Positions 1 to 64,000 are shown, counted from the stretch's first letter. The stretch is 64,000 bases of DNA from an uncultured Gammaproteobacteria bacterium (GCA_963729605.1 CAVSNY010000006.1:96001-160000), one strand, 5' to 3'. Made by a program: numbers and translations. Notes: generated by a model from the sequence alone, not told the origin.

Positions 1-880
1 TCCGGCCTCACCTACTCGGCCGACCTCGCCTTTACCGGCGATTTCGGTGATCGCGGCACGGCATTTATCTACATCAACACCGCGCAAGGCACCGGCATCG
101 ATACCGGCGCGGCCACCGGCCCCAACGCCGACAATGAAACCGGCGACTTGGCCGCGGAAGGTTATAGCGAAACCCGCATCGCCGAGGCCTGGTATGAACT
201 CCCGCTCAATGAGATGACCCGCGTACGTTTCGGTAAGATCGACCCCACCGGCATCTACGACGGCAATATGGTCGCCAACGACGAAACCACCCAGTTTCTC
301 GCCGACACCTTCGTCAACAATGCCGCCATCGCCTTCCCCGGCTACACCGGCGGCATCAATCTCGCGATCACCCCCAATGAGGCCTGGTCGGTCAACGTCG
401 GTGTATTCGAATCCAGCGGCGATTTCGACGGTTCATTGGGCAACTCGTTCATCATCGGCGAAGTCGGTTTCGCCAACGAACTCGCCGGCCGGCCGGGAAA
501 TCTGCGCCTCACCAGCTGGTCTGAAGACTCCACTAAAAATAAAGGCTACGCCCTCAGCGTCGACCAAAGCGTCAGCGACAGCGTGACGCTGTTCGCGCGT
601 TACGGCAATCAGGACGATGAACAGGATTTCGACAACGCCTTCAGCCTGGGTGGACAACTGGCCTTGGGCGACAACACCCTCGGCGCCGGTTATTCGCTGC
701 TCACCACCACCGGCCTCGCCGGCCCGGACGACGAGTCGCAGATTGAACTCTATATACAGCCATACCGTGAATAAAAATCTGCACGTGACACTGGACCTGC
801 AATCGATCAGCAACCCCGGTTTCAACAGCGCGAACGATGACGTCTTCGTTTACGGTGTCCGCGGCCAGGTCGATTTTTAA
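1..880 (+). pseudogene. OprB-family carbohydrate-selective porin, 5' end outside the window, frameshifted near 754
   Basis: Frame 1 is open from base 1 (SGLTYSADLAF...RIAEAWYE...FGKIDPT...FARYG). The C-terminus YSHTVNKNLHVTLDLQSISNPG...YGVRGQVDF, ending in the porin-type Phe, is in another frame. One extra A in 'tatatacagc' explains the shift. Confidence 0.75.
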
Positions 881-924
881 ACTTGAAATAACCGGCGAAT
901 GTTCATTCAGCGAGGACTATTAAT

Positions 925-1713
925 ATGAGAAAAATGACCGTGGCAAAGGCGCTGTCCGGCCTTATCGGCATCACCATGGCGGGCGCGGCCAGCGCGCATT
1001 TTCAAATGGTGATCCCCTCCAGCGACATGGTAAGCACCCCCGCCGAGCGGAAGCTCAACCTGGACGTGAAATTTTGGCATCCCTTCGAAGGGCACGGCAT
1101 GGACATGGAATCACCCGCCAAATTCGGTGTATGGATCGACGGCGAAACCGTGGATCTGCGCAATAGCCTGAAGCCACAGACCTACACCGACGTGGAAGGG
1201 AAGAAGCATAAGGGTTTCCATGCCGACTACAGCCTTAAAAAACCGGGCGATCACATTTTCTTCATCGAACCCAAACCCTATTGGGAACCGTCGGAAGAGG
1301 CCTTCATCGTTCATTACACCAAAGTCGTGGTCAACGGCATGGGCCTGGAAGAAGGGTGGGATGAAGAACTCGGTCTCAAAACCGAAATCATACCGCTCAC
1401 CCGTCCTTACGGCCTGTATGCCGGCAACGTCTTCCAGGGAATAGTGAAGGTCAACGGCAAGCCCGTGCCTTTCACGGAAGTGGAAGTGGAGTATTACAAC
1501 GAAGACGGCAAATTGAAGGCATCCGCGGGGCCTTTGATCACCCAAGTGATCAAGGCCGACGCCAACGGTATCTTCACCTACGCCATGCCCAAGGCCGGCT
1601 GGTGGGGATTCGCCGCGCTGAATGAAGATGAAAAGAAAATGAAGCACGAGGGCAAGGACTACCCGGTGGAAATCGGCGCCCTGCTGTGGGTCAAGACCCA
1701 CAATATGAAATAG
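925..1713 (+). CDS. DUF4198 periplasmic protein (Ni/Co uptake-associated)
   Basis: Signal peptide then HFQMVIP; [22 protein letters not shown] and GWWGFAAL motifs; RBS gagga. Confidence 0.85.
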
Positions 1714-1724
1714 GTCATACTACA

Positions 1725-1764
1725 TTTGGCTCGGCGGGGCCGATAAACATCTCGCCGAGCCAAA
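1725..1764 (+). terminator. Hairpin after the DUF4198 gene (possible terminator)
   Basis: tttggctcggcg...cgccgagccaaa, 12-bp inverted repeat; no strong U-tract. Confidence 0.5.
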
Positions 1765-1854
1765 CGTCCCGCGGTTTCCTATACTGGTCTCAAGCCGGGT
1801 CGACAATAGAGCATGACCCCGGCTTCTTCAACGCCAACTCGAAGGAGTACCACC

Positions 1855-2220
1855 ATGATTAAACGTCCTATGCTCGCCATGTTCTGGAACGCGGTCCTGC
1901 TCCTCGGCTGGTCGGGTTACGCCGCCGCCCACTCCAGCTTGCATCACTCGGACCCGGCCGCCAACAGCACGGTCGCCTCGCCGCCCGTGGTGCAACTCTG
2001 GTTCAGCAAACCTCTGGAAGCGTCATTCAGCAAAGTGAACGTCGTCGACGGGCAAGGCAAGACGGTGGACAAAGGCGATGGCGCGGTCAAAGGCGAAGAC
2101 GCCAAACTACTGGAAACAAGTCTGCCCCCCCTGGCGGCGGGCACCTATAAAGTCATTTGGCGCATCGTGGCGATGGACGGGCACAAGTCCAAGGGCGAAT
2201 ACAGCTTCACCGTCAAATAA
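1855..2220 (+). CDS. copC: Copper-binding protein CopC
   Basis: Signal peptide then N-terminal His (AHSSLHHSDPAAN); C-terminal WRIVAMDGH; RBS gaaggag before ATG 1855. Confidence 0.9.
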   Translation: MIKRPMLAMFWNAVLLLGWSGYAAAHSSLHHSDPAANSTVASPPVVQLWFSKPLEASFSKVNVVDGQGKTVDKGDGAVKGEDAKLLETSLPPLAAGTYKVIWRIVAMDGHKSKGEYSFTVK

Positions 2221-2232
2221 AGGCCGCCCACG

Positions 2233-3261
2233 GTGATCGACAATCCCGTCTCCGTCGCCGTCACGGCGATCGAGTTGGTCATCCTCGCCGCGGCCATGGG
2301 CGCCGTGGCCGGCGCATTGTGGATATTACCCGCCGGCAACAACACCTCATCGCCACAAAATCCGCCGCATCTGTATCGCCGGCTTAGCACGTTGTTAGGC
2401 TTGTGCCTGGTCGCCCTCACCTTCACCAGCCTTGCCGGCTTGCTGCTGCGCACCGCCAGCATGAGCGAGCTGCCGGTGTGGAGCGCCTTCCCGGCGCTGG
2501 GTACGGTACTCTTCAAAACCCATTTCGGGGAACTGTGGTTATGGCGGGCCGCGGCGCTGCTGGGCCTGTGGATCATCTGGGCGCTGCAACGACGTAATCC
2601 GTCATCACGCAGCCTGTCGGCCGGCGGATTCATCGCCCTGGCCGCCATCATCTTCACGCTCAGCGGCTCGGGTCACCCCGGCGACGACGGTCTGCTGTCC
2701 CTCGCCAATCTCGCCAACACCCTGCACATCATCGGGGCCTTTTTGTGGGGCGGCGGCATCATCGCCATGATGGTGATCATCCTGCCCGCCCTGCTGCGCG
2801 ACCGTACGGCCGCGCGCGAACTCATCGCACTGACCAGCTTGCGCCTGTCCACCCTGGCCGGCATCGCCCTGGCCATGGTGCTGGTGCCGGGCATATACAA
2901 CGCCTGGCTGCTGGTCGGCAGCTGGCGGGGCTTATGGGAAAATCTCTACGGGCAATTACTGCTGGCGAAGATCGTACTGGCCGGCGCCATGGCCGGCCTG
3001 GGCGCGCTCAATCGCTATGTGTACGTTCCGGCCATTCAGCGCCACGCCGGATTGCCCGAACCGCGCATCCTGCTGCCTCTGCCGCGCTTCATGCACACCC
3101 ATGACAACGCCGGCTCTCCAAAACACTTCCTCAAAAGCCTGCGCGTGGAAGCGGCCCTGCTGATCGGCGTACTCGCCTTCGCCGCCGCGCTCTCGCAACA
3201 GACACCGGCGGCCCATGATGAACATGATATGGCTGAACACACCGACCCGGCCTCCGAATAA
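2233..3261 (+). CDS. copD: Copper transport membrane protein CopD
   Basis: Multi-TM protein after copC; THFG-LW, SGHPG, LHIIGAFLWGGG, YGQLLLAKI and LGALNR motifs. Confidence 0.85.
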   Translation: MIDNPVSVAVTAIELVILAAAMGAVAGALWILPAGNNTSSPQNPPHLYRRLSTLLGLCLVALTFTSLAGLLLRTASMSELPVWSAFPALGTVLFKTHFGELWLWRAAALLGLWIIWALQRRNPSSRSLSAGGFIALAAIIFTLSGSGHPGDDGLLSLANLANTLHIIGAFLWGGGIIAMMVIILPALLRDRTAARELIALTSLRLSTLAGIALAMVLVPGIYNAWLLVGSWRGLWENLYGQLLLAKIVLAGAMAGLGALNRYVYVPAIQRHAGLPEPRILLPLPRFMHTHDNAGSPKHFLKSLRVEAALLIGVLAFAAALSQQTPAAHDEHDMAEHTDPASE

Positions 3262-3288
3262 TTGAAACGCCGTCGGCGGCGTCTTCAT

Positions 3289-3442
3289 CTTAAAACCGCA
3301 GAGACCAGACACGGAGATCACGAGGACACGGAAATCAGGAAAGTGTGGCATTGGGCGAGCCAATCCGCAGCGTGACTTCGACACGGTAGTTGATCTCCCC
3401 GTAATCTCCGCGCCCCGTGGTCAACGGCTTTTTTAGGTTTAA
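3289..3442. repeat. Degenerate imperfect inverted-repeat element between convergent copD and glcF
   Basis: cacggagatcacgaggacacgga pairs imperfectly with ccccgtaatctccgcgccccgtgg. Confidence 0.4.
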
Positions 3443-4657
3443 TCAACAACCACCGTCGAGCAATTCCACCCAATGCCGCACCTGTACCGCGGCCCCGCTT
3501 TGCAAATGCAGCTGACAGCCGATGTTGGCGGTGACGATGAGGTCGGGCGCGCCGGCTTGCAGCGCGGTGAGTTTATTGGCGAGTAATTGTTGCGAGAGTT
3601 CCGGCTGCAGGATCGAATAGGTGCCCGCCGAGCCACAGCAGAGATGTCCGTCCGCCACCGCGGTGAGTTGATACCCGCAACGGCGCAACACATCTTCGAC
3701 CACGCCGTTGACTTGTTGTCCATGCTGTAAAGTGCAGGGCGCGTGAAACGCCACCTTGCGGCCGCGGCCGTTCACGGTCAGCGTTTCCACCTGCTCACCC
3801 GCGAGAATCTCGCCGAGGTCTTTGGTCAAGGCGCTGATACGCGCGGCCTTGGCCGCGTAAACAGGATCATCGTGCAATAATGCGCCGTAATCCTTCACCA
3901 CCGCACCGCACCCGCTCGCCGTCATCACGATGGCCTCCGCGCCCGCCTCGACGTGGGGCCACCACGCATCGATGTTGCGGCGCATGAAATTGCGCGCATC
4001 GTCGTGCGCCGAGAGATGATGGCTGAGCGCGCCGCAACAGCCGGCATCCACGGCGCGGATCAAACTAATGCCCAGCTTGTCCAAGACCCGCGCCGCCGCC
4101 GCGTTGGTATTGGGCGCCGCGGCGGGTTGCACGCAGCCGTCGAGCACCAGCATCTTGCGCGCGTGGCGCGCGACCGGCCAAGCCGCCGCGGCCTGCACCG
4201 CCGGTATTTTCTTGCGCAAGGCCGCCGGCAAAAAAGGCCGCAGCGCACGGCCGATGCGCAACAGCGCGGCGAAACGTTGCGGATAAGGAATCAGCGCGCG
4301 CAACACGGCGCGCCGCGCGCGTGCGCCGAACGAGCGCGGTACCTTTTCCTCCACCATCGCCCGGCCGATGTCGACCAGCCGGCCGTAACGCACGCCCGAC
4401 GGACAGGTGGTTTCACAGGAGCGGCAGGTGAGACAGCGGTCGAGATGCAGCTGAGTCTTCTCCGTGACCGGGCCGCCCTCCAGCACCTGCTTGATGAGAT
4501 AGATGCGGCCGCGCGGACTATCCAGTTCATCGCCGAGCAATTGATAAGTGGGACAGGTGGCGGTGCAGAAACCGCAATGCACGCAGGAACGCAGGATGGC
4601 ATCCGCCTCCCGGCCTTCGGGCGTGTCTTTTACCGCATCGCTGAGTGACGTCTGCAT
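3443..4657 (-). CDS. glcF: Glycolate dehydrogenase iron-sulfur subunit
   Basis: CVHCGFCTATCP and CLTCRSCETTCP ferredoxin motifs; two CCG domains; TANIGCQLHL. Confidence 0.95.
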   Translation of the reverse strand: MQTSLSDAVKDTPEGREADAILRSCVHCGFCTATCPTYQLLGDELDSPRGRIYLIKQVLEGGPVTEKTQLHLDRCLTCRSCETTCPSGVRYGRLVDIGRAMVEEKVPRSFGARARRAVLRALIPYPQRFAALLRIGRALRPFLPAALRKKIPAVQAAAAWPVARHARKMLVLDGCVQPAAAPNTNAAAARVLDKLGISLIRAVDAGCCGALSHHLSAHDDARNFMRRNIDAWWPHVEAGAEAIVMTASGCGAVVKDYGALLHDDPVYAAKAARISALTKDLGEILAGEQVETLTVNGRGRKVAFHAPCTLQHGQQVNGVVEDVLRRCGYQLTAVADGHLCCGSAGTYSILQPELSQQLLANKLTALQAGAPDLIVTANIGCQLHLQSGAAVQVRHWVELLDGGC

Positions 4658-4692
4658 AATTTAAGCTTTACACGATCGCTAATGACTGGTGA

Positions 4693-5745
4693 TTACAACG
4701 CCGCATACATCCGCCCGCGATTGAATATCCCTTTGGGGTCGAAGGCCTGCTTCACCCGTTGCTGCAAGGTCAGCAGCGCGGGCGGCAAGGGATGGAAACG
4801 TTCATCGCCCGCACCGCCGCGAAACAACAGCGCATGGCCGCCGGCCTGTTCAGCGGCCTTGCGCACAGTAGCGGCGTCGGCCGCGGTTTTCAACCAACGC
4901 AGCGCTCCGCCCCACTCCAGCAGCCAGTCACCGGCGAGGGCCAGCGGCGGCGTCGCGGGCGGCACCGATAGCCGCCACAGCAGCGTAGCATCATCGAAAA
5001 ACGCATGGCGCTGCTCGCGCACCCGTTGCCAGAACTCGGCGGCGTCATCGACGATCTCGCCGCCGATCTGCCGGTGCGCACTCTCGACCGCCGACGCGGC
5101 GCCCGACAGCCGCACGTACAACACACCGGCGGCCACACAGGTCGCCGAGACCGGCAGCGGCCGCCCCGCCCAGCGATTCATCTGCGCGATCGCGTCGACG
5201 CCGGGCAGCGCGAGGGTGAGCTCGTACGCGGGCCGCGGCAATACTTTCAAGCTCACATCGAGGATCACGCCGAGCGTGCCCAGCGCACCCGTCATCAGCC
5301 GCGACACATCATAACCCGCGACGTTCTTCATCACCTCGCCGCCGAAATGCAGCACCTCACCGCGGCCGTTGATGATGGCCATTCCCAGCACGAAATCGCG
5401 CGCCGCGCCCGCATACGCGCGCCGCGGCCCCGACAGACCGCAGGCGATGGTCCCGCCCAGCGTCGCCGCGTCGCCGTAATGCGGCGGCTCGAAGGCGAGG
5501 ATCTGCTTGTGCTCTTCCAGCGCGGCCTCGATCTCGCGCAGCGGCGTGCCCGCGCGCGCCGTGAGCACAAGCTCGGTCGGCTGATAATGGACGATGCCGC
5601 GATGACCCGTCACATCGAGCGGCTCGCCTTCTGCCGCGCTGCCGAGAAAGGCCTTCGTCCCGCCGCCAACGATGCGCAGCGGCGCCGCGCGCGCGAGCGC
5701 ATCGCGCACCTGCGTCTCAAGCTGGGAGGTCAAATCCTTGTACAT
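4693..5745 (-). CDS. glcE: Glycolate dehydrogenase FAD subunit (start uncertain, 5745 or 5772)
   Basis: GGGTK, FEPPH, GGEVMKNVAGYDVSRL and FDPKGIFNRGRMY motifs. Confidence 0.93.
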   Translation of the reverse strand: MYKDLTSQLETQVRDALARAAPLRIVGGGTKAFLGSAAEGEPLDVTGHRGIVHYQPTELVLTARAGTPLREIEAALEEHKQILAFEPPHYGDAATLGGTIACGLSGPRRAYAGAARDFVLGMAIINGRGEVLHFGGEVMKNVAGYDVSRLMTGALGTLGVILDVSLKVLPRPAYELTLALPGVDAIAQMNRWAGRPLPVSATCVAAGVLYVRLSGAASAVESAHRQIGGEIVDDAAEFWQRVREQRHAFFDDATLLWRLSVPPATPPLALAGDWLLEWGGALRWLKTAADAATVRKAAEQAGGHALLFRGGAGDERFHPLPPALLTLQQRVKQAFDPKGIFNRGRMYAAL

Positions 5746-5774
5746 GAGCACACAGCAGGACGTGCGATCCACAT

Positions 5775-5990
5775 CCCCCGTAGACGCAGCCGAGCATCGC
5801 AGATCAGGAGAGAACAGGCCCGCAGGGGCGCGGCAAGGATGCCGCGCGTTTTCCGACAGGCCAGGGAGGGCCTGTCGGAAAACCCCTCTCCTGATCGAGA
5901 AGCGCAGGGTACCCGCAGGGCAAGTCTCCGGGCGGCCTTTCTTTTGGTTACTTTTCTTTGGCCGCGCAAAGAAAAGTAACTCGCCCGCGG
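5775..5990. repeat. Highly structured non-coding palindromic element between glcD and glcE; degenerate partial copy at about 6027-6065
   Basis: Perfect stems 5802-5812/5886-5896 (11 bp), 5828-5835/5840-5847 (8 bp), 5848-5862/5869-5883 (15 bp), 5947-5960/5967-5980 (14 bp). Confidence 0.75.
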
Positions 5991-6106
5991 TGCGAGAACC
6001 GCATTAAATAATGCCTTCTGGTCAACGTTTTTTGGGGACGCAAAGAAAAGCAGATCGCTCGCGGTGCGAACGGCGTAGTCGAGAATACGTTTACATAGCG
6101 CTTGCA

Positions 6107-7600
6107 TCAAAATCTATCCAACTCCGGAAAGCGTACCTGCCCGGCATGCACATGCATCGCCCCGAACTCCGCGCAGCGATGCAGCGTCGGCACCGCCTTG
6201 CCCGGATTCAGCAAGCCCGCCGGGTCGAACGCCGCTTTGATCGCGTGAAATTGCTGCAACTCCGCCGGCCGGAACTGCACGCACATCTGATCGATCTTCT
6301 CCATGCCGACGCCGTGCTCGCCGGTGATCGTGCCGCCGACCGCGACGCAGAGCTCCAGTATCTTGCCGCCGAATTCCTCTGTGCGTTGCAGCTCGCCCGG
6401 CTTGTTGGCGTCGTACAAGATCAATGGATGCAGATTGCCGTCGCCGGCATGAAACACATTGGCGACCGGCAGATTGTATTCATGCGACAGCTCGGCGATG
6501 CGCCGCAACACCGCCGGCAAATGCCGACGGGGGATGGTGCCGTCCATGCAATAATAATCGGGCGCGAGGCGGCCCACCGCGGGAAACGCCGCCTTGCGGC
6601 CTTTCCACAACATGGCGCGTTCGTGCTCGTCGCGCGCCGTGCGCACTTCCACCGCGCCACACAGCGCGAGAATGTCGTGGATGTGCATGATGTGCTCGGA
6701 CACCTCTTCATTGGTCCCGTCGACCTCGCACAGCAGAATCGCCTCGGCGTTGAGCGGGTATCCGGCATGTACGAAATCCTCGGCGGCCTTGATCGCGAGC
6801 CGATCCATCATCTCGAGGCCAGCCGGGATGATGCCCGCGGCGATGATCTCGCCCACCGCCGCGCCCGCCTTCACGACGTCGTCGAAGGCCGCGAGCACGA
6901 CCTGCGCGCGTTCGGGCAGCGGCAGCAGCTTCACCGTCACCTCGACGATGACGCCGAGCATGCCCTCCGAGCCGTGGAACAACGCGAGCAAGTCATAACC
7001 CGGCGCATCGAGTGCGTCGCCGCCGAGGGTCAGCCGCTCGCCCTCGGCGGTGACGATCTCGAGCTTCAGCACATTGTGCACGGTGAGCCCGTATTTGAGG
7101 CAATGCACGCCGCCCGAGTTCTCGGCGACGTTGCCGCCGATGGTGCAGGCGATCTGCGACGAGGGATCGGGCGCGTAATAAAGGCCGTGCGGCGCCGCGG
7201 CCTGCGAGATCGCGAGATTGCGCACGCCGGGCTGTACGCGCGCGGTGCGGTTGAGCGGATCGATCGCGAGGATGGATTTGAACTTGGCGAGGCTCAGCAC
7301 CACACCGTGCTCGTGCGGCAACGCGCCGCCCGACAGGCCGGTGCCGGCGCCGCGCGCCACCACCGGCACGCCGCGGGCGTGACAGAGCCGCATCACGGCC
7401 TGCACCTGTTCGATCGTGCTCGGCAGCACGACGATCATGGGCAAACGGCGATAGGCCGAGAGGCCGTCGCATTCGTAGGGACGCAGGTCTTCCTCGTCGC
7501 AGAGCACGGCCTCGCGCGGCAGCAATGCGCGCAGCGCCGCCAGCAACGCATCCTTCTCGGCGCCCGTGTATTTCACCGTCGGCTGTTCATGCATGCTCAT
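6107..7600 (-). CDS. glcD: Glycolate dehydrogenase FAD-linked subunit
   Basis: ARGAGTGLSGG, YAPDPSSQIACTIGGN, HAGDGNLHP, GEHGVG and LHRCAEFGAMHVH motifs. Confidence 0.96.
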   Translation of the reverse strand: MSMHEQPTVKYTGAEKDALLAALRALLPREAVLCDEEDLRPYECDGLSAYRRLPMIVVLPSTIEQVQAVMRLCHARGVPVVARGAGTGLSGGALPHEHGVVLSLAKFKSILAIDPLNRTARVQPGVRNLAISQAAAPHGLYYAPDPSSQIACTIGGNVAENSGGVHCLKYGLTVHNVLKLEIVTAEGERLTLGGDALDAPGYDLLALFHGSEGMLGVIVEVTVKLLPLPERAQVVLAAFDDVVKAGAAVGEIIAAGIIPAGLEMMDRLAIKAAEDFVHAGYPLNAEAILLCEVDGTNEEVSEHIMHIHDILALCGAVEVRTARDEHERAMLWKGRKAAFPAVGRLAPDYYCMDGTIPRRHLPAVLRRIAELSHEYNLPVANVFHAGDGNLHPLILYDANKPGELQRTEEFGGKILELCVAVGGTITGEHGVGMEKIDQMCVQFRPAELQQFHAIKAAFDPAGLLNPGKAVPTLHRCAEFGAMHVHAGQVRFPELDRF

Positions 7601-7686
7601 CTATCGCGCACTTTAAAGATCGGCATTGGACGCATTATGCCTCAGCCGCCGCATCGGCGCAGCGTGAAAGGTCCGCGGCCGGCGGT

Positions 7687-9012
7687 TCACCGCGGCGGCC
7701 GCAGCCGCCGGAACACCGTCGCGAGTGCCTGCTCGTCGCCGACGTTGCCCGGAAAGATCACGACCGGCATGTCGGGAAACCGCGGGTGATCCGCCGGGCA
7801 GCGCACCACCGAGCAGCCCGCGAGGATCTGGCCGAGCACGCGCGCGCTCTTGAGCGCGAGGCCGCTGCTCAGCACGTCGTTCGAAGTGATGCCGCCCTTG
7901 CTGATCAAAAAACCGAGCTCGGCCGGCAGCGCGCGCACGACGTCCATCAAAAAGGCCGAGACGCGTTCGCCGAACGCGAGACGCGTCTCCGTATCGGCGA
8001 AGCGCATTTCGGTGCGGCTGGTGTAGATCACGGGCGTAAGATCGGAACGATGCGCCTCCGCCGCGGCCTGTTCGACCTGCCGCAACAGGGCCGTGCGCTC
8101 GCCGTCGATGCGCGCGACGTCGATCTCGATCGGCACGGCGTCCGGCTCCTTCAGCAACTGTTCCAACTGCAAGGTGCTCTTGCGCACATGCGAGCCGACG
8201 ACGACCGCACCCGCGCGGCCGCCGCGCACGTAGTTCGCCATGGCCTCGGCGGCGACCGGCTGCGGCGGCAGCGCCGCGAGCGCGGTGAGCAGGCTCGCGG
8301 CGCTGCGGAACAAGAAGCGCTTGCCCTCGGCCGCGGCGCGTTTGATCTCGGCGGCGAAGTGGTCGAGATCGGCCTGGCGTTCGGCGTCGACCACGCCGCA
8401 GCGGTTGCCGTGCAATTGCAGCAGCCGCGGCAACAGCCCGCCGCGCACGTCGGCCAGCAGAAAACGTTCGACGTCCTGCGCGGCGATGCGGCCGCGGGTC
8501 TTTTCTTCGACGTAGGCCGGCAGATAGCTCGTGGTGTAGCCGAACACCGAGTCGCGCGCGAACTCGGTCTCGTGGGTCGGCACCGGGCGGCCATCGACGA
8601 TCAAATAGTGAATGCTGTCGCGGGTGATACGGCCGCCTTCGAAAAACGCCGGCACCAGGAAGTGCGCGTCGAAGGGGCCGAGCTCCTCGGCAATCACATC
8701 GGTCTCGACCGGATAATGGCCACGCAAGGTCGAATCGGAACGGCTCACCAGCACGGGATTGATCGCGCGGCCCTCACCGCGCAAGCCATCGAGCGCGGTC
8801 TTGAGATTGCGGCACACCTCGCGCGTCACCGCCGCCGCGCGCGGCGCATCCATGCCGCGGGTGTTGGTGAGCACGAAGAACAGCGGCGCGGCGTCGAGCA
8901 AGGCCGCCCGCAGCGTGGCCACGTCCCAGCGCGTCAGCAGCAGGCAGCCGTGTACGGTCTGCGAGCCGGTCGGGTCGTCATCGAGGACGATGATCTTTGT
9001 TTGTTCGCTCAT
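7687..9012 (-). CDS. Four-carbon acid-sugar kinase family protein (DUF1537), DDDPTG subtype
   Basis: IIVLDDDPTGSQTVH, LTNTR, SRSDSTLRGH, VGSHV, SKGGITS and IFPGNVG motifs; start at ATG 9012 (the upstream extension is repeat sequence). Confidence 0.9.
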   Translation of the reverse strand: MSEQTKIIVLDDDPTGSQTVHGCLLLTRWDVATLRAALLDAAPLFFVLTNTRGMDAPRAAAVTREVCRNLKTALDGLRGEGRAINPVLVSRSDSTLRGHYPVETDVIAEELGPFDAHFLVPAFFEGGRITRDSIHYLIVDGRPVPTHETEFARDSVFGYTTSYLPAYVEEKTRGRIAAQDVERFLLADVRGGLLPRLLQLHGNRCGVVDAERQADLDHFAAEIKRAAAEGKRFLFRSAASLLTALAALPPQPVAAEAMANYVRGGRAGAVVVGSHVRKSTLQLEQLLKEPDAVPIEIDVARIDGERTALLRQVEQAAAEAHRSDLTPVIYTSRTEMRFADTETRLAFGERVSAFLMDVVRALPAELGFLISKGGITSNDVLSSGLALKSARVLGQILAGCSVVRCPADHPRFPDMPVVIFPGNVGDEQALATVFRRLRPPR

Positions 9013-9035
9013 GGATAAATCACTCTTCTCCAACT

Positions 9036-9224
9036 CCCCCCGCTCCCGCGGGCGGGGAGAGGGGCGGGGTGAGGGTTCCGAAAGAATCTTCACTGCGCGA
9101 GGAGCACCATTTCTTTTCCGTCCCTCACCCGGCCCTGCGGGCCACCCTCTCCCGCCCGCGGGAGAGGGGCAGCGCGATAGCGGTGTGCCCTCTTTAGCTA
9201 CCCTCTTCCGCGTGCGGGAGAGTG
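9036..9224. repeat. Cluster of BoxC/REP-like palindromes: inverted doublet 9036-9075 and 9122-9168, plus degenerate 9188-9224
   Basis: ccctcaccc...ccctctcccgcccgcgggagaggg and its reverse complement. Confidence 0.8.
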
Positions 9225-9283
9225 AAAAGCAATGCAGCGTTGGGTACGTTCACAAACATGAACCCAAGCCCTTTGGCTCGAGC

Positions 9284-11512
9284 TCAACCGCGCCCCATCA
9301 AGCCCTGCACGCGCGCCGTCATGGCCTCGGCGGTGATGCCGTTGAAGGCCATGATCTCGCCGGGCGAGGCCGTGGTCTCGCCGCGCTGCCAGCACACCAC
9401 GTCGCGGCGCGGCGCGCGCGTGCGCAGCAACACCGGTTCGAGCGAGGCGCTGGGGCCGCCGCTCACCGCGAGCAACGCATCGCCGTCGAATAGCGCGTTG
9501 AACTGATCGTCATCCATGAATTCATTATCGGGTTCGGACACGGTGTTCCACGCGACGTCGGTGGGACGATACAGACGGCGCGGATTCACCACCGCGACGA
9601 TGCGCACGCGATAGCCGGCCTGCTCCAATTGCACCTTGGCCTCGAACACCGGCAGCAGCACCATGTCGCCGGTCACCGCGAGCACCACGCTGCCGCGCGT
9701 GCCGCTGGTGCTTTCGTACAACATGATCGCGCCGCGCTCGACGGCCTGCTCGCCCTGCGCCAGCGTGGTGTAGACCGGCAGCGGACTCTTCGAGGCGATG
9801 ATCACCACGCCTTTGTTGTAGCTGTTGGTGCCCCATTCGAACGCGGCCTGGATCATATTGGCGTCGACCGGGAACAGCGGATAGACGTTGCCGTTGCGCA
9901 TCATGGCCGCGAAATAGTTTTCGATCTCGGGGCGCTGATGGGTCCAGCCGTTGCGGCCCTGCTCGAGCGCGCCGGCCGTGAACATGCAGACGATGGACGG
10001 CGTCCGGCGGCGCAGCTCGGCCATGGCCTGGGTCACCGTTTGAATGATGGGCCAGCCGTTGATCGCGAAGCTCTCGTACGACAGCCACAGCGCCCGCGAG
10101 CCGAACAGCGCGAGGCCGGCGGCGAGACCCGCGCAGGCATCCTCGTTGAGCGGCTCGTAGACCTGGCCCGCGGCGCTCTGATTGTAGAGCTCGTCATTGG
10201 TCGGGTGGCGGATCTTGAGCGCGTCGTTGATGTTCTTCATGCCCGAGGCCTCGTTGCCGTCGGCGTTGGTGACGACGTAGCGCGGATCGCGCCGGCCCAC
10301 CTCGGCCACCAGCGCGCCCATCGCGGTGGATGGCACGGCCTTGTCGCCGAGCGCGTATTCGAGCGCGGGCAGCGTGCCGAGCGGTGCGATGTCGAGCATG
10401 TGTTCAGTCACCGAGGTCTTCACCGCGGGGCCGCCGCCCGCGCGGCGGAAGTTGTCGCGCACGATACTCCACGCTTGCGGCGGCAGGGCGCGGCGTTGCA
10501 GGCCGTCGATGATGTGCTGCTTGTCGAGCGTGTCGGCCGGATAGAGGTTGTGCGACTTCGCGCCCAGCGCATGCACACCCGCGCCTTTGAGCTGCTTGAT
10601 GATGAAGCAGGTCAGCGTGCCGCCGAGCGCCGACTTCGCCGCGCGGTCCATGCCGCGCAGCACCGCGGCCGTGAAGGCCAGACGCTGCGGCAGCGAGAAG
10701 CGCGTGCTGTCGACGTACGCGCCCTGCTGGCCGCTGTCGTCGTAGGTCTTGGCATCGACCAGAATCACTTCTTTGAAACCGTGGCCGCGCCAGTAGGCGA
10801 TCATCTCGTCGTCGCTCATGGTCGAGACCATGGAGTGATGTTCCTGGCTGTAGCCGTTCCAGATCAAGGTCGGCAGGAAATTGGTGGCGCGCGGATACGC
10901 GGTGTTGAAGTGCATCATCGCCGACAAAATATAGGGCTCGCCCATGCCGCCGTCGCCGAGCGTGAACGGGAATAACGTGCCCGGGTGCAACAGCGCGCCG
11001 GCCATCGCGAAGTGCTGGCCCTGGCCGAGCGGCCCCGCGGGCGCGAGGATGCCGGGGATCGCGCCCGACAGATGGCCGAGCAGGCCGTGTTTCTCGCGGA
11101 AGCGGTCGCGGAGCTGTTGCACGGTCTTGATGCCCATCGCCTCCAGCGAGGTGTCGAGGAACATGGCGCTGTAGAAACCCGGCGCGTGATGACCGACCTC
11201 GGTGACGATGTTGGTGTGGCCCAGCATCACCAGCGCGGCATAGGCCTCGGCGCTGCTCGCGAAGCCGCCCGGGTGGCCCGAGGCCTTCGCGCCACAGACT
11301 TGCAGCGTGAGATAGCGCAGGGCGTCGGCGCCGAGCAGGGTCTGATAAATCGCGCGCGGGTCGGCGGTGTCGGCGATCGCGGTCGCACCCTCGCCGATCA
11401 CGGCGCCGTCGGCGTGCCGGCCATGGTCCGGCCAGGGCTCGCCGAAATACTGGATACCCGCGCAAAAATCGGGCGCGGCGGTGGCAAGAATCTCGGTAGT
11501 GGCGCGGCTCAT
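9284..11512 (-). CDS. ThDP-dependent phosphoketolase-like enzyme (resembles the short cyanobacterial-type subfamily)
   Basis: SGHPGG, VGHHAPG, GPLGQG, ThDP motif GDGG...WNG, SYESF and NGWTHQ; RBS aggag upstream of ATG 11512. Confidence 0.85.
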   Translation of the reverse strand: MSRATTEILATAAPDFCAGIQYFGEPWPDHGRHADGAVIGEGATAIADTADPRAIYQTLLGADALRYLTLQVCGAKASGHPGGFASSAEAYAALVMLGHTNIVTEVGHHAPGFYSAMFLDTSLEAMGIKTVQQLRDRFREKHGLLGHLSGAIPGILAPAGPLGQGQHFAMAGALLHPGTLFPFTLGDGGMGEPYILSAMMHFNTAYPRATNFLPTLIWNGYSQEHHSMVSTMSDDEMIAYWRGHGFKEVILVDAKTYDDSGQQGAYVDSTRFSLPQRLAFTAAVLRGMDRAAKSALGGTLTCFIIKQLKGAGVHALGAKSHNLYPADTLDKQHIIDGLQRRALPPQAWSIVRDNFRRAGGGPAVKTSVTEHMLDIAPLGTLPALEYALGDKAVPSTAMGALVAEVGRRDPRYVVTNADGNEASGMKNINDALKIRHPTNDELYNQSAAGQVYEPLNEDACAGLAAGLALFGSRALWLSYESFAINGWPIIQTVTQAMAELRRRTPSIVCMFTAGALEQGRNGWTHQRPEIENYFAAMMRNGNVYPLFPVDANMIQAAFEWGTNSYNKGVVIIASKSPLPVYTTLAQGEQAVERGAIMLYESTSGTRGSVVLAVTGDMVLLPVFEAKVQLEQAGYRVRIVAVVNPRRLYRPTDVAWNTVSEPDNEFMDDDQFNALFDGDALLAVSGGPSASLEPVLLRTRAPRRDVVCWQRGETTASPGEIMAFNGITAEAMTARVQGLMGRG

Positions 11513-11598
11513 GACTGCATCTCCTGGAAAATCGATCTCACCCCAGGGTGGGGATGGACACACCATACCCGGCGGCCGCAAATCCCACAATACAGAAT

Positions 11599-11619
11599 AT
11601 TTTTCATAATATGAAAAAT
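11599..11619. promoter_or_regulatory. Perfect palindrome, likely the IclR operator, in the divergent promoter region
   Basis: ATTTTTCAT-AAT-ATGAAAAAT, 9-bp inverted repeat between the ThDP enzyme and the IclR gene. Confidence 0.65.
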
Positions 11620-11624
11620 GCTTT

Positions 11625-12395
11625 ATGCTAGACCCCATGAAAGACCAAACCCCCTCGGGCATCCAAGTCATAGACCGCGCCGCTCGCCTGCTGGCGGCCA
11701 TCGCCGCCGCCGGCGGGCCGGTCTCCCTCAAGTATCTGTCGGCGGACACCGGCCTGCACCCCTCCACCACCTTCCGGATCCTGGCGGCCTTGCAGCAACA
11801 CGAACTGGTGGAAAAAGGCCCCGACGGCAATTACACCCTGGGCCGCGGCCTCGCCCGCCTCGCGCAACGGCTGCCCGCCCGCCCCGACCTGCGGGAATTG
11901 GCCAAACCCATCATGAATGAACTGCGTGACCGCACCGGAGAAACCGTCAATCTCACCGTGCGCGAAGGCGACGAAGTGGTGTATGTGGAACGCGTGTTGC
12001 CCAATCGCATGATGCGGGTCGAGCAGGTCATCGGCAGCCGCGCGCCGTTGCACGTCACCGCCGTGGGCAAACTCCTGCTCGGCGAAGACAGCGAAGAGGC
12101 CTGCCGCGATTACGCCCGCCGCACCGGCCTGCCGAAATACACCGCCAACACCCTGGTCAGCCAAAAGAGCCTGCTGGCCGACATCAAACAGTGCGTCGCC
12201 CGCGGTTATGCCCGGGATAACGAAGAGGCGGAGCTCGGCGTGGGCTGCGTCGGCGTGCTGGTACGCGACACCCGGGGCGAGGCGGTCGCCGGCTTATCCA
12301 TTTCCGCGCCGCGGGAGCGTTTAAAAGAGGATTGGATCCCTTTGCTGCAAACCGCCGGCAGGCGCTTGTCCCGTCATCTGGGTTATTCGGATTGA
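11625..12395 (+). CDS. IclR-family transcriptional regulator (start may be 11637)
   Basis: IQVIDRA...GLHPSTTFRIL HTH; GETVNL, APLHVTAVGK, GYARDNEEAELG and LSISAP motifs. Confidence 0.93.
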   Translation: MLDPMKDQTPSGIQVIDRAARLLAAIAAAGGPVSLKYLSADTGLHPSTTFRILAALQQHELVEKGPDGNYTLGRGLARLAQRLPARPDLRELAKPIMNELRDRTGETVNLTVREGDEVVYVERVLPNRMMRVEQVIGSRAPLHVTAVGKLLLGEDSEEACRDYARRTGLPKYTANTLVSQKSLLADIKQCVARGYARDNEEAELGVGCVGVLVRDTRGEAVAGLSISAPRERLKEDWIPLLQTAGRRLSRHLGYSD

Positions 12396-12564
12396 ACCAT
12401 CGGCCGCGGGCTTATACGATTCAGGCAGACCGTTAGAATTAATTCGTCTAAAATTTCCCGTTAACGCCACGAGATTTTTATTATAATTTCGAGTCATAGA
12501 ATCGTGAACGGCGCTTATCGCCGCGGCCACAACCCTATTGGACTCAACCTGGAATCAACGCACC

Positions 12565-13266
12565 ATGGCGCACAACCTGCAGTCAGTATCCACCCCCCCG
12601 GTTCCCGGCACCGTGGACATCCAGGCCCTCAACGAAAAATACGCACCACTCAGCTTCGAAGCGCGGATTCGCGCCCTCTATCAGGATTTTGATCCCGCCC
12701 AGGTGATGGTGACCTCGTCCTTCGCCGCCACCTCGGCCTATTTTCTACACATCATCTCGCGCATCCGTCCGGAGCAAACCATCTTTTTCATCAACACCGG
12801 TTATCACTTCCCGGAAACCTTGACTTATAAAGACGCGTTGATCCGGCAATACCATCTCAAGGTCACGGACGTAACGCCGGAGGAGTGGAAACACGAATTC
12901 ACCGCCAAGGAAAAAACCTATGCGACCGATCCTGATTTCTGCTGCTCGATAAACAAGGTCGAACCGCTGGAAGAGGTGAAAAAGAATTTCAAGGTCTGGG
13001 TCTCCAGCCTGATGCGCTGGCAAACCGAACACCGCGCCGGTCTCAATGTGTTCGAGGAGCGCGGCGGCATCATCAAGTTTTACCCCATGATCGACGTCAG
13101 CAAAGCGGAGCGCGACACCTACATCAGCGAACACGACCTGCCCCTCCACCCGCTGGTGGCCCACGGCTATTCCTCCATCGGTTGCTCCCACTGCACTAAG
13201 CCGGGCGACGACCGCGGCGGGCGCTGGGTGGATACCCCCAAAACCGAATGCGGCCTCCATCTGTAA
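12565..13266 (+). CDS. cysH: CysH-family sulfonucleotide reductase with Fe-S motifs (probably APS reductase)
   Basis: TSSF, NTGYHFPET, CC (FCCSINKVEPL), CxxC (SIGCSHCT) and C-terminal ECGLH. Confidence 0.88.
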   Translation: MAHNLQSVSTPPVPGTVDIQALNEKYAPLSFEARIRALYQDFDPAQVMVTSSFAATSAYFLHIISRIRPEQTIFFINTGYHFPETLTYKDALIRQYHLKVTDVTPEEWKHEFTAKEKTYATDPDFCCSINKVEPLEEVKKNFKVWVSSLMRWQTEHRAGLNVFEERGGIIKFYPMIDVSKAERDTYISEHDLPLHPLVAHGYSSIGCSHCTKPGDDRGGRWVDTPKTECGLHL

Positions 13267-13416
13267 GTTCGTCGCGCCGGACACACCGCGCCTCAGCGGC
13301 GCAAAGGGCCTGACCGTCAAGGCTTGACCACGGTGTGCATCGCGTTTCACTGTCGTCACCTCCCTGGCAGGAGGTGCAAACAGCCGAGAAACGTCGTCTT
13401 GATAAGCCCGTGATGA

Positions 13417-14313
13417 GTGACGTATGCTGAACTCCGCAATCCACCAAGCCGGTTGTTCACCTTGCCTGTTCAGTACCGCGTTTCTATCGTTGCCTTCGCT
13501 CTGTTCCTGACCGCCTGTTCCGGAATGGTGACTCAGCGCCTCGGCGCCAGTCTGGGCAACGCGATCGTCAATCAAGACGACCCCGCCACGGTGCGCGACG
13601 GTGCGCCTGCTTATCTGCTGCTGGTGGATGGACTGATCGCCGACCGGCCCGATGACCGCGGCTTATTGATCTCCGCCGCGCAACTCTATAGTTCCTACGC
13701 CATGGTGTTTGTCGAAGACCCGGCGCGGGCGCAGGTCATGACCGCTAAAGCGCGAGCTTATGCGCGGCGCGCCTTCTGCGCCGATCAGCCGCGGCTTTGC
13801 GAATTGGACGGCGGCCCGCAGCCGCCCTTCGCCGCCGGCCTCCAGAACGTCACGTCATCACGGCTGCCGGCCTTGTACGCCTACGCCACCAGTTGGGCGG
13901 CCTGGATCAAGGCGCGCGGCGGCGAACCGCTGGCCTTGGCCGATGTACCGAAAGTCGAGGCGATGCTGGCGCGGGTGGTCGAGCTGGACGAAAGTTATGC
14001 GCGCGGTGAGGCGCAACTCTATTTGGGCATTTTGCGCAGCCAGATTCCGCCGGCCCTGGGCGGACGTCCCGAGATCGGACAGCGGCATTTCGAAAAGGCC
14101 ATCGCCATTTCCGAAGGACGCAATCTATTCGCCAAGCTGGAATACGCGCGCCATTACGCGCGGCTGGTCTTCGACCGAGCACTGCACGACCGCCTGCTGA
14201 ACGAAATCTTGACCGCCGATCCCACCGCCCCCGGCTACACCCTCGGCAACGTGCTGGCGCAACAACAGGCACGAATACTGCTGGAAGGCTCCGCCGATTA
14301 TTTTGAGGAATAA
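13417..14313 (+). CDS. TRAP-associated TatT lipoprotein (start uncertain)
   Basis: Lipobox FLTAC; QDDPATVRDGAPAYLLLVDGLI and PPALGGRPE motifs; directly upstream of dctPQM. Confidence 0.82.
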   Translation: MTYAELRNPPSRLFTLPVQYRVSIVAFALFLTACSGMVTQRLGASLGNAIVNQDDPATVRDGAPAYLLLVDGLIADRPDDRGLLISAAQLYSSYAMVFVEDPARAQVMTAKARAYARRAFCADQPRLCELDGGPQPPFAAGLQNVTSSRLPALYAYATSWAAWIKARGGEPLALADVPKVEAMLARVVELDESYARGEAQLYLGILRSQIPPALGGRPEIGQRHFEKAIAISEGRNLFAKLEYARHYARLVFDRALHDRLLNEILTADPTAPGYTLGNVLAQQQARILLEGSADYFEE

Positions 14314-14316
14314 GTC

Positions 14317-15321
14317 ATGTTGAAAGGGATTTTCGCCGCCGCGTTGTGCCTGCTTTTCCTCAGTCAACCCAGCGGGGCGGCGACCACATTAAAAATCGCC
14401 ACCATCGCCCCCGACGGCACCAGCTGGATGCAGGCGCTGCGCAAAGGCGGGGACGACATCGCCAAACGCACCGAGGGCCGGGTGAAATTGCGTTTTTTCC
14501 CCGGCGGGGTGATGGGCAACGATAAAAGCGTATTGCGCAAAATCCGTCTCGGCCAATTACACGGCGGCGTGCTGGTGAGCGGCGGCCTCACCGAGGTCTA
14601 CCCCGATATCGCGCTGTACAATATTCCCTTCCTCTTCCGCTCCTATCAAGAAGTCGATTACGTGCGCGAACGCATGGACCCCTTGTTGTTACAGGGCCTG
14701 GCGGAGCGCGGCTTCGTCAGCTTCGGCTTCAGCGAGGGCGGCTTCGCTTATTTGATGTCCAATCAAGCGGTGCGCAGCCTCGACGATTTGAAAAGCAAAA
14801 AGGTCTGGGTGCCCGATGACGACCGCATCAGCCGTATCGCGATTGAATCGCTCGGCGTCACGCCCATCCCCTTGCCGCTCACCGATGTCCTGCCCAGCTT
14901 GCAGACCGGACTCATCGATACCATCGCCGGTTCGGCGATCGGCGTGGTCGCGCTGCAATGGCAGCCGCAGGTGAAGTACCTGGTGGATGAACCGCTGGTG
15001 TATCTCTACGCCACCATGGCGGTCGACCGCAAGGCCTTCGAGCGCGTCAGTGCCGCCGATCAAGCCATCGTGCGCGAAGTCATGAGCGGCGTGTTCCGTA
15101 AACTCGATCAACAAAACCGCAGCGACGACGCGGCCGCCCATCGAGCCTTGAAGACGCAGGGCATAAAATACGTGGCGCCCACGGCGGAGTCTCTGCAAAA
15201 CGAGGCGAAGATCCGCGCCGAAGTGGAACAGCGCCTGCTGCAACAACGCATTCTCTCGCCGGAACTGATGGAGAGTTTGAAGACCCATCTCAATAAACAG
15301 CGGCAGACGGCCGCACCCTGA
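14317..15321 (+). CDS. dctP: TRAP transporter substrate-binding protein
   Basis: Signal peptide; KIATIAPDGTSW, FPGGVMG and SLQTGLID motifs. Confidence 0.9.
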   Translation: MLKGIFAAALCLLFLSQPSGAATTLKIATIAPDGTSWMQALRKGGDDIAKRTEGRVKLRFFPGGVMGNDKSVLRKIRLGQLHGGVLVSGGLTEVYPDIALYNIPFLFRSYQEVDYVRERMDPLLLQGLAERGFVSFGFSEGGFAYLMSNQAVRSLDDLKSKKVWVPDDDRISRIAIESLGVTPIPLPLTDVLPSLQTGLIDTIAGSAIGVVALQWQPQVKYLVDEPLVYLYATMAVDRKAFERVSAADQAIVREVMSGVFRKLDQQNRSDDAAAHRALKTQGIKYVAPTAESLQNEAKIRAEVEQRLLQQRILSPELMESLKTHLNKQRQTAAP

Positions 15322-15340
15322 AGCGGCGCCGCTAACGGCC

Positions 15341-15856
15341 ATGCCCAACACCCGTTCCCCCAGCAGTTGGTTGCAGCACGGTAAAAAAATCATCGCCCGT
15401 ATCGAAGACGGCGTGCTGGTTCTTTTGTTGACGGTGATGATAGGCACCGCCACCGCGCAGATCGTGCTGCGTAATGTCTGGGACAGCGGCCTGATATGGA
15501 GCGACCCGCTCACCAAGGTGCTGGTGTTGTGGATCGGCCTGGTGGGGGCGATGGTCGCCAGCCGCCAGAACAACCATATTCATATCGACGTGTTGTCGCG
15601 TTTCCTGCCGGCCCGCGCCAAGGCGGCGAGTGAAGCGCTCAATTCGCTGTTCGCCGCCGCGGTCTGCGGCGTGCTCGCTTATCACGCCGGGCGTCTGGTG
15701 CTGCTCGACAAAGAAGCGGCGACCGTCGCCTTCGGCACCGTGCCGACCTGGGTCTGCGAATTGATCATCCCCTTCGGTTTCGGCGTCATCGGTTTGCGTT
15801 ACGCCGTGCTGGCGCTGAGCGACGCCGTCAGTTTGATGACCGCGAAAAAATCATGA
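15341..15856 (+). CDS. dctQ: TRAP transporter small permease
   Basis: 4 TM segments; QIVLRN and HIHIDV motifs. Confidence 0.88.
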   Translation: MPNTRSPSSWLQHGKKIIARIEDGVLVLLLTVMIGTATAQIVLRNVWDSGLIWSDPLTKVLVLWIGLVGAMVASRQNNHIHIDVLSRFLPARAKAASEALNSLFAAAVCGVLAYHAGRLVLLDKEAATVAFGTVPTWVCELIIPFGFGVIGLRYAVLALSDAVSLMTAKKS

Positions 15857-17133
15857 TCGTCGCCGCCGCCCTGCTCCTCGTCCTGCTCGCCCTGCTCGGC
15901 GCGCCGCTGTTCGCGGTGATCGCCGGCGGCGCGCTGTTGGCGTTTTATCAAGCCGACACCGATCTCGCGGTGATCGCCGCGGAATTCTACCGGCTCGCCG
16001 AAATGCCCATGCTGGTCGCCATTCCGCTCTTCACCTTCGCCGGCTATTTGTTGAGCGAAAGCCAGGCGCCGGCGCGCCTGGTGAAACTGAGCCAGGCTTT
16101 GCTGGGCTGGCTGCCCGGCGGCCTCGCCGTGGTGGCCCTCGTCACCTGCGCGTTTTTCACCGCCTTCACCGGCGCCTCGGGCGTGACCATCGTCGCCCTC
16201 GGCGCCTTGCTGTTTCCGGCGCTGGTGCAGGCCGGCTATCCGGAGCGTTTCAGTCTCGGCCTGATCACCACGTCGGGCAGCCTCGGCATGTTGTTCGCGC
16301 CCGCCGTGCCCTTGATCCTCTACGCGGTAATCGCGCAGCAACTCAACGTCGGCCGCAGTTTTACCATCGACGAGATGTTCATCGCCGGACTGTTGCCGGG
16401 CCTGCTCATGCTGAGCCTGCTCGCCGCCTGGAGCCTGTGGGTCAACCGCCATCTGCCGCGCCATCCCGTATCTTGGCGCGAGGCGGGCGCCGCGCTTTAC
16501 GCCGCGCGTTGGGAACTGCCGCTGCCGTTGATCGTCTTGGGCGGTATCTATAGCGGTTATTTCGCGGTATCGGAAGCGGCGGCGGTCACCGCCCTCTATG
16601 TATTGATCGTGGAAGTGCTGGTCTATCGCGAGATCCCGCTCCGGAAACTGCCGCGCATCATGCGCGACGCCATGGTGCTGGTCGGCGCGTTGCTGATCAT
16701 TCTCGGCGTCTCGCTGGCCCTCACCAATTATTTCATCGACGCCGATATTCCGGCGCGGATCTTCGCCACGGTCAAACACTATGTGAGCGATCCGTTGACC
16801 TTTCTGCTGCTGCTGAATCTGCTGCTGCTGTGTCTGGGTATCTTGCACGACATCTCGGCGCTGGTGATCGTCGTGCCGTTATTATTGCCGGTGGCCGTCG
16901 CCTACGGCATCGATCCCGTCCACTTCGGCATCATCTTCATCGCCAATATGCAGATCGGTTATTTTTTCCCGCCGCTGGGCCTCAATCTCTTCATCGCCAG
17001 TTACCGCTTTAAAAAACCGGTGATGGAACTGGTCCGCGCCACCTTGCCGTTTCTGATCATCCTGCTCGGCAGCATATTCATCATCACCTATTGGCCCGCC
17101 TTGTCGCTGGCACTGACGAGCAAGGGATCTTGA
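15853..17133 (+). CDS. dctM: TRAP transporter large permease
   Basis: AIPLFTFAG, GSLGMLFAP, GIDPVHFG and PPLGLNLF motifs. Confidence 0.92.
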   Translation: MIVAAALLLVLLALLGAPLFAVIAGGALLAFYQADTDLAVIAAEFYRLAEMPMLVAIPLFTFAGYLLSESQAPARLVKLSQALLGWLPGGLAVVALVTCAFFTAFTGASGVTIVALGALLFPALVQAGYPERFSLGLITTSGSLGMLFAPAVPLILYAVIAQQLNVGRSFTIDEMFIAGLLPGLLMLSLLAAWSLWVNRHLPRHPVSWREAGAALYAARWELPLPLIVLGGIYSGYFAVSEAAAVTALYVLIVEVLVYREIPLRKLPRIMRDAMVLVGALLIILGVSLALTNYFIDADIPARIFATVKHYVSDPLTFLLLLNLLLLCLGILHDISALVIVVPLLLPVAVAYGIDPVHFGIIFIANMQIGYFFPPLGLNLFIASYRFKKPVMELVRATLPFLIILLGSIFIITYWPALSLALTSKGS

Positions 17134-17216
17134 TCGATCTCTATCGATCTCTTTATCCCCTCGGGCGCGACGATGGAGGCAAGTGGAGAGAATGAACGAT
17201 CCGCCGGCGCGTTGCT

Positions 17217-17251
17217 CCCTCTCCCTGACCCTCTCCCGCCGGGGAGAGGGG
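17217..17251. repeat. BoxC/REP-like palindrome
   Basis: ccctctccctgaccctctcccgccggggagagggg. Confidence 0.7.
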
Positions 17252-17295
17252 ACGTGTTTAACAAAACCGGCATTGACGAAACCCGCTCATGACCA

Positions 17296-18090
17296 TCACG
17301 CCGCCTCTTCCGGCCGGCGCTGGCGCTGATAAAGAAACTTGAGCACGGCGGCGCGATGCTGGTTGTAGGCGGCGTCATCGGCCAGATCCACCCGTTTACG
17401 CGGCCGCGGCAACTTGACGTCGACGATTTCACCGATGGTGGCGGCCGGGCCGTTGGTCATCATGATGATGCGATCGGAAAGCAACACCGCCTCGTCCACG
17501 TCATGCGTCACCATCAGCACGGTGTTCTTGAGGCGGGCATGAATTTCCATCACCGAGTCCTGCAAGCTGGCGCGGGTCAGGGCGTCGAGCGCGCCGAAGG
17601 GTTCGTCCATCAGCAGCAGCTTGGGTTCCATGGCCAGGGCGCGGGCGATGCCTACCCGCTGTTTCATGCCGCCGGATATCTCGGTGGGGCGTTTGTTCAA
17701 AGCATGTTCCATATGCACCAGCGCCAAGTTCTCGCGCGTCCATTCATCGCGTTGCTGTTTGGTCTTGGTGGCGCCGAATACCTTGTCCACGCCCAGCCGC
17801 ACGTTCTCATACACCGTCAGCCAGGGCAGCAACGAATGATTTTGAAACACCATCGCCCGTTCCGGACCGGGTCCGGCGATTTCCCTGCCGGCGCACAACA
17901 TGGCGCCGCTGCTCGGCAAAATCAGCCCCGCGACCAGATTGAGCAGCGTGGATTTACCGCAGCCCGAGTGACCGATGATGGAGACGAATTCCCCCTGTTC
18001 GACCGACAGGTTGATGTCGCGCAGGGCATGGAAGCGGCCGCGCTTGGTGTCGAAGATCATCTCCACCTTTTCCAGTTGCAGATATTTCAC
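17296..18090 (-). CDS. Nitrate/nitrite (or cyanate) ABC transporter ATP-binding subunit (NasD/NrtD-like)
   Basis: GHSGCGKST, ISGGMKQR, LLMDEPFGALD and MMTNGPAA motifs. Confidence 0.9.
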   Translation of the reverse strand: MKYLQLEKVEMIFDTKRGRFHALRDINLSVEQGEFVSIIGHSGCGKSTLLNLVAGLILPSSGAMLCAGREIAGPGPERAMVFQNHSLLPWLTVYENVRLGVDKVFGATKTKQQRDEWTRENLALVHMEHALNKRPTEISGGMKQRVGIARALAMEPKLLLMDEPFGALDALTRASLQDSVMEIHARLKNTVLMVTHDVDEAVLLSDRIIMMTNGPAATIGEIVDVKLPRPRKRVDLADDAAYNQHRAAVLKFLYQRQRRPEEAA

Positions 18091-18161
18091 GGTGATGCAC
18101 CTCTAGTTAAGTTGTCAAAGCGGACCGGGCGCGTGATCGCGCGCGTCGGTCCCCTGCTCGA

Positions 18162-19052
18162 TCATTCGTAATTGAAACGGCGCGCCAGCAGCAGCAGGGC
18201 CTGTTCCAACAATAAACCGATGATGCCGACCACGAAGATGGCGATGATGATGTGGGCGACGTTGAGGTTGTTCCACTCGTCCCACACCCAGAAACCGATA
18301 CCGACACCGCCGGTGAGCATTTCGGCGGCGACGATCACCAGCCACGCCACGCCGAGGCCGAGGCGCACGCCGGTCAGCGTATAAGGCAGCACCGCCGGGA
18401 AGAGTATCTTGGTGAAGATCTTCCACTCGGAGAGATTCAGCACCCGCGCCACGTTCATGTAGTCCTGCGGCACCTTGGTCACCCCCACCGCGGTGTTGAT
18501 GATCATCGGCCAAATGCTGGAGATGAAGATCACCCACACCGCCGCCGGTTGCGCCTCCTTGAACACCAGCAGACCGATGGGCAGCCAAGCCAGCGGCGAC
18601 ACCGGCCGCAGCAGCGAGATGATGGGCGCGGTCATGCCGTTGAAGAAGGCGAAGCGGCCGATCATGAAACCCAGCGGTATGCCGATCAGCGCCGCCATGC
18701 CGAAGCCCAGCCCCACCCGCTCCAGCGAATGCAGGATGTTCCAGCCTATGCCCTGGTCGTTGGGACCGTTGACATAGAAAGGATCGCTGAACAGCGCCAC
18801 CGCCGCGATCCAGGTTTCGTGCGGACCCGGCAGACCCTCGCTGCCCTTGCTGACCAAGGCCCACAGCAACACGAACAACACCAGGCCCAACACCGGCGGC
18901 ACGGCCACCCGCACCAGCCAGCGGCTACCCTCCGCGAGTCGCGAGCTCCGCGGCGGCGCCGGCAGAGGCGCCGGCGGAATGATCACCGCCGTTGTCTCGG
19001 GCCGATCGGGCGGCGGCGTCTCCAAGGTCTTTTTCATCGCGATTACCGTCAT
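18162..19052 (-). CDS. Nitrate ABC transporter permease (NasE/NrtB-like)
   Basis: DPFYVNGPNDQGIGW, LRPVSPLAWLPI and IVAAEMLTGG motifs. Confidence 0.9.
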   Translation of the reverse strand: MTVIAMKKTLETPPPDRPETTAVIIPPAPLPAPPRSSRLAEGSRWLVRVAVPPVLGLVLFVLLWALVSKGSEGLPGPHETWIAAVALFSDPFYVNGPNDQGIGWNILHSLERVGLGFGMAALIGIPLGFMIGRFAFFNGMTAPIISLLRPVSPLAWLPIGLLVFKEAQPAAVWVIFISSIWPMIINTAVGVTKVPQDYMNVARVLNLSEWKIFTKILFPAVLPYTLTGVRLGLGVAWLVIVAAEMLTGGVGIGFWVWDEWNNLNVAHIIIAIFVVGIIGLLLEQALLLLARRFNYE

Positions 19053-19063
19053 CTTGTTCTCCT

Positions 19064-20332
19064 TTACACCTTGATCTTGAAACTCGCCGCGTATTGCGCG
19101 GGATTCTTACCATCCCAGGTCACGCCGTCGATGAATTTGGCGGAACGCATCGCGTCTTTGGGTACCGGGACCTTGAGCTGGGCCGCGGCCTGCTTGTACA
19201 AATCGATCTGATTCACCTTCTTCGCCACCGCGAGATAATCCGGATCGGCGGTGAGCAGGCCCCAGCGGCGGTGCTGGGTGAGGAACCACATCGCGTCGGA
19301 CAGATAAGGGAAGTTCACCGCGCCGTCGTTGTAGAACTTCATGTAATTGGGGTCATCCCACTTCTTGCCGATGCCGTTGTCGTAACGGCCGAGGAAGCGG
19401 CCTTCGATCACCCCTTCCGGCGCGTTGACGTAGGATTTGCTGGAGATGATCTTCGCGACCTTGGGCCGGTTGACGGTGGCATCGATGTGCATCGACGCTT
19501 CCATCACCGCCATCAGCATGGCGCGCGCGGTGTTGGGATATTTCTGCACGAACTCCGCCGTGGTACCCAGCACCTTCTCGGGATGGTCTTTCCATATCTC
19601 CTGGGTGGTGACGGCGGTGAAACCGATCTTGTCGAAGATGGCGCGCGCGTTCCACGGTTCGCCGACGCAAAAGCCGTCCATGTTGCCGATCCGCATATTC
19701 GCCACCATCTGCGGCGGCGGCACCACGATGGTCTTCACGTCATTGAAGGGATGAATGCCGTTGGCCGCCAGCCAGTAATAAAGCCACATGGCATGGGTGC
19801 CGGTGGGAAAGGTCTGGGCGAAGGTGTATTCGCGTTTCTCGCCGTCCACCAGTTTTTTCAGCGAGGCGCCGTCGGTCACGCCTTTTTCCTTGAGCTGATT
19901 GGCGAGGGTGATGGCCTGGCCGTTGTGATTGAGGCTCATCAGTATCGCCATGTCCTTCTGCGGGCCGCTCATGCCGAGATGCACACCGTAGATGAGGCCG
20001 TACAGGACATGCGCCGCGTCGAGTTCGCCGTGAACCAATTTATCGCGCACCGCCGCCCAGCTCGCCTCTTTGGAAACGGTGACGTTGAGGCCGTATTTCT
20101 TGTAGAGGCCCAGTTCATGGGCCATCACCACGCTGGCGCAATCGGTGAGGGGAATGAAGCCGATGGTGAGATTGGTCTTCTCCGGTTTGTCGGAGCCGGC
20201 CGCCCAGGCGCCGGAACGCAGCCACGACGGCACCGCGCCCATCATCGCCGCGCCGCCGACCGCGACGCCCACCCCTTTCAAAAAACCGCGCCGCGATAAT
20301 CCCCGCTTGTCTTGATCTTGTTTGTCACTCAC
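19064..20332 (-). CDS. NrtA/CmpA-family ABC substrate-binding protein with Tat signal
   Basis: SRRGFLK twin-arginine motif; GFIPLTD, FPTGTH, VPPPQMV, FCVGEPWN and HPEK; GTG start 20332 with RBS gaggtg. Confidence 0.9.
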   Translation of the reverse strand: MSDKQDQDKRGLSRRGFLKGVGVAVGGAAMMGAVPSWLRSGAWAAGSDKPEKTNLTIGFIPLTDCASVVMAHELGLYKKYGLNVTVSKEASWAAVRDKLVHGELDAAHVLYGLIYGVHLGMSGPQKDMAILMSLNHNGQAITLANQLKEKGVTDGASLKKLVDGEKREYTFAQTFPTGTHAMWLYYWLAANGIHPFNDVKTIVVPPPQMVANMRIGNMDGFCVGEPWNARAIFDKIGFTAVTTQEIWKDHPEKVLGTTAEFVQKYPNTARAMLMAVMEASMHIDATVNRPKVAKIISSKSYVNAPEGVIEGRFLGRYDNGIGKKWDDPNYMKFYNDGAVNFPYLSDAMWFLTQHRRWGLLTADPDYLAVAKKVNQIDLYKQAAAQLKVPVPKDAMRSAKFIDGVTWDGKNPAQYAASFKIKV

Positions 20333-20366
20333 CGTTGTCACCTCGATTAGTTTTAAAATATTGGTC

Positions 20367-20448
20367 AAAATAAAAGGCGTCGATCCGCATGACGAAATAC
20401 ATCCCATGCCGATAGACGCCTTTGTCTGTGAGGCGCACCGCCGTTGGT
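20367..20448 (-). promoter_or_regulatory. ANTAR antitermination leader (two hexaloop hairpins plus terminator)
   Basis: On the - strand: ACC-AACGGC-GGT and AGAC-AAAGGC-GTCT hairpins; the second overlaps the terminator AAAGGCGTC...GACGCCTTTTATTTT. Confidence 0.85.
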
Positions 20449-20501
20449 CCGCCGTAGTATTCGTTGATCGCGGGCATAAAGCGCCGCGTCATTCATGAAA
20501 G

Positions 20502-20517
20502 AGCAAGAGCTATACCA
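20502..20517 (-). promoter_or_regulatory. Sigma54 promoter for the ABC transporter operon
   Basis: TGGTATAGCTCTTGCT, GG-N10-GC spacing. Confidence 0.75.
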
Positions 20518-20784
20518 ATCTTCCACATACCGTTCAAAAAGCTGAATAACAGCGGCTTACGTCGGCCGGAGCCGGTACGGTGCCGCGATATCGAATCCGG
20601 TTCGTATCGGGCTTGCACCAAAATATCGCCCCGTTTCGCGGCGCGGTCCTCTTGTAGTGCGCCCGCGTTGAATTGGGATACGGTGATAAACCTGTTTACG
20701 CCCCATAAACCGTCATAAAAAAAGGGCACGCCCAATCGAGCATGCCCCAATAGCGGAGTCTGATGCGCACCAAAACCGTCAAGA

Positions 20785-22002
20785 TCAGAAAGCGACTTGT
20801 CCCATCAGCCAGATTTTGTCGGTATCTACTTTGCCGGCCAGATCACCGGCACTGTAACTGGCGTATTTCGCGGTGACGGTATAGAGCTTGCCGAATTTCT
20901 TGGCGGCTTGAAAATTGAGTTCGGTGCCGTAGTCACCGCCGCCGCTGTCGGCGCTGTAGTCGTGATAGACCGCGAGCAGATCGATTCCCAGCAGCGCACC
21001 GCCCACGCTCAAATAGACGTCTTCCAAACCCGCCGCCGGCGTGGTGAGAAACTGATCGGCCCAGCCGTTGAAGGCATGCAAGGTGGCGAGGGGGGTCTGC
21101 ACGGCGCGGATGCCGTCGCCTTCCAGCAGTTCATAACCGAGCTTGGCGGTCACGCCATTCAACGTTCCGCCCAACTCGGCGAACAGGTAGTTGAGATCAT
21201 AGCTGGCGGGATTGTCGGCATAATCGCTCTGTTGCGCCCACTCCACGGTGTACAACAGCTTGGCTTGTTCTCCGAGTTTGCTGCCGCCGGTGAAACGCAG
21301 GCCGGCGGTTTGGGTGGATGAACCCGCGCCCTGCGCGTAGTCCAGCAAATAGACGTAGGCGCTGAGGGTACCGGCGGCCCAACCGCCGTAACTGGCGTTG
21401 AGCAGATCGGAGGACATATCGACGTTGAGGCCGGTGATGCGGTTGACGTTGCTCAAGTGGGCGTAAGTGACGGTGGTGTCCGGCAAGGATTTATTGACCA
21501 GCGCAACCGCGTCGAAGGTCTGCTCGTTCTGCCGCCAGCCCACGTTGCCGATGAAGCGCTGATTGTCCAACAGCAGACGCTGCCGTCCCAATTTCACCAC
21601 CGTCGCGGGTAAGGCACTCACGCTGAGATAGGCCTGATTGACTTCGGAACCCTCGGGGTCCAGCACCGACGAATACTGGGTCTTGCCGTTGGCGCCGCTG
21701 TTGTAATCGTCGTCGCCGACGGCGGTGATGTTCTCGAATTCCAGAAAGCCGCTGACCCCGTGAAAGGGATCGGTCAGATAACCCAGGCGGCTGCGCACGG
21801 TCGAGGCGGTCGCCTCTTCCAGGGCGTTGTCCTGGTCGACATATTCATAACGATAACGCACGTCCAGCGCTACCTTGCCGCCGGTCAGCGATTCACTGAA
21901 GGTGGCCGCCGCCTGCGCCGTGGGCGACAGGCCGCTGATCGCGGCGATCCCGCCCAGCAACGCCGCACCGTAAGTTACCCGATAAGAAACCCCGTTTTTC
22001 AT
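20785..22002 (-). CDS. Alginate-export (AlgE) family outer-membrane porin
   Basis: Signal peptide; RYRYEYVDQ, GRQRLLLDNQRFIGNVGWRQNEQTFD and TPLATLHAFNGWAD motifs; terminal Phe. Confidence 0.85.
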   Translation of the reverse strand: MKNGVSYRVTYGAALLGGIAAISGLSPTAQAAATFSESLTGGKVALDVRYRYEYVDQDNALEEATASTVRSRLGYLTDPFHGVSGFLEFENITAVGDDDYNSGANGKTQYSSVLDPEGSEVNQAYLSVSALPATVVKLGRQRLLLDNQRFIGNVGWRQNEQTFDAVALVNKSLPDTTVTYAHLSNVNRITGLNVDMSSDLLNASYGGWAAGTLSAYVYLLDYAQGAGSSTQTAGLRFTGGSKLGEQAKLLYTVEWAQQSDYADNPASYDLNYLFAELGGTLNGVTAKLGYELLEGDGIRAVQTPLATLHAFNGWADQFLTTPAAGLEDVYLSVGGALLGIDLLAVYHDYSADSGGGDYGTELNFQAAKKFGKLYTVTAKYASYSAGDLAGKVDTDKIWLMGQVAF

Positions 22003-22044
22003 TAGCCACTCCTCGTTATAATTGATAAGCGTTAGTACATCTTC

Positions 22045-22123
22045 AAAAAAAAACGCCCAACCATGCCGCGTTGCCGCGGCGCTGATTGGACGTCTTTGTC
22101 CCGGCGCGGACCGGCGTTGGCCC
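22045..22123 (-). promoter_or_regulatory. Second ANTAR antitermination leader, upstream of the porin
   Basis: On the - strand: GGGCC-AACGCC-GGTCC and GGAC-AAAGAC-GTCC hairpins; terminator AGACGTCCAATC...GGTTGGGCGTTTTTTTT. Confidence 0.82.
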
Positions 22124-22175
22124 GCTGTTTTTATTTCTCTCTCCAGCGTCGCGGAGAGAGCTCAAATAATCGGTG

Positions 22176-22751
22176 TCAGCCCAGCAACTCCTCGGCCTCG
22201 ATGACGCTCTCCGCCACCTCGATGAGACGTTTGTTGCGATTCATCGCCAGCTTGCGCAGGGCGTGATAGGCCTCGTCTTCACCGTAACCCCGCCGCTTCA
22301 TCAAAATGCCCTTGGCGCGCTCCAGCAGTTTGCGCTCGGCGAGACTGCTCTTGGCCTTGGCCAGTTCCCCGCGCAATTCTTGAAACTCCTCGAAGCGCGC
22401 CACCGCGGTTTGCAGGATCGGCTTGATGCGATGCGGCTGCAAACCGTCCACCACATAGGCGCTCACCCCGGCCTTGACCGCCGCGGAGATGGTCTCCTTG
22501 GCGTCGTCCTGGCAAAACATCACGATCGCGCGCGGATCATTACGGCTGATCACATGCAGATGTTCGAGCATGTCGCGATCGGGCGATTCCATGTCGATGA
22601 TGATGACGTCCGGCTGCGCCTCGCGCACCTTGGCGTAGAGATCGGTGCCGGACTCCAATACGGCGGTCACGTTATAACCGGCCGTCGTCAAGGCTTGCAC
22701 CACCTGCGACGACCGCGTCACGTCTTCGTCCACCACCAACACCCGCAACAT
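22176..22751 (-). CDS. nasT: ANTAR-domain regulator NasT
   Basis: Receiver-like domain with PDVIIIDMESPDRDMLE and AGVSAYVVDG; ANTAR motif ERKLLERAKGILM...EDEAYHALRKLAM. Confidence 0.9.
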   Translation of the reverse strand: MLRVLVVDEDVTRSSQVVQALTTAGYNVTAVLESGTDLYAKVREAQPDVIIIDMESPDRDMLEHLHVISRNDPRAIVMFCQDDAKETISAAVKAGVSAYVVDGLQPHRIKPILQTAVARFEEFQELRGELAKAKSSLAERKLLERAKGILMKRRGYGEDEAYHALRKLAMNRNKRLIEVAESVIEAEELLG

Positions 22752-22790
22752 TCAACACCCGCCCTTGCCTCATCGTGACGCAGTGCATTT

Positions 22791-22806
22791 TGCAAGGCCT
22801 ATGCCA
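22791..22806 (-). promoter_or_regulatory. Sigma54 promoter for nasT
   Basis: TGGCATAGGCCTTGCA, near consensus. Confidence 0.85.
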
Positions 22807-23184
22807 TGGCCCGCGATCCGGCTTCGAGGCTAATGCGCATCAAGGGATTAAGCGCGCATCCCGCTACAGCGTTGACCGCGGCCGGGATACCCCTGCACTG
22901 TTATCGCCCAATCCGGCATGATGACGCTCCGCGACGACGCATCCCTCGCAGGATCATGCCCTCCCGGAGAGAGGCCGGCGGCGCTTGCATTAAATTGGGC
23001 TTGCCGCCATCACGTCACTGAAAAAATTGATCGACACATTACTTTTGCTGCCGACCCTCGCGGCTCATGGCGGAAGCCGTGACGTTGACCACCCAGGGTT
23101 TCGCGCGGGGCGCGCGACGCCGGTGCCGGCGGCGATCTCCATCCGGCATCGGCGGATTTGAATCGCCCGGTGGCTAATTTTTAA

Positions 23185-23333
23185 GGAACCTCTGATTTAT
23201 TCAGAGGTTCCCGCGGCACACGGATGTGCCGCCATTTTCAATGATGTTAACCATTGAAAATGGCGGGCAGCGAAAATCACATTTTCGCTGCCCGTGCCCT
23301 GAAAATTCCAGGATGGAATTATTCAGCGCTTCC
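23185..23333. mobile_element. 149-bp MITE with IS5-like ends and TTAA flanks
   Basis: TTAA|GGAACCTCTGATTTATTC ... GAATTATTCAGCGCTTCC|TTAA (14/18 inverted match); interior made of hairpins. Confidence 0.7.
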
Positions 23334-23453
23334 TTAAAATTTAAAATTTTAAAATCTTGCCGCGCCCAGACCGCATTCAGCCCGGCGGATTGCTCCAAAT
23401 CGCGGAACGCCGCGGCATGACCTCGGGGCAGCCGAGCGCGCCGCGGCGGCGAA

Positions 23454-24152
23454 TCAGGGTAAATCGAAAAAGAGCGCTTCGCCGTGTGACTCGGAGGTGA
23501 GGATGATGTCGGGTTCCTCGCGCAGTGCCGCGCCGTCGCCGTCGGCCAAGGGATGGCCGTTGAGGGTCAGCTTGCCGCGCACGACATGGAGGTAGGCGTT
23601 ACGGCCGCTTCGTACTTGATAACTCACCCGCTTACCGCTGTGCAGCCGGGTCAGGAATACCGAGGCGTCTTGATCGATGGTGAGCGATCCCTCGCGCCCA
23701 TCGGCCGACGCCACCAGACGCAAGCGGTCGCGGCTTTCCTCGGGTGCGAAGGCCTTTTGTTCATAACCGGGCGGCAAATTCCGCTGAGTGGGCAACAGCC
23801 AGATTTGCAGAAAATGCACCGGCTGCTCCCGTGAGGCATTGTATTCGCTGTGGACGATCCCGGTGCCGGCCCTCATTCGCTGCACCTCGCCGGGACGGAT
23901 GATCGAACCCGTGCCCAAGCTATCCTTGTGCTCAAGCGCGCCCTCGATCACATAACTGAGGATTTCCATGTCGCGGTGGCGGTGGCTGGCGAATCCCCCG
24001 CCCGGCGCCACCCTGTCCTCGTTGATCACCCGCAACGCCGAAAATCCTTCGTAGCGGGGATCGTAATAATCACCAAATGAAAAGCTGTGGTAACTGTCCA
24101 GCCAATCCAAGCGGCTGTGGCCGCGCTGCCGCGCCTTTCGCAGGCTTATCAT
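23454..24152 (-). CDS. Pirin family protein (YhhW-like)
   Basis: [34 protein letters not shown] and FLQIW motifs. Confidence 0.92.
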
Positions 24153-24271
24153 CGTTACAACTCCTACAGGACACTTCATTAGTTACTACTTATTGATTGC
24201 AGTAACAATATACTTGACACCCTCCGCATTAAATTGGAATTATCTGGCAGACACATTCAAATTATTTCAAT

Positions 24272-25180
24272 ATGCGACTCACCCTCGACGCCTTATCCAT
24301 ACTCGACATCATTGATCGCAAAGGCAGTTTCGCCGCCGCGGCCTCGGCCCTCCATCGCGTACCGTCCGCCATCACCTATACCGTCCAAAAATTGGAACAC
24401 GACCTGGGGATCACCCTGTTCGATCGCCAGGGCTACCGCGCGACTCTCACCACCGCGGGCCGTGAACTCCTGAAGGAAGGTCGTCACCTGCTGCAGGCCA
24501 TCGACGCGCTGGAGGCCCGGGTCAAGCGGGTCGCTACCGGCTGGGAAGCGGAATTGCGCATCGCGGTCGACGATGTCATTCGCTTCGAGGCCGTGCTGCC
24601 GCTGCTCGCGGAGTTTTACGCCACCGAGTCCGGCACACGGCTGCGCCTGGCCCGGGAGATATACGGTGGTAGCTGGGACGCGCTGCTCACCGGCCGCGCC
24701 GACCTGGTCATCGGCGCCGCCGGTGACGCCCCGCCAGGCGGCGGTTATAAATCGCGTCCTTTCGGACGTACCGAGCTGGTCTTCGCCGTCGCGCCCGACC
24801 ACCCTTTGGCCGACCGGCCTGAACCGCTCTCCGAAGAAGACATCCGGTGTTATCGCGCCGTGGCCACCGCCGACAGTTCACGAACCCTGCCCCCACGCAC
24901 CTCGGGCCTGCTGTCGGGGCAGGACGTGTTAACGGTAGCGGACTTCACCGCGAAGGTGGCCGCGCAACGTGCCGGACTCGGGGTCGGCCATCTGCCCAGG
25001 TGGATTGCCGAGCAAGAAGCGGCGGCGGGGCATTTAATCATCAAAAAAACCCAAAACGGCCCCATCTCATTTCCGCTCGCCGCCGCCTGGCGCAGCAATC
25101 ACGAAGGCAAGGCCTTGACTTGGTTCGCGGCCAGGGTCACCACACCGCCCTATGCCGCGGCGCTTACCGGTATGCCTTGA
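24272..25180 (+). CDS. LysR-family regulator (YhaJ-like), divergent from the pirin gene
   Basis: GSFAAAASALHRVPSAITYTVQKLE HTH; GWEAELRIAVD. Confidence 0.92.
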   Translation: MRLTLDALSILDIIDRKGSFAAAASALHRVPSAITYTVQKLEHDLGITLFDRQGYRATLTTAGRELLKEGRHLLQAIDALEARVKRVATGWEAELRIAVDDVIRFEAVLPLLAEFYATESGTRLRLAREIYGGSWDALLTGRADLVIGAAGDAPPGGGYKSRPFGRTELVFAVAPDHPLADRPEPLSEEDIRCYRAVATADSSRTLPPRTSGLLSGQDVLTVADFTAKVAAQRAGLGVGHLPRWIAEQEAAAGHLIIKKTQNGPISFPLAAAWRSNHEGKALTWFAARVTTPPYAAALTGMP

Positions 25181-25331
25181 AAAAATGGATCACCGCCGCT
25201 CAAGTACTCTTTCGCGATGACGTCATATATACCGGTATCGGTTGGGATAATCCGTAAAATTTTCCGACGATTGGGCCGGCCATGCCGAGAGCGGCGCCAA
25301 TAAAGGTAGAGCCCAGAAATACATAGATTTG

Positions 25332-25347
25332 TGGCATTGAATTTGCT
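25332..25347 (+). promoter_or_regulatory. Sigma54 promoter upstream of the PEP-CTERM gene
   Basis: TGGCATTGAATTTGCT, GG-N10-GC spacing. Confidence 0.7.
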
Positions 25348-25443
25348 ATTAAAAAGATTGGCCAATGATGGCATTGAATATTTTTTGGGCTTAAACCTCG
25401 AAATGGATGTTTGAAATAAGCCGTGAATTGAGGTTGACGCCCG

Positions 25444-26178
25444 ATGTTAAGTTGTAAATCACTGGTCTATAGCATGTGCATGGCGGCCGGCTTGGCGGTA
25501 TTCGCCGGCGGCGCGCACGCCATCCCCTTTCAAATCACCTCCCAGCTCACTGGTGACCCGCGCCTGGAAAATCCGGATGGAATCGTGGTGAACATCACCG
25601 TTGATGCCGATACCACCTCCAATCAAGCCACCTGGACCGTGGACCTGAACTCCCCGGTGGCCCATCCCAACATGAAATTACATGAGCTTTATTTCAATAT
25701 GCTGGGATCGGCGGGCGATTATGTCTTCAGCAATTTCTCGCCGGCATCCTGGAGCGTACAGCTCAACGACAATGTGAAAGGCGCCGGCAGCGGCGGTTCG
25801 ACTTTTTTATTTGAAGCGCTCGATCCGCAGGGTGGTCCCAAAGTTGATATTACCAACAGCGTATTGCTCACGTTCAAGATGACCAAGGTGGTCGGCAACT
25901 TTAACCCGCTCGATTTCATCAACGCGCCCAAAACCACGACCAGCGCCGGCTTCAATTCCCAGGTGGGCGCGCATTTGCAAAGTCTGACTACATCCAAAAT
26001 CGGCAAGTTAACCACCGCCGACAGCGGTTTCGCCACGGGGGATTTTTCATACGATCCGCCCGTACCGCCCCTGGCCGTGCCCGAACCCAACATCGCGCTC
26101 CTGATCGGCGGCGGCCTGCTGGGAATGGCCTTGATCCGCCGCCGCAAATCATCGTCACGGCAACACACCTCCAATTAA
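25444..26178 (+). CDS. PEP-CTERM sorting-domain surface protein
   Basis: Signal peptide (AHA cleavage); C-terminal VPEP, TM helix and RRRK. Confidence 0.9.
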   Translation: MLSCKSLVYSMCMAAGLAVFAGGAHAIPFQITSQLTGDPRLENPDGIVVNITVDADTTSNQATWTVDLNSPVAHPNMKLHELYFNMLGSAGDYVFSNFSPASWSVQLNDNVKGAGSGGSTFLFEALDPQGGPKVDITNSVLLTFKMTKVVGNFNPLDFINAPKTTTSAGFNSQVGAHLQSLTTSKIGKLTTADSGFATGDFSYDPPVPPLAVPEPNIALLIGGGLLGMALIRRRKSSSRQHTSN

Positions 26179-26225
26179 CGGCGGAACATCGCCGCTCCGC
26201 TGACGGCAATCGCCGTCATTCGGAC

Positions 26226-26259
26226 AAAAAAAAGCCTCGCTAAATAGCGAGGCTTTTTT
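26226..26259. terminator. Bidirectional intrinsic terminator
   Basis: aaaaaaaagcctcgcta-aa-tagcgaggctttttt between convergent genes. Confidence 0.9.
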
Positions 26260-26277
26260 ATTTGATACCAGGCGAAC

Positions 26278-26481
26278 TTATTGGGGAACGACGTTCACCG
26301 CGCTCGGGCCTTTGGCGCCGCGCTCGGTTTCAAAGCTCACGGTCTGCCCTTCCGCCAAGGATTTGAAGCCGCTGGCCTGGATCGCGGAGTGATGGACGAA
26401 TACGTCGGCACTACCGTCGGAAGGCGCGATGAATCCAAAACCCTTGCTGTCGTTAAACCACTTAACTGTACCTGTAGCCAT
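26278..26481 (-). CDS. CspA-family cold-shock protein
   Basis: [15 protein letters not shown] and DVFVHHSAI motifs. Confidence 0.97.
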
Positions 26482-26727
26482 TCTGATTACCTCTATAAAA
26501 AATAAATGAACAATGTATTAGTGTGCAGATTGCTGCTGAGAAATTACGGAGGGATTACACTCTACACTGCGAGGAACTACCGAAACTGCTACAAGACAAA
26601 AAGCTGCAACTGGGCTGATCTTATACCCTTCCCACTGATAAAGCCAGTTATTTAATCTCTACAAGAGATAAGGACGGCTTTATTGACCACTTCGCCCGCG
26701 ATGAAAAAAGATCCCGTGCGGCCGCGC

Positions 26728-27393
26728 TTACCCGCGCTTACGCGCCAGGGTCACCCCATCACCGATCGGCACCATGCAGAGATCGACGCGATCATCGCCG
26801 AAGATAAATTCGTTGAAGCGGCGTATCGCCACGGTCGCCTCGCGCCGGTCATCCGGGTTGGCGACGCTGCCGCCCCACAAGACATTATCGACGGCGATGA
26901 GCCCGCCCGGCCGCAGCAAACTCAAGCAGTGTTCGTAGTAGTTGCGCAGATTAAGCTTATCCGCGTCGATAAAGGCGAAATCAAACGTGCCGGCTCCGCC
27001 GTCGCCGAGCAACTCATTCAGGGTGTCGAGCGCCGGCGCCAAACGCAGCTCGATTTTCCCGTCAACACCCGCCTGCCGCCAATAACGCCGCGCCACCGCC
27101 GTCCACTCCGCGCTGACATCACAAGCGATCAAACGCCCCTCTTCGGGCAAGGCCTCGGCCATCAGCAAGGCGCTGTAGCCGGTGAAGGTGCCGATCTCGA
27201 TGATGCGCCTGGCGCCGATGAGCTTGACCAGCAACGCCATGAACTGGCCTTGATCGGGAGAGATTTGCATCACCCCCATCTCCAGCCGGTTGGTTTCATC
27301 GCGCAAGGCCCGATGCAAGGGCGTGTCGCGCATGGAAACCGACAACAAGTATTCATAGAGGGTTTCGTTCAGATTCAGCGTCTGTTTTCCCAT
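26728..27393 (-). CDS. SAM-dependent O-methyltransferase (caffeoyl-CoA OMT-like)
   Basis: MQISPDQGQF, EIGTFTGYS, FDFAFIDADK, DNVLWGG and PIGDG motifs. Confidence 0.92.
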   Translation of the reverse strand: MGKQTLNLNETLYEYLLSVSMRDTPLHRALRDETNRLEMGVMQISPDQGQFMALLVKLIGARRIIEIGTFTGYSALLMAEALPEEGRLIACDVSAEWTAVARRYWRQAGVDGKIELRLAPALDTLNELLGDGGAGTFDFAFIDADKLNLRNYYEHCLSLLRPGGLIAVDNVLWGGSVANPDDRREATVAIRRFNEFIFGDDRVDLCMVPIGDGVTLARKRG

Positions 27394-27477
27394 AAGTACA
27401 CCTAGTTGTGGAAAAGAGAAAGTGCGCGTCCATTGGCTCATGCGAACCGCCGCAACGCGCACCGGTTTTTCCCTATC

Positions 27478-28059
27478 TTAATCCCGAATCGCCTCGACTT
27501 CGAACTTCAACACCATCTCGTCGCCTATCGCCGGCAACGCGTATTTCACGCCGAAATCGGAACGTTTGATCTTGGCGCTGGCATCGAAACCGCAGACGAA
27601 GGCCTTTTTGGTCGGGTCCATGGGATTGATGCCGCAATTGATGCTGGCCACCTCGAGCTGTACCGGCTTGCTGACCCCCATCATGGTCAACGTACCCTGC
27701 ACCGTCGCGGTCTTGTTATCGCGGATAGTCACCTTGCTCGACTTGTAGGTGATCTCCGGAAATTCCACCACGTTAAGAAAATCCGGCGAACGCAGATGAT
27801 CGTCGCGTTTCTTGAAGCCGGTATCGATGGAGGCGGCGTCGATGGTGACATTCACCGAACCGGTCTTATTGGCCTGATCGAGGGTAAGCTTGCCGCTGGT
27901 CGTGTTGAAACGGCCGTGCATCGTCGAAAAACCGAGATGGTTGATGCTGAAATGCGGATAGGTATGCGTCGGGTCGATGGTGTACGACTCCGGCGCGCTG
28001 AACGCGCTCAACGGCAGAAACATAAAAGCGGCGGCGGCAATCAATTTACGCATGAACAA
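27478..28059 (-). CDS. YceI family protein
   Basis: Signal peptide; YTIDPTHT, HLGFS, RDDHLRSPDFL and RSDFG motifs. Confidence 0.93.
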   Translation of the reverse strand: MFMRKLIAAAAFMFLPLSAFSAPESYTIDPTHTYPHFSINHLGFSTMHGRFNTTSGKLTLDQANKTGSVNVTIDAASIDTGFKKRDDHLRSPDFLNVVEFPEITYKSSKVTIRDNKTATVQGTLTMMGVSKPVQLEVASINCGINPMDPTKKAFVCGFDASAKIKRSDFGVKYALPAIGDEMVLKFEVEAIRD

Positions 28060-28203
28060 TCTCCTGGTTTGCGGGTTGAATGAGTGAAGCGTTTAACGGT
28101 CTGCCGGGAGAGGCAGGTTCTTGTGACGCATGATAACGGCTGGGTATTAGCCGGATAAATCGGCATAATAGAAAAATATTGTTTCTATAAAGAGACTAAT
28201 CGA

Positions 28204-29118
28204 ATGGCTGATTTCGACGATATGTTGTTGTTTGGGAAGCTGGTGGACCTGAAAAGTTTTACCGCGGTCGCCGAGGCCACGCGATTGTCACGCTCCTTGG
28301 TCAGCAAGCGCATCACCCAACTCGAACACCGGCTGGGCGTGCCCCTGGTCAACCGCACCACGCGACGAGTGGATCTGACCGACGCCGGCAAGACCCTCTA
28401 CCGTTATTGCAAGCAGATCGAACAGACCTGGCACGAGGCCGAGGCCGAACTCGCGGAGATCCGCCGCGCGCCGCGCGGGCTGTTGCGCATCAATGCGCCG
28501 GTGACCTTCGGCCAACTGGCGCTCCCCGAGGCGATCGTGGCCTTCCTCAGCGAATATCCGGACGTCAGGGTGGAACTCAGCCTGGCCGACCAATACGTCG
28601 ATCTCATTGAAGGCGGTTACGACCTGGCCGTGCGCATCGGCGACTTGCCCGACTCCACCCTCAAGGCGCGCAAGGTCGGCGCGACCCGCCTGCAGGTATT
28701 CGCCCATCGCGATTATTTGGAGAAACACGGCACGCCGCTCACGCCGCAGGACCTGCGCCGCCACAATTGCCTGGTCTACCATCACATGCGCGGCGGTCCC
28801 AACGAATGGCGCTTCGAGGGGCCGTCCGGCAGCGAGACCGTCACCGTGTCGGGCAACTTCAGCGCGGCCAACGGCGTACCGCTGTACCGGGCGGTCAAGG
28901 CCGGCCTCGGCATCGCCCTGCAGCCGCTGTTCGTGCTGGACGAAGCCCGCGACCCCGACATCGTCCACCTGCTGGAAGAATACTGCCGGCGTGAAATCGG
29001 TATTTATGCCGTCTATCCGCCCGGCCGCAAACCGCCGGTGAATACCCGCGCCTTCATCGACGTGCTGGCGCGGGTGTTGTCGCATAAAAAAGGGACGGAC
29101 GATGATCAAACCGAATAA
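28204..29118 (+). CDS. LysR-family regulator (CrgA/DmlR-like)
   Basis: SFTAVA...SLVSKRITQLE...LVNRTTR; DLIEGGYDLAVRIG. Confidence 0.92.
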   Translation: MADFDDMLLFGKLVDLKSFTAVAEATRLSRSLVSKRITQLEHRLGVPLVNRTTRRVDLTDAGKTLYRYCKQIEQTWHEAEAELAEIRRAPRGLLRINAPVTFGQLALPEAIVAFLSEYPDVRVELSLADQYVDLIEGGYDLAVRIGDLPDSTLKARKVGATRLQVFAHRDYLEKHGTPLTPQDLRRHNCLVYHHMRGGPNEWRFEGPSGSETVTVSGNFSAANGVPLYRAVKAGLGIALQPLFVLDEARDPDIVHLLEEYCRREIGIYAVYPPGRKPPVNTRAFIDVLARVLSHKKGTDDDQTE

Positions 29119-29299
29119 TTACCGACACCGTAAGGGTCATGACTGAGATGTTCTCTTTTTTACTGACGGCGCATGGTTTCGAGGTATGGCTGCATCGGAT
29201 AAAAAATCCGCAATGCGGATACCATACCGTCGGGCCGGCGCGATATACCGCCGCCGGAAACGCCATCGCGGTTCAGCGGTCACAACGGCGAATCACCCT

Positions 29300-30259
29300 A
29301 TGAGTTTACAAACGGCCATGACCTCGGACACATCCTCGCCCGCCGCCACGCCGCCGCTTAACCAAGGCTGTGAATACCGCGAACGGCTCGGCCCCGCGGC
29401 GGACGGCCAACTCTTGCTCGATTACCTCTGTTGCCACTATCGCCATTCCTCGCCGGCGGAGTGGGCGGCGCGGATTGCCGCGGGCTTCGTGTCGATCGAC
29501 GCGGTAACCGCGCAGGCCGACCAGGTATTGCGCAGCGGCGGCGAGCTGGTCTGGCGCCGTCCGCCGTGGAGCGAACCCACCGCGCCGACCTCCTTCACCG
29601 TGCTCTACGAAGACCGCGATTTGCTCGCGGTCGGCAAGCCGGCCGGTTTGCCGACGCTGCCCGGCGCCAATTTTCTGCAAACAACGCTGCTTTATCAGGT
29701 ACAGCGTTATGCGCCCGATGCCGCCCCGCTCCACCGCCTGGGCCGTTGGACATCGGGGCTGGTATTGTGCGCCCGTAACCACGCCGCCCGGACCGAATTG
29801 ATGCGGCAATGGTCGGCGAAAGAAATCGGCAAGCGTTACCGCGCCCTCGCCGGCGGGCGGCCGGCGTGGAGAGAACGGATCATCACCACGCCCATCGGGC
29901 CCGTGCCGCACCCCGTGCTCGGCACGCTGCACGCCGCCACCCCCGCCGGCAAAGCGGCCGTATCGCGGGTGCGGGTGCTTGAATATCGCGCGGAGGGCTT
30001 TCTGGGCGATGTCTGGATCGAGACCGGCCGGCCGCATCAGATTCGCATCCATCTCGCGGCGGCAGGCCACCCGCTGGCGGGCGATCCGCTGTATAACGCG
30101 GGCGGTTTACCCGCGCCGGACAGCCGGGCCCTGCCGGGCGATCCGGGTTATCAACTCCATTCCGCCGAGCTGAGCTTCCGCCATCCCGGCACGGGACGCC
30201 GGCTCGTCGTCGAATGCGAACCGCCGCCGTCATTGCGACTTGCCGCCGAGGCGCCGTAA
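29300..30259 (+). CDS. RluA-family pseudouridine synthase (start uncertain)
   Basis: KPAGLP, HRLGRWTSG (canonical HRLD), TGRPHQIRIH and GDPLY motifs. Confidence 0.82.
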   Translation: MSLQTAMTSDTSSPAATPPLNQGCEYRERLGPAADGQLLLDYLCCHYRHSSPAEWAARIAAGFVSIDAVTAQADQVLRSGGELVWRRPPWSEPTAPTSFTVLYEDRDLLAVGKPAGLPTLPGANFLQTTLLYQVQRYAPDAAPLHRLGRWTSGLVLCARNHAARTELMRQWSAKEIGKRYRALAGGRPAWRERIITTPIGPVPHPVLGTLHAATPAGKAAVSRVRVLEYRAEGFLGDVWIETGRPHQIRIHLAAAGHPLAGDPLYNAGGLPAPDSRALPGDPGYQLHSAELSFRHPGTGRRLVVECEPPPSLRLAAEAP

Positions 30260-30501
30260 ATTACCTTGGCCATGAGCGAAACGGACCGAGCGCGCCACCT
30301 GTCCGATTGACGGCGCGGCTTGGCCTCCCCTGGTCATTCGGCGCCGCGGGTTACCATGTCCGAGGTCGTCGAGATAGATCACGCGGCCGCGCCTGGTGAC
30401 AGGCGATCAAAATCCTGCTTTAGTGGCGGCCGGCGGTACGCGGCTCGAACCGACACGATAATGTAGCGTCCGTCATTTTTAAAACTAAGGAGGGCGACAA
30501 C

Positions 30502-31533
30502 ATGATGCGGATTCACAAAACCCGGCGGATGGCGGCGGGAATGATTACGACGGCATTTTGCTTCAGCGCGGTTCACCTCGTTCATGCCGAGGAGGTGCCG
30601 CCGGCCTCATCCGACAAACCGGTCGTGGAACAGATCGTCGATCTTCAAACCAAACTGGCCAAGGGACCTCATGCCGGCTTTCGCTCCAACCACGCCAAGG
30701 GCATCATGGCCAGCGGCACGTTTACTCCGGCGGCCACCGCCGCCGGCCTGAGCAAAGCGCCGCATTTACAAACGGCCAGCAGTCCGGTCATCGTCCGCTT
30801 CTCGAACGCCACCGGCGTACCGACCATCCCGGACGCCAGCCCCAACGCCAATCCACGCGGCATGGCCATTCGCTTTCAACTCGCCGATGGCGGCCATACC
30901 GACATCGTCGCCATCTCGGTCAACGGCTTTCCCGTCGCGACGCCCGAGGAATTTTTAGGTTTGCTCAGCGCGGTCGCCGCCAGCGGTTCCGGCGCGACGC
31001 AACCCGCCCCGATCGAAACGTTCTTGGAGACTCATCCCGCCGCGCTGAGATTCGTCACGACACCCAAACCCGCCCCCGTCAGTTTCGCGACGCAGACCTT
31101 TTTTGGCGTGAACGCCTTCGCCTTCAGCAACGCCAAGGGCGAAACCCGTTTCGGCCGTTATCGCATCGTGCCGGTGGCCGGCGCGCAGGCCCTTACCGAA
31201 GAACAAGCGGCGAACGCGGCGCCCAATTATTTAATGGATGAATTGCCGGCGCGGCTAAAACAAGGAGAGGTAAAATTTCGCCTCTTGGTCCAGTTGGCCG
31301 AAGAAGGCGACGTGATCGATGACCCCACCGTGATATGGCCGGACAGCAGGCCACAGGTGGAGTTGGGCGTGTTGACGCTGGAAGCGGCGCTGCCCGACAG
31401 CCAGCAAGTGGAGAAAACCATCATGTTTAGCCCCTTGAATCTACCGGACGGAATAGCGGGTTCGGCCGATCCGATCCTGGCCGCGCGGCCCGCGGCTTAC
31501 GCCATCAGTTTCGGACGTCGTTTCGCCGAATGA
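30502..31533 (+). CDS. Secreted catalase-related peroxidase (SrpA-like)
   Basis: Signal peptide; GFRSNHAKG, VRFS, DDPTVIWP and DPILAARPAAYAISF motifs. Confidence 0.88.
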   Translation: MMRIHKTRRMAAGMITTAFCFSAVHLVHAEEVPPASSDKPVVEQIVDLQTKLAKGPHAGFRSNHAKGIMASGTFTPAATAAGLSKAPHLQTASSPVIVRFSNATGVPTIPDASPNANPRGMAIRFQLADGGHTDIVAISVNGFPVATPEEFLGLLSAVAASGSGATQPAPIETFLETHPAALRFVTTPKPAPVSFATQTFFGVNAFAFSNAKGETRFGRYRIVPVAGAQALTEEQAANAAPNYLMDELPARLKQGEVKFRLLVQLAEEGDVIDDPTVIWPDSRPQVELGVLTLEAALPDSQQVEKTIMFSPLNLPDGIAGSADPILAARPAAYAISFGRRFAE

Positions 31534-31978
31534 ATATATCCACGGCGTCGCGTTGTTATGCAACGCATGGACACTGACGCGCGAGAAAATCATAAAACTG
31601 AAGCGCCGCGGGCTGGGTAGCCAAACCCAGCCCTATCGCCACCCTCCCATTGCCGTGATTGGTGCGGTTATCATTTTATCTACCTCGCCGGTTCGTTCAT
31701 GCATAGGTGGCTTAGCTGGAATTCGACCTACGGGACTGCGGCAACGAACCGAGTTGTGCAATCACGTCGAACTCGTGGCGGTCACTGAACTGAACGCCGA
31801 TGGCCGCTGCGCAACTTGTCGTCGATATGATGGGACGCGGTAATCGAACAGGCCAAGACGACTGGTTGGCTGGGCGCGCCAACCCGGTTCGAACCTTGGG
31901 CGCATCAAGCGGCATTACATGTTGAAACGAGAGACCGGAAATCGTGATCTCATCGCGGAAGAGGAATCGCAGCTCAAT

Positions 31979-32007
31979 AAAAAAGGGTTGCATCGCTGCA
32001 ACCCTTT
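31979..32007 (-). terminator. Terminator of the tRNA-Ala/tRNA-Glu transcript
   Basis: aaagggttgca-tcgc-tgcaacccttt with a U-tract on the - strand. Confidence 0.85.
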
Positions 32008-32015
32008 GAAGGAAA

Positions 32016-32091
32016 TGGCGTCCCCATGGGGATTCGAACCCCAGTTACTGCCGTGAAAGGGCGGTGTCCTAGGCCTCTAGACGATGGGGAC
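32016..32091 (-). tRNA. tRNA-Glu(TTC)
   Basis: GTCCCCATCGTCTAGAGGCCTAGGACACCGCCCTTTCACGGC...GGTTCGAATCC...GGGGACGCCA. Confidence 0.97.
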
Positions 32092-32139
32092 GTAAACGTC
32101 TTATCAATCAACCGGCGGCGCCGGCCGTGATACTGATTT

Positions 32140-32215
<76 letters not shown>

Positions 32216-32253
32216 GAGCGAAGGGCGCATTTTCCGCGAACCACCCAGCCCTG

Positions 32254-33681
32254 TCAAGACTCCAGCGGCAGGTTTCCGCCGCTATTTTCACGCGTAAAGG
32301 CAATGGCTTGATCGATGCGGCGCAACACCCGTTCGCGGCCGATCAGACGCAGCGTGATATCGATGGGCGGCGACACGCTGCCACCCGTGACCGCCACCCG
32401 CAGCGGCTGGGCCAGCTTGCCCAATTTCAACGAAAAGGCCTCGGCGGTATCCACCACGGCTTGATGCAATTCGGCATCGCTCCATGCCGGCAAGGCCGCA
32501 AACCGCTGCCGCAGCGCCGTCAAGGGTTCGGCCAGCGCCGCGCCGAGGTGCTTGGCCGCCGCCGCGTCATACGCGGCGAAATCGCGATAAAAACACAGGC
32601 TCTGCTCCGCCATCTCCTTGAGGGTTTTGGTGCGCTCGCGCAGCGCCTCCACTATCGCGGTCAAAGGCGGACCTTGCGTGAGATCGAGTTCCAACTGGCC
32701 CATATGCCAGCTCAGGTGCTGCGCCACATGGGCGGGATCGCCGGTCTTCATATAGTGCTGATTCAGCCATAGCAGCTTGCCCGGATTGATGCTTGAAGCC
32801 GAATTGTTGATATCGGGGATATCGAACAACATCGCCATTTCGTCTTTCGAGAAAATTTCCTGATCGCCGTGCGACCAGCCCAGCCGCACCAAATAATTCA
32901 ACACCGCCTCCGGCAAGAACCCCTCCTCGCGAAACTGCATCACGCTGACCGCGCCGTGACGCTTCGACAAACGCTTGCCGTCCTCGCCGAGTATCATCGG
33001 CAGATGGGCGTACACCGGCGGCGTGCCGCCCAAGGCCTGGAGGATGTTGATCTGGCGCGGCGTGTTGTTGAGATGATCGTCGCCGCGGATCACATGGGTG
33101 ACGCGCATATCCAAGTCATCCACCACCACGGTGAAGTTATAAGTCGGCGTGCCGTCGGAACGGGCGATGATGAGGTCGTCGAGCTCGGTGTTTTGAAACA
33201 CCACCCGGCCGCGCACTTGATCTTCGACCACCACCACGCCGTCGGCCGGATTTTTGAAACGCACTACATACTCATCCGCTCCGGCCGGCGGCGCGCCGAG
33301 ATCACGGCAACGGCCGTCGTAACGCGGCTTTTCCTTGTTGGCCATCTGCGCCTCGCGCAACTCCTCGAGCCGCTCCTTGGAACAATAACAGCGATAGGCC
33401 TTGCCCGCGGCCAACAATTCCTGTTTGACCTGCTCGTAGCGGTCGAATCGTTCGGTCTGGCGGAACGGCCCCTCGTCATAATCCAGGCCCAGCCAGGCCA
33501 TGCCTTCCAAAATCGCGTTGATCGATTCCACCGTGGACCGTTCCAGATCGGTGTCCTCGATCCGCAAAATAAAGGTGCCGCCGTGCTTGCGGGCGTACAA
33601 CCAGGAAAACAGCGCGGTGCGGGCGCCGCCGATGTGCAGATAACCCGTGGGACTGGGGGCGAAACGAGTGCGGACCGTCAT
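32254..33681 (-). CDS. gltX: Glutamate--tRNA ligase
   Basis: [21 protein letters not shown] and RLSKRHG motifs. Confidence 0.97.
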
Positions 33682-33758
33682 GATTGAACGTCTATGCTCC
33701 GTCGAATGCAGCGAGGGCGGCTATTCTAACAGGGCCCCGCCCGGGCCGACAGGACCAT

Positions 33759-33787
33759 TTGACGACCGCGGCGACAACCCGTAGAAT
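33759..33787 (+). promoter_or_regulatory. Sigma70 promoter of tRNA-Val
   Basis: TTGACG-N17-TAGAAT just upstream of the tRNA. Confidence 0.8.
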
Positions 33788-33797
33788 TTGCGCCCTC

Positions 33798-33872
33798 GGG
33801 CGGTTAGCTCAGCGGTAGAGCACTGCTTTCACACGGCAGGGGTCGCAGGTTCAATCCCTGCACCGCCCACCA
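33798..33872 (+). tRNA. tRNA-Val(CAC)
   Basis: GGGCGGTTAGCTCAGCGGTAGAGCACTGCTTTCACACGGCAG...GGTTCAATCC...CGCCCACCA. Confidence 0.95.
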
Positions 33873-33879
33873 TCTAAAG

Positions 33880-34171
33880 GCCCGTTCGACGCCGCGGTCA
33901 TCAACGCGATCAACGCCGAGCAGTCGCGCCTCGGCAAGCAGATGACATCCTGCCGCGTACCGTGATGGCCGTTATGAAAGATCCACTCCTCGGTGACCTC
34001 AAAAACGTTGTGCGCCGGGTCGTCATAATCAATCAGTATCAGGTCGCGCTCGCGCTTCTCCTCGAACCCGCGCCGCTGCTCAGCTTCCTCGCGGGACACA
34101 AGCATCCAACCGATCGCCTCGGCGTATTCGAGGATACGGGCCTGGACGGTTTTGTGTTCGCCTGGCTTCAT
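33880..34171 (-). pseudogene. Remnant of the N-terminus of a type I restriction subunit (HsdR), internally deleted
   Basis: PGEHKTVQARILEYAEAIGW...EAEQRRGF joined to ERDLILIDYDDP..NVFEVTEEW; about 100 aa against about 1000 aa expected. Confidence 0.65.
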
Positions 34172-35475
34172 GAATAGGGTTTCAGATTCAACGTGCGTTG
34201 AATTTTTTCGCGCACGGCATCAGGCACGCCCGCCTTTTCCGCGAACGATCCCCATTGCGATACCGTCGCCTGCACCTCGGCAACGATCTTCGCCGCGCGC
34301 CCCCGTTTCATCGAAGCCGTCTTTGCGCAGGCATTGAAATCCTCCATCGTGAAATGGTCGCGTTTTCCATTCATCGTCATCTGATGGCTTGCCGTCCACG
34401 CACCCGCGGGATTAAAACTGTAGGTCATATCAAAGGCCGGCGATAGCGACCACTCACCGGATTTATTCATCAGGAAGGCAATATTCTTCACGTGGTCATC
34501 CTGATTGCGGGCCACGATGTTAAATACCATGCGCCGAAAGAGTTGCTCGATGGCCTGCATGGGCAACCGCAGTTGCCGCATCACCAGCAACGCCTGCTCG
34601 TAGCTATATGCGCCTGCCATATTGAAATCGTAGTGCGCCAGGGCGCAGAGTGACTGCATGTGAAGTTTTTCGCCGCCAGCAAGACGATCAAAGCGGCGCG
34701 TCATGAAATGCGACCGGCCATTTTCTTTAAACAGCCGGCATTCACTAATTTCAATGCCGCATTCAAGCGCCATCAGGTAATAGGCATATTCGATCAGCCC
34801 GTAGCCTTTCGGGTCTTCCAGTTCTTTATCCTTGTTGCCGCTGACACCGTCAAATTTCAGCAGCCAGTATTCAAATCCCTCACCGGCTTTGACCTGGCCG
34901 GACCGCACTTCATTGGTTTTCGGATTCCATGCGATGACCGCCTTCGCCCTCGCGCCACCGGCGGATGTACCCACGCGCAGAATATCCTTTAGCGCATCTT
35001 CTCTGCCTTCAGCCGCAAACGTCGCCTGCAGGTTATGCCGGTGGGTCAATACCTCCGAGGCAAGCTCAACTAACCTGCCGATCTCGATGTGTGTCGTCTG
35101 CTCCGCCCTGGGACCGATGGCGGGGGCGAATTCCAACGCACCCATGCCGCGTTCGCCGGTATAACAAAGCCGCTCGACCGCGTTGAAGGAACCCGGTTGC
35201 CGCCCCTGCGATGCCAACCAGGCATCAATCAGCGCGTTGCCGAATTTGTCGGGCAGCGAGTCGGCCAGCAGGCCGGGTAGCCCGAGAAACGTCTGTCGAG
35301 AAAGTTCGGGGAAGCGGTACACGCGCCGGGAAAGCGGCATCACAATCGGCGCGACCTGAATGCCGCTCTGCGCGAATGCCGCATCGTATTCAAAGCTCGC
35401 GACGTCCTCCCCCTCCTGCAGCGAGACAGCGCCGATGGTTTTACCCCACAGCCTGACTTCGGCAAGCGTGCTCAC
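34168..35475 (-). CDS. hipA: HipA-family toxin kinase
   Basis: DSLPDKFG, GTSAGGARAK, LLKFD, RRFDR, NQDDHVKN and LSPAFD motifs. Confidence 0.93.
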   Translation of the reverse strand: MSTLAEVRLWGKTIGAVSLQEGEDVASFEYDAAFAQSGIQVAPIVMPLSRRVYRFPELSRQTFLGLPGLLADSLPDKFGNALIDAWLASQGRQPGSFNAVERLCYTGERGMGALEFAPAIGPRAEQTTHIEIGRLVELASEVLTHRHNLQATFAAEGREDALKDILRVGTSAGGARAKAVIAWNPKTNEVRSGQVKAGEGFEYWLLKFDGVSGNKDKELEDPKGYGLIEYAYYLMALECGIEISECRLFKENGRSHFMTRRFDRLAGGEKLHMQSLCALAHYDFNMAGAYSYEQALLVMRQLRLPMQAIEQLFRRMVFNIVARNQDDHVKNIAFLMNKSGEWSLSPAFDMTYSFNPAGAWTASHQMTMNGKRDHFTMEDFNACAKTASMKRGRAAKIVAEVQATVSQWGSFAEKAGVPDAVREKIQRTLNLKPYS

Positions 35476-35477
35476 GG

Positions 35478-35822
35478 CTACTCATCCCAGCGCCAGGGTT
35501 TGCCGGTCGCCTTCGCGGCACGTCGACCCGACGCCCGTTGTCGGGCCTTGCCCTTGCGCTTCAACAAATCCATCGGCCTGGGCCCGGACTCCGGAATCAG
35601 GCTATCCAGCCCTGATGCGGCGTCCAGCACCCGCAGCACACGAACCAGAGTGACCAACTGTGACGTTTGCCCCGCCTCCATCCGCTCGAGGGTGCGCTTG
35701 GCGATACCCGCCTGTTCGGCCACAGCCGCTTGGGTCAGCTGCAATTCAACCCGGCGACCGGCAATCCGTGCGCCCAATTCGGCCAGCACGGCGTCATCTG
35801 TGAGTAAACCAGTAATTTTCAT
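35478..35822 (-). CDS. XRE-HTH antitoxin (HipB-like)
   Basis: LTQAAVAEQAGIAKRTLERMEAG HTH, directly upstream of hipA. Confidence 0.85.
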   Translation of the reverse strand: MKITGLLTDDAVLAELGARIAGRRVELQLTQAAVAEQAGIAKRTLERMEAGQTSQLVTLVRVLRVLDAASGLDSLIPESGPRPMDLLKRKGKARQRASGRRAAKATGKPWRWDE

Positions 35823-35824
35823 AG

Positions 35825-35967
35825 TCGTTATATATTGCGAATATGTCGGCTGGATTGCCATATATCGTCAGTTATTACGATATATAGCCTAATAATTTTC
35901 TTTGGTCAAGTCGTAATAAATAGCGAGATAGTGATTTAAATGCCACTTAATCGCAATATTTTGCGAT
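35825..35967. promoter_or_regulatory. Four operator-like palindromes upstream of the hipB-like gene
   Basis: TCG-N10(AT-rich)-CGA at 35825, 35865, 35911 and 35951. Confidence 0.7.
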
Positions 35968-35997
35968 ATATACCGCTTATGAATGAGCTCGCGCCCC

Positions 35998-36172
35998 ATA
36001 TCGTCGTCGAAAACTAATATGGGCAGAGCCCGCCGCATCGCCCACGGCGCGGGCAAGCGTGGTCTTGCCGCATTGACGCGGGCCGTGAATCAGCACATTC
36101 GGCGTATCTTCCAGCGCCTCGCCTCGGTCGGGCGCGGAAGTACGAGACGGGGTGAAAGGCGGGGTCGGCCAT
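35998..36172 (-). pseudogene. N-terminal remnant of an AAA+ ATPase (AAA_14/DUF4143 type)
   Basis: Manual translation EALEDTPNVLIHGPRQCGKTTLARAVG contains a Walker A motif; frameshifted on both sides. Confidence 0.65.
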
Positions 36173-36322
36173 AGCGGCCAAGTAAATTATGGCGCGGCCA
36201 ATTGAATGTTTTGCGTCGGCCAAATGAAAGGGAGAATCCACTGGTTGATTCATCAGCGCAGGGTAAATGGCCGGCGGGAAAGGGTGCGAACAGGCATATC
36301 GATCTCGACATCATCACGCGGC

Positions 36323-37462
36323 TCAATGACTCGGCAAAGACAACCCCGCCGCTTCCGCGGCGATGGCCCGCCCTTCATCGACGCGGATTATGCGCGCCTC
36401 CACCGCGCTGAGCGGCGCGGATATCACACCGTCATCGCCGCCTTGAGCGGGGTCGGCCGCGCGCAATCCCAGGAACGCCAGTTGCGCCATGATCCGCGCG
36501 CGGATCGCGCCGGCGTGTTCGCCTATGCCGCCGCTGAAGATGAGTTGATCGAGGCCGCCCAAGGCGACGGTCAGCGCGCCCACCGTCTTGGCGGCGCGGT
36601 AACAAAACAATTCCACGGCCAGCGCCGCGCGCGGATCGTCCTGCCGCTGCAATACGCTGCGCATATTCGGCGAGCATTCCGAGACGCCCAACAGGCCGCT
36701 GGCTTGATTGAGCGCGCGCTCCACTTCATCCACCGACAAACCCAACGCGCGCTGCGCGTACAGCAACGCGCCCGGATCGAGATCGCCGCTGCGGCTAGCC
36801 ATCATCAATCCTTCCAGCGGCGTGAGGCCCATGGTGGTGTCGATGCTCACGCCGTCGCGCAGCGCGGTGGCCGAACAACCGGCGCCGAGGTGCAGCAGCA
36901 CCGCGCGCGGCCGCAACGCCGTACCCAATTGCGCCACCACGTCCGCGCAGGCGATGCCGTGAAAACCGTAACGCCGTATGCCGGCGTCGCGCCAGGCGGC
37001 GGGTATCGCGTAGGTGTAGGCGCGAGCAGGCAGGGTCGAGTGAAAGGCGGTGTCGAACACCGCCGCGTGCGGCGGTTCGGGAAAACGCGCGCGGCTGGCG
37101 CGCACCACCGCCAGCGCGGGCGGCAGATGCAACGGACTCAAAGGTACCAGCGCTTCAAGTTCATCCAACACCGCGGCGGTGATCCAGGTCGTAGCGCGAT
37201 AGCGCGGTCCGCCGTGCACGATGCGGTGGCCGATGCGCGTCAGCCGTCGCGGTTCGGGCAGGCGCGCCGCCAGCGCGGTGAACGCGGCGTCATGATCGGC
37301 GAATACCTGTTCCGACACCTCGACGCCATTTTCGACCAGCACGCCCCGCGCGCGGCCGATGCCGCGCACTTCCAGTTTAATCAGCGCGGCGGCAACTCCA
37401 AGCTCGCGCACGTCAAGCTTGAGCGAAGAGGAACCGACATTGACCGCCAGCACCCGCAGCAT
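36323..37462 (-). CDS. ackA: Acetate kinase
   Basis: NVGSSSLK, GHRIVHGG, FDTAFH, RRYGFHG, TMGLTPLEG and FSGGIGE motifs. Confidence 0.93.
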   Translation of the reverse strand: MLRVLAVNVGSSSLKLDVRELGVAAALIKLEVRGIGRARGVLVENGVEVSEQVFADHDAAFTALAARLPEPRRLTRIGHRIVHGGPRYRATTWITAAVLDELEALVPLSPLHLPPALAVVRASRARFPEPPHAAVFDTAFHSTLPARAYTYAIPAAWRDAGIRRYGFHGIACADVVAQLGTALRPRAVLLHLGAGCSATALRDGVSIDTTMGLTPLEGLMMASRSGDLDPGALLYAQRALGLSVDEVERALNQASGLLGVSECSPNMRSVLQRQDDPRAALAVELFCYRAAKTVGALTVALGGLDQLIFSGGIGEHAGAIRARIMAQLAFLGLRAADPAQGGDDGVISAPLSAVEARIIRVDEGRAIAAEAAGLSLPSH

Positions 37463-37467
37463 GCCGC

Positions 37468-39915
37468 TCACGCCGGCGCGCGCATCACCAGCCGCGGATC
37501 GCCCTCGCCGTGGATGGCCGCCAACTCTTCGGACGACAACCACTCTTGCACCGGCCGATCCAAACAAGACGCGGCGGCGTCAAGCGCATGGGCCCAGGTA
37601 CAGCGGTTGGCGAACAACATGCCACCCACGTCGAGGGTGCCGCCGCGATTGATATAACCCAGCGCGCGGGTCGTCGCGGGACCGCTGTCGAGCACGCGCA
37701 GCGCACCCAGCAAGGGCTCGGGGCGGGTGTGGCTCAATATCACCCGCGCCTTAGCCTTGGCGGGAAACAGCCGCTCGCGCAACTCGCCGCCCGCGGCGTA
37801 CGCGGCCTCACGCTCGTCGCGCGGCATACGGAAGCGGCCGGGTTCGTAAACATACACCACGCGATGCGCCACGCCGCGCGCGCGCAAACGATCGGCGGCG
37901 CGCACGGCCTCCTGTAATTGATAGGCGCCGACCGCGATCAATAACAATTTGCCGTCGTCGGCGCCTTCGTCGCGCAGCGTCAACGCGCCTTCGCTCACCA
38001 TTTGCTGCGCTTGCCGGCGATCGCAATACACCGGCAAATCGCGTTTGGGTACGATCAGCGACCAGATTTGGCCGCGGCTGGCGTACAAGGCGCGCAGCGT
38101 GGCGACGGCGCTGTTGCCATCGGCGGGAAACACCACCCGCGACACATCGTTCATCTCGCCGAGCAGGGCTTCGCTCAAGGTGGGGTCTTGATGAGACTGC
38201 TCGTTTTTACCGTTCTCCCAGGTATGCGAAGTGAGCACGACAGGCAACGCCAACCAGCACGGCGCGTCGCCGGCCTCGGCCTGATGGCGGGCGAAGATCA
38301 ACTCCTGGCGGATCGCGCCGAGCATCTTCACCGCGAAGGCTTCGTACGAGGCGACCAGATTGATGCCGCCCTTGTTGGCCAGCGCCGCGTTCACCACCGC
38401 TTCTTCATTGAGGGCGGTGATCACCCCGCCGTTCACCGCCTCCGCGCCGCCGGCCTCGGGCGAGGTGACGCGGTGCTTCAAATAATCCAGCGTGGCGTTG
38501 AGACGATTGCTGCGCATCTCGTCGGGATTGCCCACCCGCGGCCGCAATGCCGGATTGGCCTTTAAAAGCCGGCAAAAATAGTCATCCAAGGCGGCCATGG
38601 GCGAAACCTGTTCACCCTCTTTGCGCCAGTCCGCGTCGGGAAACACCGGCACCGCGCACGGCCGCGCGATCAGCGGATGAGCGCGCTCTTTGACGCGCCG
38701 CTGCGCGTCGTGGCGGTTGAGCGCCTGCGCCGCCTGCCGCAATTCCGGCAACGGCACCCACAACGCGCGCGCGCCGCCGTTGAATTCGCCGCGCGCCGCC
38801 GCGTCACGCGCCGGATTGCCGGCCAGCGGCAGATTGTGCGCGCGGTTGGTGCCCGCGCCGGGAAAACCGTAACCCTTGGGCGCCTCGGCGATGGCGTAGG
38901 GCAAGGGCACGGGATAGGACGCCTCGCGCGCCGCCACCGCTTTATCCAAGGATTGCAGGCGCTCCTCCATCTCGAAGACGCCCCAGGCGAAGGCGGCGGG
39001 ATCGCGGCCGTCGAGGTCGATGGGATCGAAACCGTTGAGGCGCAGATGTTCGCGGAACCAATGCACGCCGCCCTCTTGCGACATGGTGGTGCGCTGATCG
39101 ATGCGCCGGCCGTTGGCGATCATGATCGGCGCGACCAGGCCGCTGTCCTCGGCCCGCCACCAGCGCGGCGCCCAATCGCTGCCGCGCTGTTCCTCGAAGG
39201 CGCCGTCGCTGAGGAACACCACCAGGCGTTCGCCGGGCAGAGGCATGTGCACGTACTGTAATTCGGCGAAACCGAGATAACCGCCCTCCAACATACCGCC
39301 GGCGGTGTTGGGATTGACATGGCTGCCCAGGGGCGACGCGGGCCGCCCATCGGCGCGCACCGCGTAGGAATAGAAATCCCGCACCAAGCGCGTGAGTCCC
39401 TCATCGCTCAACTCATAACGCGCGGCGTGGACGGCGCTCATGTTGTCCACCAAGAGATTCAGCGCATCGATGGCGGCCACGCAGTGGCCTTGGCCCATCA
39501 TCCAGGCGCGGGTGATGCCGGTGAGCGCGTTGACGGCGAGATAACCGGCGTAGGCCGGCACCATATTCAACGCACCGCCGGTGTGCCCTTCCGGTTCGGG
39601 TTTGAAATCCTCTTCGGCGAGATCGCGACCGTCGAGATAGACGTTGCGGGCATAGCTCATGTGCACGGTGAGCCACATCGCGGCGCTGGCCAGGCGGTCG
39701 GCGGCGGCGAGACAGCGGTAGACTTCGGCCTTCTCGCGCACCGCGCCGCGCTGTTGCAGCAGGTCGGCCATGTCATAAATCCGCACCTGGGTGGCGTCTT
39801 CATGGCGTATCACGCCGTAACCCGCGGCCCATTCCGCGAAGGCGGCGTCTTGCCCGCGGTGAATTTCCGCGAGTTCCTTGATCCGATGTCGATGTGATTC
39901 CATCCGCGTCGTCAT
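37468..39915 (-). CDS. Phosphoketolase (XFP family)
   Basis: EGHTGG, GQGHC, EGGYLG, SDGAFEE...NG, SYEAF and NEQSHQDP motifs; RBS ggagg; followed by ackA. Confidence 0.88.
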   Translation of the reverse strand: MTTRMESHRHRIKELAEIHRGQDAAFAEWAAGYGVIRHEDATQVRIYDMADLLQQRGAVREKAEVYRCLAAADRLASAAMWLTVHMSYARNVYLDGRDLAEEDFKPEPEGHTGGALNMVPAYAGYLAVNALTGITRAWMMGQGHCVAAIDALNLLVDNMSAVHAARYELSDEGLTRLVRDFYSYAVRADGRPASPLGSHVNPNTAGGMLEGGYLGFAELQYVHMPLPGERLVVFLSDGAFEEQRGSDWAPRWWRAEDSGLVAPIMIANGRRIDQRTTMSQEGGVHWFREHLRLNGFDPIDLDGRDPAAFAWGVFEMEERLQSLDKAVAAREASYPVPLPYAIAEAPKGYGFPGAGTNRAHNLPLAGNPARDAAARGEFNGGARALWVPLPELRQAAQALNRHDAQRRVKERAHPLIARPCAVPVFPDADWRKEGEQVSPMAALDDYFCRLLKANPALRPRVGNPDEMRSNRLNATLDYLKHRVTSPEAGGAEAVNGGVITALNEEAVVNAALANKGGINLVASYEAFAVKMLGAIRQELIFARHQAEAGDAPCWLALPVVLTSHTWENGKNEQSHQDPTLSEALLGEMNDVSRVVFPADGNSAVATLRALYASRGQIWSLIVPKRDLPVYCDRRQAQQMVSEGALTLRDEGADDGKLLLIAVGAYQLQEAVRAADRLRARGVAHRVVYVYEPGRFRMPRDEREAAYAAGGELRERLFPAKAKARVILSHTRPEPLLGALRVLDSGPATTRALGYINRGGTLDVGGMLFANRCTWAHALDAAASCLDRPVQEWLSSEELAAIHGEGDPRLVMRAPA

Positions 39916-40219
39916 GAGACCTCCTTCACCGACCGAGTGCATCGGTAACATTCCGCACCAAAACCCGGGCTCTTACCCTAATCCCGGCGCCGCTTGAATA
40001 CAAGAGAAAATCCCCGCTCCACTCGGCGTTCTCTCAGCGCACTAATTTAACTTTAATGTCGATGTGCTGGCACGTCTCCTGCCGGCACCTGACACGCACT
40101 TGCCGTTGCCATGAGTTGGACCCCCTGGCGCGGCGGCATGGGAGAATTTGCGCCTCGAAACGGACAGACTCGCGGCGTCCGCCAATTCGATAGCGGTGGA
40201 ACCGAAAAAACACTTCACC

Positions 40220-40633
40220 ATGAATAAAAATTTCCTCGGTCTTTTGACATTAGCCGGCCTCCTGTCACCATGCAAGGTATTCGCCGCCGCGAGCGGCGGC
40301 GCGGCCATCGACCTTACCCATAACGTCTTCGGCATCGCCGCGCTGGTGGCCTTCATCACGGCCTACGCCCTGGTCATCGCCGAAGAATTTTTGAAACTGC
40401 GCAAATCCAAACCGGTGGTCGTGGCGGCCGGCGTGATCTGGGCGCTGGTCGGCATCGCCTATCTCCTGCACGGCGGTGATACCCGCTATGCCGCCGATCA
40501 GCTGCGCCACAATCTGGAATACGGCGAGCTGCTGCTGTTCCTGCTGGTGGCGATGACCTTCATCAATACCCTGCAAGAACGCGACCTCTTCAACGCCTTG
40601 CGCGGCTGGTTAATCTCCGCGGGCTTCGCATAA
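40220..40633 (+). pseudogene. nhaD: Truncated NhaD Na+/H+ antiporter
   Basis: EEFLKLRKSKPVVVAAGVIW and FLLVAMTFINTLQER; stops after 137 aa with no continuation before the convergent gene. Confidence 0.75.
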
Positions 40634-40685
40634 AAAATCATGCAATGCCTGCGCACCCGCGTTTGATGAGCAGGAAATACCGGGC

Positions 40686-41660
40686 TTAAATACCGTTGCG
40701 CAGCATCAGCTCCGCCGGGTGAGGGTTGAGATAAACCTGTTTGGCGATGTACTCATCGGGAAACCGCCGGAAATAATGTCGCAGCAAGGTGATAGGCACG
40801 ATCAAGGGCACATGGCCCAACCGATAGGACTCGATCACCTCCAGCAGTTCCGCTTTATCGCCCTTCTCCAAGCGCGTCTTCAAATAACCCATGACATGCA
40901 TCAAGACGTTGGTATGGCGCTTACGGGTGGCGGACCGCTGCAAGGCGGCCATGAATGCGGCGCCATACCGCTCGCATAAAACCGCCGGCCGATGCGACTT
41001 GGCGTCCGCCACCAGATGCCCCAGCGCCCGATAATATTCGGTGCCGTGCGACATCAAACTCAATTTGTGCGCGGTGTGGAATTCCACCAGTTTGCCGACG
41101 CTGAAGCCGGACGCCAACAGGCTTTGCCAGCGCCGGTAGGCGAAGACCCGCGCGATGAAATTCTCGCGCAACACCGGATCGCCCAACCGGCCTTCCTCTT
41201 CGGCGGGCAACAGCGGCCGGCGCTGGACGATCTCCCGCGCATAGACGCCCGTCCCCCGCATACTGGGCGCGCCGCCGCCGTAGACCTTGACCCGCCGCAG
41301 ACCGCAGCTCGGCGACTTGCCTTTGAAGATATAACCGCTGATCCCGTCCAACTCCAGCGCCATGCGCCGGCCGTAGGCGGTCAAAGCCGCCGTCACATCC
41401 AAGGCCGGGTCTTGCACGCCGACCGCGCGCGGTGATTGCGGGTCGCCGGTCAAACGGATCGGCGGACGCGGCACGCCCATGCCGATCGCCACCTCGGGAC
41501 AGACCGCGATAAAGTCGAACACCCGGCCCAGGGTCTCGCGGATGAAGTTATCCTGTTTGTGATTGCCGTCGTAGCGGACCCGCTCCCCCAACAGGCAACT
41601 GCTGATGCCGATACGGATTCTATCGGGCGGGGACGACGCGGCGGACGTATCGTGAATCAT
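40686..41660 (-). CDS. DUF523 + DUF1722 protein (YbbK/YbgA, 2-thiouracil desulfurase family)
   Basis: GISSCLLGERVRYDG, VCPEV, KSPSCG, EEEGRL and NVLMHVMGY motifs. Confidence 0.9.
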   Translation of the reverse strand: MIHDTSAASSPPDRIRIGISSCLLGERVRYDGNHKQDNFIRETLGRVFDFIAVCPEVAIGMGVPRPPIRLTGDPQSPRAVGVQDPALDVTAALTAYGRRMALELDGISGYIFKGKSPSCGLRRVKVYGGGAPSMRGTGVYAREIVQRRPLLPAEEEGRLGDPVLRENFIARVFAYRRWQSLLASGFSVGKLVEFHTAHKLSLMSHGTEYYRALGHLVADAKSHRPAVLCERYGAAFMAALQRSATRKRHTNVLMHVMGYLKTRLEKGDKAELLEVIESYRLGHVPLIVPITLLRHYFRRFPDEYIAKQVYLNPHPAELMLRNGI

Positions 41661-41815
41661 GATGAACTCGACACCAATATTATGACCCCATGGACGAGAA
41701 GACCGCCGCGAGCGAGCCAGCCGCCGCATCCTTCCCCCAGCCGTTTCAACGGCGGCGGCTCGCCCCGCGCCGTGGCATTATGACATCCGCCGCTCCCCGA
41801 CCAAAGGCAACCGCC

Positions 41816-42469
41816 ATGCCCCGCCTCCCCCGTTTCTTTTACTTCATCGCCGCCGCCTTGATTGCGCTGCGCATCGGCCCCGCCGCCGCGGATCAACCTA
41901 TCGAACTTTTCGACGGCGCGAATCTGCAAGACTGGCAACCCAAGGAATTCAAAGGCCGGACTCAATACAGCCTGGTCACCGCCGACGGCCGCCCCGCCCT
42001 GCTCGCCCGCAGCCGGGCCAGCGCCTCCGGCCTGTTCCGCGAGATCGACATCGATTTGACCAAAACACCCTATCTGCATTGGAGCTGGCGGATCGACAAT
42101 ACCCTCGGCGATCATGACGAGACCACCAAGGGCGGCGACGATTACCCGGCCCGGGTTTACGTGGTGGTGTCGGGTGGGGTATTTTTCTGGCGTACCCGGG
42201 CGGTGAATTACGTGTGGTCCAGCAATCGGCCGGTCGGCAGCACCTGGCCCAACGCCTACACCGGCAACGCCAAAATGATCGCCGTGCGCAGCGGCGACGG
42301 CGAACTCGGCCGCTGGCGGGAGGAACGCCGCAACGTCCGCGAGGATCTGCGCCGGCTGTTCGGCGCCGACATTACCCGCATCCAGGCCGTGGCGGTGATG
42401 ACCGATAGCGACGATACCGGCGGCACGGCCACCGCCTATTACGGCAAGCTGTATTTTTCCGCGGAATGA
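41816..42469 (+). CDS. DUF3047 exported protein
   Basis: ASGL, TPYLHWSW, GDDYPARVYV, NYVWSS and AVMTDSDDT motifs. Confidence 0.85.
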   Translation: MPRLPRFFYFIAAALIALRIGPAAADQPIELFDGANLQDWQPKEFKGRTQYSLVTADGRPALLARSRASASGLFREIDIDLTKTPYLHWSWRIDNTLGDHDETTKGGDDYPARVYVVVSGGVFFWRTRAVNYVWSSNRPVGSTWPNAYTGNAKMIAVRSGDGELGRWREERRNVREDLRRLFGADITRIQAVAVMTDSDDTGGTATAYYGKLYFSAE

Positions 42470-42593
42470 GCCGCGGCATCCGGCCGGTTAAAGGCCGCTC
42501 CGGGAGAAGCCGACAAACAGCAGGCGGCGGGACTCATCAGCCGCCTTTGCTTAGACTACACTTGGAAAAAAGGTCCCGGCCAGAGGAGAGCCT

Positions 42594-42872
42594 ATGAAAA
42601 CCACATATAAGTTCATGGTTATCACCGCGCTTTTCACCGCCTTGGCGGCCCCGCCGACGATGTCCGAAACCGCGACCCAACGCGATACCCGCGCCATCAA
42701 TCTCACCAATTCACCCGAACACGATGAGCCGGCCATACCTGAAAACGTCAACGAGTTTAGCTGCAACAGCGACCTGGCTTATCACTTCGACAAAGAATGC
42801 GCCGCCTTCGACGAGGCGCAAAGCGACGCCGGCAAGGCGCTGTGTTGCCACAGCGTAAGCGTCACCGGCTGA
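42594..42872 (+). CDS. Small hypothetical exported protein
   Basis: RBS aggag; signal-peptide-like N-terminus; family not recognised. Confidence 0.5.
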   Translation: MKTTYKFMVITALFTALAAPPTMSETATQRDTRAINLTNSPEHDEPAIPENVNEFSCNSDLAYHFDKECAAFDEAQSDAGKALCCHSVSVTG

Positions 42873-42914
42873 GCCGCACGGGAAGAGGGCAACCCGCTTT
42901 CAAGCGGCGCACCG

Positions 42915-45767
42915 TCAGCGGAGCGGGGACTGCGCAACACTCAACACTTGATGGCCGCGCGCCAAAAAGCGGTTGATCTCCACCAGCGGCAAGGCCTTGC
43001 TGATGAGGAAGCCTTGAATGGCGCCGCAACCCAGCTCACGCAGCAGATTCAATTGCTGCGTCGTCTCGACGCCTTCCGCCACCACATCCACTTGCAGGCT
43101 GCCGGCCATGGCGATGATCGCCGTGACGATCGCCGCGTCGTCTTGATCGGTGATCAAATCGCGGATAAAGGCCCGGTCGATCTTGAGGGTCTTGATGGGA
43201 AAACGTTTCAGATAACTCAGCGACGAATAACCGGTGCCGAAGTCGTCGATCGCCAAACGCACGCCGATCCGATCGAGCGCGATCAGATTATCGGTCGAAA
43301 TCTTGTCGCCTTGCATCAAAATACTTTCGGTAATCTCCATTTCCAACATCTCGGGTTTGAGCCCGGTGGTTTCCAGAATCTTCAGCACTTGGTTACTCAA
43401 GCGCGGATCGCGGAACTGGCGGCCCGATAGGTTGACGGATATCCGCAACGGTTGATGCTGCTGCCAAGTCACCGCCCATTCGCAAGCCTGTTTCAACACC
43501 CACTCCCCCACCGGGATGATCAAACCGGTCTCCTCCAGCAGCGGAATGAATTCCAAGGGGTTCACCAGACCGAGATCCGGATGCTGCCAGCGGATCAGCG
43601 CCTCCGCCCCCATCACCAGGCCCGACGCCAAGTCGATCTGCGGCTGAAAATAGACGCGGAACTCCTCGCGTTCCAAGGCGCGGCGCAAACTGGTTTCCAG
43701 GGTCAGGCGTTCGAAGGCCTTCGAGCTCATGTCGGCGGAGTAGTACTGATAATTGGCGCCGCCGTGATCCTTGGCCCGATACATCGCCACATCGGCGTTC
43801 TTCAATAGAACATGGGCATCGTCGCCGTCTTCGGGATAGACGCTGATCCCGATACTGGGGACGATATACAAGTCATGTCCGCCGATCTGAAAAGGCTGGC
43901 CGAAGGCGGCCAATATCTTGCGCGCCAGCGCCGCCACGCCGTCGAGCGAGGGAATCTCTTCGAGCAGGATGCCGAATTCGTCGCCGCCCAGACGCGCCAC
44001 GGTATCGCCCGCCCCGACCGTTGACGGCAACAGAACGGCGATTTTCTGCAGCAAGTTATCTCCAACTTGATGACCCAGGGTATCGTTGATCACTTTAAAG
44101 CGGTCGAGATCCAGATACATGATGGCCAACCGGTGTTCCTGTCCGCGCCGTCCCTTCAAGGCATGACTGACGCGCTCGATAAACAGCAAACGGTTGGGCA
44201 GATTGGTGAGCAAATCGTTGTAGGCGAGATAATGCAGACGTTCCTGAGTCTGCATGCGGTCGGTGATATCCTTGCCGGTGGCGATGTAATGAGTGATGTT
44301 ATTGGCTCGATCCTTCAAAGGCGAGATGGTTTTTTCCTCGTAATAGATCACACCGTTCTTGCGGCGATTGACCAATACGTCTTGAAATACCCCGCCGCGA
44401 CTGATAGTGCCCCACAACTGGCCGTAAAATCCGGCATCATGTTGCCCGGATTTCATCAGGCTGGGTTTTTTACCGATCGCTTCGCCGCGGGTGTAGCCGG
44501 TCATCACCTCGAAGGCGGGATTCACATACTCGATAATGCCGTTGCGGTCGGTGATCATCACCGCGTCGGCGGCCTGCTCGATGGCGCGCGACAACTTCAC
44601 CGACTGCGCCTCCAACTGGGTGCGCTCCACTATTTCCTGCTCGAGATTTTGATTGGTCAGCGCCAGGCTGCGGGCCAAGGACTCCGCCCGGTGCGATTGC
44701 CGCGACAAGGCGAATAGATAAGCGCCGAGTAAAATTGAAATCAACAAACCGGTCCCCGACACCACCCACGAGCGCCAAATGGGATGACCGGCCCAGAATT
44801 TCGGCGCCGGCGTCATCACCAATTCCCAGGGCTGGTCCGTTATCCCCAGCGACGTCCGCCACATCAACCGCGTGTCTTCATCGGAAAACTCGGCCGGGGA
44901 CGAGGACGCCTCGTCGCGGGAGCGGGACGAATGAAAATAAATACGCTGCCGATCGCCCGGCGTCTTTTCATAATAGACCGCCACATCCAAACCCAGCACC
45001 GCGCTACTCTTGAGCGACTCGTCGATGAAATCATCGACTCGAAACAACTGCAACACAAAACCTTGCAGGGCGGCGCGGCGCTCGAGCAAGGTATTCAAAG
45101 GCACGCCTTTTTGATAAATCGCCCGCGCCAGTAAAATGCCGTATTTCAAGTCTTGTTCGGCGGCCACGGGTATAGGTTGAGACGCCGTCACCTCCCCGGT
45201 GTCGCGCGCCACCTCCAACACCGCGCGATAAGCGGGGTCCATCATCAAATCAAACCCCAGTAAATCGGCGTTGGGCGTTAAGGGTTCCAGATAAACCACC
45301 GGAAAATATTCGGCTCGCTGCCCCACGCTGGTACGGCCCAATTCGCGAAAATGGAAGTCTCGCAAACCTTCCTCCACCGCCTGCCGCTCCACGGCCTGAC
45401 GCTCAGCCGCCGCGACGCGCGGTACCCACATAAACGCTTGTGTATCGTTATGCTGACTCAACAGGCCCTTGGTGAAGAGATGAAATTCCTGGCGATCGAC
45501 TTCCCGCGAGGCGGCATAAAAACCGGTCACGGCGATCGACGAATCCATATGGCGGATCAATTCGCGATGCACGGCGGCGGCATGGGTGGCGGAAAGAAAT
45601 TCGAAATCGGCGCGGATGATCGCCTTCTCCCAATCCCGCACCAGAAAATAAGCGGCGATGGACAACACGACGCCCACGGTCACGATCAGCCACGGGAGAT
45701 AGGCGCGGTGGCGGCGATCGTCGCGGCCAGCGCTCCCATGTAACTTATCCTGCTCCCTTACAGCCAT
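42915..45767 (-). CDS. CHASE-PAS-GGDEF-EAL c-di-GMP signalling protein
   Basis: TM-CHASE(GFDL)-TM; PAS (IEYVNPAF); RLGGDEF; EALIRW and DDFGTGYSSL. Confidence 0.93.
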   Translation of the reverse strand: MAVREQDKLHGSAGRDDRRHRAYLPWLIVTVGVVLSIAAYFLVRDWEKAIIRADFEFLSATHAAAVHRELIRHMDSSIAVTGFYAASREVDRQEFHLFTKGLLSQHNDTQAFMWVPRVAAAERQAVERQAVEEGLRDFHFRELGRTSVGQRAEYFPVVYLEPLTPNADLLGFDLMMDPAYRAVLEVARDTGEVTASQPIPVAAEQDLKYGILLARAIYQKGVPLNTLLERRAALQGFVLQLFRVDDFIDESLKSSAVLGLDVAVYYEKTPGDRQRIYFHSSRSRDEASSSPAEFSDEDTRLMWRTSLGITDQPWELVMTPAPKFWAGHPIWRSWVVSGTGLLISILLGAYLFALSRQSHRAESLARSLALTNQNLEQEIVERTQLEAQSVKLSRAIEQAADAVMITDRNGIIEYVNPAFEVMTGYTRGEAIGKKPSLMKSGQHDAGFYGQLWGTISRGGVFQDVLVNRRKNGVIYYEEKTISPLKDRANNITHYIATGKDITDRMQTQERLHYLAYNDLLTNLPNRLLFIERVSHALKGRRGQEHRLAIMYLDLDRFKVINDTLGHQVGDNLLQKIAVLLPSTVGAGDTVARLGGDEFGILLEEIPSLDGVAALARKILAAFGQPFQIGGHDLYIVPSIGISVYPEDGDDAHVLLKNADVAMYRAKDHGGANYQYYSADMSSKAFERLTLETSLRRALEREEFRVYFQPQIDLASGLVMGAEALIRWQHPDLGLVNPLEFIPLLEETGLIIPVGEWVLKQACEWAVTWQQHQPLRISVNLSGRQFRDPRLSNQVLKILETTGLKPEMLEMEITESILMQGDKISTDNLIALDRIGVRLAIDDFGTGYSSLSYLKRFPIKTLKIDRAFIRDLITDQDDAAIVTAIIAMAGSLQVDVVAEGVETTQQLNLLRELGCGAIQGFLISKALPLVEINRFLARGHQVLSVAQSPLR

Positions 45768-46102
45768 GCTTGCCCTCTCCCAACAGGCATGTGCGTCGTA
45801 CATCCTAAGCATTCTAGGCGTCGGCGCGGGTTTTTCACAATTTTTTACAATAACAACAATAAGAATGAAGTTTTGCTTGCATCATTGTTATGCCAAGAAA
45901 ATATCGACCATAAGTCTCGGCTACTTTACTAAACCATAAGGGAGAGGATTAAACGCGGAGGGATAGCGCCGAACCGCGGGGCGACGCGCGGCCCATATCG
46001 GCATCGGTGGGACATCACCGGACAACCCACAAGCGGCCGGGCGGGGGCGGCATGAATGGTGAATCAGGAGGATTTAAGCGGCACGGTAAAAGAAGGGAAA
46101 TA

Positions 46103-46175
46103 TGGGCCGTGTAAGATTCGAACTTACGACCAACGGATTAAAAGTCCGCTGCTCTACCGGCTGAGCTAACGGCCC
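46103..46175 (-). tRNA. tRNA-Lys(TTT), CCA not encoded
   Basis: GGGCCGTTAGCTCAGCCGGTAGAGCAGCGGACTTTTAATCCGTTGGTCGTAAGTTCGAATCTTACACGGCCCA. Confidence 0.93.
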
Positions 46176-46299
46176 GCAACAAAGGGCGGCATTGTACCCA
46201 CATTAGCGGCTTCGATTCAACGCCTAATCAAAGCCGGTGTTTTTTAACCCGGGGATCAAGGCGCATCCTGCCCCAAACTCGCGAAAGAGGAATGCCGCT

Positions 46300-46455
46300 T
46301 AGAACCCGTCCATGGGCTTGATCCAGGGATGCAGTACAAGGCCGCTCATCATAAAGGCGACCGGAAAGCGCGGCATACATGCGATGCGGTGCGTGAACGC
46401 TTTAGGGCGATTTCAACGCCGCGATGCGCCTTCAGCGAGACCATGACGATTTCTA
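46300..46455. repeat. Degenerate MITE-like element between queC and tRNA-Lys
   Basis: Imperfect terminal inverted repeats: TAGAACCCGTCCATGGGCTTG against revcomp TAGAAATCGTCATGGTCTCG. Confidence 0.4.
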
Positions 46456-46502
46456 TGACCGGCCGTGAATTAATCCCGCCTGGTTGCCAGTCTGGGTTTT
46501 AT

Positions 46503-47210
46503 CTAGCCGCCGGGCCCGTAATCCGTGGGATCGGCCACCCCCGCCGCGCGGAAACCCGCCTGGCGCAGCCGGCAGGCGTCGCAGCGGCCGCAGGCCCGGC
46601 CTTCCGCGTCAGCTTGGTAACAAGAAACGGTCAAACCGTAATCCACCCCCAGCCGCACCCCCTCGGCGATGATCTCGGCCTTGCTCATCTGAATGAGGGG
46701 GGCGCGCACCGAGCAAGCGGCCCCCTCCGCTCCCGCCTTGGTGGCGAGCTGGGCCAGTCGTTCGAAGGCCGCGATGAAGGCCGGCCGGCAATCGGGATAG
46801 CCCGAATAGTCCACCGCGTTGACGCCGATGAAGATGTCCCGCGCGCCCAGCACCTCGGCCCAGGCCAGGGCCAGAGACAGAAACACCGTATTGCGGGCCG
46901 GTACGTACGTGACGGGGATGCCCTCGCTCGAGGTGTCCGGCACCGCGATGCGAGTATCGGTGAGCGCCGAGCCGCCGATGCCGGCCATATCCAACACCAT
47001 CGTGCGCTGCTCGACGGCGCCCAAGGCGCGGGCGACCCGCGCCGCCGCGATCAATTCGGCGCGATGCCGCTGGCCGTAATCGAAACTCAAGGCGTAACAG
47101 GCGTAACCCGCCGCGCGGGCCATGGCCAGAACGGTGGCGGAGTCCAGCCCGCCCGACACCAACACCACCGCCTTGGGCGCGGCGGCGGCTTGGTCAGCGG
47201 GCGCGTTCAT
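46503..47210 (-). CDS. queC: 7-cyano-7-deazaguanine synthase
   Basis: [26 protein letters not shown] and CGRCDAC motifs. Confidence 0.96.
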
Positions 47211-47838
47211 CGCCCCACAGGTATTTATGCAATTGCAATTGAAACCGCACCGGCAGGCGATCGGCCACGATCCAGTCCGCCAACTCGCGGGCCGGCACCT
47301 GCTGATGGCTGGGTGAAAATAAAACTTCGCAACGGGCGGCCAAGCCGTGCTCGCTCATGCATTGCTTGGCCCAGTCATAATCGGCGCGGTCGCAGATCAC
47401 GAATTTGACTTGATCCCGGGCGGTGAGCAGCGGCAGATTCTCGAAACGATTCTTGGTGACCTCCCCCGAGGCGGGCGTCTTGATATCGACCACCTTCACC
47501 ACCCGGGCATCCACCTCGTCCACGGGCAAGGCGCCGCTGGTCTCCAGCGAGACCTCATGGCCGGCGTCGCACAAAGCGGTGAGCAGCGGCAGACAGGCCT
47601 TTTGGGCCAGGGGCTCGCCGCCGGTGACGCACACATAATGCGTTTGAAACGCGGCGACCCGCTCCAGCACCGCCGCGAGAGATTGGTATTCACCGCCGTG
47701 AAAGGCATAGGCGGTATCGCAATACTGGCAACGCAGCGGACAGCCGGTCAGCCGCACGAACACCGTGGGCAGGCCCACGGTGCGGCTCTCCCCTTGCAGT
47801 GAGAGAAAAATCTCGGTGATGCGCAGACGTTGTTCCAC
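47194..47838 (-). CDS. queE: 7-carboxy-7-deazaguanine synthase (radical SAM)
   Basis: [23 protein letters not shown] and QLQLHK motifs. Confidence 0.95.
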
Positions 47839-47859
47839 GGAAATACGAAGCGGGGCGGC

Positions 47860-48645
47860 TCAGCGCCCCTTCGCCTTCAAGGCCTGCAAACGCTCATTGG
47901 CCCGCGCCACGGCCGAGTGCTGCGGATAACGCGCCAAAAACTGCTCCAGCGTCTCGCGCGCCTTGGCCCATTCGCCCAGTTCGTAATAACTGAAACCCAG
48001 CTTCAACAAGGCATCCGGCACTTTGGGGCTTTGCGGATACGCGCTGATGACCTTGCCGAACTCGTCCACCGCCTCGCGATAACGGCGGGTCACGTAATTG
48101 GCCTCGCCCAGCCAGTATTGGGCATTGTCCACCAGCTTGCCGTTGGGATGATTGGCGAGCAGGCCGCGGAACAGGGTGATGGCCTCGTCGTAACGGCCCT
48201 CCTTCATTTTGTCGAAGGCCTGCTGATAGGCGGCCTGTTCCTGCTCCGGGGTCGCCGCCGTCATCGCGGCGGGCGCGGCCGCCGGCGCCGCGGCGGGGGC
48301 CGCCACGCTCAGCTGCTGCAACCGCCGGTCGATGTCGAGGTACAAATCCCGCTGCCGCTGCTTGAGGCCGTTGATGTCGTTGGCCTGCACCTCCAATTCA
48401 CCGCGCAGGTTTCGCACCTCCTGTTGCAGCTGTTGAACGCGCTGCAACAGGTCGGTCAACGCCGGTCCTTCCAGCAGGCGTTCCAGCTTGGCCACCCGGG
48501 CCTCCAAGGCCGGGCCGGCATTGGGCTGGGTGGCCGCCACCACCGGCGCGCCGCCGGAGCGGGGCTCCGCCGCCCACACCGGCAGCGCCGCCGCGCAGGC
48601 CGCGCCCAATACCATGCCGCTCAGCACGAGGCGGGACATGCTCAT
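47860..48645 (-). CDS. cpoB: Tol-Pal system protein CpoB (YbgF)
   Basis: Coiled coil LRGELE...LYLDIDRRL; TPR NAQYWLGE and DALLKLG. Confidence 0.92.
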   Translation of the reverse strand: MSMSRLVLSGMVLGAACAAALPVWAAEPRSGGAPVVAATQPNAGPALEARVAKLERLLEGPALTDLLQRVQQLQQEVRNLRGELEVQANDINGLKQRQRDLYLDIDRRLQQLSVAAPAAAPAAAPAAMTAATPEQEQAAYQQAFDKMKEGRYDEAITLFRGLLANHPNGKLVDNAQYWLGEANYVTRRYREAVDEFGKVISAYPQSPKVPDALLKLGFSYYELGEWAKARETLEQFLARYPQHSAVARANERLQALKAKGR

Positions 48646-49211
48646 TGCCCGGTGTAGACGATCTCGACCCGGCGATTCATGCTCCAAGCCGACTCGCCGT
48701 CGCCCAACACCGCAGGACGTTCTTCACCGTAACTCACGCTGGCCAGCTGGCCGGCGGACACGCCGAGCAGGCTCATCATGTCCCTCACCGCGTTGGAACG
48801 GCGTTCGCCCAAGGCGATGTTGTATTCCCGCGAACCGCGCTCGTCGGCATGGCCTTCCAGCGTCACCTTGAGGTTGCCGCGCTGCGCCAGATATTGGGCA
48901 TGGGCCTCGATGGTGGCGCGGTCTTCGGCGCGGATAGTATTGCTGTCGTAATCGAAATAGATCACCCGTTTGGCGAGGGGGCTGGCGGGATCGTTCAAAG
49001 GGTCCATGGTCTGGCTCACCATGCCGCCGCCTTCCGACAACGGCGTGATGCCCGCGCCGCTGCCGGAATCGAAAGGCGAGGTGCTTGCCGTATCCGCCGG
49101 CGGGGTAGCGCCGCCCGTCACCGGCGCGCCTTTTTTCGCGCCGGTGGACCCGCACGCGCTCATCAATACCACCGGCACCAAAATCAAACCGACCTTCAGC
49201 CATTTGTTCAT
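48642..49211 (-). CDS. pal: Peptidoglycan-associated lipoprotein
   Basis: Lipobox MSAC; IYFDYD, EGHADERGSREYNIALGERR and NRRVE motifs. Confidence 0.96.
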   Translation of the reverse strand: MNKWLKVGLILVPVVLMSACGSTGAKKGAPVTGGATPPADTASTSPFDSGSGAGITPLSEGGGMVSQTMDPLNDPASPLAKRVIYFDYDSNTIRAEDRATIEAHAQYLAQRGNLKVTLEGHADERGSREYNIALGERRSNAVRDMMSLLGVSAGQLASVSYGEERPAVLGDGESAWSMNRRVEIVYTGQ

Positions 49212-49353
49212 CTGTCTGCGCTCCCAAGCAATTAAAGAATTAAAGTATAAAACCCGAGTAAAACTCACTTACGAAATTCCGTGCCTCATCTCGGGCGACG
49301 CCGCCCGAAAAAGGCCCGGTAAAATTCAATATCCCGCTTACCGAAGCCGGTCA

Positions 49354-50661
49354 CTACTGCCGCATGGGAGACCACACCGGCTCGCGCGCGTCACCTTCGC
49401 GCGCCGAAAAACGCTGTTGCACGCCGCCGTCGACCGACACCGCCGCCAACACCCCGCGCCGGTTCGCGGTCCTGGTCGCGTAGATGATCATCCTACCATT
49501 GGGCGCGAAACTGGGCGACTCATCGAAGCGGCCGTCGGTGAGCACCTTCAAGGCGCCGCTTTGCAGATTCAGCACCGCGATGTGGTCGCCCCTGTTATCG
49601 CGGTTGATCATCGCCAAGGATTTGCCGTCGGCCGAGACCGTGGCCCGCGCATTATAACTGCCTTCGAAGGTGACGCGCTCGGGCCGGCCGCCGGTCGCGG
49701 CCACCCGGTAGATCTGGGTCGAACCGCCGCGATCCGAGGTGAAATAAATCGTCCGCCCGTCCGGCGACCACGCCGGCTCGGTGTCGATGCCGGGGCTGTC
49801 GGTCACCCGCCGCAGCTGCTTGCTGGCGATATCCATGACGTAGATTTCCGGATTGCCGTCCTTGGACAGGGTCAGCGCCAACTCGCGGCCGTTGGGCGAC
49901 CAGGCGGGCGCGCCGTTGATGCCCGCGAACGAGGTCAGCAACTCGCGTTGCCCGGTCAGCAGATTTTGCAGATAAATCTGCGAACGCTTGTTCTCGAAAG
50001 TGACATAGGCCAAGCGGTTGCCGTCCGCCGACCAGGACGGCGACATCAGCGGCTGCTTGGAATGGACCACGGCCTTGGGATCGTAGCCGTCGGCGTCGGA
50101 CACCTCCAGCGCGTAACGCCGGCTGCCGTCGGCGAGCTGCGCCACCGTCACGTAGGCGATGCGGGTATTGAAGGCGCCCGGTTCGCCGGTGAGGGTTTCA
50201 TAAATGATATCGGCGATCTGATGGGCGGCGCGGCGCAGGCCGTCGGCGTCGCTGCGCACGCTGTAGCCCGCCAACTGCACGCCGCGGAACACGTCGAACA
50301 ATTGGAACTGCACGGTGTAGCCCGCGCCGGTCCGATTGACCCGGCCGATCACCAGACTCTCCACGTTGACCAGCCGCCAATCGCGGAAATTCACCTGCGC
50401 GGTTTCCGACGGGCGCGACAACATGTCCTGCCGCGGCAAGGGCGCGAAGCGGCCGCTGCGTTTCAGGTCGGCGGCCACCACCTCCGCCACGTCCACCGGC
50501 AACAGCGGATCACCGCCCACCGCGAAGGGCACGACGGCGATGGGCAACGCGGTGTCCACGCCTTTGGTGATTTCGATGGTCAGCGCGGCGCGGGCATTAG
50601 CACTCAGCACCAGCATGCAAACCACGCCCATGATCGATATGACGCGCGTTATCGGTCTCAA
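49354..50661 (-). CDS. tolB: TolB
   Basis: PIAVVPF, AHQIADIIYE and TRIAYV motifs; PD40 repeats. Confidence 0.96.
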   Translation of the reverse strand: MRPITRVISIMGVVCMLVLSANARAALTIEITKGVDTALPIAVVPFAVGGDPLLPVDVAEVVAADLKRSGRFAPLPRQDMLSRPSETAQVNFRDWRLVNVESLVIGRVNRTGAGYTVQFQLFDVFRGVQLAGYSVRSDADGLRRAAHQIADIIYETLTGEPGAFNTRIAYVTVAQLADGSRRYALEVSDADGYDPKAVVHSKQPLMSPSWSADGNRLAYVTFENKRSQIYLQNLLTGQRELLTSFAGINGAPAWSPNGRELALTLSKDGNPEIYVMDIASKQLRRVTDSPGIDTEPAWSPDGRTIYFTSDRGGSTQIYRVAATGGRPERVTFEGSYNARATVSADGKSLAMINRDNRGDHIAVLNLQSGALKVLTDGRFDESPSFAPNGRMIIYATRTANRRGVLAAVSVDGGVQQRFSAREGDAREPVWSPMRQ

Positions 50662-50663
50662 TT

Positions 50664-51605
50664 TTAACCCTCCGGCTTAAACACAAATCGCAGTTGACGG
50701 AATTGATCGAACAAACTCGGATCGGACGGCATGGGCAAGGGCGACGCCTTCAGCACCGCGGCCTCCACCGAGCGATCGAACATCGCGTCGCCGCTGCTCC
50801 TCACCACCCGCGCCTCGACCACCTCGCCGCCCGGAATCAATCGCACGAACACTTCGCAGGACATGCCGGCGCGGGCGCTGGGCGGACGTATCCAATTACG
50901 CGCCACCTTTTGCCGAATGATCGCCACCTGCTGATCAATGGCCGATTGCGACAGCCGCCCTTGCTGCTCCTCGGCCAATTGCCGCTGCAAAGCCTCTTCC
51001 GCCTCGCGCTGCCGCCGCGCCTCCTCGGCTTTACGCTTGGCGTCGGCCTCGGCCTGGCGTTTCGCCTCGATCGCCGCCTTGCGCTTGGCCTCCTCTTCCG
51101 CCTTGCGCTTGGCCTCGGCTTCGGATTGACGTTTCGCGTCGGCCTCGGCCTTGCGCTGCTGCTCGATTGCCATTTTACGTTTGGCCTCGGCCTCGGCCAA
51201 CCGCTGCTGTTCCGCTTGATGCTTTTTCGCCTGCGCCGCTTGCGCCGCCTGCTCGGCCTTGAGCTGCTCTTGCCGCTGCTGCTCCGCCGCTTGCCGTTGT
51301 TGGCGTTCCGCCGCCTCGGCCTGGCGTTGTTGTTCCGCGAGACGCTGTTGTTCCGCCTCGCGCCGGCGGCGTTCCTCGTCGGCGACGGCCTTCAAGCGCG
51401 CGGCCTCTTCGTCCTGCTTGCGCTGTTTTTCCGCGCGCAGCTTGCTTTCGTCGATCACCACTGCCTGCACGATCTCTTCACTGCCTTGCAATTTGGGGGG
51501 GTTGTCCACCCATTCCACGCTGGCCACCAGCAACAGGACTAGCACCACGTGCACTAACAGCGCGAACAGCAAGGCGCGCGGATGACTTAACAGGTCTTTC
51601 AGCAT
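50664..51605 (-). CDS. tolA: TolA
   Basis: TM with His; AEK-rich helix; C-terminal WIRP...FDRSVEAAV..ASPLP. Confidence 0.92.
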   Translation of the reverse strand: MLKDLLSHPRALLFALLVHVVLVLLLVASVEWVDNPPKLQGSEEIVQAVVIDESKLRAEKQRKQDEEAARLKAVADEERRRREAEQQRLAEQQRQAEAAERQQRQAAEQQRQEQLKAEQAAQAAQAKKHQAEQQRLAEAEAKRKMAIEQQRKAEADAKRQSEAEAKRKAEEEAKRKAAIEAKRQAEADAKRKAEEARRQREAEEALQRQLAEEQQGRLSQSAIDQQVAIIRQKVARNWIRPPSARAGMSCEVFVRLIPGGEVVEARVVRSSGDAMFDRSVEAAVLKASPLPMPSDPSLFDQFRQLRFVFKPEG

Positions 51606-51643
51606 GATGGCGTTATTCGTTCACCGTTCATCGTCGCCCGGCC

Positions 51644-52084
51644 TCAGCCGCGCTTGGCGGGCTGAGGCGGCTCGGTCAATAAACCCACGCTGGGGGCGCC
51701 GGCCTGTTGCAAGAGGCTCATGGCGCGTAACACCTGTCCGTAGTTGGCCGTTTTGTCGCCGCGCACCAGCACGGGGATGCCGGGTTGGCGCTTCAAGACG
51801 ATCGCCACCCGCTGTAAGACCTGTTCGTCGCTCACCGGTTCGTCTTCCTTGCCGCCGATGTCGAGATAATATTTGCCGGCCGCGTCCACGGTGAGCACCA
51901 GCGGTTCCTTCGATTGCTCCTCCAAGGGTTGCGCGGCGGCCTGCGGCAAATCCACTTTCACGCCCTGCGTGAGCAACGGCGCGGTAATCATGAAGATGAT
52001 CAACAGCACCAGCATCACGTCGATGTAGGGCACCACGTTGATCTCGGCCATCAGGCGTTTTTTCTGGCGTTTGCCGGCTGCCAT
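51644..52084 (-). CDS. tolR: TolR
   Basis: EINVVPYIDVMLVLLIIFM motif. Confidence 0.95.
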   Translation of the reverse strand: MAAGKRQKKRLMAEINVVPYIDVMLVLLIIFMITAPLLTQGVKVDLPQAAAQPLEEQSKEPLVLTVDAAGKYYLDIGGKEDEPVSDEQVLQRVAIVLKRQPGIPVLVRGDKTANYGQVLRAMSLLQQAGAPSVGLLTEPPQPAKRG

Positions 52085-52116
52085 TATGTGCGTCCTCTCA
52101 ACGAACCGGCCACGAC

Positions 52117-52791
52117 TCAGGCCCGCGCCTGGCGCTGCAACACCGAGGAGAATTCCTCGAGGAAATTGTCATAACGATTGACGATGCGCTCCAGGTCGGT
52201 GGAATAGCGGTTATAGGCGATCACCGCCGGGATGGCGGCGAACAGGCCCATGGCGGTGGCGATCAAGGCCTCGGCGATGCCGGGCGCCACCATCGCCAGA
52301 CTGGCCTGATTGACGTTGGCCAGGGCGCGGAAGGAATTCATGATGCCCCACACCGTGCCGAACAGGCCGACGTAAGGGCTGGTGGAACCCACCGTCGCCA
52401 GAAACGGCAGGTGCAGTTCCAGGCGCTCGGTCTCGCGGTTGAGCGCCACCCGCATGGCGCGCTGCACGCTGTCCATCAACTCCCGGCTGTCCACATTGCC
52501 TTGCTGACGGATGCGCAGGAATTCCTTGAAGCCGGAGTGAAAAATATTTTCCATGCCGTTCATCTGCCCTTGGCGCAACGACACCTCGCGATAGAGCTGG
52601 GCCAGATCGCCGCCCGACCAGAAGCGGGTCTCGAATTGCTGGGCGGACTCGCGGGCGGCTTTCATCTCGTTGCGTTTGCGGAAGATCACGAACCACGACA
52701 ACACCGACAGGATCAGTAACAGCAGCATCACCAGCTGCACCAGCAGGCTGGCGTTGGCGATCAAATGGATGAAGGATAAATCAGCCGACAC
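52117..52791 (-). CDS. tolQ: TolQ
   Basis: SPYVGLFGTVWGIM and APGIAEALIATA motifs. Confidence 0.96.
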   Translation of the reverse strand: MSADLSFIHLIANASLLVQLVMLLLLILSVLSWFVIFRKRNEMKAARESAQQFETRFWSGGDLAQLYREVSLRQGQMNGMENIFHSGFKEFLRIRQQGNVDSRELMDSVQRAMRVALNRETERLELHLPFLATVGSTSPYVGLFGTVWGIMNSFRALANVNQASLAMVAPGIAEALIATAMGLFAAIPAVIAYNRYSTDLERIVNRYDNFLEEFSSVLQRQARA

Positions 52792-53278
52792 GTGTTATCT
52801 CCGCGATTAGATGAGTAGGGATGGGGCAAGGCCGCAGGGTGGCGGCCTTCAGGCAGGCGATTTTGATCTGTCCCATGCATAGTCTGTTTTCGTTGTCCGC
52901 GAGCATGCGTTGGTAAGCGGCCGGAGTGATGAAACCCGCTAAATTCGAAGACGCCGCGCCGAGACGCAGCACATGTTGGATGAAACTCAAACTGGCCCGG
53001 CCTCGCTCGCTCACCTCGGCCGTGACGGCCAGCAGGTCGTTGAAACGCGCGGGCCGCAGATAATCCGCCTGCACCGCGCGAACCGCGAATAGGACATCAT
53101 GCTGCCGGATAAGTTCGTCTTGCTCGATCCCGCAGTGGCGCAGCCATTCGCTGCGGGCGCGCTCCATGAATTTGAGATAGTTGGCGTAGTACACCACGCC
53201 GCCGCTGTCGGTGTCTTCGTAATAGACCCGCACCGGCCAGACGAATACCCGGCTTTCCCGCTCATGTTCGGCGTTCAA
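52781..53278 (-). CDS. ybgC: Tol-Pal-associated acyl-CoA thioesterase
   Basis: RVYYEDTDSGGVVYYANYLKFMERAR motif. Confidence 0.94.
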   Translation of the reverse strand: MNAEHERESRVFVWPVRVYYEDTDSGGVVYYANYLKFMERARSEWLRHCGIEQDELIRQHDVLFAVRAVQADYLRPARFNDLLAVTAEVSERGRASLSFIQHVLRLGAASSNLAGFITPAAYQRMLADNENRLCMGQIKIACLKAATLRPCPIPTHLIAEITRVG

Positions 53279-53365
53279 GAATGTCGCCTGATGAAAAATC
53301 GCCGCGCGCCCTACGCCCCCAGCCCGGCGTTATTCTAACCGTAAACGCCGCGGGCCGCAGCCCCG

Positions 53366-54430
<1,065 letters not shown>

Positions 54431-54885
54431 AGTATCGAGGTCCAAGTCTGTGACGGATGATGCCCTGTCACCCTGCGTGTCGCAAGTCTTGGCGGCCGCA
54501 TCGCCGAGAAATATCAGCCTTTAAACCCGCCCCGCGAAGCGCGGACCTCGACCCTGCTCCCCCAGCATGATGCAACGTGCATCTGGCATTTCGGTGACAG
54601 CCTTGGGCAAAAACACTTACCTCTTGTATAGCTATAACAACCCGGTTAACGTGTGTCTGGCCGCGGTCGAACCAACACGAAGAAGCCTGTTTACGCACCC
54701 GCGCTAGCATGCGGACACATATAAAGAAAACGACCTCTACATTAGAGCAAAATCGAGTCGATGGATTGTAGAATCCGTTCTAAAGAGGGGGAAACTCTGC
54801 ACTCAAGCCTGGCGCATAAACAAACCATCTCAGTTCACCATGGACTGAGGCAACTGCACGCGCCTAACTTAGAGTTAATTACCTA

Positions 54886-55215
54886 ATGTCGCGCCGTTGG
54901 CTTACGCCCCACCAGAGCCAATACTACGCCTGGCTGCTAACCCGCCGCGCCGGGGGCGACACGCTCGAATCCCTTGCCTCCACTTTGGTTAATTCGCAGG
55001 TGGACCTCAATCCCCATCAGGTCGAGGCCGCGCTGTTCGCTTGCAAGAATCCCCTCTCCCGCGGGGTGATCCTCGCCAACGAGGTCGGACTTGGAAAGAC
55101 CATCGAAGCCGGTCTCGTCATTTCGCAGTGCTGGGCCGAGCGGCGCCGCCGTAAAGAAGATGGTTACTCTTCCGTGGGCAGAGAGGATAAGACGGAACAG
55201 ATAGAACTGCTTTGA
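54886..55215 (+). pseudogene. N-terminal remnant of an SNF2-type helicase
   Basis: VDLNPHQVEAALF and ILANEVGLGKTIEAG (motif I); ends immediately afterwards. Confidence 0.75.
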
Positions 55216-55247
55216 TTACGTATAACACATTGGGACTAAGATTCCGC

Positions 55248-55892
55248 ATGAGTAATCGATACCAGGCGCAAGGCATTGAAGCTGAGTTTGAGCCCGGCTC
55301 GCGGGAGAGGGTGCTGCGCAATCTGCTGGGTATACGCCGAGTTCGGGAAATGGGCCAGCGTGAATCCGAAGCGCTGTTGGCGGCGACGCAGAGGTTGATT
55401 GATGAAACGTCCGTGAATAAGCGATTCACGGCGGATGATATTCGGCGCATGCACAGACTCTGGCTGGAGGATATCTACCCGTGGGCGGGAGAAGATCGGC
55501 AGGTGAATCTCGCAAGAAATGGTTTCATGTTTGCCGCAGCGGGACAAATTGGGAGACTTATGCGTCAGCTTGAACAAGGGCCGTTAAGGGAGTTCACGCC
55601 CTGCCATTTTAATAATATTGAGGATCAGGCCCGTGCTTTGGCCGTGGTGCACACGGAGTTGATTTTAATTCATCCCTTCCGTGACGGGAATGGGCGTTGC
55701 GCTCGCCTGTTGGCAGTTTTAATGGGGCTGCAGGCGGGATTGCCGGCGTTGGATTTCAGTGGTGTACGTGGGAAAGAGAAGCAGCGCTATATTGCGGCGA
55801 TTCATGCTGGCCTAGGTGGAGACTATGCTCCGATGATCGCGGTGTTTCGCCGTATTATCGGGCGGACTTTGAGGTCGGAGGGCGTGACTTGA
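55248..55892 (+). CDS. Fic-family protein
   Basis: Canonical HPFRDGNGR motif; EPGSRERVLRNLLGI and IYPWAG. Confidence 0.9.
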   Translation: MSNRYQAQGIEAEFEPGSRERVLRNLLGIRRVREMGQRESEALLAATQRLIDETSVNKRFTADDIRRMHRLWLEDIYPWAGEDRQVNLARNGFMFAAAGQIGRLMRQLEQGPLREFTPCHFNNIEDQARALAVVHTELILIHPFRDGNGRCARLLAVLMGLQAGLPALDFSGVRGKEKQRYIAAIHAGLGGDYAPMIAVFRRIIGRTLRSEGVT

Positions 55893-56082
55893 CGCGAGAA
55901 CCGCCCTTCTTGCGTAGCGTCTCAACTTTTGAGGCTGATCGTGCGTTGAGAGTTTCTACTTTCGTAAAGCGCACGTTAATGCCTTCAATGGAGGAAGAAC
56001 TGACAACGGATTTGATAACACCCCGCTTGCGGGAATCGGGGTTGCGCATATAGGGATTGGCTTTTGATAGTTTTTTGCTCAT
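55855..56082 (-). CDS. Putative Fic antitoxin (75 aa), convergent with fic
   Basis: SSSIEG matches the (S/T)xxxE(G/N) Fic-inhibition motif; TGcTATAAT lies 6 nt upstream of the ATG. Confidence 0.6.
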   Translation of the reverse strand: MSKKLSKANPYMRNPDSRKRGVIKSVVSSSSIEGINVRFTKVETLNARSASKVETLRKKGGSRVKSRPPTSKSAR

Positions 56083-56121
56083 GGGCGAATTATAGCAGAT
56101 AGCGCTTTCGGGGAATTGCGA

Positions 56122-56905
56122 ATGAATCGATATGTTAATCCAATTGCCGGCCGCCTGAGCCTGCGTCCACCTCAGCGGCTGTCGTTGGAAATCCTGAACC
56201 GCATTACGGAGATTACCCCGCCCCCGGAAGGAGGCCGACCTCGAATCGGCCTTGGCGGCCATCCGCAGCGAGTTTCCCTCGGTCACCGATTTTGAGCGGG
56301 AGTTCCCGTCGCTGTGTTTCGCGTTGGCGACCGGCGTTGGCAAGACCCGTTTGATGGGGCCTTTATCAGCTATCTGCACCTGGCGCATGGCATCAATAAT
56401 TTCTTCGCGCTAGCGCCGAATCTGACTATCTATAACAAGCTGATCACAGACTTCATGCCCAATACGCCGAAATATGTGTTCAAGGGAATCGCGGAATTCA
56501 CCGTGAATGTGCCGGCCATTATTACCGGCAATAATGACGAACAACGCGATCCCGCCTCGGGCACATTGTTCGGCGGCGTGGTCGTGAATATCTTCAATAT
56601 TTCCAAATATCAATTCCGAGGTGCGCGGCGGCAAGTCGCCCCGCATCAAGCGCCTGTTCGAGTATATCGGCGAAAGCTACTTCGACTACTTGGCGGGCCT
56701 GCCGGACTTGGTGCTGCTGATGGACGAGTCACACCGCTATCGCGCCAGCGCCGGGGGCGGGCGATCAACGAGCTGAAGCCGCTCATCGGCCTGGAATTCA
56801 GGGCGACACCATTCGTGGAATCCGCGCGCGAGTCCGTGCCGTTTAAGAACGTGGTGATGGATTATCTTCTGGAGCGCGCTATGGAAGATAGTTTCGTCAA
56901 ATATC
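56122..56905 (+). pseudogene. Type III restriction (Res) subunit pseudogene
   Basis: MNRYVNPIAGRLSLRPPQ, CFALATGVGKTRLMG, LAPNLTIYNKL and LMDESHRYRA lie in different frames (at least 3 frameshifts); truncated. Confidence 0.8.
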
Positions 56906-56908
56906 CAC

Positions 56909-57391
56909 CTAAGCGTAAGCCAGGCGCCGCGTTGCAGGGCTCGCTGTTTTAGCGTGGGCGGCTTTTATGTGGGCGATCCGCATACCGCAATAGTCTTTGA
57001 CCGCGTTGGCCACCATCGAGCGATGGCAGAAATTGGAGTCAGCCCCATAGCAGAGTAGCGCGCAGTTCGACGACGCTGCCAATGACGAGAAATCAGCGAC
57101 AGCCTCCCCTTGGGTTTTTAAATATTTGAGGAAGTCCTCGGTGTAGCGCTTCCAGTTCCCGTCTTCGCGATAGCGGTTGCGGATCGGCTTAGGACAACCG
57201 AGCTTCACCATGTGAACGTACTCGCGGCCGGTGAGGTTGAGCAGATTCTCCAAAGCTTTCGAGAAACCCGGCTTGCGTGACAGGGGCAGCTCGCGGACGT
57301 CAACAATCATGTCGATGTCGTGCTCGATCAGCAGTGATATAAACGCATCTATGTCCAGCCCCTCGTAGCCTATGGTAAAAATAGTAGCCAT
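56909..57391 (-). CDS. DUF488 family protein
   Basis: IFTIGYEG, VDVRELPLSRKPGFSK and ALLCY...CHRS motifs. Confidence 0.85.
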   Translation of the reverse strand: MATIFTIGYEGLDIDAFISLLIEHDIDMIVDVRELPLSRKPGFSKALENLLNLTGREYVHMVKLGCPKPIRNRYREDGNWKRYTEDFLKYLKTQGEAVADFSSLAASSNCALLCYGADSNFCHRSMVANAVKDYCGMRIAHIKAAHAKTASPATRRLAYA

Positions 57392-57475
57392 TTATACGAC
57401 CTTTAAACCTATACGACCTTTAAACAAATTTAAATCAAGATTCAGTACGATCGAGACGGAGTACCTCAATGAGCA

Positions 57476-58087
57476 TCAGCCTTTCAAGCCGCTTTGCAAG
57501 GCGCGGCGGATGATCTCTTCACACTCTAAACCTTCGGTATCGATGCGCAACACCATGCGGCTGGCGTCGGGCGGTTTGTAGCCCAGCACCACCAAAGCGC
57601 TGATGGCGTCGTTCACCGCGGTGGATGCCGACGGCGCGGTGCCCACCGCCGTCTCGGCCTTAGTCAGCGACAGGCCTTCCGCCTTGGCCTTGAGCCGATC
57701 GCGCATTTCCATCACCAGACGTTCGGCGGTTTTTTTGCCGACGCCGGGCAAGCGGGTGAGGCGGGCCACGTCGTTGTCGCGCACGCAGCGCACGAAATCA
57801 TCCACCGCGATGCCGGACAAAATCGCCGCCGCCAGCTTAGCGCCCACGCCGTTGACCTTGATCAAGTCGCGAAACAGCGCGCGGTCGCTCTCGCCGGCGA
57901 AGCCGTAGAGGATGTGGGCGTCTTCGCGGACGATGAGGTGGGTGTGCAGCACCGCCTCGTCGCCCAGCGCCGGCAATTGGAAATACGTGGTGAGCGGCAC
58001 CTCGACTTCGTAGCCCACCCCCTGCACGTCGATCAGCACATGGGGCGCCTGCTTCTCCAGCAGTTTGCCGCGCAGCCGGCCGATCAT
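57476..58087 (-). CDS. ruvA: RuvA
   Basis: MIGRLRG, GVGYEV, VRED, GVGAKLA and [10 protein letters not shown] motifs. Confidence 0.96.
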
Positions 58088-58605
58088 CGCCAGCGCCCCG
58101 CGCGCATGCCGCGTGTCGCGGCGGGCAACGCCGCCAGGGTTTGGCGGGTGTGGCCGTGACAAAGGGCGCAGGCCAGCGCGTCGGCGGCGTCGGCCTGCGG
58201 GGTGTTTGAAAGTTGCAGCAGCGTCGTCACCATGTGTTGTACCTGTTCCTTGCTCGCCCCGCCGCGGCCCACCAGCGCCTGCTTGATTTGAGTGGCGGAA
58301 TATTCCGCCACCGGCCGCTCGCGATTCATCACCGCGCACAACGCCGCGCCGCGGGCCTGGCCCAGTTTGAGGGCGGAATCCACATTGCGCTGCACGAAGA
58401 CCTTTTCGATCGCCACCTCGTCGGGCAGGTATTCCGCGACGATGCGCCCCAAGCCTTCAAAAATGATCCGCAATCGCTCGGGGAATTCTTCATCCTCCAT
58501 GCGCACGCAGCCGCTGGCGAGGTACACCGCCTGGCGGCCGCGCAGCTCGATGAGGCCGTAACCCGTGACGCGCGAACCCGGATCGATGCCGAGGATGCGG
58601 GTCAT
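58084..58605 (-). CDS. ruvC: RuvC
   Basis: [20 protein letters not shown] and DAADALA motifs. Confidence 0.96.
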
Positions 58606-58687
58606 CGCCCGATTACCGAAATTGACTGGTCATGTGCCGAGTTAAAAGGTAACAAGCTTTCCATCATCTGCCCTCTCGACTCGGACA

Positions 58688-59431
58688 TTACAATTGATCC
58701 AACACCTCTTCGGAAATGTCCGCGTTGGAATAGACGTTCTGCACGTCGTCCAGGTCTTCCAGCATCTCCACCATCTTCACCATCTTCGCCGCGTCCTCGG
58801 TGCCGAGCGCGACGCTGACCGCGGCGCGCATGGTTACTTCGGCGGACTCTGGCATCAGTTCCGCCGCCAGCAGCGCCGCCTTGACGGCCTCGAAACGTTC
58901 CGGCGCGGCCAGCACCTCCACCGAGCCGTCTTCGTTGTTCACGATGTCGTCGGCCCCGGCGTCCAAGGCGATTTCCATGATGCGGTCTTCGTCGCTGCCC
59001 GCCGCGTAACCGAATACCCCGGTCTTGGTGAACAGATAGGCCACCGAGCCGTCGGTGCCGAGATTGCCGCCGCATTTATTGAAGGCATGGCGCACGTCGG
59101 CGACGGTGCGGTGGCGGTTGTCGGTCATGCAGTCCACCATCACCGCCACCCCGCCCGGGGCGTAGCCCTCGTAGCGCACTTCTTCGTAATTCTGCCCTTC
59201 CAGCTCACCGGCGCCGCGTTTGATGGCGCGCTCGACGGTGTCGCGGGTCATGTTGGCGGTGAGGGCCTTGTCGATGGCGGTGCGCAGCCGGGGATTGGAC
59301 GCCGCGTCCGCGCCGCCCATACGGGCCGCGACGGTGATCTCACGTATCAGTTTGGTGAACAGCTTGCCGCGCTTGGCGTCCTGCACGCCCTTGCGGTGCT
59401 GGATATTGGCCCATTTACTATGCCCTGCCAT
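58688..59431 (-). CDS. yebC: YebC/PmpR family protein
   Basis: [18 protein letters not shown] and DDVQNVYSN motifs. Confidence 0.96.
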
Positions 59432-59702
59432 GCCTGCCTCAAAAATCCTGGGGATTTGGAAAATTGGGCTAGTGTAGCAGCTCGCCGGGGCCAGGGTCAC
59501 GGCGGCCCGGCGGGGCCGGATTGATCAAACCATTCGGCCGCCACCCGGGGCATGCTTATCGGCCCGCCGATCCGGATCAGGTCGATATCTCATCGCCGGC
59601 CGGGAAAGCGGCGGCTATATTATAGGCAAGCGAGGCGGCGGGACGCCGTCCAATTGCAGTAGAATGAACTCGACCCAGCCACTGCAAAGGAGACTGACGA
59701 CG

Positions 59703-60185
59703 ATGAGCGATCAACCGGAGTACAACAAAGTCCGCACCTCGGCTCTCGGGGCCGAACTCCACGAGGACGAGGCCAAAGTGCTGGCGGAGACCATGGGCGT
59801 GCGCCGTCTGCGCGACGGCGAACTGCTCACCGCCGAAGGCGGCGCGGCGCAAACCCTGTTCGTGCTCGCCGAGGGCAAGCTCAGCGTGCTCAGCAATATC
59901 GACGGCGTCGATCAACCGGTCTACACCATGACCGAGGGCGAATGCGCCGGCACCCGCGCCTTCGTCGATCGCGCGCCGCGCAAAGCCACCCTGCGCGCCC
60001 TGGGTCCCGCCACGGTCTTCACCCTGGAACCGGACGCCTTCGAATCGCTGCTGGAAGACCACCCGCGCATCGTCTACAAGGTCATGCGCGCCTTGTTCCG
60101 CATCACCCATAGCAATTTGATGCGCATGAATCAGGAAACCCAGCAACTCAGCAATTACATCAACAAGACCCACGGCCGTTATTAA
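59703..60185 (+). CDS. Stand-alone cyclic nucleotide-binding domain protein
   Basis: LFVLAEGKL, GECAG and PRKATLRA; no HTH; RBS aggaga. Confidence 0.8.
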   Translation: MSDQPEYNKVRTSALGAELHEDEAKVLAETMGVRRLRDGELLTAEGGAAQTLFVLAEGKLSVLSNIDGVDQPVYTMTEGECAGTRAFVDRAPRKATLRALGPATVFTLEPDAFESLLEDHPRIVYKVMRALFRITHSNLMRMNQETQQLSNYINKTHGRY

Positions 60186-60223
60186 CCGCGCGGCGTCGCT
60201 CGGCGGCCGCGCGCCGTCCGGGC

Positions 60224-61114
60224 TCAGCCCGGCGGCGGCACGATCGCCAGTTCATAGGCATGGTCGCGGCTGATCAAGCCGCTATGGCGGAACACCCGCA
60301 ATAGGTTTTCATAATCGCCGCGCGGGATGGCCGGCTCGGCGTTCCAACAACCCAGCCGCTGATAGGCATTGATGGTCTCCGTCAACACATTGCGGTGGAT
60401 GGTGGTGAAAAATCCCGCGTCGTGCAGACGCGCCGCGATCTCTTCCGCCGGCGCGGCGATCACATAACCCAGCGACTTGCGATAAGCGCGCATGAAGGCG
60501 CGCGCCAGGTCCGACGCCAGCCATGCGCGCGACGCGCACAAACTGCTGAAGGCCACCGGTCCCACCAGATCGCTCACGACCGCGACCACGAAGGCGTTGC
60601 CCTCGTGCTCCAGTTGCTGCGGCAGCGGGCCTTGCAGATGGACGTAATCCGCCGCCCCGGCGCGAAAGGCCCGCTCCATCGCCTCCACATCGCCGGCGTC
60701 GATCACCTCCAGCGCCGCGTAATCCACGCCGGCGCGATGCAGGGCGTACTTGAACATCGCCAGCGGTTGAAAAAAGTGATCGACCAGCACCCGCTGGCCG
60801 GCGAGTTTGTCCCAGGTGAAGTGCGGATCCGGCCTGCGCGCCGCTATAAAAAAACCGTCGCGGCCGTTGATCTGCGCGAAGTGCACGACGTCCGGCGTCT
60901 CACCGCGCTCCAGCGCCGCGAACGAAGTCGCCACCGCCGATTGCGCGACGTGACACTCCCCGGCGCGGATGGCGTCTATCACACCGCGCTCGGACGTGGC
61001 GACGGAATAACGCGGCTCGAGCCCCTCGTCGCGCAAATACCCGCCCGCGATGGTCAGCAAATAAGGGCTGTAAAACGCCGAATGGCGCAAGGCCATGAGA
61101 TTGATTTGGGTCAT
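60224..61114 (-). CDS. Orphan NMT1/SsuA-like substrate-binding-fold protein without a signal peptide
   Basis: SAFYSP, GYLRDEGL, FAQINGRDGFF and FTWDKLAG motifs. Confidence 0.7.
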   Translation of the reverse strand: MTQINLMALRHSAFYSPYLLTIAGGYLRDEGLEPRYSVATSERGVIDAIRAGECHVAQSAVATSFAALERGETPDVVHFAQINGRDGFFIAARRPDPHFTWDKLAGQRVLVDHFFQPLAMFKYALHRAGVDYAALEVIDAGDVEAMERAFRAGAADYVHLQGPLPQQLEHEGNAFVVAVVSDLVGPVAFSSLCASRAWLASDLARAFMRAYRKSLGYVIAAPAEEIAARLHDAGFFTTIHRNVLTETINAYQRLGCWNAEPAIPRGDYENLLRVFRHSGLISRDHAYELAIVPPPG

Positions 61115-61337
61115 GCTGTTACTCCAGTGCGCCGAAGAACTCGTCGGCAAAAATCATTAGCTGCCAAGGCGCGAAGACGCCAAGAAAAACCATGTACATG
61201 AATAACGAAAACACTCGGCGGTTAAATTCCTCTTTACCATAACAGGCAAGGCGCGGCGAGCATCGGCTGATCAAGCTAGAACCCGGCTTCAAATTGGAAT
61301 ATAGCTCCCAAACCGGACTGACGCATCGTTCTTAACT

Positions 61338-61483
61338 CCCTCTCCCGCGGGCGGGAGAGGGTGGGGGTGAGGGCGCCCGAATGACCGTTATCACTCCGCA
61401 AGAACGCTTTTTCCCATCTCTCCCTTCCCTCACCCTGACGGCTGCGCCCCCCTCGCTGCGCTCTCCCCGCTCGCGGGAGAGGG
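61338..61483. repeat. Inverted doublet of BoxC/REP-like palindromes
   Basis: ccctctcccgcgggcgggagagggtgggggtgaggg ... ccctcaccctgac...ctctccccgctcgcgggagaggg. Confidence 0.8.
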
Positions 61484-61574
61484 ACATGTTCTGAAGTTTT
61501 TTCAGTAGCGGACGGACGTAGTCATGGGTGATCACACCCGCCGACTATTCTCAAAGCCGATGTTGAGATAGGTC

Positions 61575-61958
61575 CTAACGATTGCGCATATGGTCCGCGG
61601 TATTGCTCAATGACTGCAATAATTGTTGCCGCAGCAGGGGATCGATATCGAGTTCCACCAGCGCCTGCCGCATACACGCCATCCAGGCGTCGCGCTCCGC
61701 CGCGCCGATGGGGAACGGCAGATGCCGCGCCCGCAAGCGCGGGTGACCGTACTCTTCGATATACAAAGACGGGCCGCCCAACCAGCCGGAGAGAAACTTG
61801 AACAATTTATCGCGGGAACCCGCCATGTCCGCCGGATGGAGGTCGCGTATCTTTCGCGCCTCCGGCAACGTCTCCATCAAATCATAAAAGCGGTCCACCA
61901 AACGGCGCACCGCCTGCTCACCGCCCAGCCGGGCGTAATGCGATAAATCCGGATTCAC
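61575..61958 (-). CDS. Group II truncated hemoglobin
   Basis: LGGEQAVRRLVDRFY, FLSGWLGGP, GHPRLRARH and ERDAW motifs. Confidence 0.92.
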   Translation of the reverse strand: MNPDLSHYARLGGEQAVRRLVDRFYDLMETLPEARKIRDLHPADMAGSRDKLFKFLSGWLGGPSLYIEEYGHPRLRARHLPFPIGAAERDAWMACMRQALVELDIDPLLRQQLLQSLSNTADHMRNR

Positions 61959-62010
61959 TTCCTACTCCCGTTCAACCCGCTCATCGAATCCCCGCATGAC
62001 CGGCCGCGCG

Positions 62011-62436
62011 TCAATCACCTTCATCCGCGACCCGGCCGCGCAAGGACTTCACTTTACCGCGTTGCCCTTTTTCATCCAAACGCCGCTGCCGCGCGCCCTT
62101 GCTGGGCGCGGTGGCGACGCGCTTTTTATTCACCACCGCGACGCTCCTGATCAATTCCTGCAACCGGCTCAGCGCCTCGTCGCGGTTTTTCTCCTGGCTG
62201 CGGTATTGCTGCGCCTTGATGACGATCACCCCGTCCTTGCTGATGCGTTTATCGCTGAGTTTGAGCAACCGCTGTTTATAAAAATCCGGCAAAGACGAGG
62301 CGCCGACGTCGAAACGCAAATGAATGGCGGTCGAAACCTTGTTGACGTTCTGCCCGCCCGCGCCCTGCGCCCGTATCGCGCTGATTTCGATCTCGGCCTC
62401 GGCGATACTCACGTTATTGGAAATTCGCAACATCAT
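62011..62436 (-). CDS. arfB: Alternative ribosome-rescue factor ArfB
   Basis: RAQGAGGQNVNKV (GGQ), RSQEKNR and a basic C-terminal tail. Confidence 0.92.
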   Translation of the reverse strand: MMLRISNNVSIAEAEIEISAIRAQGAGGQNVNKVSTAIHLRFDVGASSLPDFYKQRLLKLSDKRISKDGVIVIKAQQYRSQEKNRDEALSRLQELIRSVAVVNKKRVATAPSKGARQRRLDEKGQRGKVKSLRGRVADEGD

Positions 62437-62520
62437 TCGATTCCGTTTGCGGGTCCGCAGTCTCAAAATGGATTTGAGCGCATCTTCAGTAGAGACAAAG
62501 CTACTTCTTGCCGATCCATC

Positions 62521-62552
62521 ATCCTTAACCCTCCTCCGCAAGCGGGAGAGGG
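62521..62552. repeat. Degenerate BoxC/REP-like palindrome
   Basis: atccttaaccctcctccgcaagcgggagaggg. Confidence 0.55.
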
Positions 62553-62804
62553 ACGTGTCGTGTCGTGCGCGATCATGCGTACCGGATGTCCTCAATCTCG
62601 ATCGAGATTTCAACGATTCGCCGCTGTAAGGTTCCGTCCCCGGCGGCGACTAACAACCGACATCTTGTTCCCGCGCGCATTATTACACGGCCCGGGTATT
62701 TCGTAGCCGCTTGCAATGTCTCGGCGGCGGCGAGGTCAGAGGAGAGAGCGGGACCAGCGGCGGCTACGGATCGAGGCAGTCCCCATCCCATTTCTTAAGA
62801 GTGC

Positions 62805-63920
62805 ATGACCATGCTGAAAAAAACACTATTCGGATTGGCGTTTACCCTGGCCGGCACCGCCGCGTTGCTACTCTATCCCGCCGCCAACCAGGCCACGTCA
62901 CCGGCGGCGGGCCAGGGGGAACTGGCGCTGGCCACCTTCGCCGGCGGCTGTTTCTGGTGCGTGGAGGCCAATTTCGACAAGGTGCCCGGCGTGGTCAAAA
63001 CCATTTCCGGCTACACCGGCGGCCACCTCGCCGACCCTACCTATGAGCAAGTCTCCGCGGGCGGCACCGGCCACTTGGAGAGCGTGCAAGTCCACTACGA
63101 CCCCAAACGCATCAGTTATGAAGGACTGCTGGCGGCCTTCTGGCGTAGCGTCGATCCCACCGACGGCGGCGGGCAATTCGTCGATCGCGGCCAGCAATAC
63201 ACCACGGCGATTTTCTATCACACCGAACAGCAGAAACTCGCCGCCGAAAAATCCCGCGCGGCCCTCGCCGCCAGCGGCCGCTACCGCGCCCCGCTGGTCA
63301 CGCCGATTCTCGCCGCGGAAAAGTTCTACGCCGCGGAAGATTATCATCAGGACTTTCACACCAAGAGTCCGGTCCGCTACACCTTTTACCGCCACCGCTC
63401 GGGCCGCGACCAGTATCTGGAAAAGACCTGGGGCAAGGAGCTGAAAGTGAACTATCGGCAATACACGCCCGCCGACACCGCCCGTTATCACAAACCCGCC
63501 GACGCGGAATTGCGCAAGCGCCTCACCAAACTGCAATACGACGTCACCCAGCACGAGGCCACCGAACCGCCCTACAAAAACCCATACTGGGACGAGAAGC
63601 GCGCGGGGATTTACGTGGACATCGTCAGCGGCGAACCCCTGTTCTCCTCCGCCGACAAATTCGATTCCGGCACCGGCTGGCCCAGCTTCACCCGGCCGCT
63701 GGATACCTCGCTGATCGTCGAGAAACTCGATTTCGTGCTGTTCATCCCGCGCACCGAAGTGCGCAGCCGTTACGGCGACTCGCACCTCGGCCACGTCTTC
63801 GAGGACGGTCCCGCGCCCACCGGCCTGCGTTATTGCATCAACTCGGCGGCCTTGCGCTTCATTCCCAAGGACGCGCTGGCCAAGGAAGGTTGCGCCCAAT
63901 ACGCGGCCTTGTTTCAATAA
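62805..63920 (+). CDS. msrAB: Exported bifunctional methionine sulfoxide reductase MsrA/MsrB
   Basis: Signal peptide; GGCFWC and AEDYHQ (MsrA); [14 protein letters not shown] and RYCINS (MsrB). Confidence 0.94.
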
Positions 63921-64000
63921 GGCGGGACGGCCAAGAGCCGGCGATCTCCTTTAAAAAAACGCCGGCTCGTCATGCCTGCCGCAAGTGACGCGACCGGGAC

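Follow-up and report, generated by a model that had tools for sequence, protein, structure and literature searches.

Gene content of the locus

We analyzed a 64,000-nt stretch of DNA (the window) from the 3.48-Mb genome of an uncultured gammaproteobacterium, whose assembly is 94.5% complete. On the minus strand, the locus contains glcF, encoding the iron-sulfur subunit of glycolate oxidase (3443–4657; 685 bits with NF008434, cut-off 333, and CCG and 4Fe-4S domains), glcE, for a further subunit (4693–5772; 530 bits with NF008439, cut-off 284), and glcD, for the FAD subunit (6107–7600). GlcF and GlcE score well above their cut-offs, while GlcD falls marginally below both of its equivalog cut-offs (871 against 897 for NF008408 and 559 against 568 for TIGR00387); its identity among the cassette loci described below is 71–82%. 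Next on the same strand is a gene for a DUF1537 kinase of a divergent subfamily (7687–9012), with matches to both the N-terminal sugar-binding domain (PF07005, 190 bits) and the C-terminal nucleotide-binding domain (PF17042, 131 bits). The open frame spans 7687–9093, with translation probably starting from the ATG at 9012 (MSEQTKIIVLDDDPTG). The last minus-strand gene encodes a 742-aa ThDP enzyme of the phosphoketolase superfamily (9284–11512), with a frame open to 11830 and the real start at the ATG at 11512. It passes the low Pfam cut-offs of XFP (PF03894, 48.5 bits against 22) and XFP_N (PF09364, 34.7 against 23.7) and also matches PF02779 (32.4 bits).

Divergent from these genes, on the plus strand, lies iclR (11625–12395), in which both the effector and the HTH Pfam domains of the IclR family were matched (PF01614, 150 bits; PF09339, 53 bits). 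The content and coordinates of all six genes agree with the preliminary description of the locus. The plus strand continues with a PAPS reductase gene (12538–13266; NF002537, 206 bits, cut-off 154) and a tatT-dctP-dctQ-dctM TRAP transporter (13417–17133; matches to PF16811 and PF03480), a conserved neighbor of glcDEF.

Between iclR and the ThDP gene, at 11599–11619, there is a perfect 10+1+10 palindrome, ATTTTTCATA-a-TATGAAAAAT. A scan allowing up to 4 substitutions found no other such site in the genome, and the degenerate motif TTTCRYRWTRYGAAA has a single genomic occurrence, which is this same palindrome. Its 15-nt core, with at most 3 mismatches, is present in 52 of 71 regions between iclR and the ThDP gene in other genomes, against an expectation by chance of around 0.2 in 71 (an arithmetic estimate with uniform base frequencies). 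The palindrome is thus the probable operator of the IclR regulator, as predicted from sequence, and gene order places the five minus-strand genes in one co-oriented string behind its sole copy. The top NCBIfam model for the regulator is BhcR, of the beta-hydroxyaspartate cycle, with 180 bits against an equivalog cut-off of 350, so the gene lies below the BhcR equivalog level; no bhc enzyme genes were seen in the window.

Distribution and insertion of the cassette

The ThDP enzyme is encoded in at least 571 species genomes. We fetched 80 of these loci and found the kinase gene immediately after that of the ThDP enzyme in every locus with room for it (76 of 76), and an adjacent, divergent iclR in 69 of 72. 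The possibility, raised in the preliminary description, that this linkage is unique to one genome can be dismissed, since the ThDP-kinase-IclR trio is conserved across hundreds of species, where it repeatedly adjoins glcDEF. In the fetched flanks, glcD was present in 36 of the 80 loci, and in 26 it came immediately after the kinase. Searches of 50 carrier genomes, taken from those of the 80 loci, detected RuBisCO in 47; a carrier whose record is titled chromosome (G030) gave no RuBisCO match. Carriers include Sulfuritortus, Thermithiobacillus, Gallionella, Sideroxydans, Thiogranum, Sedimenticola and Nitrotoga.

In Gallionellaceae, the neighbors of the cassette are lutABC and a GlcG-like gene. 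At one Gallionella locus the cassette string runs on through three genes, for tartronate-semialdehyde reductase, a 2-hydroxyacid dehydrogenase and malate synthase A, after which come an aminotransferase gene and glcF; this island also holds a GlcG-like gene and a glycerate kinase. The variable part of the neighborhoods comprises hydroxyacid dehydrogenases of three kinds, along with transporters of the TRAP or ABC type.

In a relative without the cassette (G057), the same TRAP genes directly adjoin glcD. As a cassette-less sister genus keeps glcDEF beside the same transporter, the cassette can be recognized as inserted DNA next to glcDEF, and the comparison puts the insertion point precisely at the junction of glcD and the TRAP genes. 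According to these results, a three-gene cassette, composed of iclR with its predicted operator, the ThDP enzyme and the DUF1537 kinase, moves between Calvin-cycle lineages of sulfur and iron oxidizers, and has repeatedly landed next to glyoxylate genes, among them those for 2-hydroxyacid oxidases (glcDEF, or lutABC together with a glcG-like gene). The PAPS reductase gene lies within the segment that is missing from the cassette-less relative, and it did not recur in the other fetched neighborhoods.

The ThDP enzyme and the kinase

The ThDP enzyme remains below the family threshold of the NCBIfam phosphoketolase models (best 103 bits, cut-offs of at least 777) and scores 32 bits with the transketolase model TIGR00232, whose cut-off is 682. 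Among solved structures its best sequence matches are phosphoketolases (E ~6e-24). Its AlphaFold model (pLDDT 78.8, pTM 0.81) predicts a three-domain ThDP fold of the phosphoketolase/transketolase type, and Foldseek ranked phosphoketolases on top (TM 0.68–0.74), with transketolases at 0.57–0.64. The subfamily is tight and isolated, with one other full-length representative at 56% identity and the next at around 29%. Compared to Xfp, whose structures from Bifidobacterium, Lactococcus and Synechococcus share the predicted fold (the 0.68–0.74 matches), the enzyme shows 19–30% identity, carries GHPGG in place of the GHWGT motif, has an extra N-terminal segment and is missing the C-terminal ~70 residues; a further difference from Xfp is its constant DUF1537 kinase partner.

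Phosphoketolase residues His64, His97, His142 and His320 align to His80, His108, His147 and His321 of the cassette enzyme, and Glu479, Tyr501, Asn549 and His553 to Glu457, Tyr479, Asn521 and His525; all are invariant or at least 90% conserved across 13 sequences (alignment A2), and Gln546 is likewise conserved. The roles of the active-site residues follow PMC6435721 and PMC10547157; in the former, His97 and His142 serve dehydration, and His64, Tyr501 and Asn549 bind phosphate. Four published active-site positions are replaced (His548 by Arg520, Ser440 by Ala422, Glu437 by Gly419 and Gln321 by Asn322), the assignments of Gln321 and His320 coming from MAFFT only, because the N-terminal half aligns weakly. 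Hence, of the proposal that this is a transketolase/phosphoketolase-fold enzyme forming a ThDP-bound two-carbon unit for transfer, the fold stands, while the conserved residues fit acetyl-phosphate chemistry at least as well as a transketolase-like transfer.

One could argue that the protein is simply a phosphoketolase of unusual sequence, as public annotation names it, that converts Calvin-cycle sugar phosphates to acetyl phosphate, supplying acetyl units for malate synthase or ATP via acetate kinase as glyoxylate rises, with a kinase that is unrelated or regulatory. The conserved catalytic set and the phosphoketolase-like fold agree with this, as does malate synthase, encoded in 22 of the 50 carriers and at times in the cassette gene string. 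We nevertheless regard it as very improbable, given the low model scores, the four changed positions and a 76/76 pairing with a private kinase clade that it leaves unexplained. Moreover, malate synthase is absent from our genome and its order, and the genome already has a second phosphoketolase-like gene, beside acetate kinase.

The kinase was unmatched by the 3-oxo-tetronate kinase model NF043035 (OtnK, cut-off 350) in hmmscan, and a whole-genome search with this model gave a sole match of 10 bits, at a different locus. It scored 63.7 bits with the D-threonate kinase model NF047819 (DtnK), against a cut-off of 450. In a quick tree, the cassette kinases form their own long-stemmed clade. Their closest relatives outside the cassette are fusions with L-threonate dehydrogenase (LtnD)-like and class II aldolase domains, to which, plant LTD proteins included, the kinase is 35–41% identical. 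Zhang et al. (2016) reportedly found four-carbon or branched acids to be the substrates of DUF1537 kinases, and in every described DUF1537 pathway that we know of, the gene linked to the kinase consumes the kinase product. According to PMC12540250, the fused relatives are oxo-tetronate-type kinases, described DUF1537 kinases use four-carbon or branched acids, and known DUF1537 pathways run in the order dehydrogenase, kinase, decarboxylase. The earlier suggestion of an oxo-tetronate kinase has the nearest relatives in its favor and the missing match to NF043035 against it.

This order of steps would be kept in another reading, in which the kinase acts first and the ThDP enzyme cleaves an oxo-tetronate 4-phosphate. 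GlcDEF, LutABC or an LtnD/TSAR-like dehydrogenase would oxidize erythronate or threonate, imported or derived from erythrose-4-P damage, to oxo-tetronate, which the kinase would convert to the 4-phosphate; the ThDP enzyme, standing in for the usual decarboxylase, would then either decarboxylate 2-oxo-tetronate-4-P to glyceraldehyde-3-P, or split 3-oxo-tetronate-4-P like a phosphoketolase into acetyl phosphate and glyoxylate, two products that malate synthase can recombine into malate. Such a pathway retains the chemistry of a phosphoketolase, as the conservation of its catalytic and phosphate-site residues would suggest, and follows the pattern of the known DUF1537 pathways (PMC12540250) with no missing enzyme. 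It also accounts for the variable dehydrogenase and TRAP/ABC transporter neighbors, and for malate synthase in the Gallionella string and, by coordinate match, at locus L032. Acetate kinase, encoded in the window and in 35 of the 50 carriers, would fit as well, but the other 15 lack it; 9 of these also lack any PTA domain, and the remaining 6 have one only in frames of ~760–920 aa, which we take to be malic-enzyme fusions. We consider this reading unlikely: external acid-sugar catabolism would be expected in heterotrophs, but RuBisCO was detected in 47 of the 50 carriers, those with names are lithoautotrophs, and no tetronate source is known in carriers. Besides, the local glcDEF is orthologous to true glycolate oxidase and older than the insertion, and glyoxylate as a product would still require a sink in this genome.

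Glyoxylate sinks and a possible two-carbon transfer

The E. coli-type glycolate operon is glcDEF-glcG-glcB, and the glycerate pathway is gcl-hyi-glxR-glxK. Our locus resembles this system in its glcDEF orthologs and in a regulator of the IclR type that stands close to known sensors of glyoxylate; it differs in having the ThDP enzyme and the kinase as constant partners and in the lack of a carboligase, for which no protein scored over the cut-off in the 50 carriers or in 12 genomes of its own order. The observation that the window holds no usual glyoxylate consumer holds, and for gcl and malate synthase (glcB) it extends to the whole genome, where the best score with the carboligase model TIGR01504 was 245 bits (cut-off 711) and malate synthase gave no match; malate synthase is also absent from the order. 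The check for cbbL/M returned two form-I RuBisCO genes. Outside the window, we found candidate parts of the conventional glycine/serine route, namely GcvP, a MOFRL glycerate kinase, and a class V aminotransferase and a hydroxypyruvate-reductase-like 2-hydroxyacid dehydrogenase that are 76% and 49% identical, respectively, to their counterparts in the Gallionella glyoxylate gene island. RuBisCO and glcDEF also occur in sister genera that have neither the cassette nor gcl or malate synthase. Because these parts are present and sister genera manage without it, the argument from a missing glyoxylate sink is weakened, and there is no gap for which the cassette would be required.

With the carboligase at 0 of 50 carriers, the ThDP enzyme might be its non-homologous replacement, decarboxylating one glyoxylate and joining it to a second to form tartronate semialdehyde; enzymes encoded elsewhere would carry out reduction or isomerization, and the kinase would phosphorylate glycerate or hydroxypyruvate to reach 3-phosphoglycerate. 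Of the 50 carriers, 20 have a tartronate-semialdehyde reductase above the curated cut-off and 32 a MOFRL glycerate kinase; the reductase is encoded near the cassette in 6 of the 80 loci. The glycerate kinase also argues the other way, since a good number of carriers possess one already, in some cases on the cassette's contig. We judge this explanation quite improbable, since the reductase is absent from our own genome (top score 61 bits, cut-off 341), the cassette enzymes would not catalyze consecutive steps, and the dehydration and phosphate-site residues would be left without a role. The four-carbon or branched acids that PMC12540250 gives as substrates of DUF1537 kinases also count against it.

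The most coherent reading of the cassette remains a hypothetical transfer of a two-carbon unit onto glyoxylate. GlcDEF would produce glyoxylate by oxidizing glycolate that stems from Rubisco 2-phosphoglycolate or is taken up, and the IclR repressor would be released by glyoxylate itself or by a closely related metabolite. The ThDP enzyme would take a two-carbon ketol unit from xylulose-5-P, fructose-6-P or sedoheptulose-7-P and join it to glyoxylate, whose carboxylate may sit in the former phosphate site (His80, Tyr479 and Asn521, plus the new Arg520), giving 3-oxo-tetronate. The kinase would phosphorylate this at C4, and the resulting beta-keto acid 4-phosphate would lose CO2, spontaneously or through a class II aldolase-type enzyme encoded elsewhere, to yield DHAP. 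The net reaction would be glyoxylate + pentose-P + ATP to two triose-P + CO2.

Several observations argue for this pathway. The invariable ThDP-kinase pairing and the separate kinase clade fit consecutive steps on a private intermediate. The glcD, lutABC and Gallionella island neighbors, with the glyoxylate-responsive BhcR as best model, favor a link to glyoxylate, and RuBisCO in 47 of 50 carriers, together with the identity of the named ones, a link to the Calvin cycle. The absence of carboligase from carriers, the insertion between glcD and the TRAP transporter, the oxo-tetronate-type relatives of the kinase and two class II aldolase-family (PF01116) genes in the genome, which are possible decarboxylases, are also in its favor. 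On the other side, retention of all dehydration and phosphate-site residues is the pattern expected of an acyl phosphate maker, and the fold is nearer to phosphoketolases than to transketolases. The placement of the ThDP step before the kinase is unlike described DUF1537 pathways, and the cassette-free sister genera, the genome's own glycine/serine parts and G030, with no RuBisCO match, also count against it. So do the lack of an OtnK match, of OtnC and of a recurring decarboxylase: as reported before, there is no OtnC-like decarboxylase, the only small class II aldolase being MtnB, the better of two PF00596 matches in the genome and the one scanned with the OtnC model NF043034 (57 bits against a cut-off of 250; the other match lies inside a 697-aa frame), and no decarboxylase recurred among the 80 cassette neighborhoods.

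PMC12540250 describes bacterial and plant L-threonate/oxo-tetronate pathways with LtnD, OtnI, 3-OtnK and 3-OtnC, a three-step variant with 2-OtnK and an FBP-aldolase-type 2-OtnC, and the Arabidopsis LTD; there, an oxo-tetronate 4-phosphate is followed by DHAP, as proposed for the cassette. The cassette differs in having a ThDP enzyme instead of an LtnD, OtnI or OtnC partner, and its hosts are lithoautotrophs, while those of the L-threonate pathways are heterotrophs or plants.

Taken as a whole, the cassette is likely to be part of glycolate/glyoxylate metabolism, while the transfer to glyoxylate, via 3-oxo-tetronate and its 4-phosphate to DHAP, is a tentative proposal for its specific chemistry, possible rather than probable. 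We found no description of the cassette in the literature searched, and it is probably an undescribed means by which glyoxylate from the oxygen side reaction of Rubisco is handled. If the two-carbon transfer is true, half of the glycolate carbon would be kept, without ammonia release or the use of NAD(P)H.

Layout and conservation of the cassette

On the minus strand of the window, five genes form a string that spans 3443-11512. In transcription order, they encode a phosphoketolase-like ThDP enzyme of 742 aa (9284-11512), a DUF1537 kinase (7687-9012, in an ORF open to 9093), and the products of glcD (6107-7600), glcE (4693-5772) and glcF (3443-4657). The listed ThDP ORF (to 11830) overlaps the neighboring IclR-family gene, which lies on the opposite strand (11625-12395), and the conserved protein begins at the ATG at 11512. 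Between both starts we found a perfect palindrome, ATTTTTCATA-a-TATGAAAAAT (11599-11619). We have defined as cassette the iclR gene, the palindrome, the ThDP gene and the kinase gene. The genome carrying it, in which the window occupies C6:96001-160000, is 3.48 Mb long and 94.5% complete, and contains two form-I RuBisCO genes.

Among database relatives of the ThDP enzyme, the best 120 share 76-97% identity with it, with Sulfuritortus, Thermithiobacillus, Hydrogenophilaceae, Gallionellaceae, Sideroxydans, Sedimenticola and Thiogranum among their named sources; cultured carriers include Sulfuritortus calidifontis and Thermithiobacillus tepidarius DSM 3134. By scanning one genome per species we obtained at least 571 stretches encoding the enzyme, from which 80 loci were kept. 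The kinase gene lies directly downstream of the ThDP gene, on the same strand, in all 76 loci with at least 1.5 kb there; in one of them the genes overlap by a base or two, and two kinases (L004 and L052) are split over two frames. In 69 of the 72 loci with room for it, the IclR gene is the direct neighbor and reads divergently; it is missing from L057 and L076, both with barely enough room, and from L077. Regarding glcD, it was present within the fetched DNA of 36 of the 80 loci (23 of 41 when both flanks have room), immediately after the kinase in 26 of the 80, while glcDEF is upstream or on the opposite strand in others (e.g. L005, L009 and L042). The preliminary description would have been refuted by a linkage unique to this genome; these counts show that it is wider, and the cassette is well supported as a functional unit.

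The core of the palindrome, the probable operator, recurs with up to three mismatches, and this holds for 52 of 71 intergenic regions from other loci. A genome-wide site search gave no second copy in the genome under study, so the regulon may be confined to the cassette gene string, and it indicates no extra pathway gene. In promoter and terminator scans, no signal relevant to the cassette question rose above the shuffled sequences.

Among 12 genomes from five genera of the same order, four carry the cassette (the genus under study and one other). A glcD-like gene is present in all 12 and RuBisCO in 11; carboligase and malate synthase are found in none of the 12. In the cassette-less relative G057, copD-glcFED and tatT-dctPQM run uninterrupted, whereas in the window a segment (7687-13266) with the kinase, ThDP, iclR and PAPS reductase genes separates glcD from tatT. 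Accordingly, glcDEF was there first, and the cassette was inserted next to it as an accessory element. The PAPS reductase gene (12538-13266, plus strand; 206 bits on NF002537, cut-off 154), part of the segment missing from G057, is not a recurrent cassette neighbor elsewhere. Besides, the tatT-dctPQM TRAP transporter genes adjoin glcDEF both in the window (13417-17133, plus strand) and in the cassette-less relative (L092 11302-14918), and may encode an uptake system for glycolate or another hydroxyacid tied to glcDEF. On the other side, a block containing a DUF4198 gene, a small ORF and copD (925-3261, plus strand) adjoins glcF, as it does in the relatives G057 and G058.

Two divergent branches of known enzyme families

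The ThDP enzyme clears the low Pfam cut-offs for XFP domains, but scores at most 103 bits on the NCBIfam phosphoketolase models (cut-offs of at least 777) and 32 bits on the transketolase model. Its best sequence relatives among solved structures are phosphoketolases (E ~6e-24). The predicted structure (pLDDT 78.8, pTM 0.81, with the active-site loops 146-162, 311-328 and 514-526 modelled less confidently, at low values) superposes best on phosphoketolases (TM 0.68-0.74) and then on transketolases (0.57-0.64). Among 1.84 billion library representatives (clusters at 50% identity), we found one further full-length match above 50% identity (56%), beyond which identity falls to the 25-30% of canonical phosphoketolases; the family thus forms a compact branch that stands apart. 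Public records label the enzyme 'phosphoketolase', and PMC7895386 gives canonical phosphoketolase EC numbers only.

We aligned the enzyme with eight canonical phosphoketolase-like proteins (residue numbers as in the phosphoketolase literature). According to PMC6435721, dehydration depends on His97 and His142, and phosphate binding on His64, Tyr501 and Asn549. The cassette enzyme retains both sets, and likewise His320, Glu479, Gln546 and His553. Differences appear at four of the positions included in the active-site model listed in PMC10547157, with His548 replaced by Arg (Arg520 in the enzyme itself), Ser440 by Ala, Glu437 by Gly and Gln321 by Asn.

As the catalytic residues of phosphoketolases are all retained, continued formation of an acyl phosphate would be expected. 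For the DUF1537 pathways known to us, the tight partner of the kinase acts after it. Both points favor an order in which the kinase comes first and the ThDP enzyme then cleaves or decarboxylates oxo-tetronate 4-phosphate. Such an order would account for the hydroxyacid dehydrogenases, transporters and malate synthase that adjoin some cassettes, yet it agrees poorly with a distribution restricted to autotrophs and with carriers devoid of acetate kinase, and we give it a modest chance.

Regarding the kinase, both DUF1537 domains are present, with 64 bits on the D-threonate kinase model (cut-off 450), no match to the 3-oxo-tetronate kinase model and a marginal match only among solved structures. 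Matches in the ESM Atlas were limited to generic clusters of DUF1537 proteins, which came from Cyanobacteriota and Actinomycetota. The nearest kinases outside the cassette, 35-41% identical, are fused to LtnD-like and class II aldolase domains, and fusions of this kind belong to oxo-tetronate pathways (PMC12540250). For a quick tree we combined nine cassette kinases with 39 long relatives, chosen by hand from the 120 listed so as to cover varied domain architectures. The cassette kinases formed a long-stemmed clade within an unresolved group that includes aldolase-, dehydrogenase- and apionolactonase-fused kinases, so substrate specificity is not readable from this tree. The only ThDP-kinase 'Rosetta stone' fusion seen, the public protein record P0274 (1191 aa), has its conserved C-terminus replaced by an Arg/Gly-rich linker; the apparent fusion is most likely a frameshift or assembly artefact, and we discounted it.

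Carrier genomes and neighboring genes

We surveyed the genomes of 50 of the 80 loci. RuBisCO was found in 47; one of the three negative carriers is a record titled chromosome. No carrier has a glyoxylate carboligase over the cut-off, and malate synthase is present in 22. According to these results, together with the glcDEF linkage, the cassette probably belongs to the glycolate/glyoxylate metabolism of Calvin-cycle bacteria. A tartronate-semialdehyde reductase over the cut-off was detected in 20 carriers and a MOFRL glycerate kinase in 32. The ThDP enzyme could be an analogue of glyoxylate carboligase, which would explain why carboligase-free genomes keep reductase and glycerate kinase genes; the reductase is absent from the genome under study, and we consider this reading unlikely.

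Acetate kinase is present in 35 of the 50 carriers and a PTA domain in 26, mostly in frames of ~760-920 aa, while nine lack both. In the window, an acetate kinase gene (36323-37567, minus strand; 311 bits on TIGR00016, cut-off 293) abuts a second divergent phosphoketolase-family gene (37468-39951, minus strand; 827 aa, 140 bits against a cut-off of 777), forming a block at 36323-39951. The 827-aa protein is 26% identical to the cassette ThDP enzyme. No Pta over the cut-off was found in this genome. That the cassette enzyme is a plain phosphoketolase, as its label in public records would have it, seems quite improbable, since the kinase would be left unexplained and the window already has this other phosphoketolase-like gene beside acetate kinase.

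In Gallionellaceae, lutABC and a GlcG-like gene lie upstream of the cassette, and a Liv-type ABC transporter, a methylmalonate-semialdehyde-type dehydrogenase (MMSDH) and a reductase over the tartronate-semialdehyde reductase cut-off lie downstream. One stretch of a Gallionella contig (L099 1-15506, from the contig of L027) packs together the kinase, a Liv-type ABC transporter, an MMSDH-type dehydrogenase, tartronate-semialdehyde reductase and a 2-hydroxyacid dehydrogenase, and then malate synthase A and a GMC oxidoreductase, followed on the opposite strand by a class V aminotransferase gene and glcF. About 7 kb upstream, the contig also encodes a MOFRL glycerate kinase. TRAP transporters occur in some other cassette loci, and no further Pfam family recurs among 44 other downstream ORFs. 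Given these variable sets, the cassette sits in glyoxylate gene islands of differing composition.

The argument that the cassette fills a missing glyoxylate sink is weak, because the genome under study has GcvP, a MOFRL glycerate kinase and close homologues of the Gallionella aminotransferase (76% identical) and 2-hydroxyacid dehydrogenase (49%), and because cassette-less relatives manage as well. A divergent gene of this genome, at C2:190303-191094 (L098 1492-2613), resembles class II aldolases, with 127 bits on PF01116 and scores under the cut-offs of all NCBIfam aldolase models. Its neighbor encodes a NuoL/NdhF3-like membrane subunit, and one of the RuBisCO copies is ~10 kb away.

Candidate chemistry and its significance

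The preliminary description proposed that a C2 unit is transferred onto glyoxylate to give 3-oxo-tetronate, which the kinase converts to the 4-phosphate, the precursor of DHAP and CO2. We tentatively prefer this route, which we regard as possible: it makes the two invariant enzymes consecutive steps, its substrates are abundant exactly in the carrier organisms, its end product is a Calvin-cycle intermediate, and the nearest relatives of the kinase agree with it. The retained 'phosphate site' and the new Arg520 could hold the glyoxylate carboxylate. The last step would be a decarboxylation, for which two PF01116 genes in the genome are candidates only; we found no dedicated decarboxylase gene there, and OtnC is absent. 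Half of the glycolate carbon, and no more, would be recovered.

A long shot is that the ThDP enzyme and kinase act as a carbon-conserving, CoA-free 'malate synthase'. After dehydration, the enol-acetyl-ThDP would add to glyoxylate rather than take a proton. Malyl phosphate would then be released by phosphate and turned into malate and ATP by the four-carbon-acid kinase, run in reverse. Such a scheme would give a role to Arg520 and to every conserved phosphoketolase residue, would suit the strict pairing and the carriers devoid of malate synthase, and would recover the glycolate carbon in full with an energy gain; we know of no enzymological precedent for it.

Both cassette proteins fall in known superfamilies, and the type of pathway has known relatives. 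The literature searched holds no description of the pairing, no link of DUF1537 with phosphoketolase or with glycolate metabolism in autotrophs, and none between oxo-tetronate and glyoxylate. There is a real chance that the cassette is a new natural route for photorespiratory glyoxylate. Both enzymes are deep, unassigned branches of families whose chemistry is well understood. If true, either a short natural route that leads from glyoxylate to triose phosphate or a phosphoketolase acting on keto-acid phosphates would be of interest for engineering photorespiration bypasses and routes of acetyl-phosphate or C2 assimilation, and would correct the blanket 'phosphoketolase' annotation of these ThDP genes in databases. 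How carboligase-free chemolithoautotrophs dispose of the glyoxylate derived from the 2-phosphoglycolate of Rubisco is poorly known; the cassette, present in at least 571 species, combines two enzymes with a dedicated regulator exactly at this node, and the preferred route from glyoxylate through 3-oxo-tetronate to DHAP, if true, would be a new natural photorespiratory bypass.
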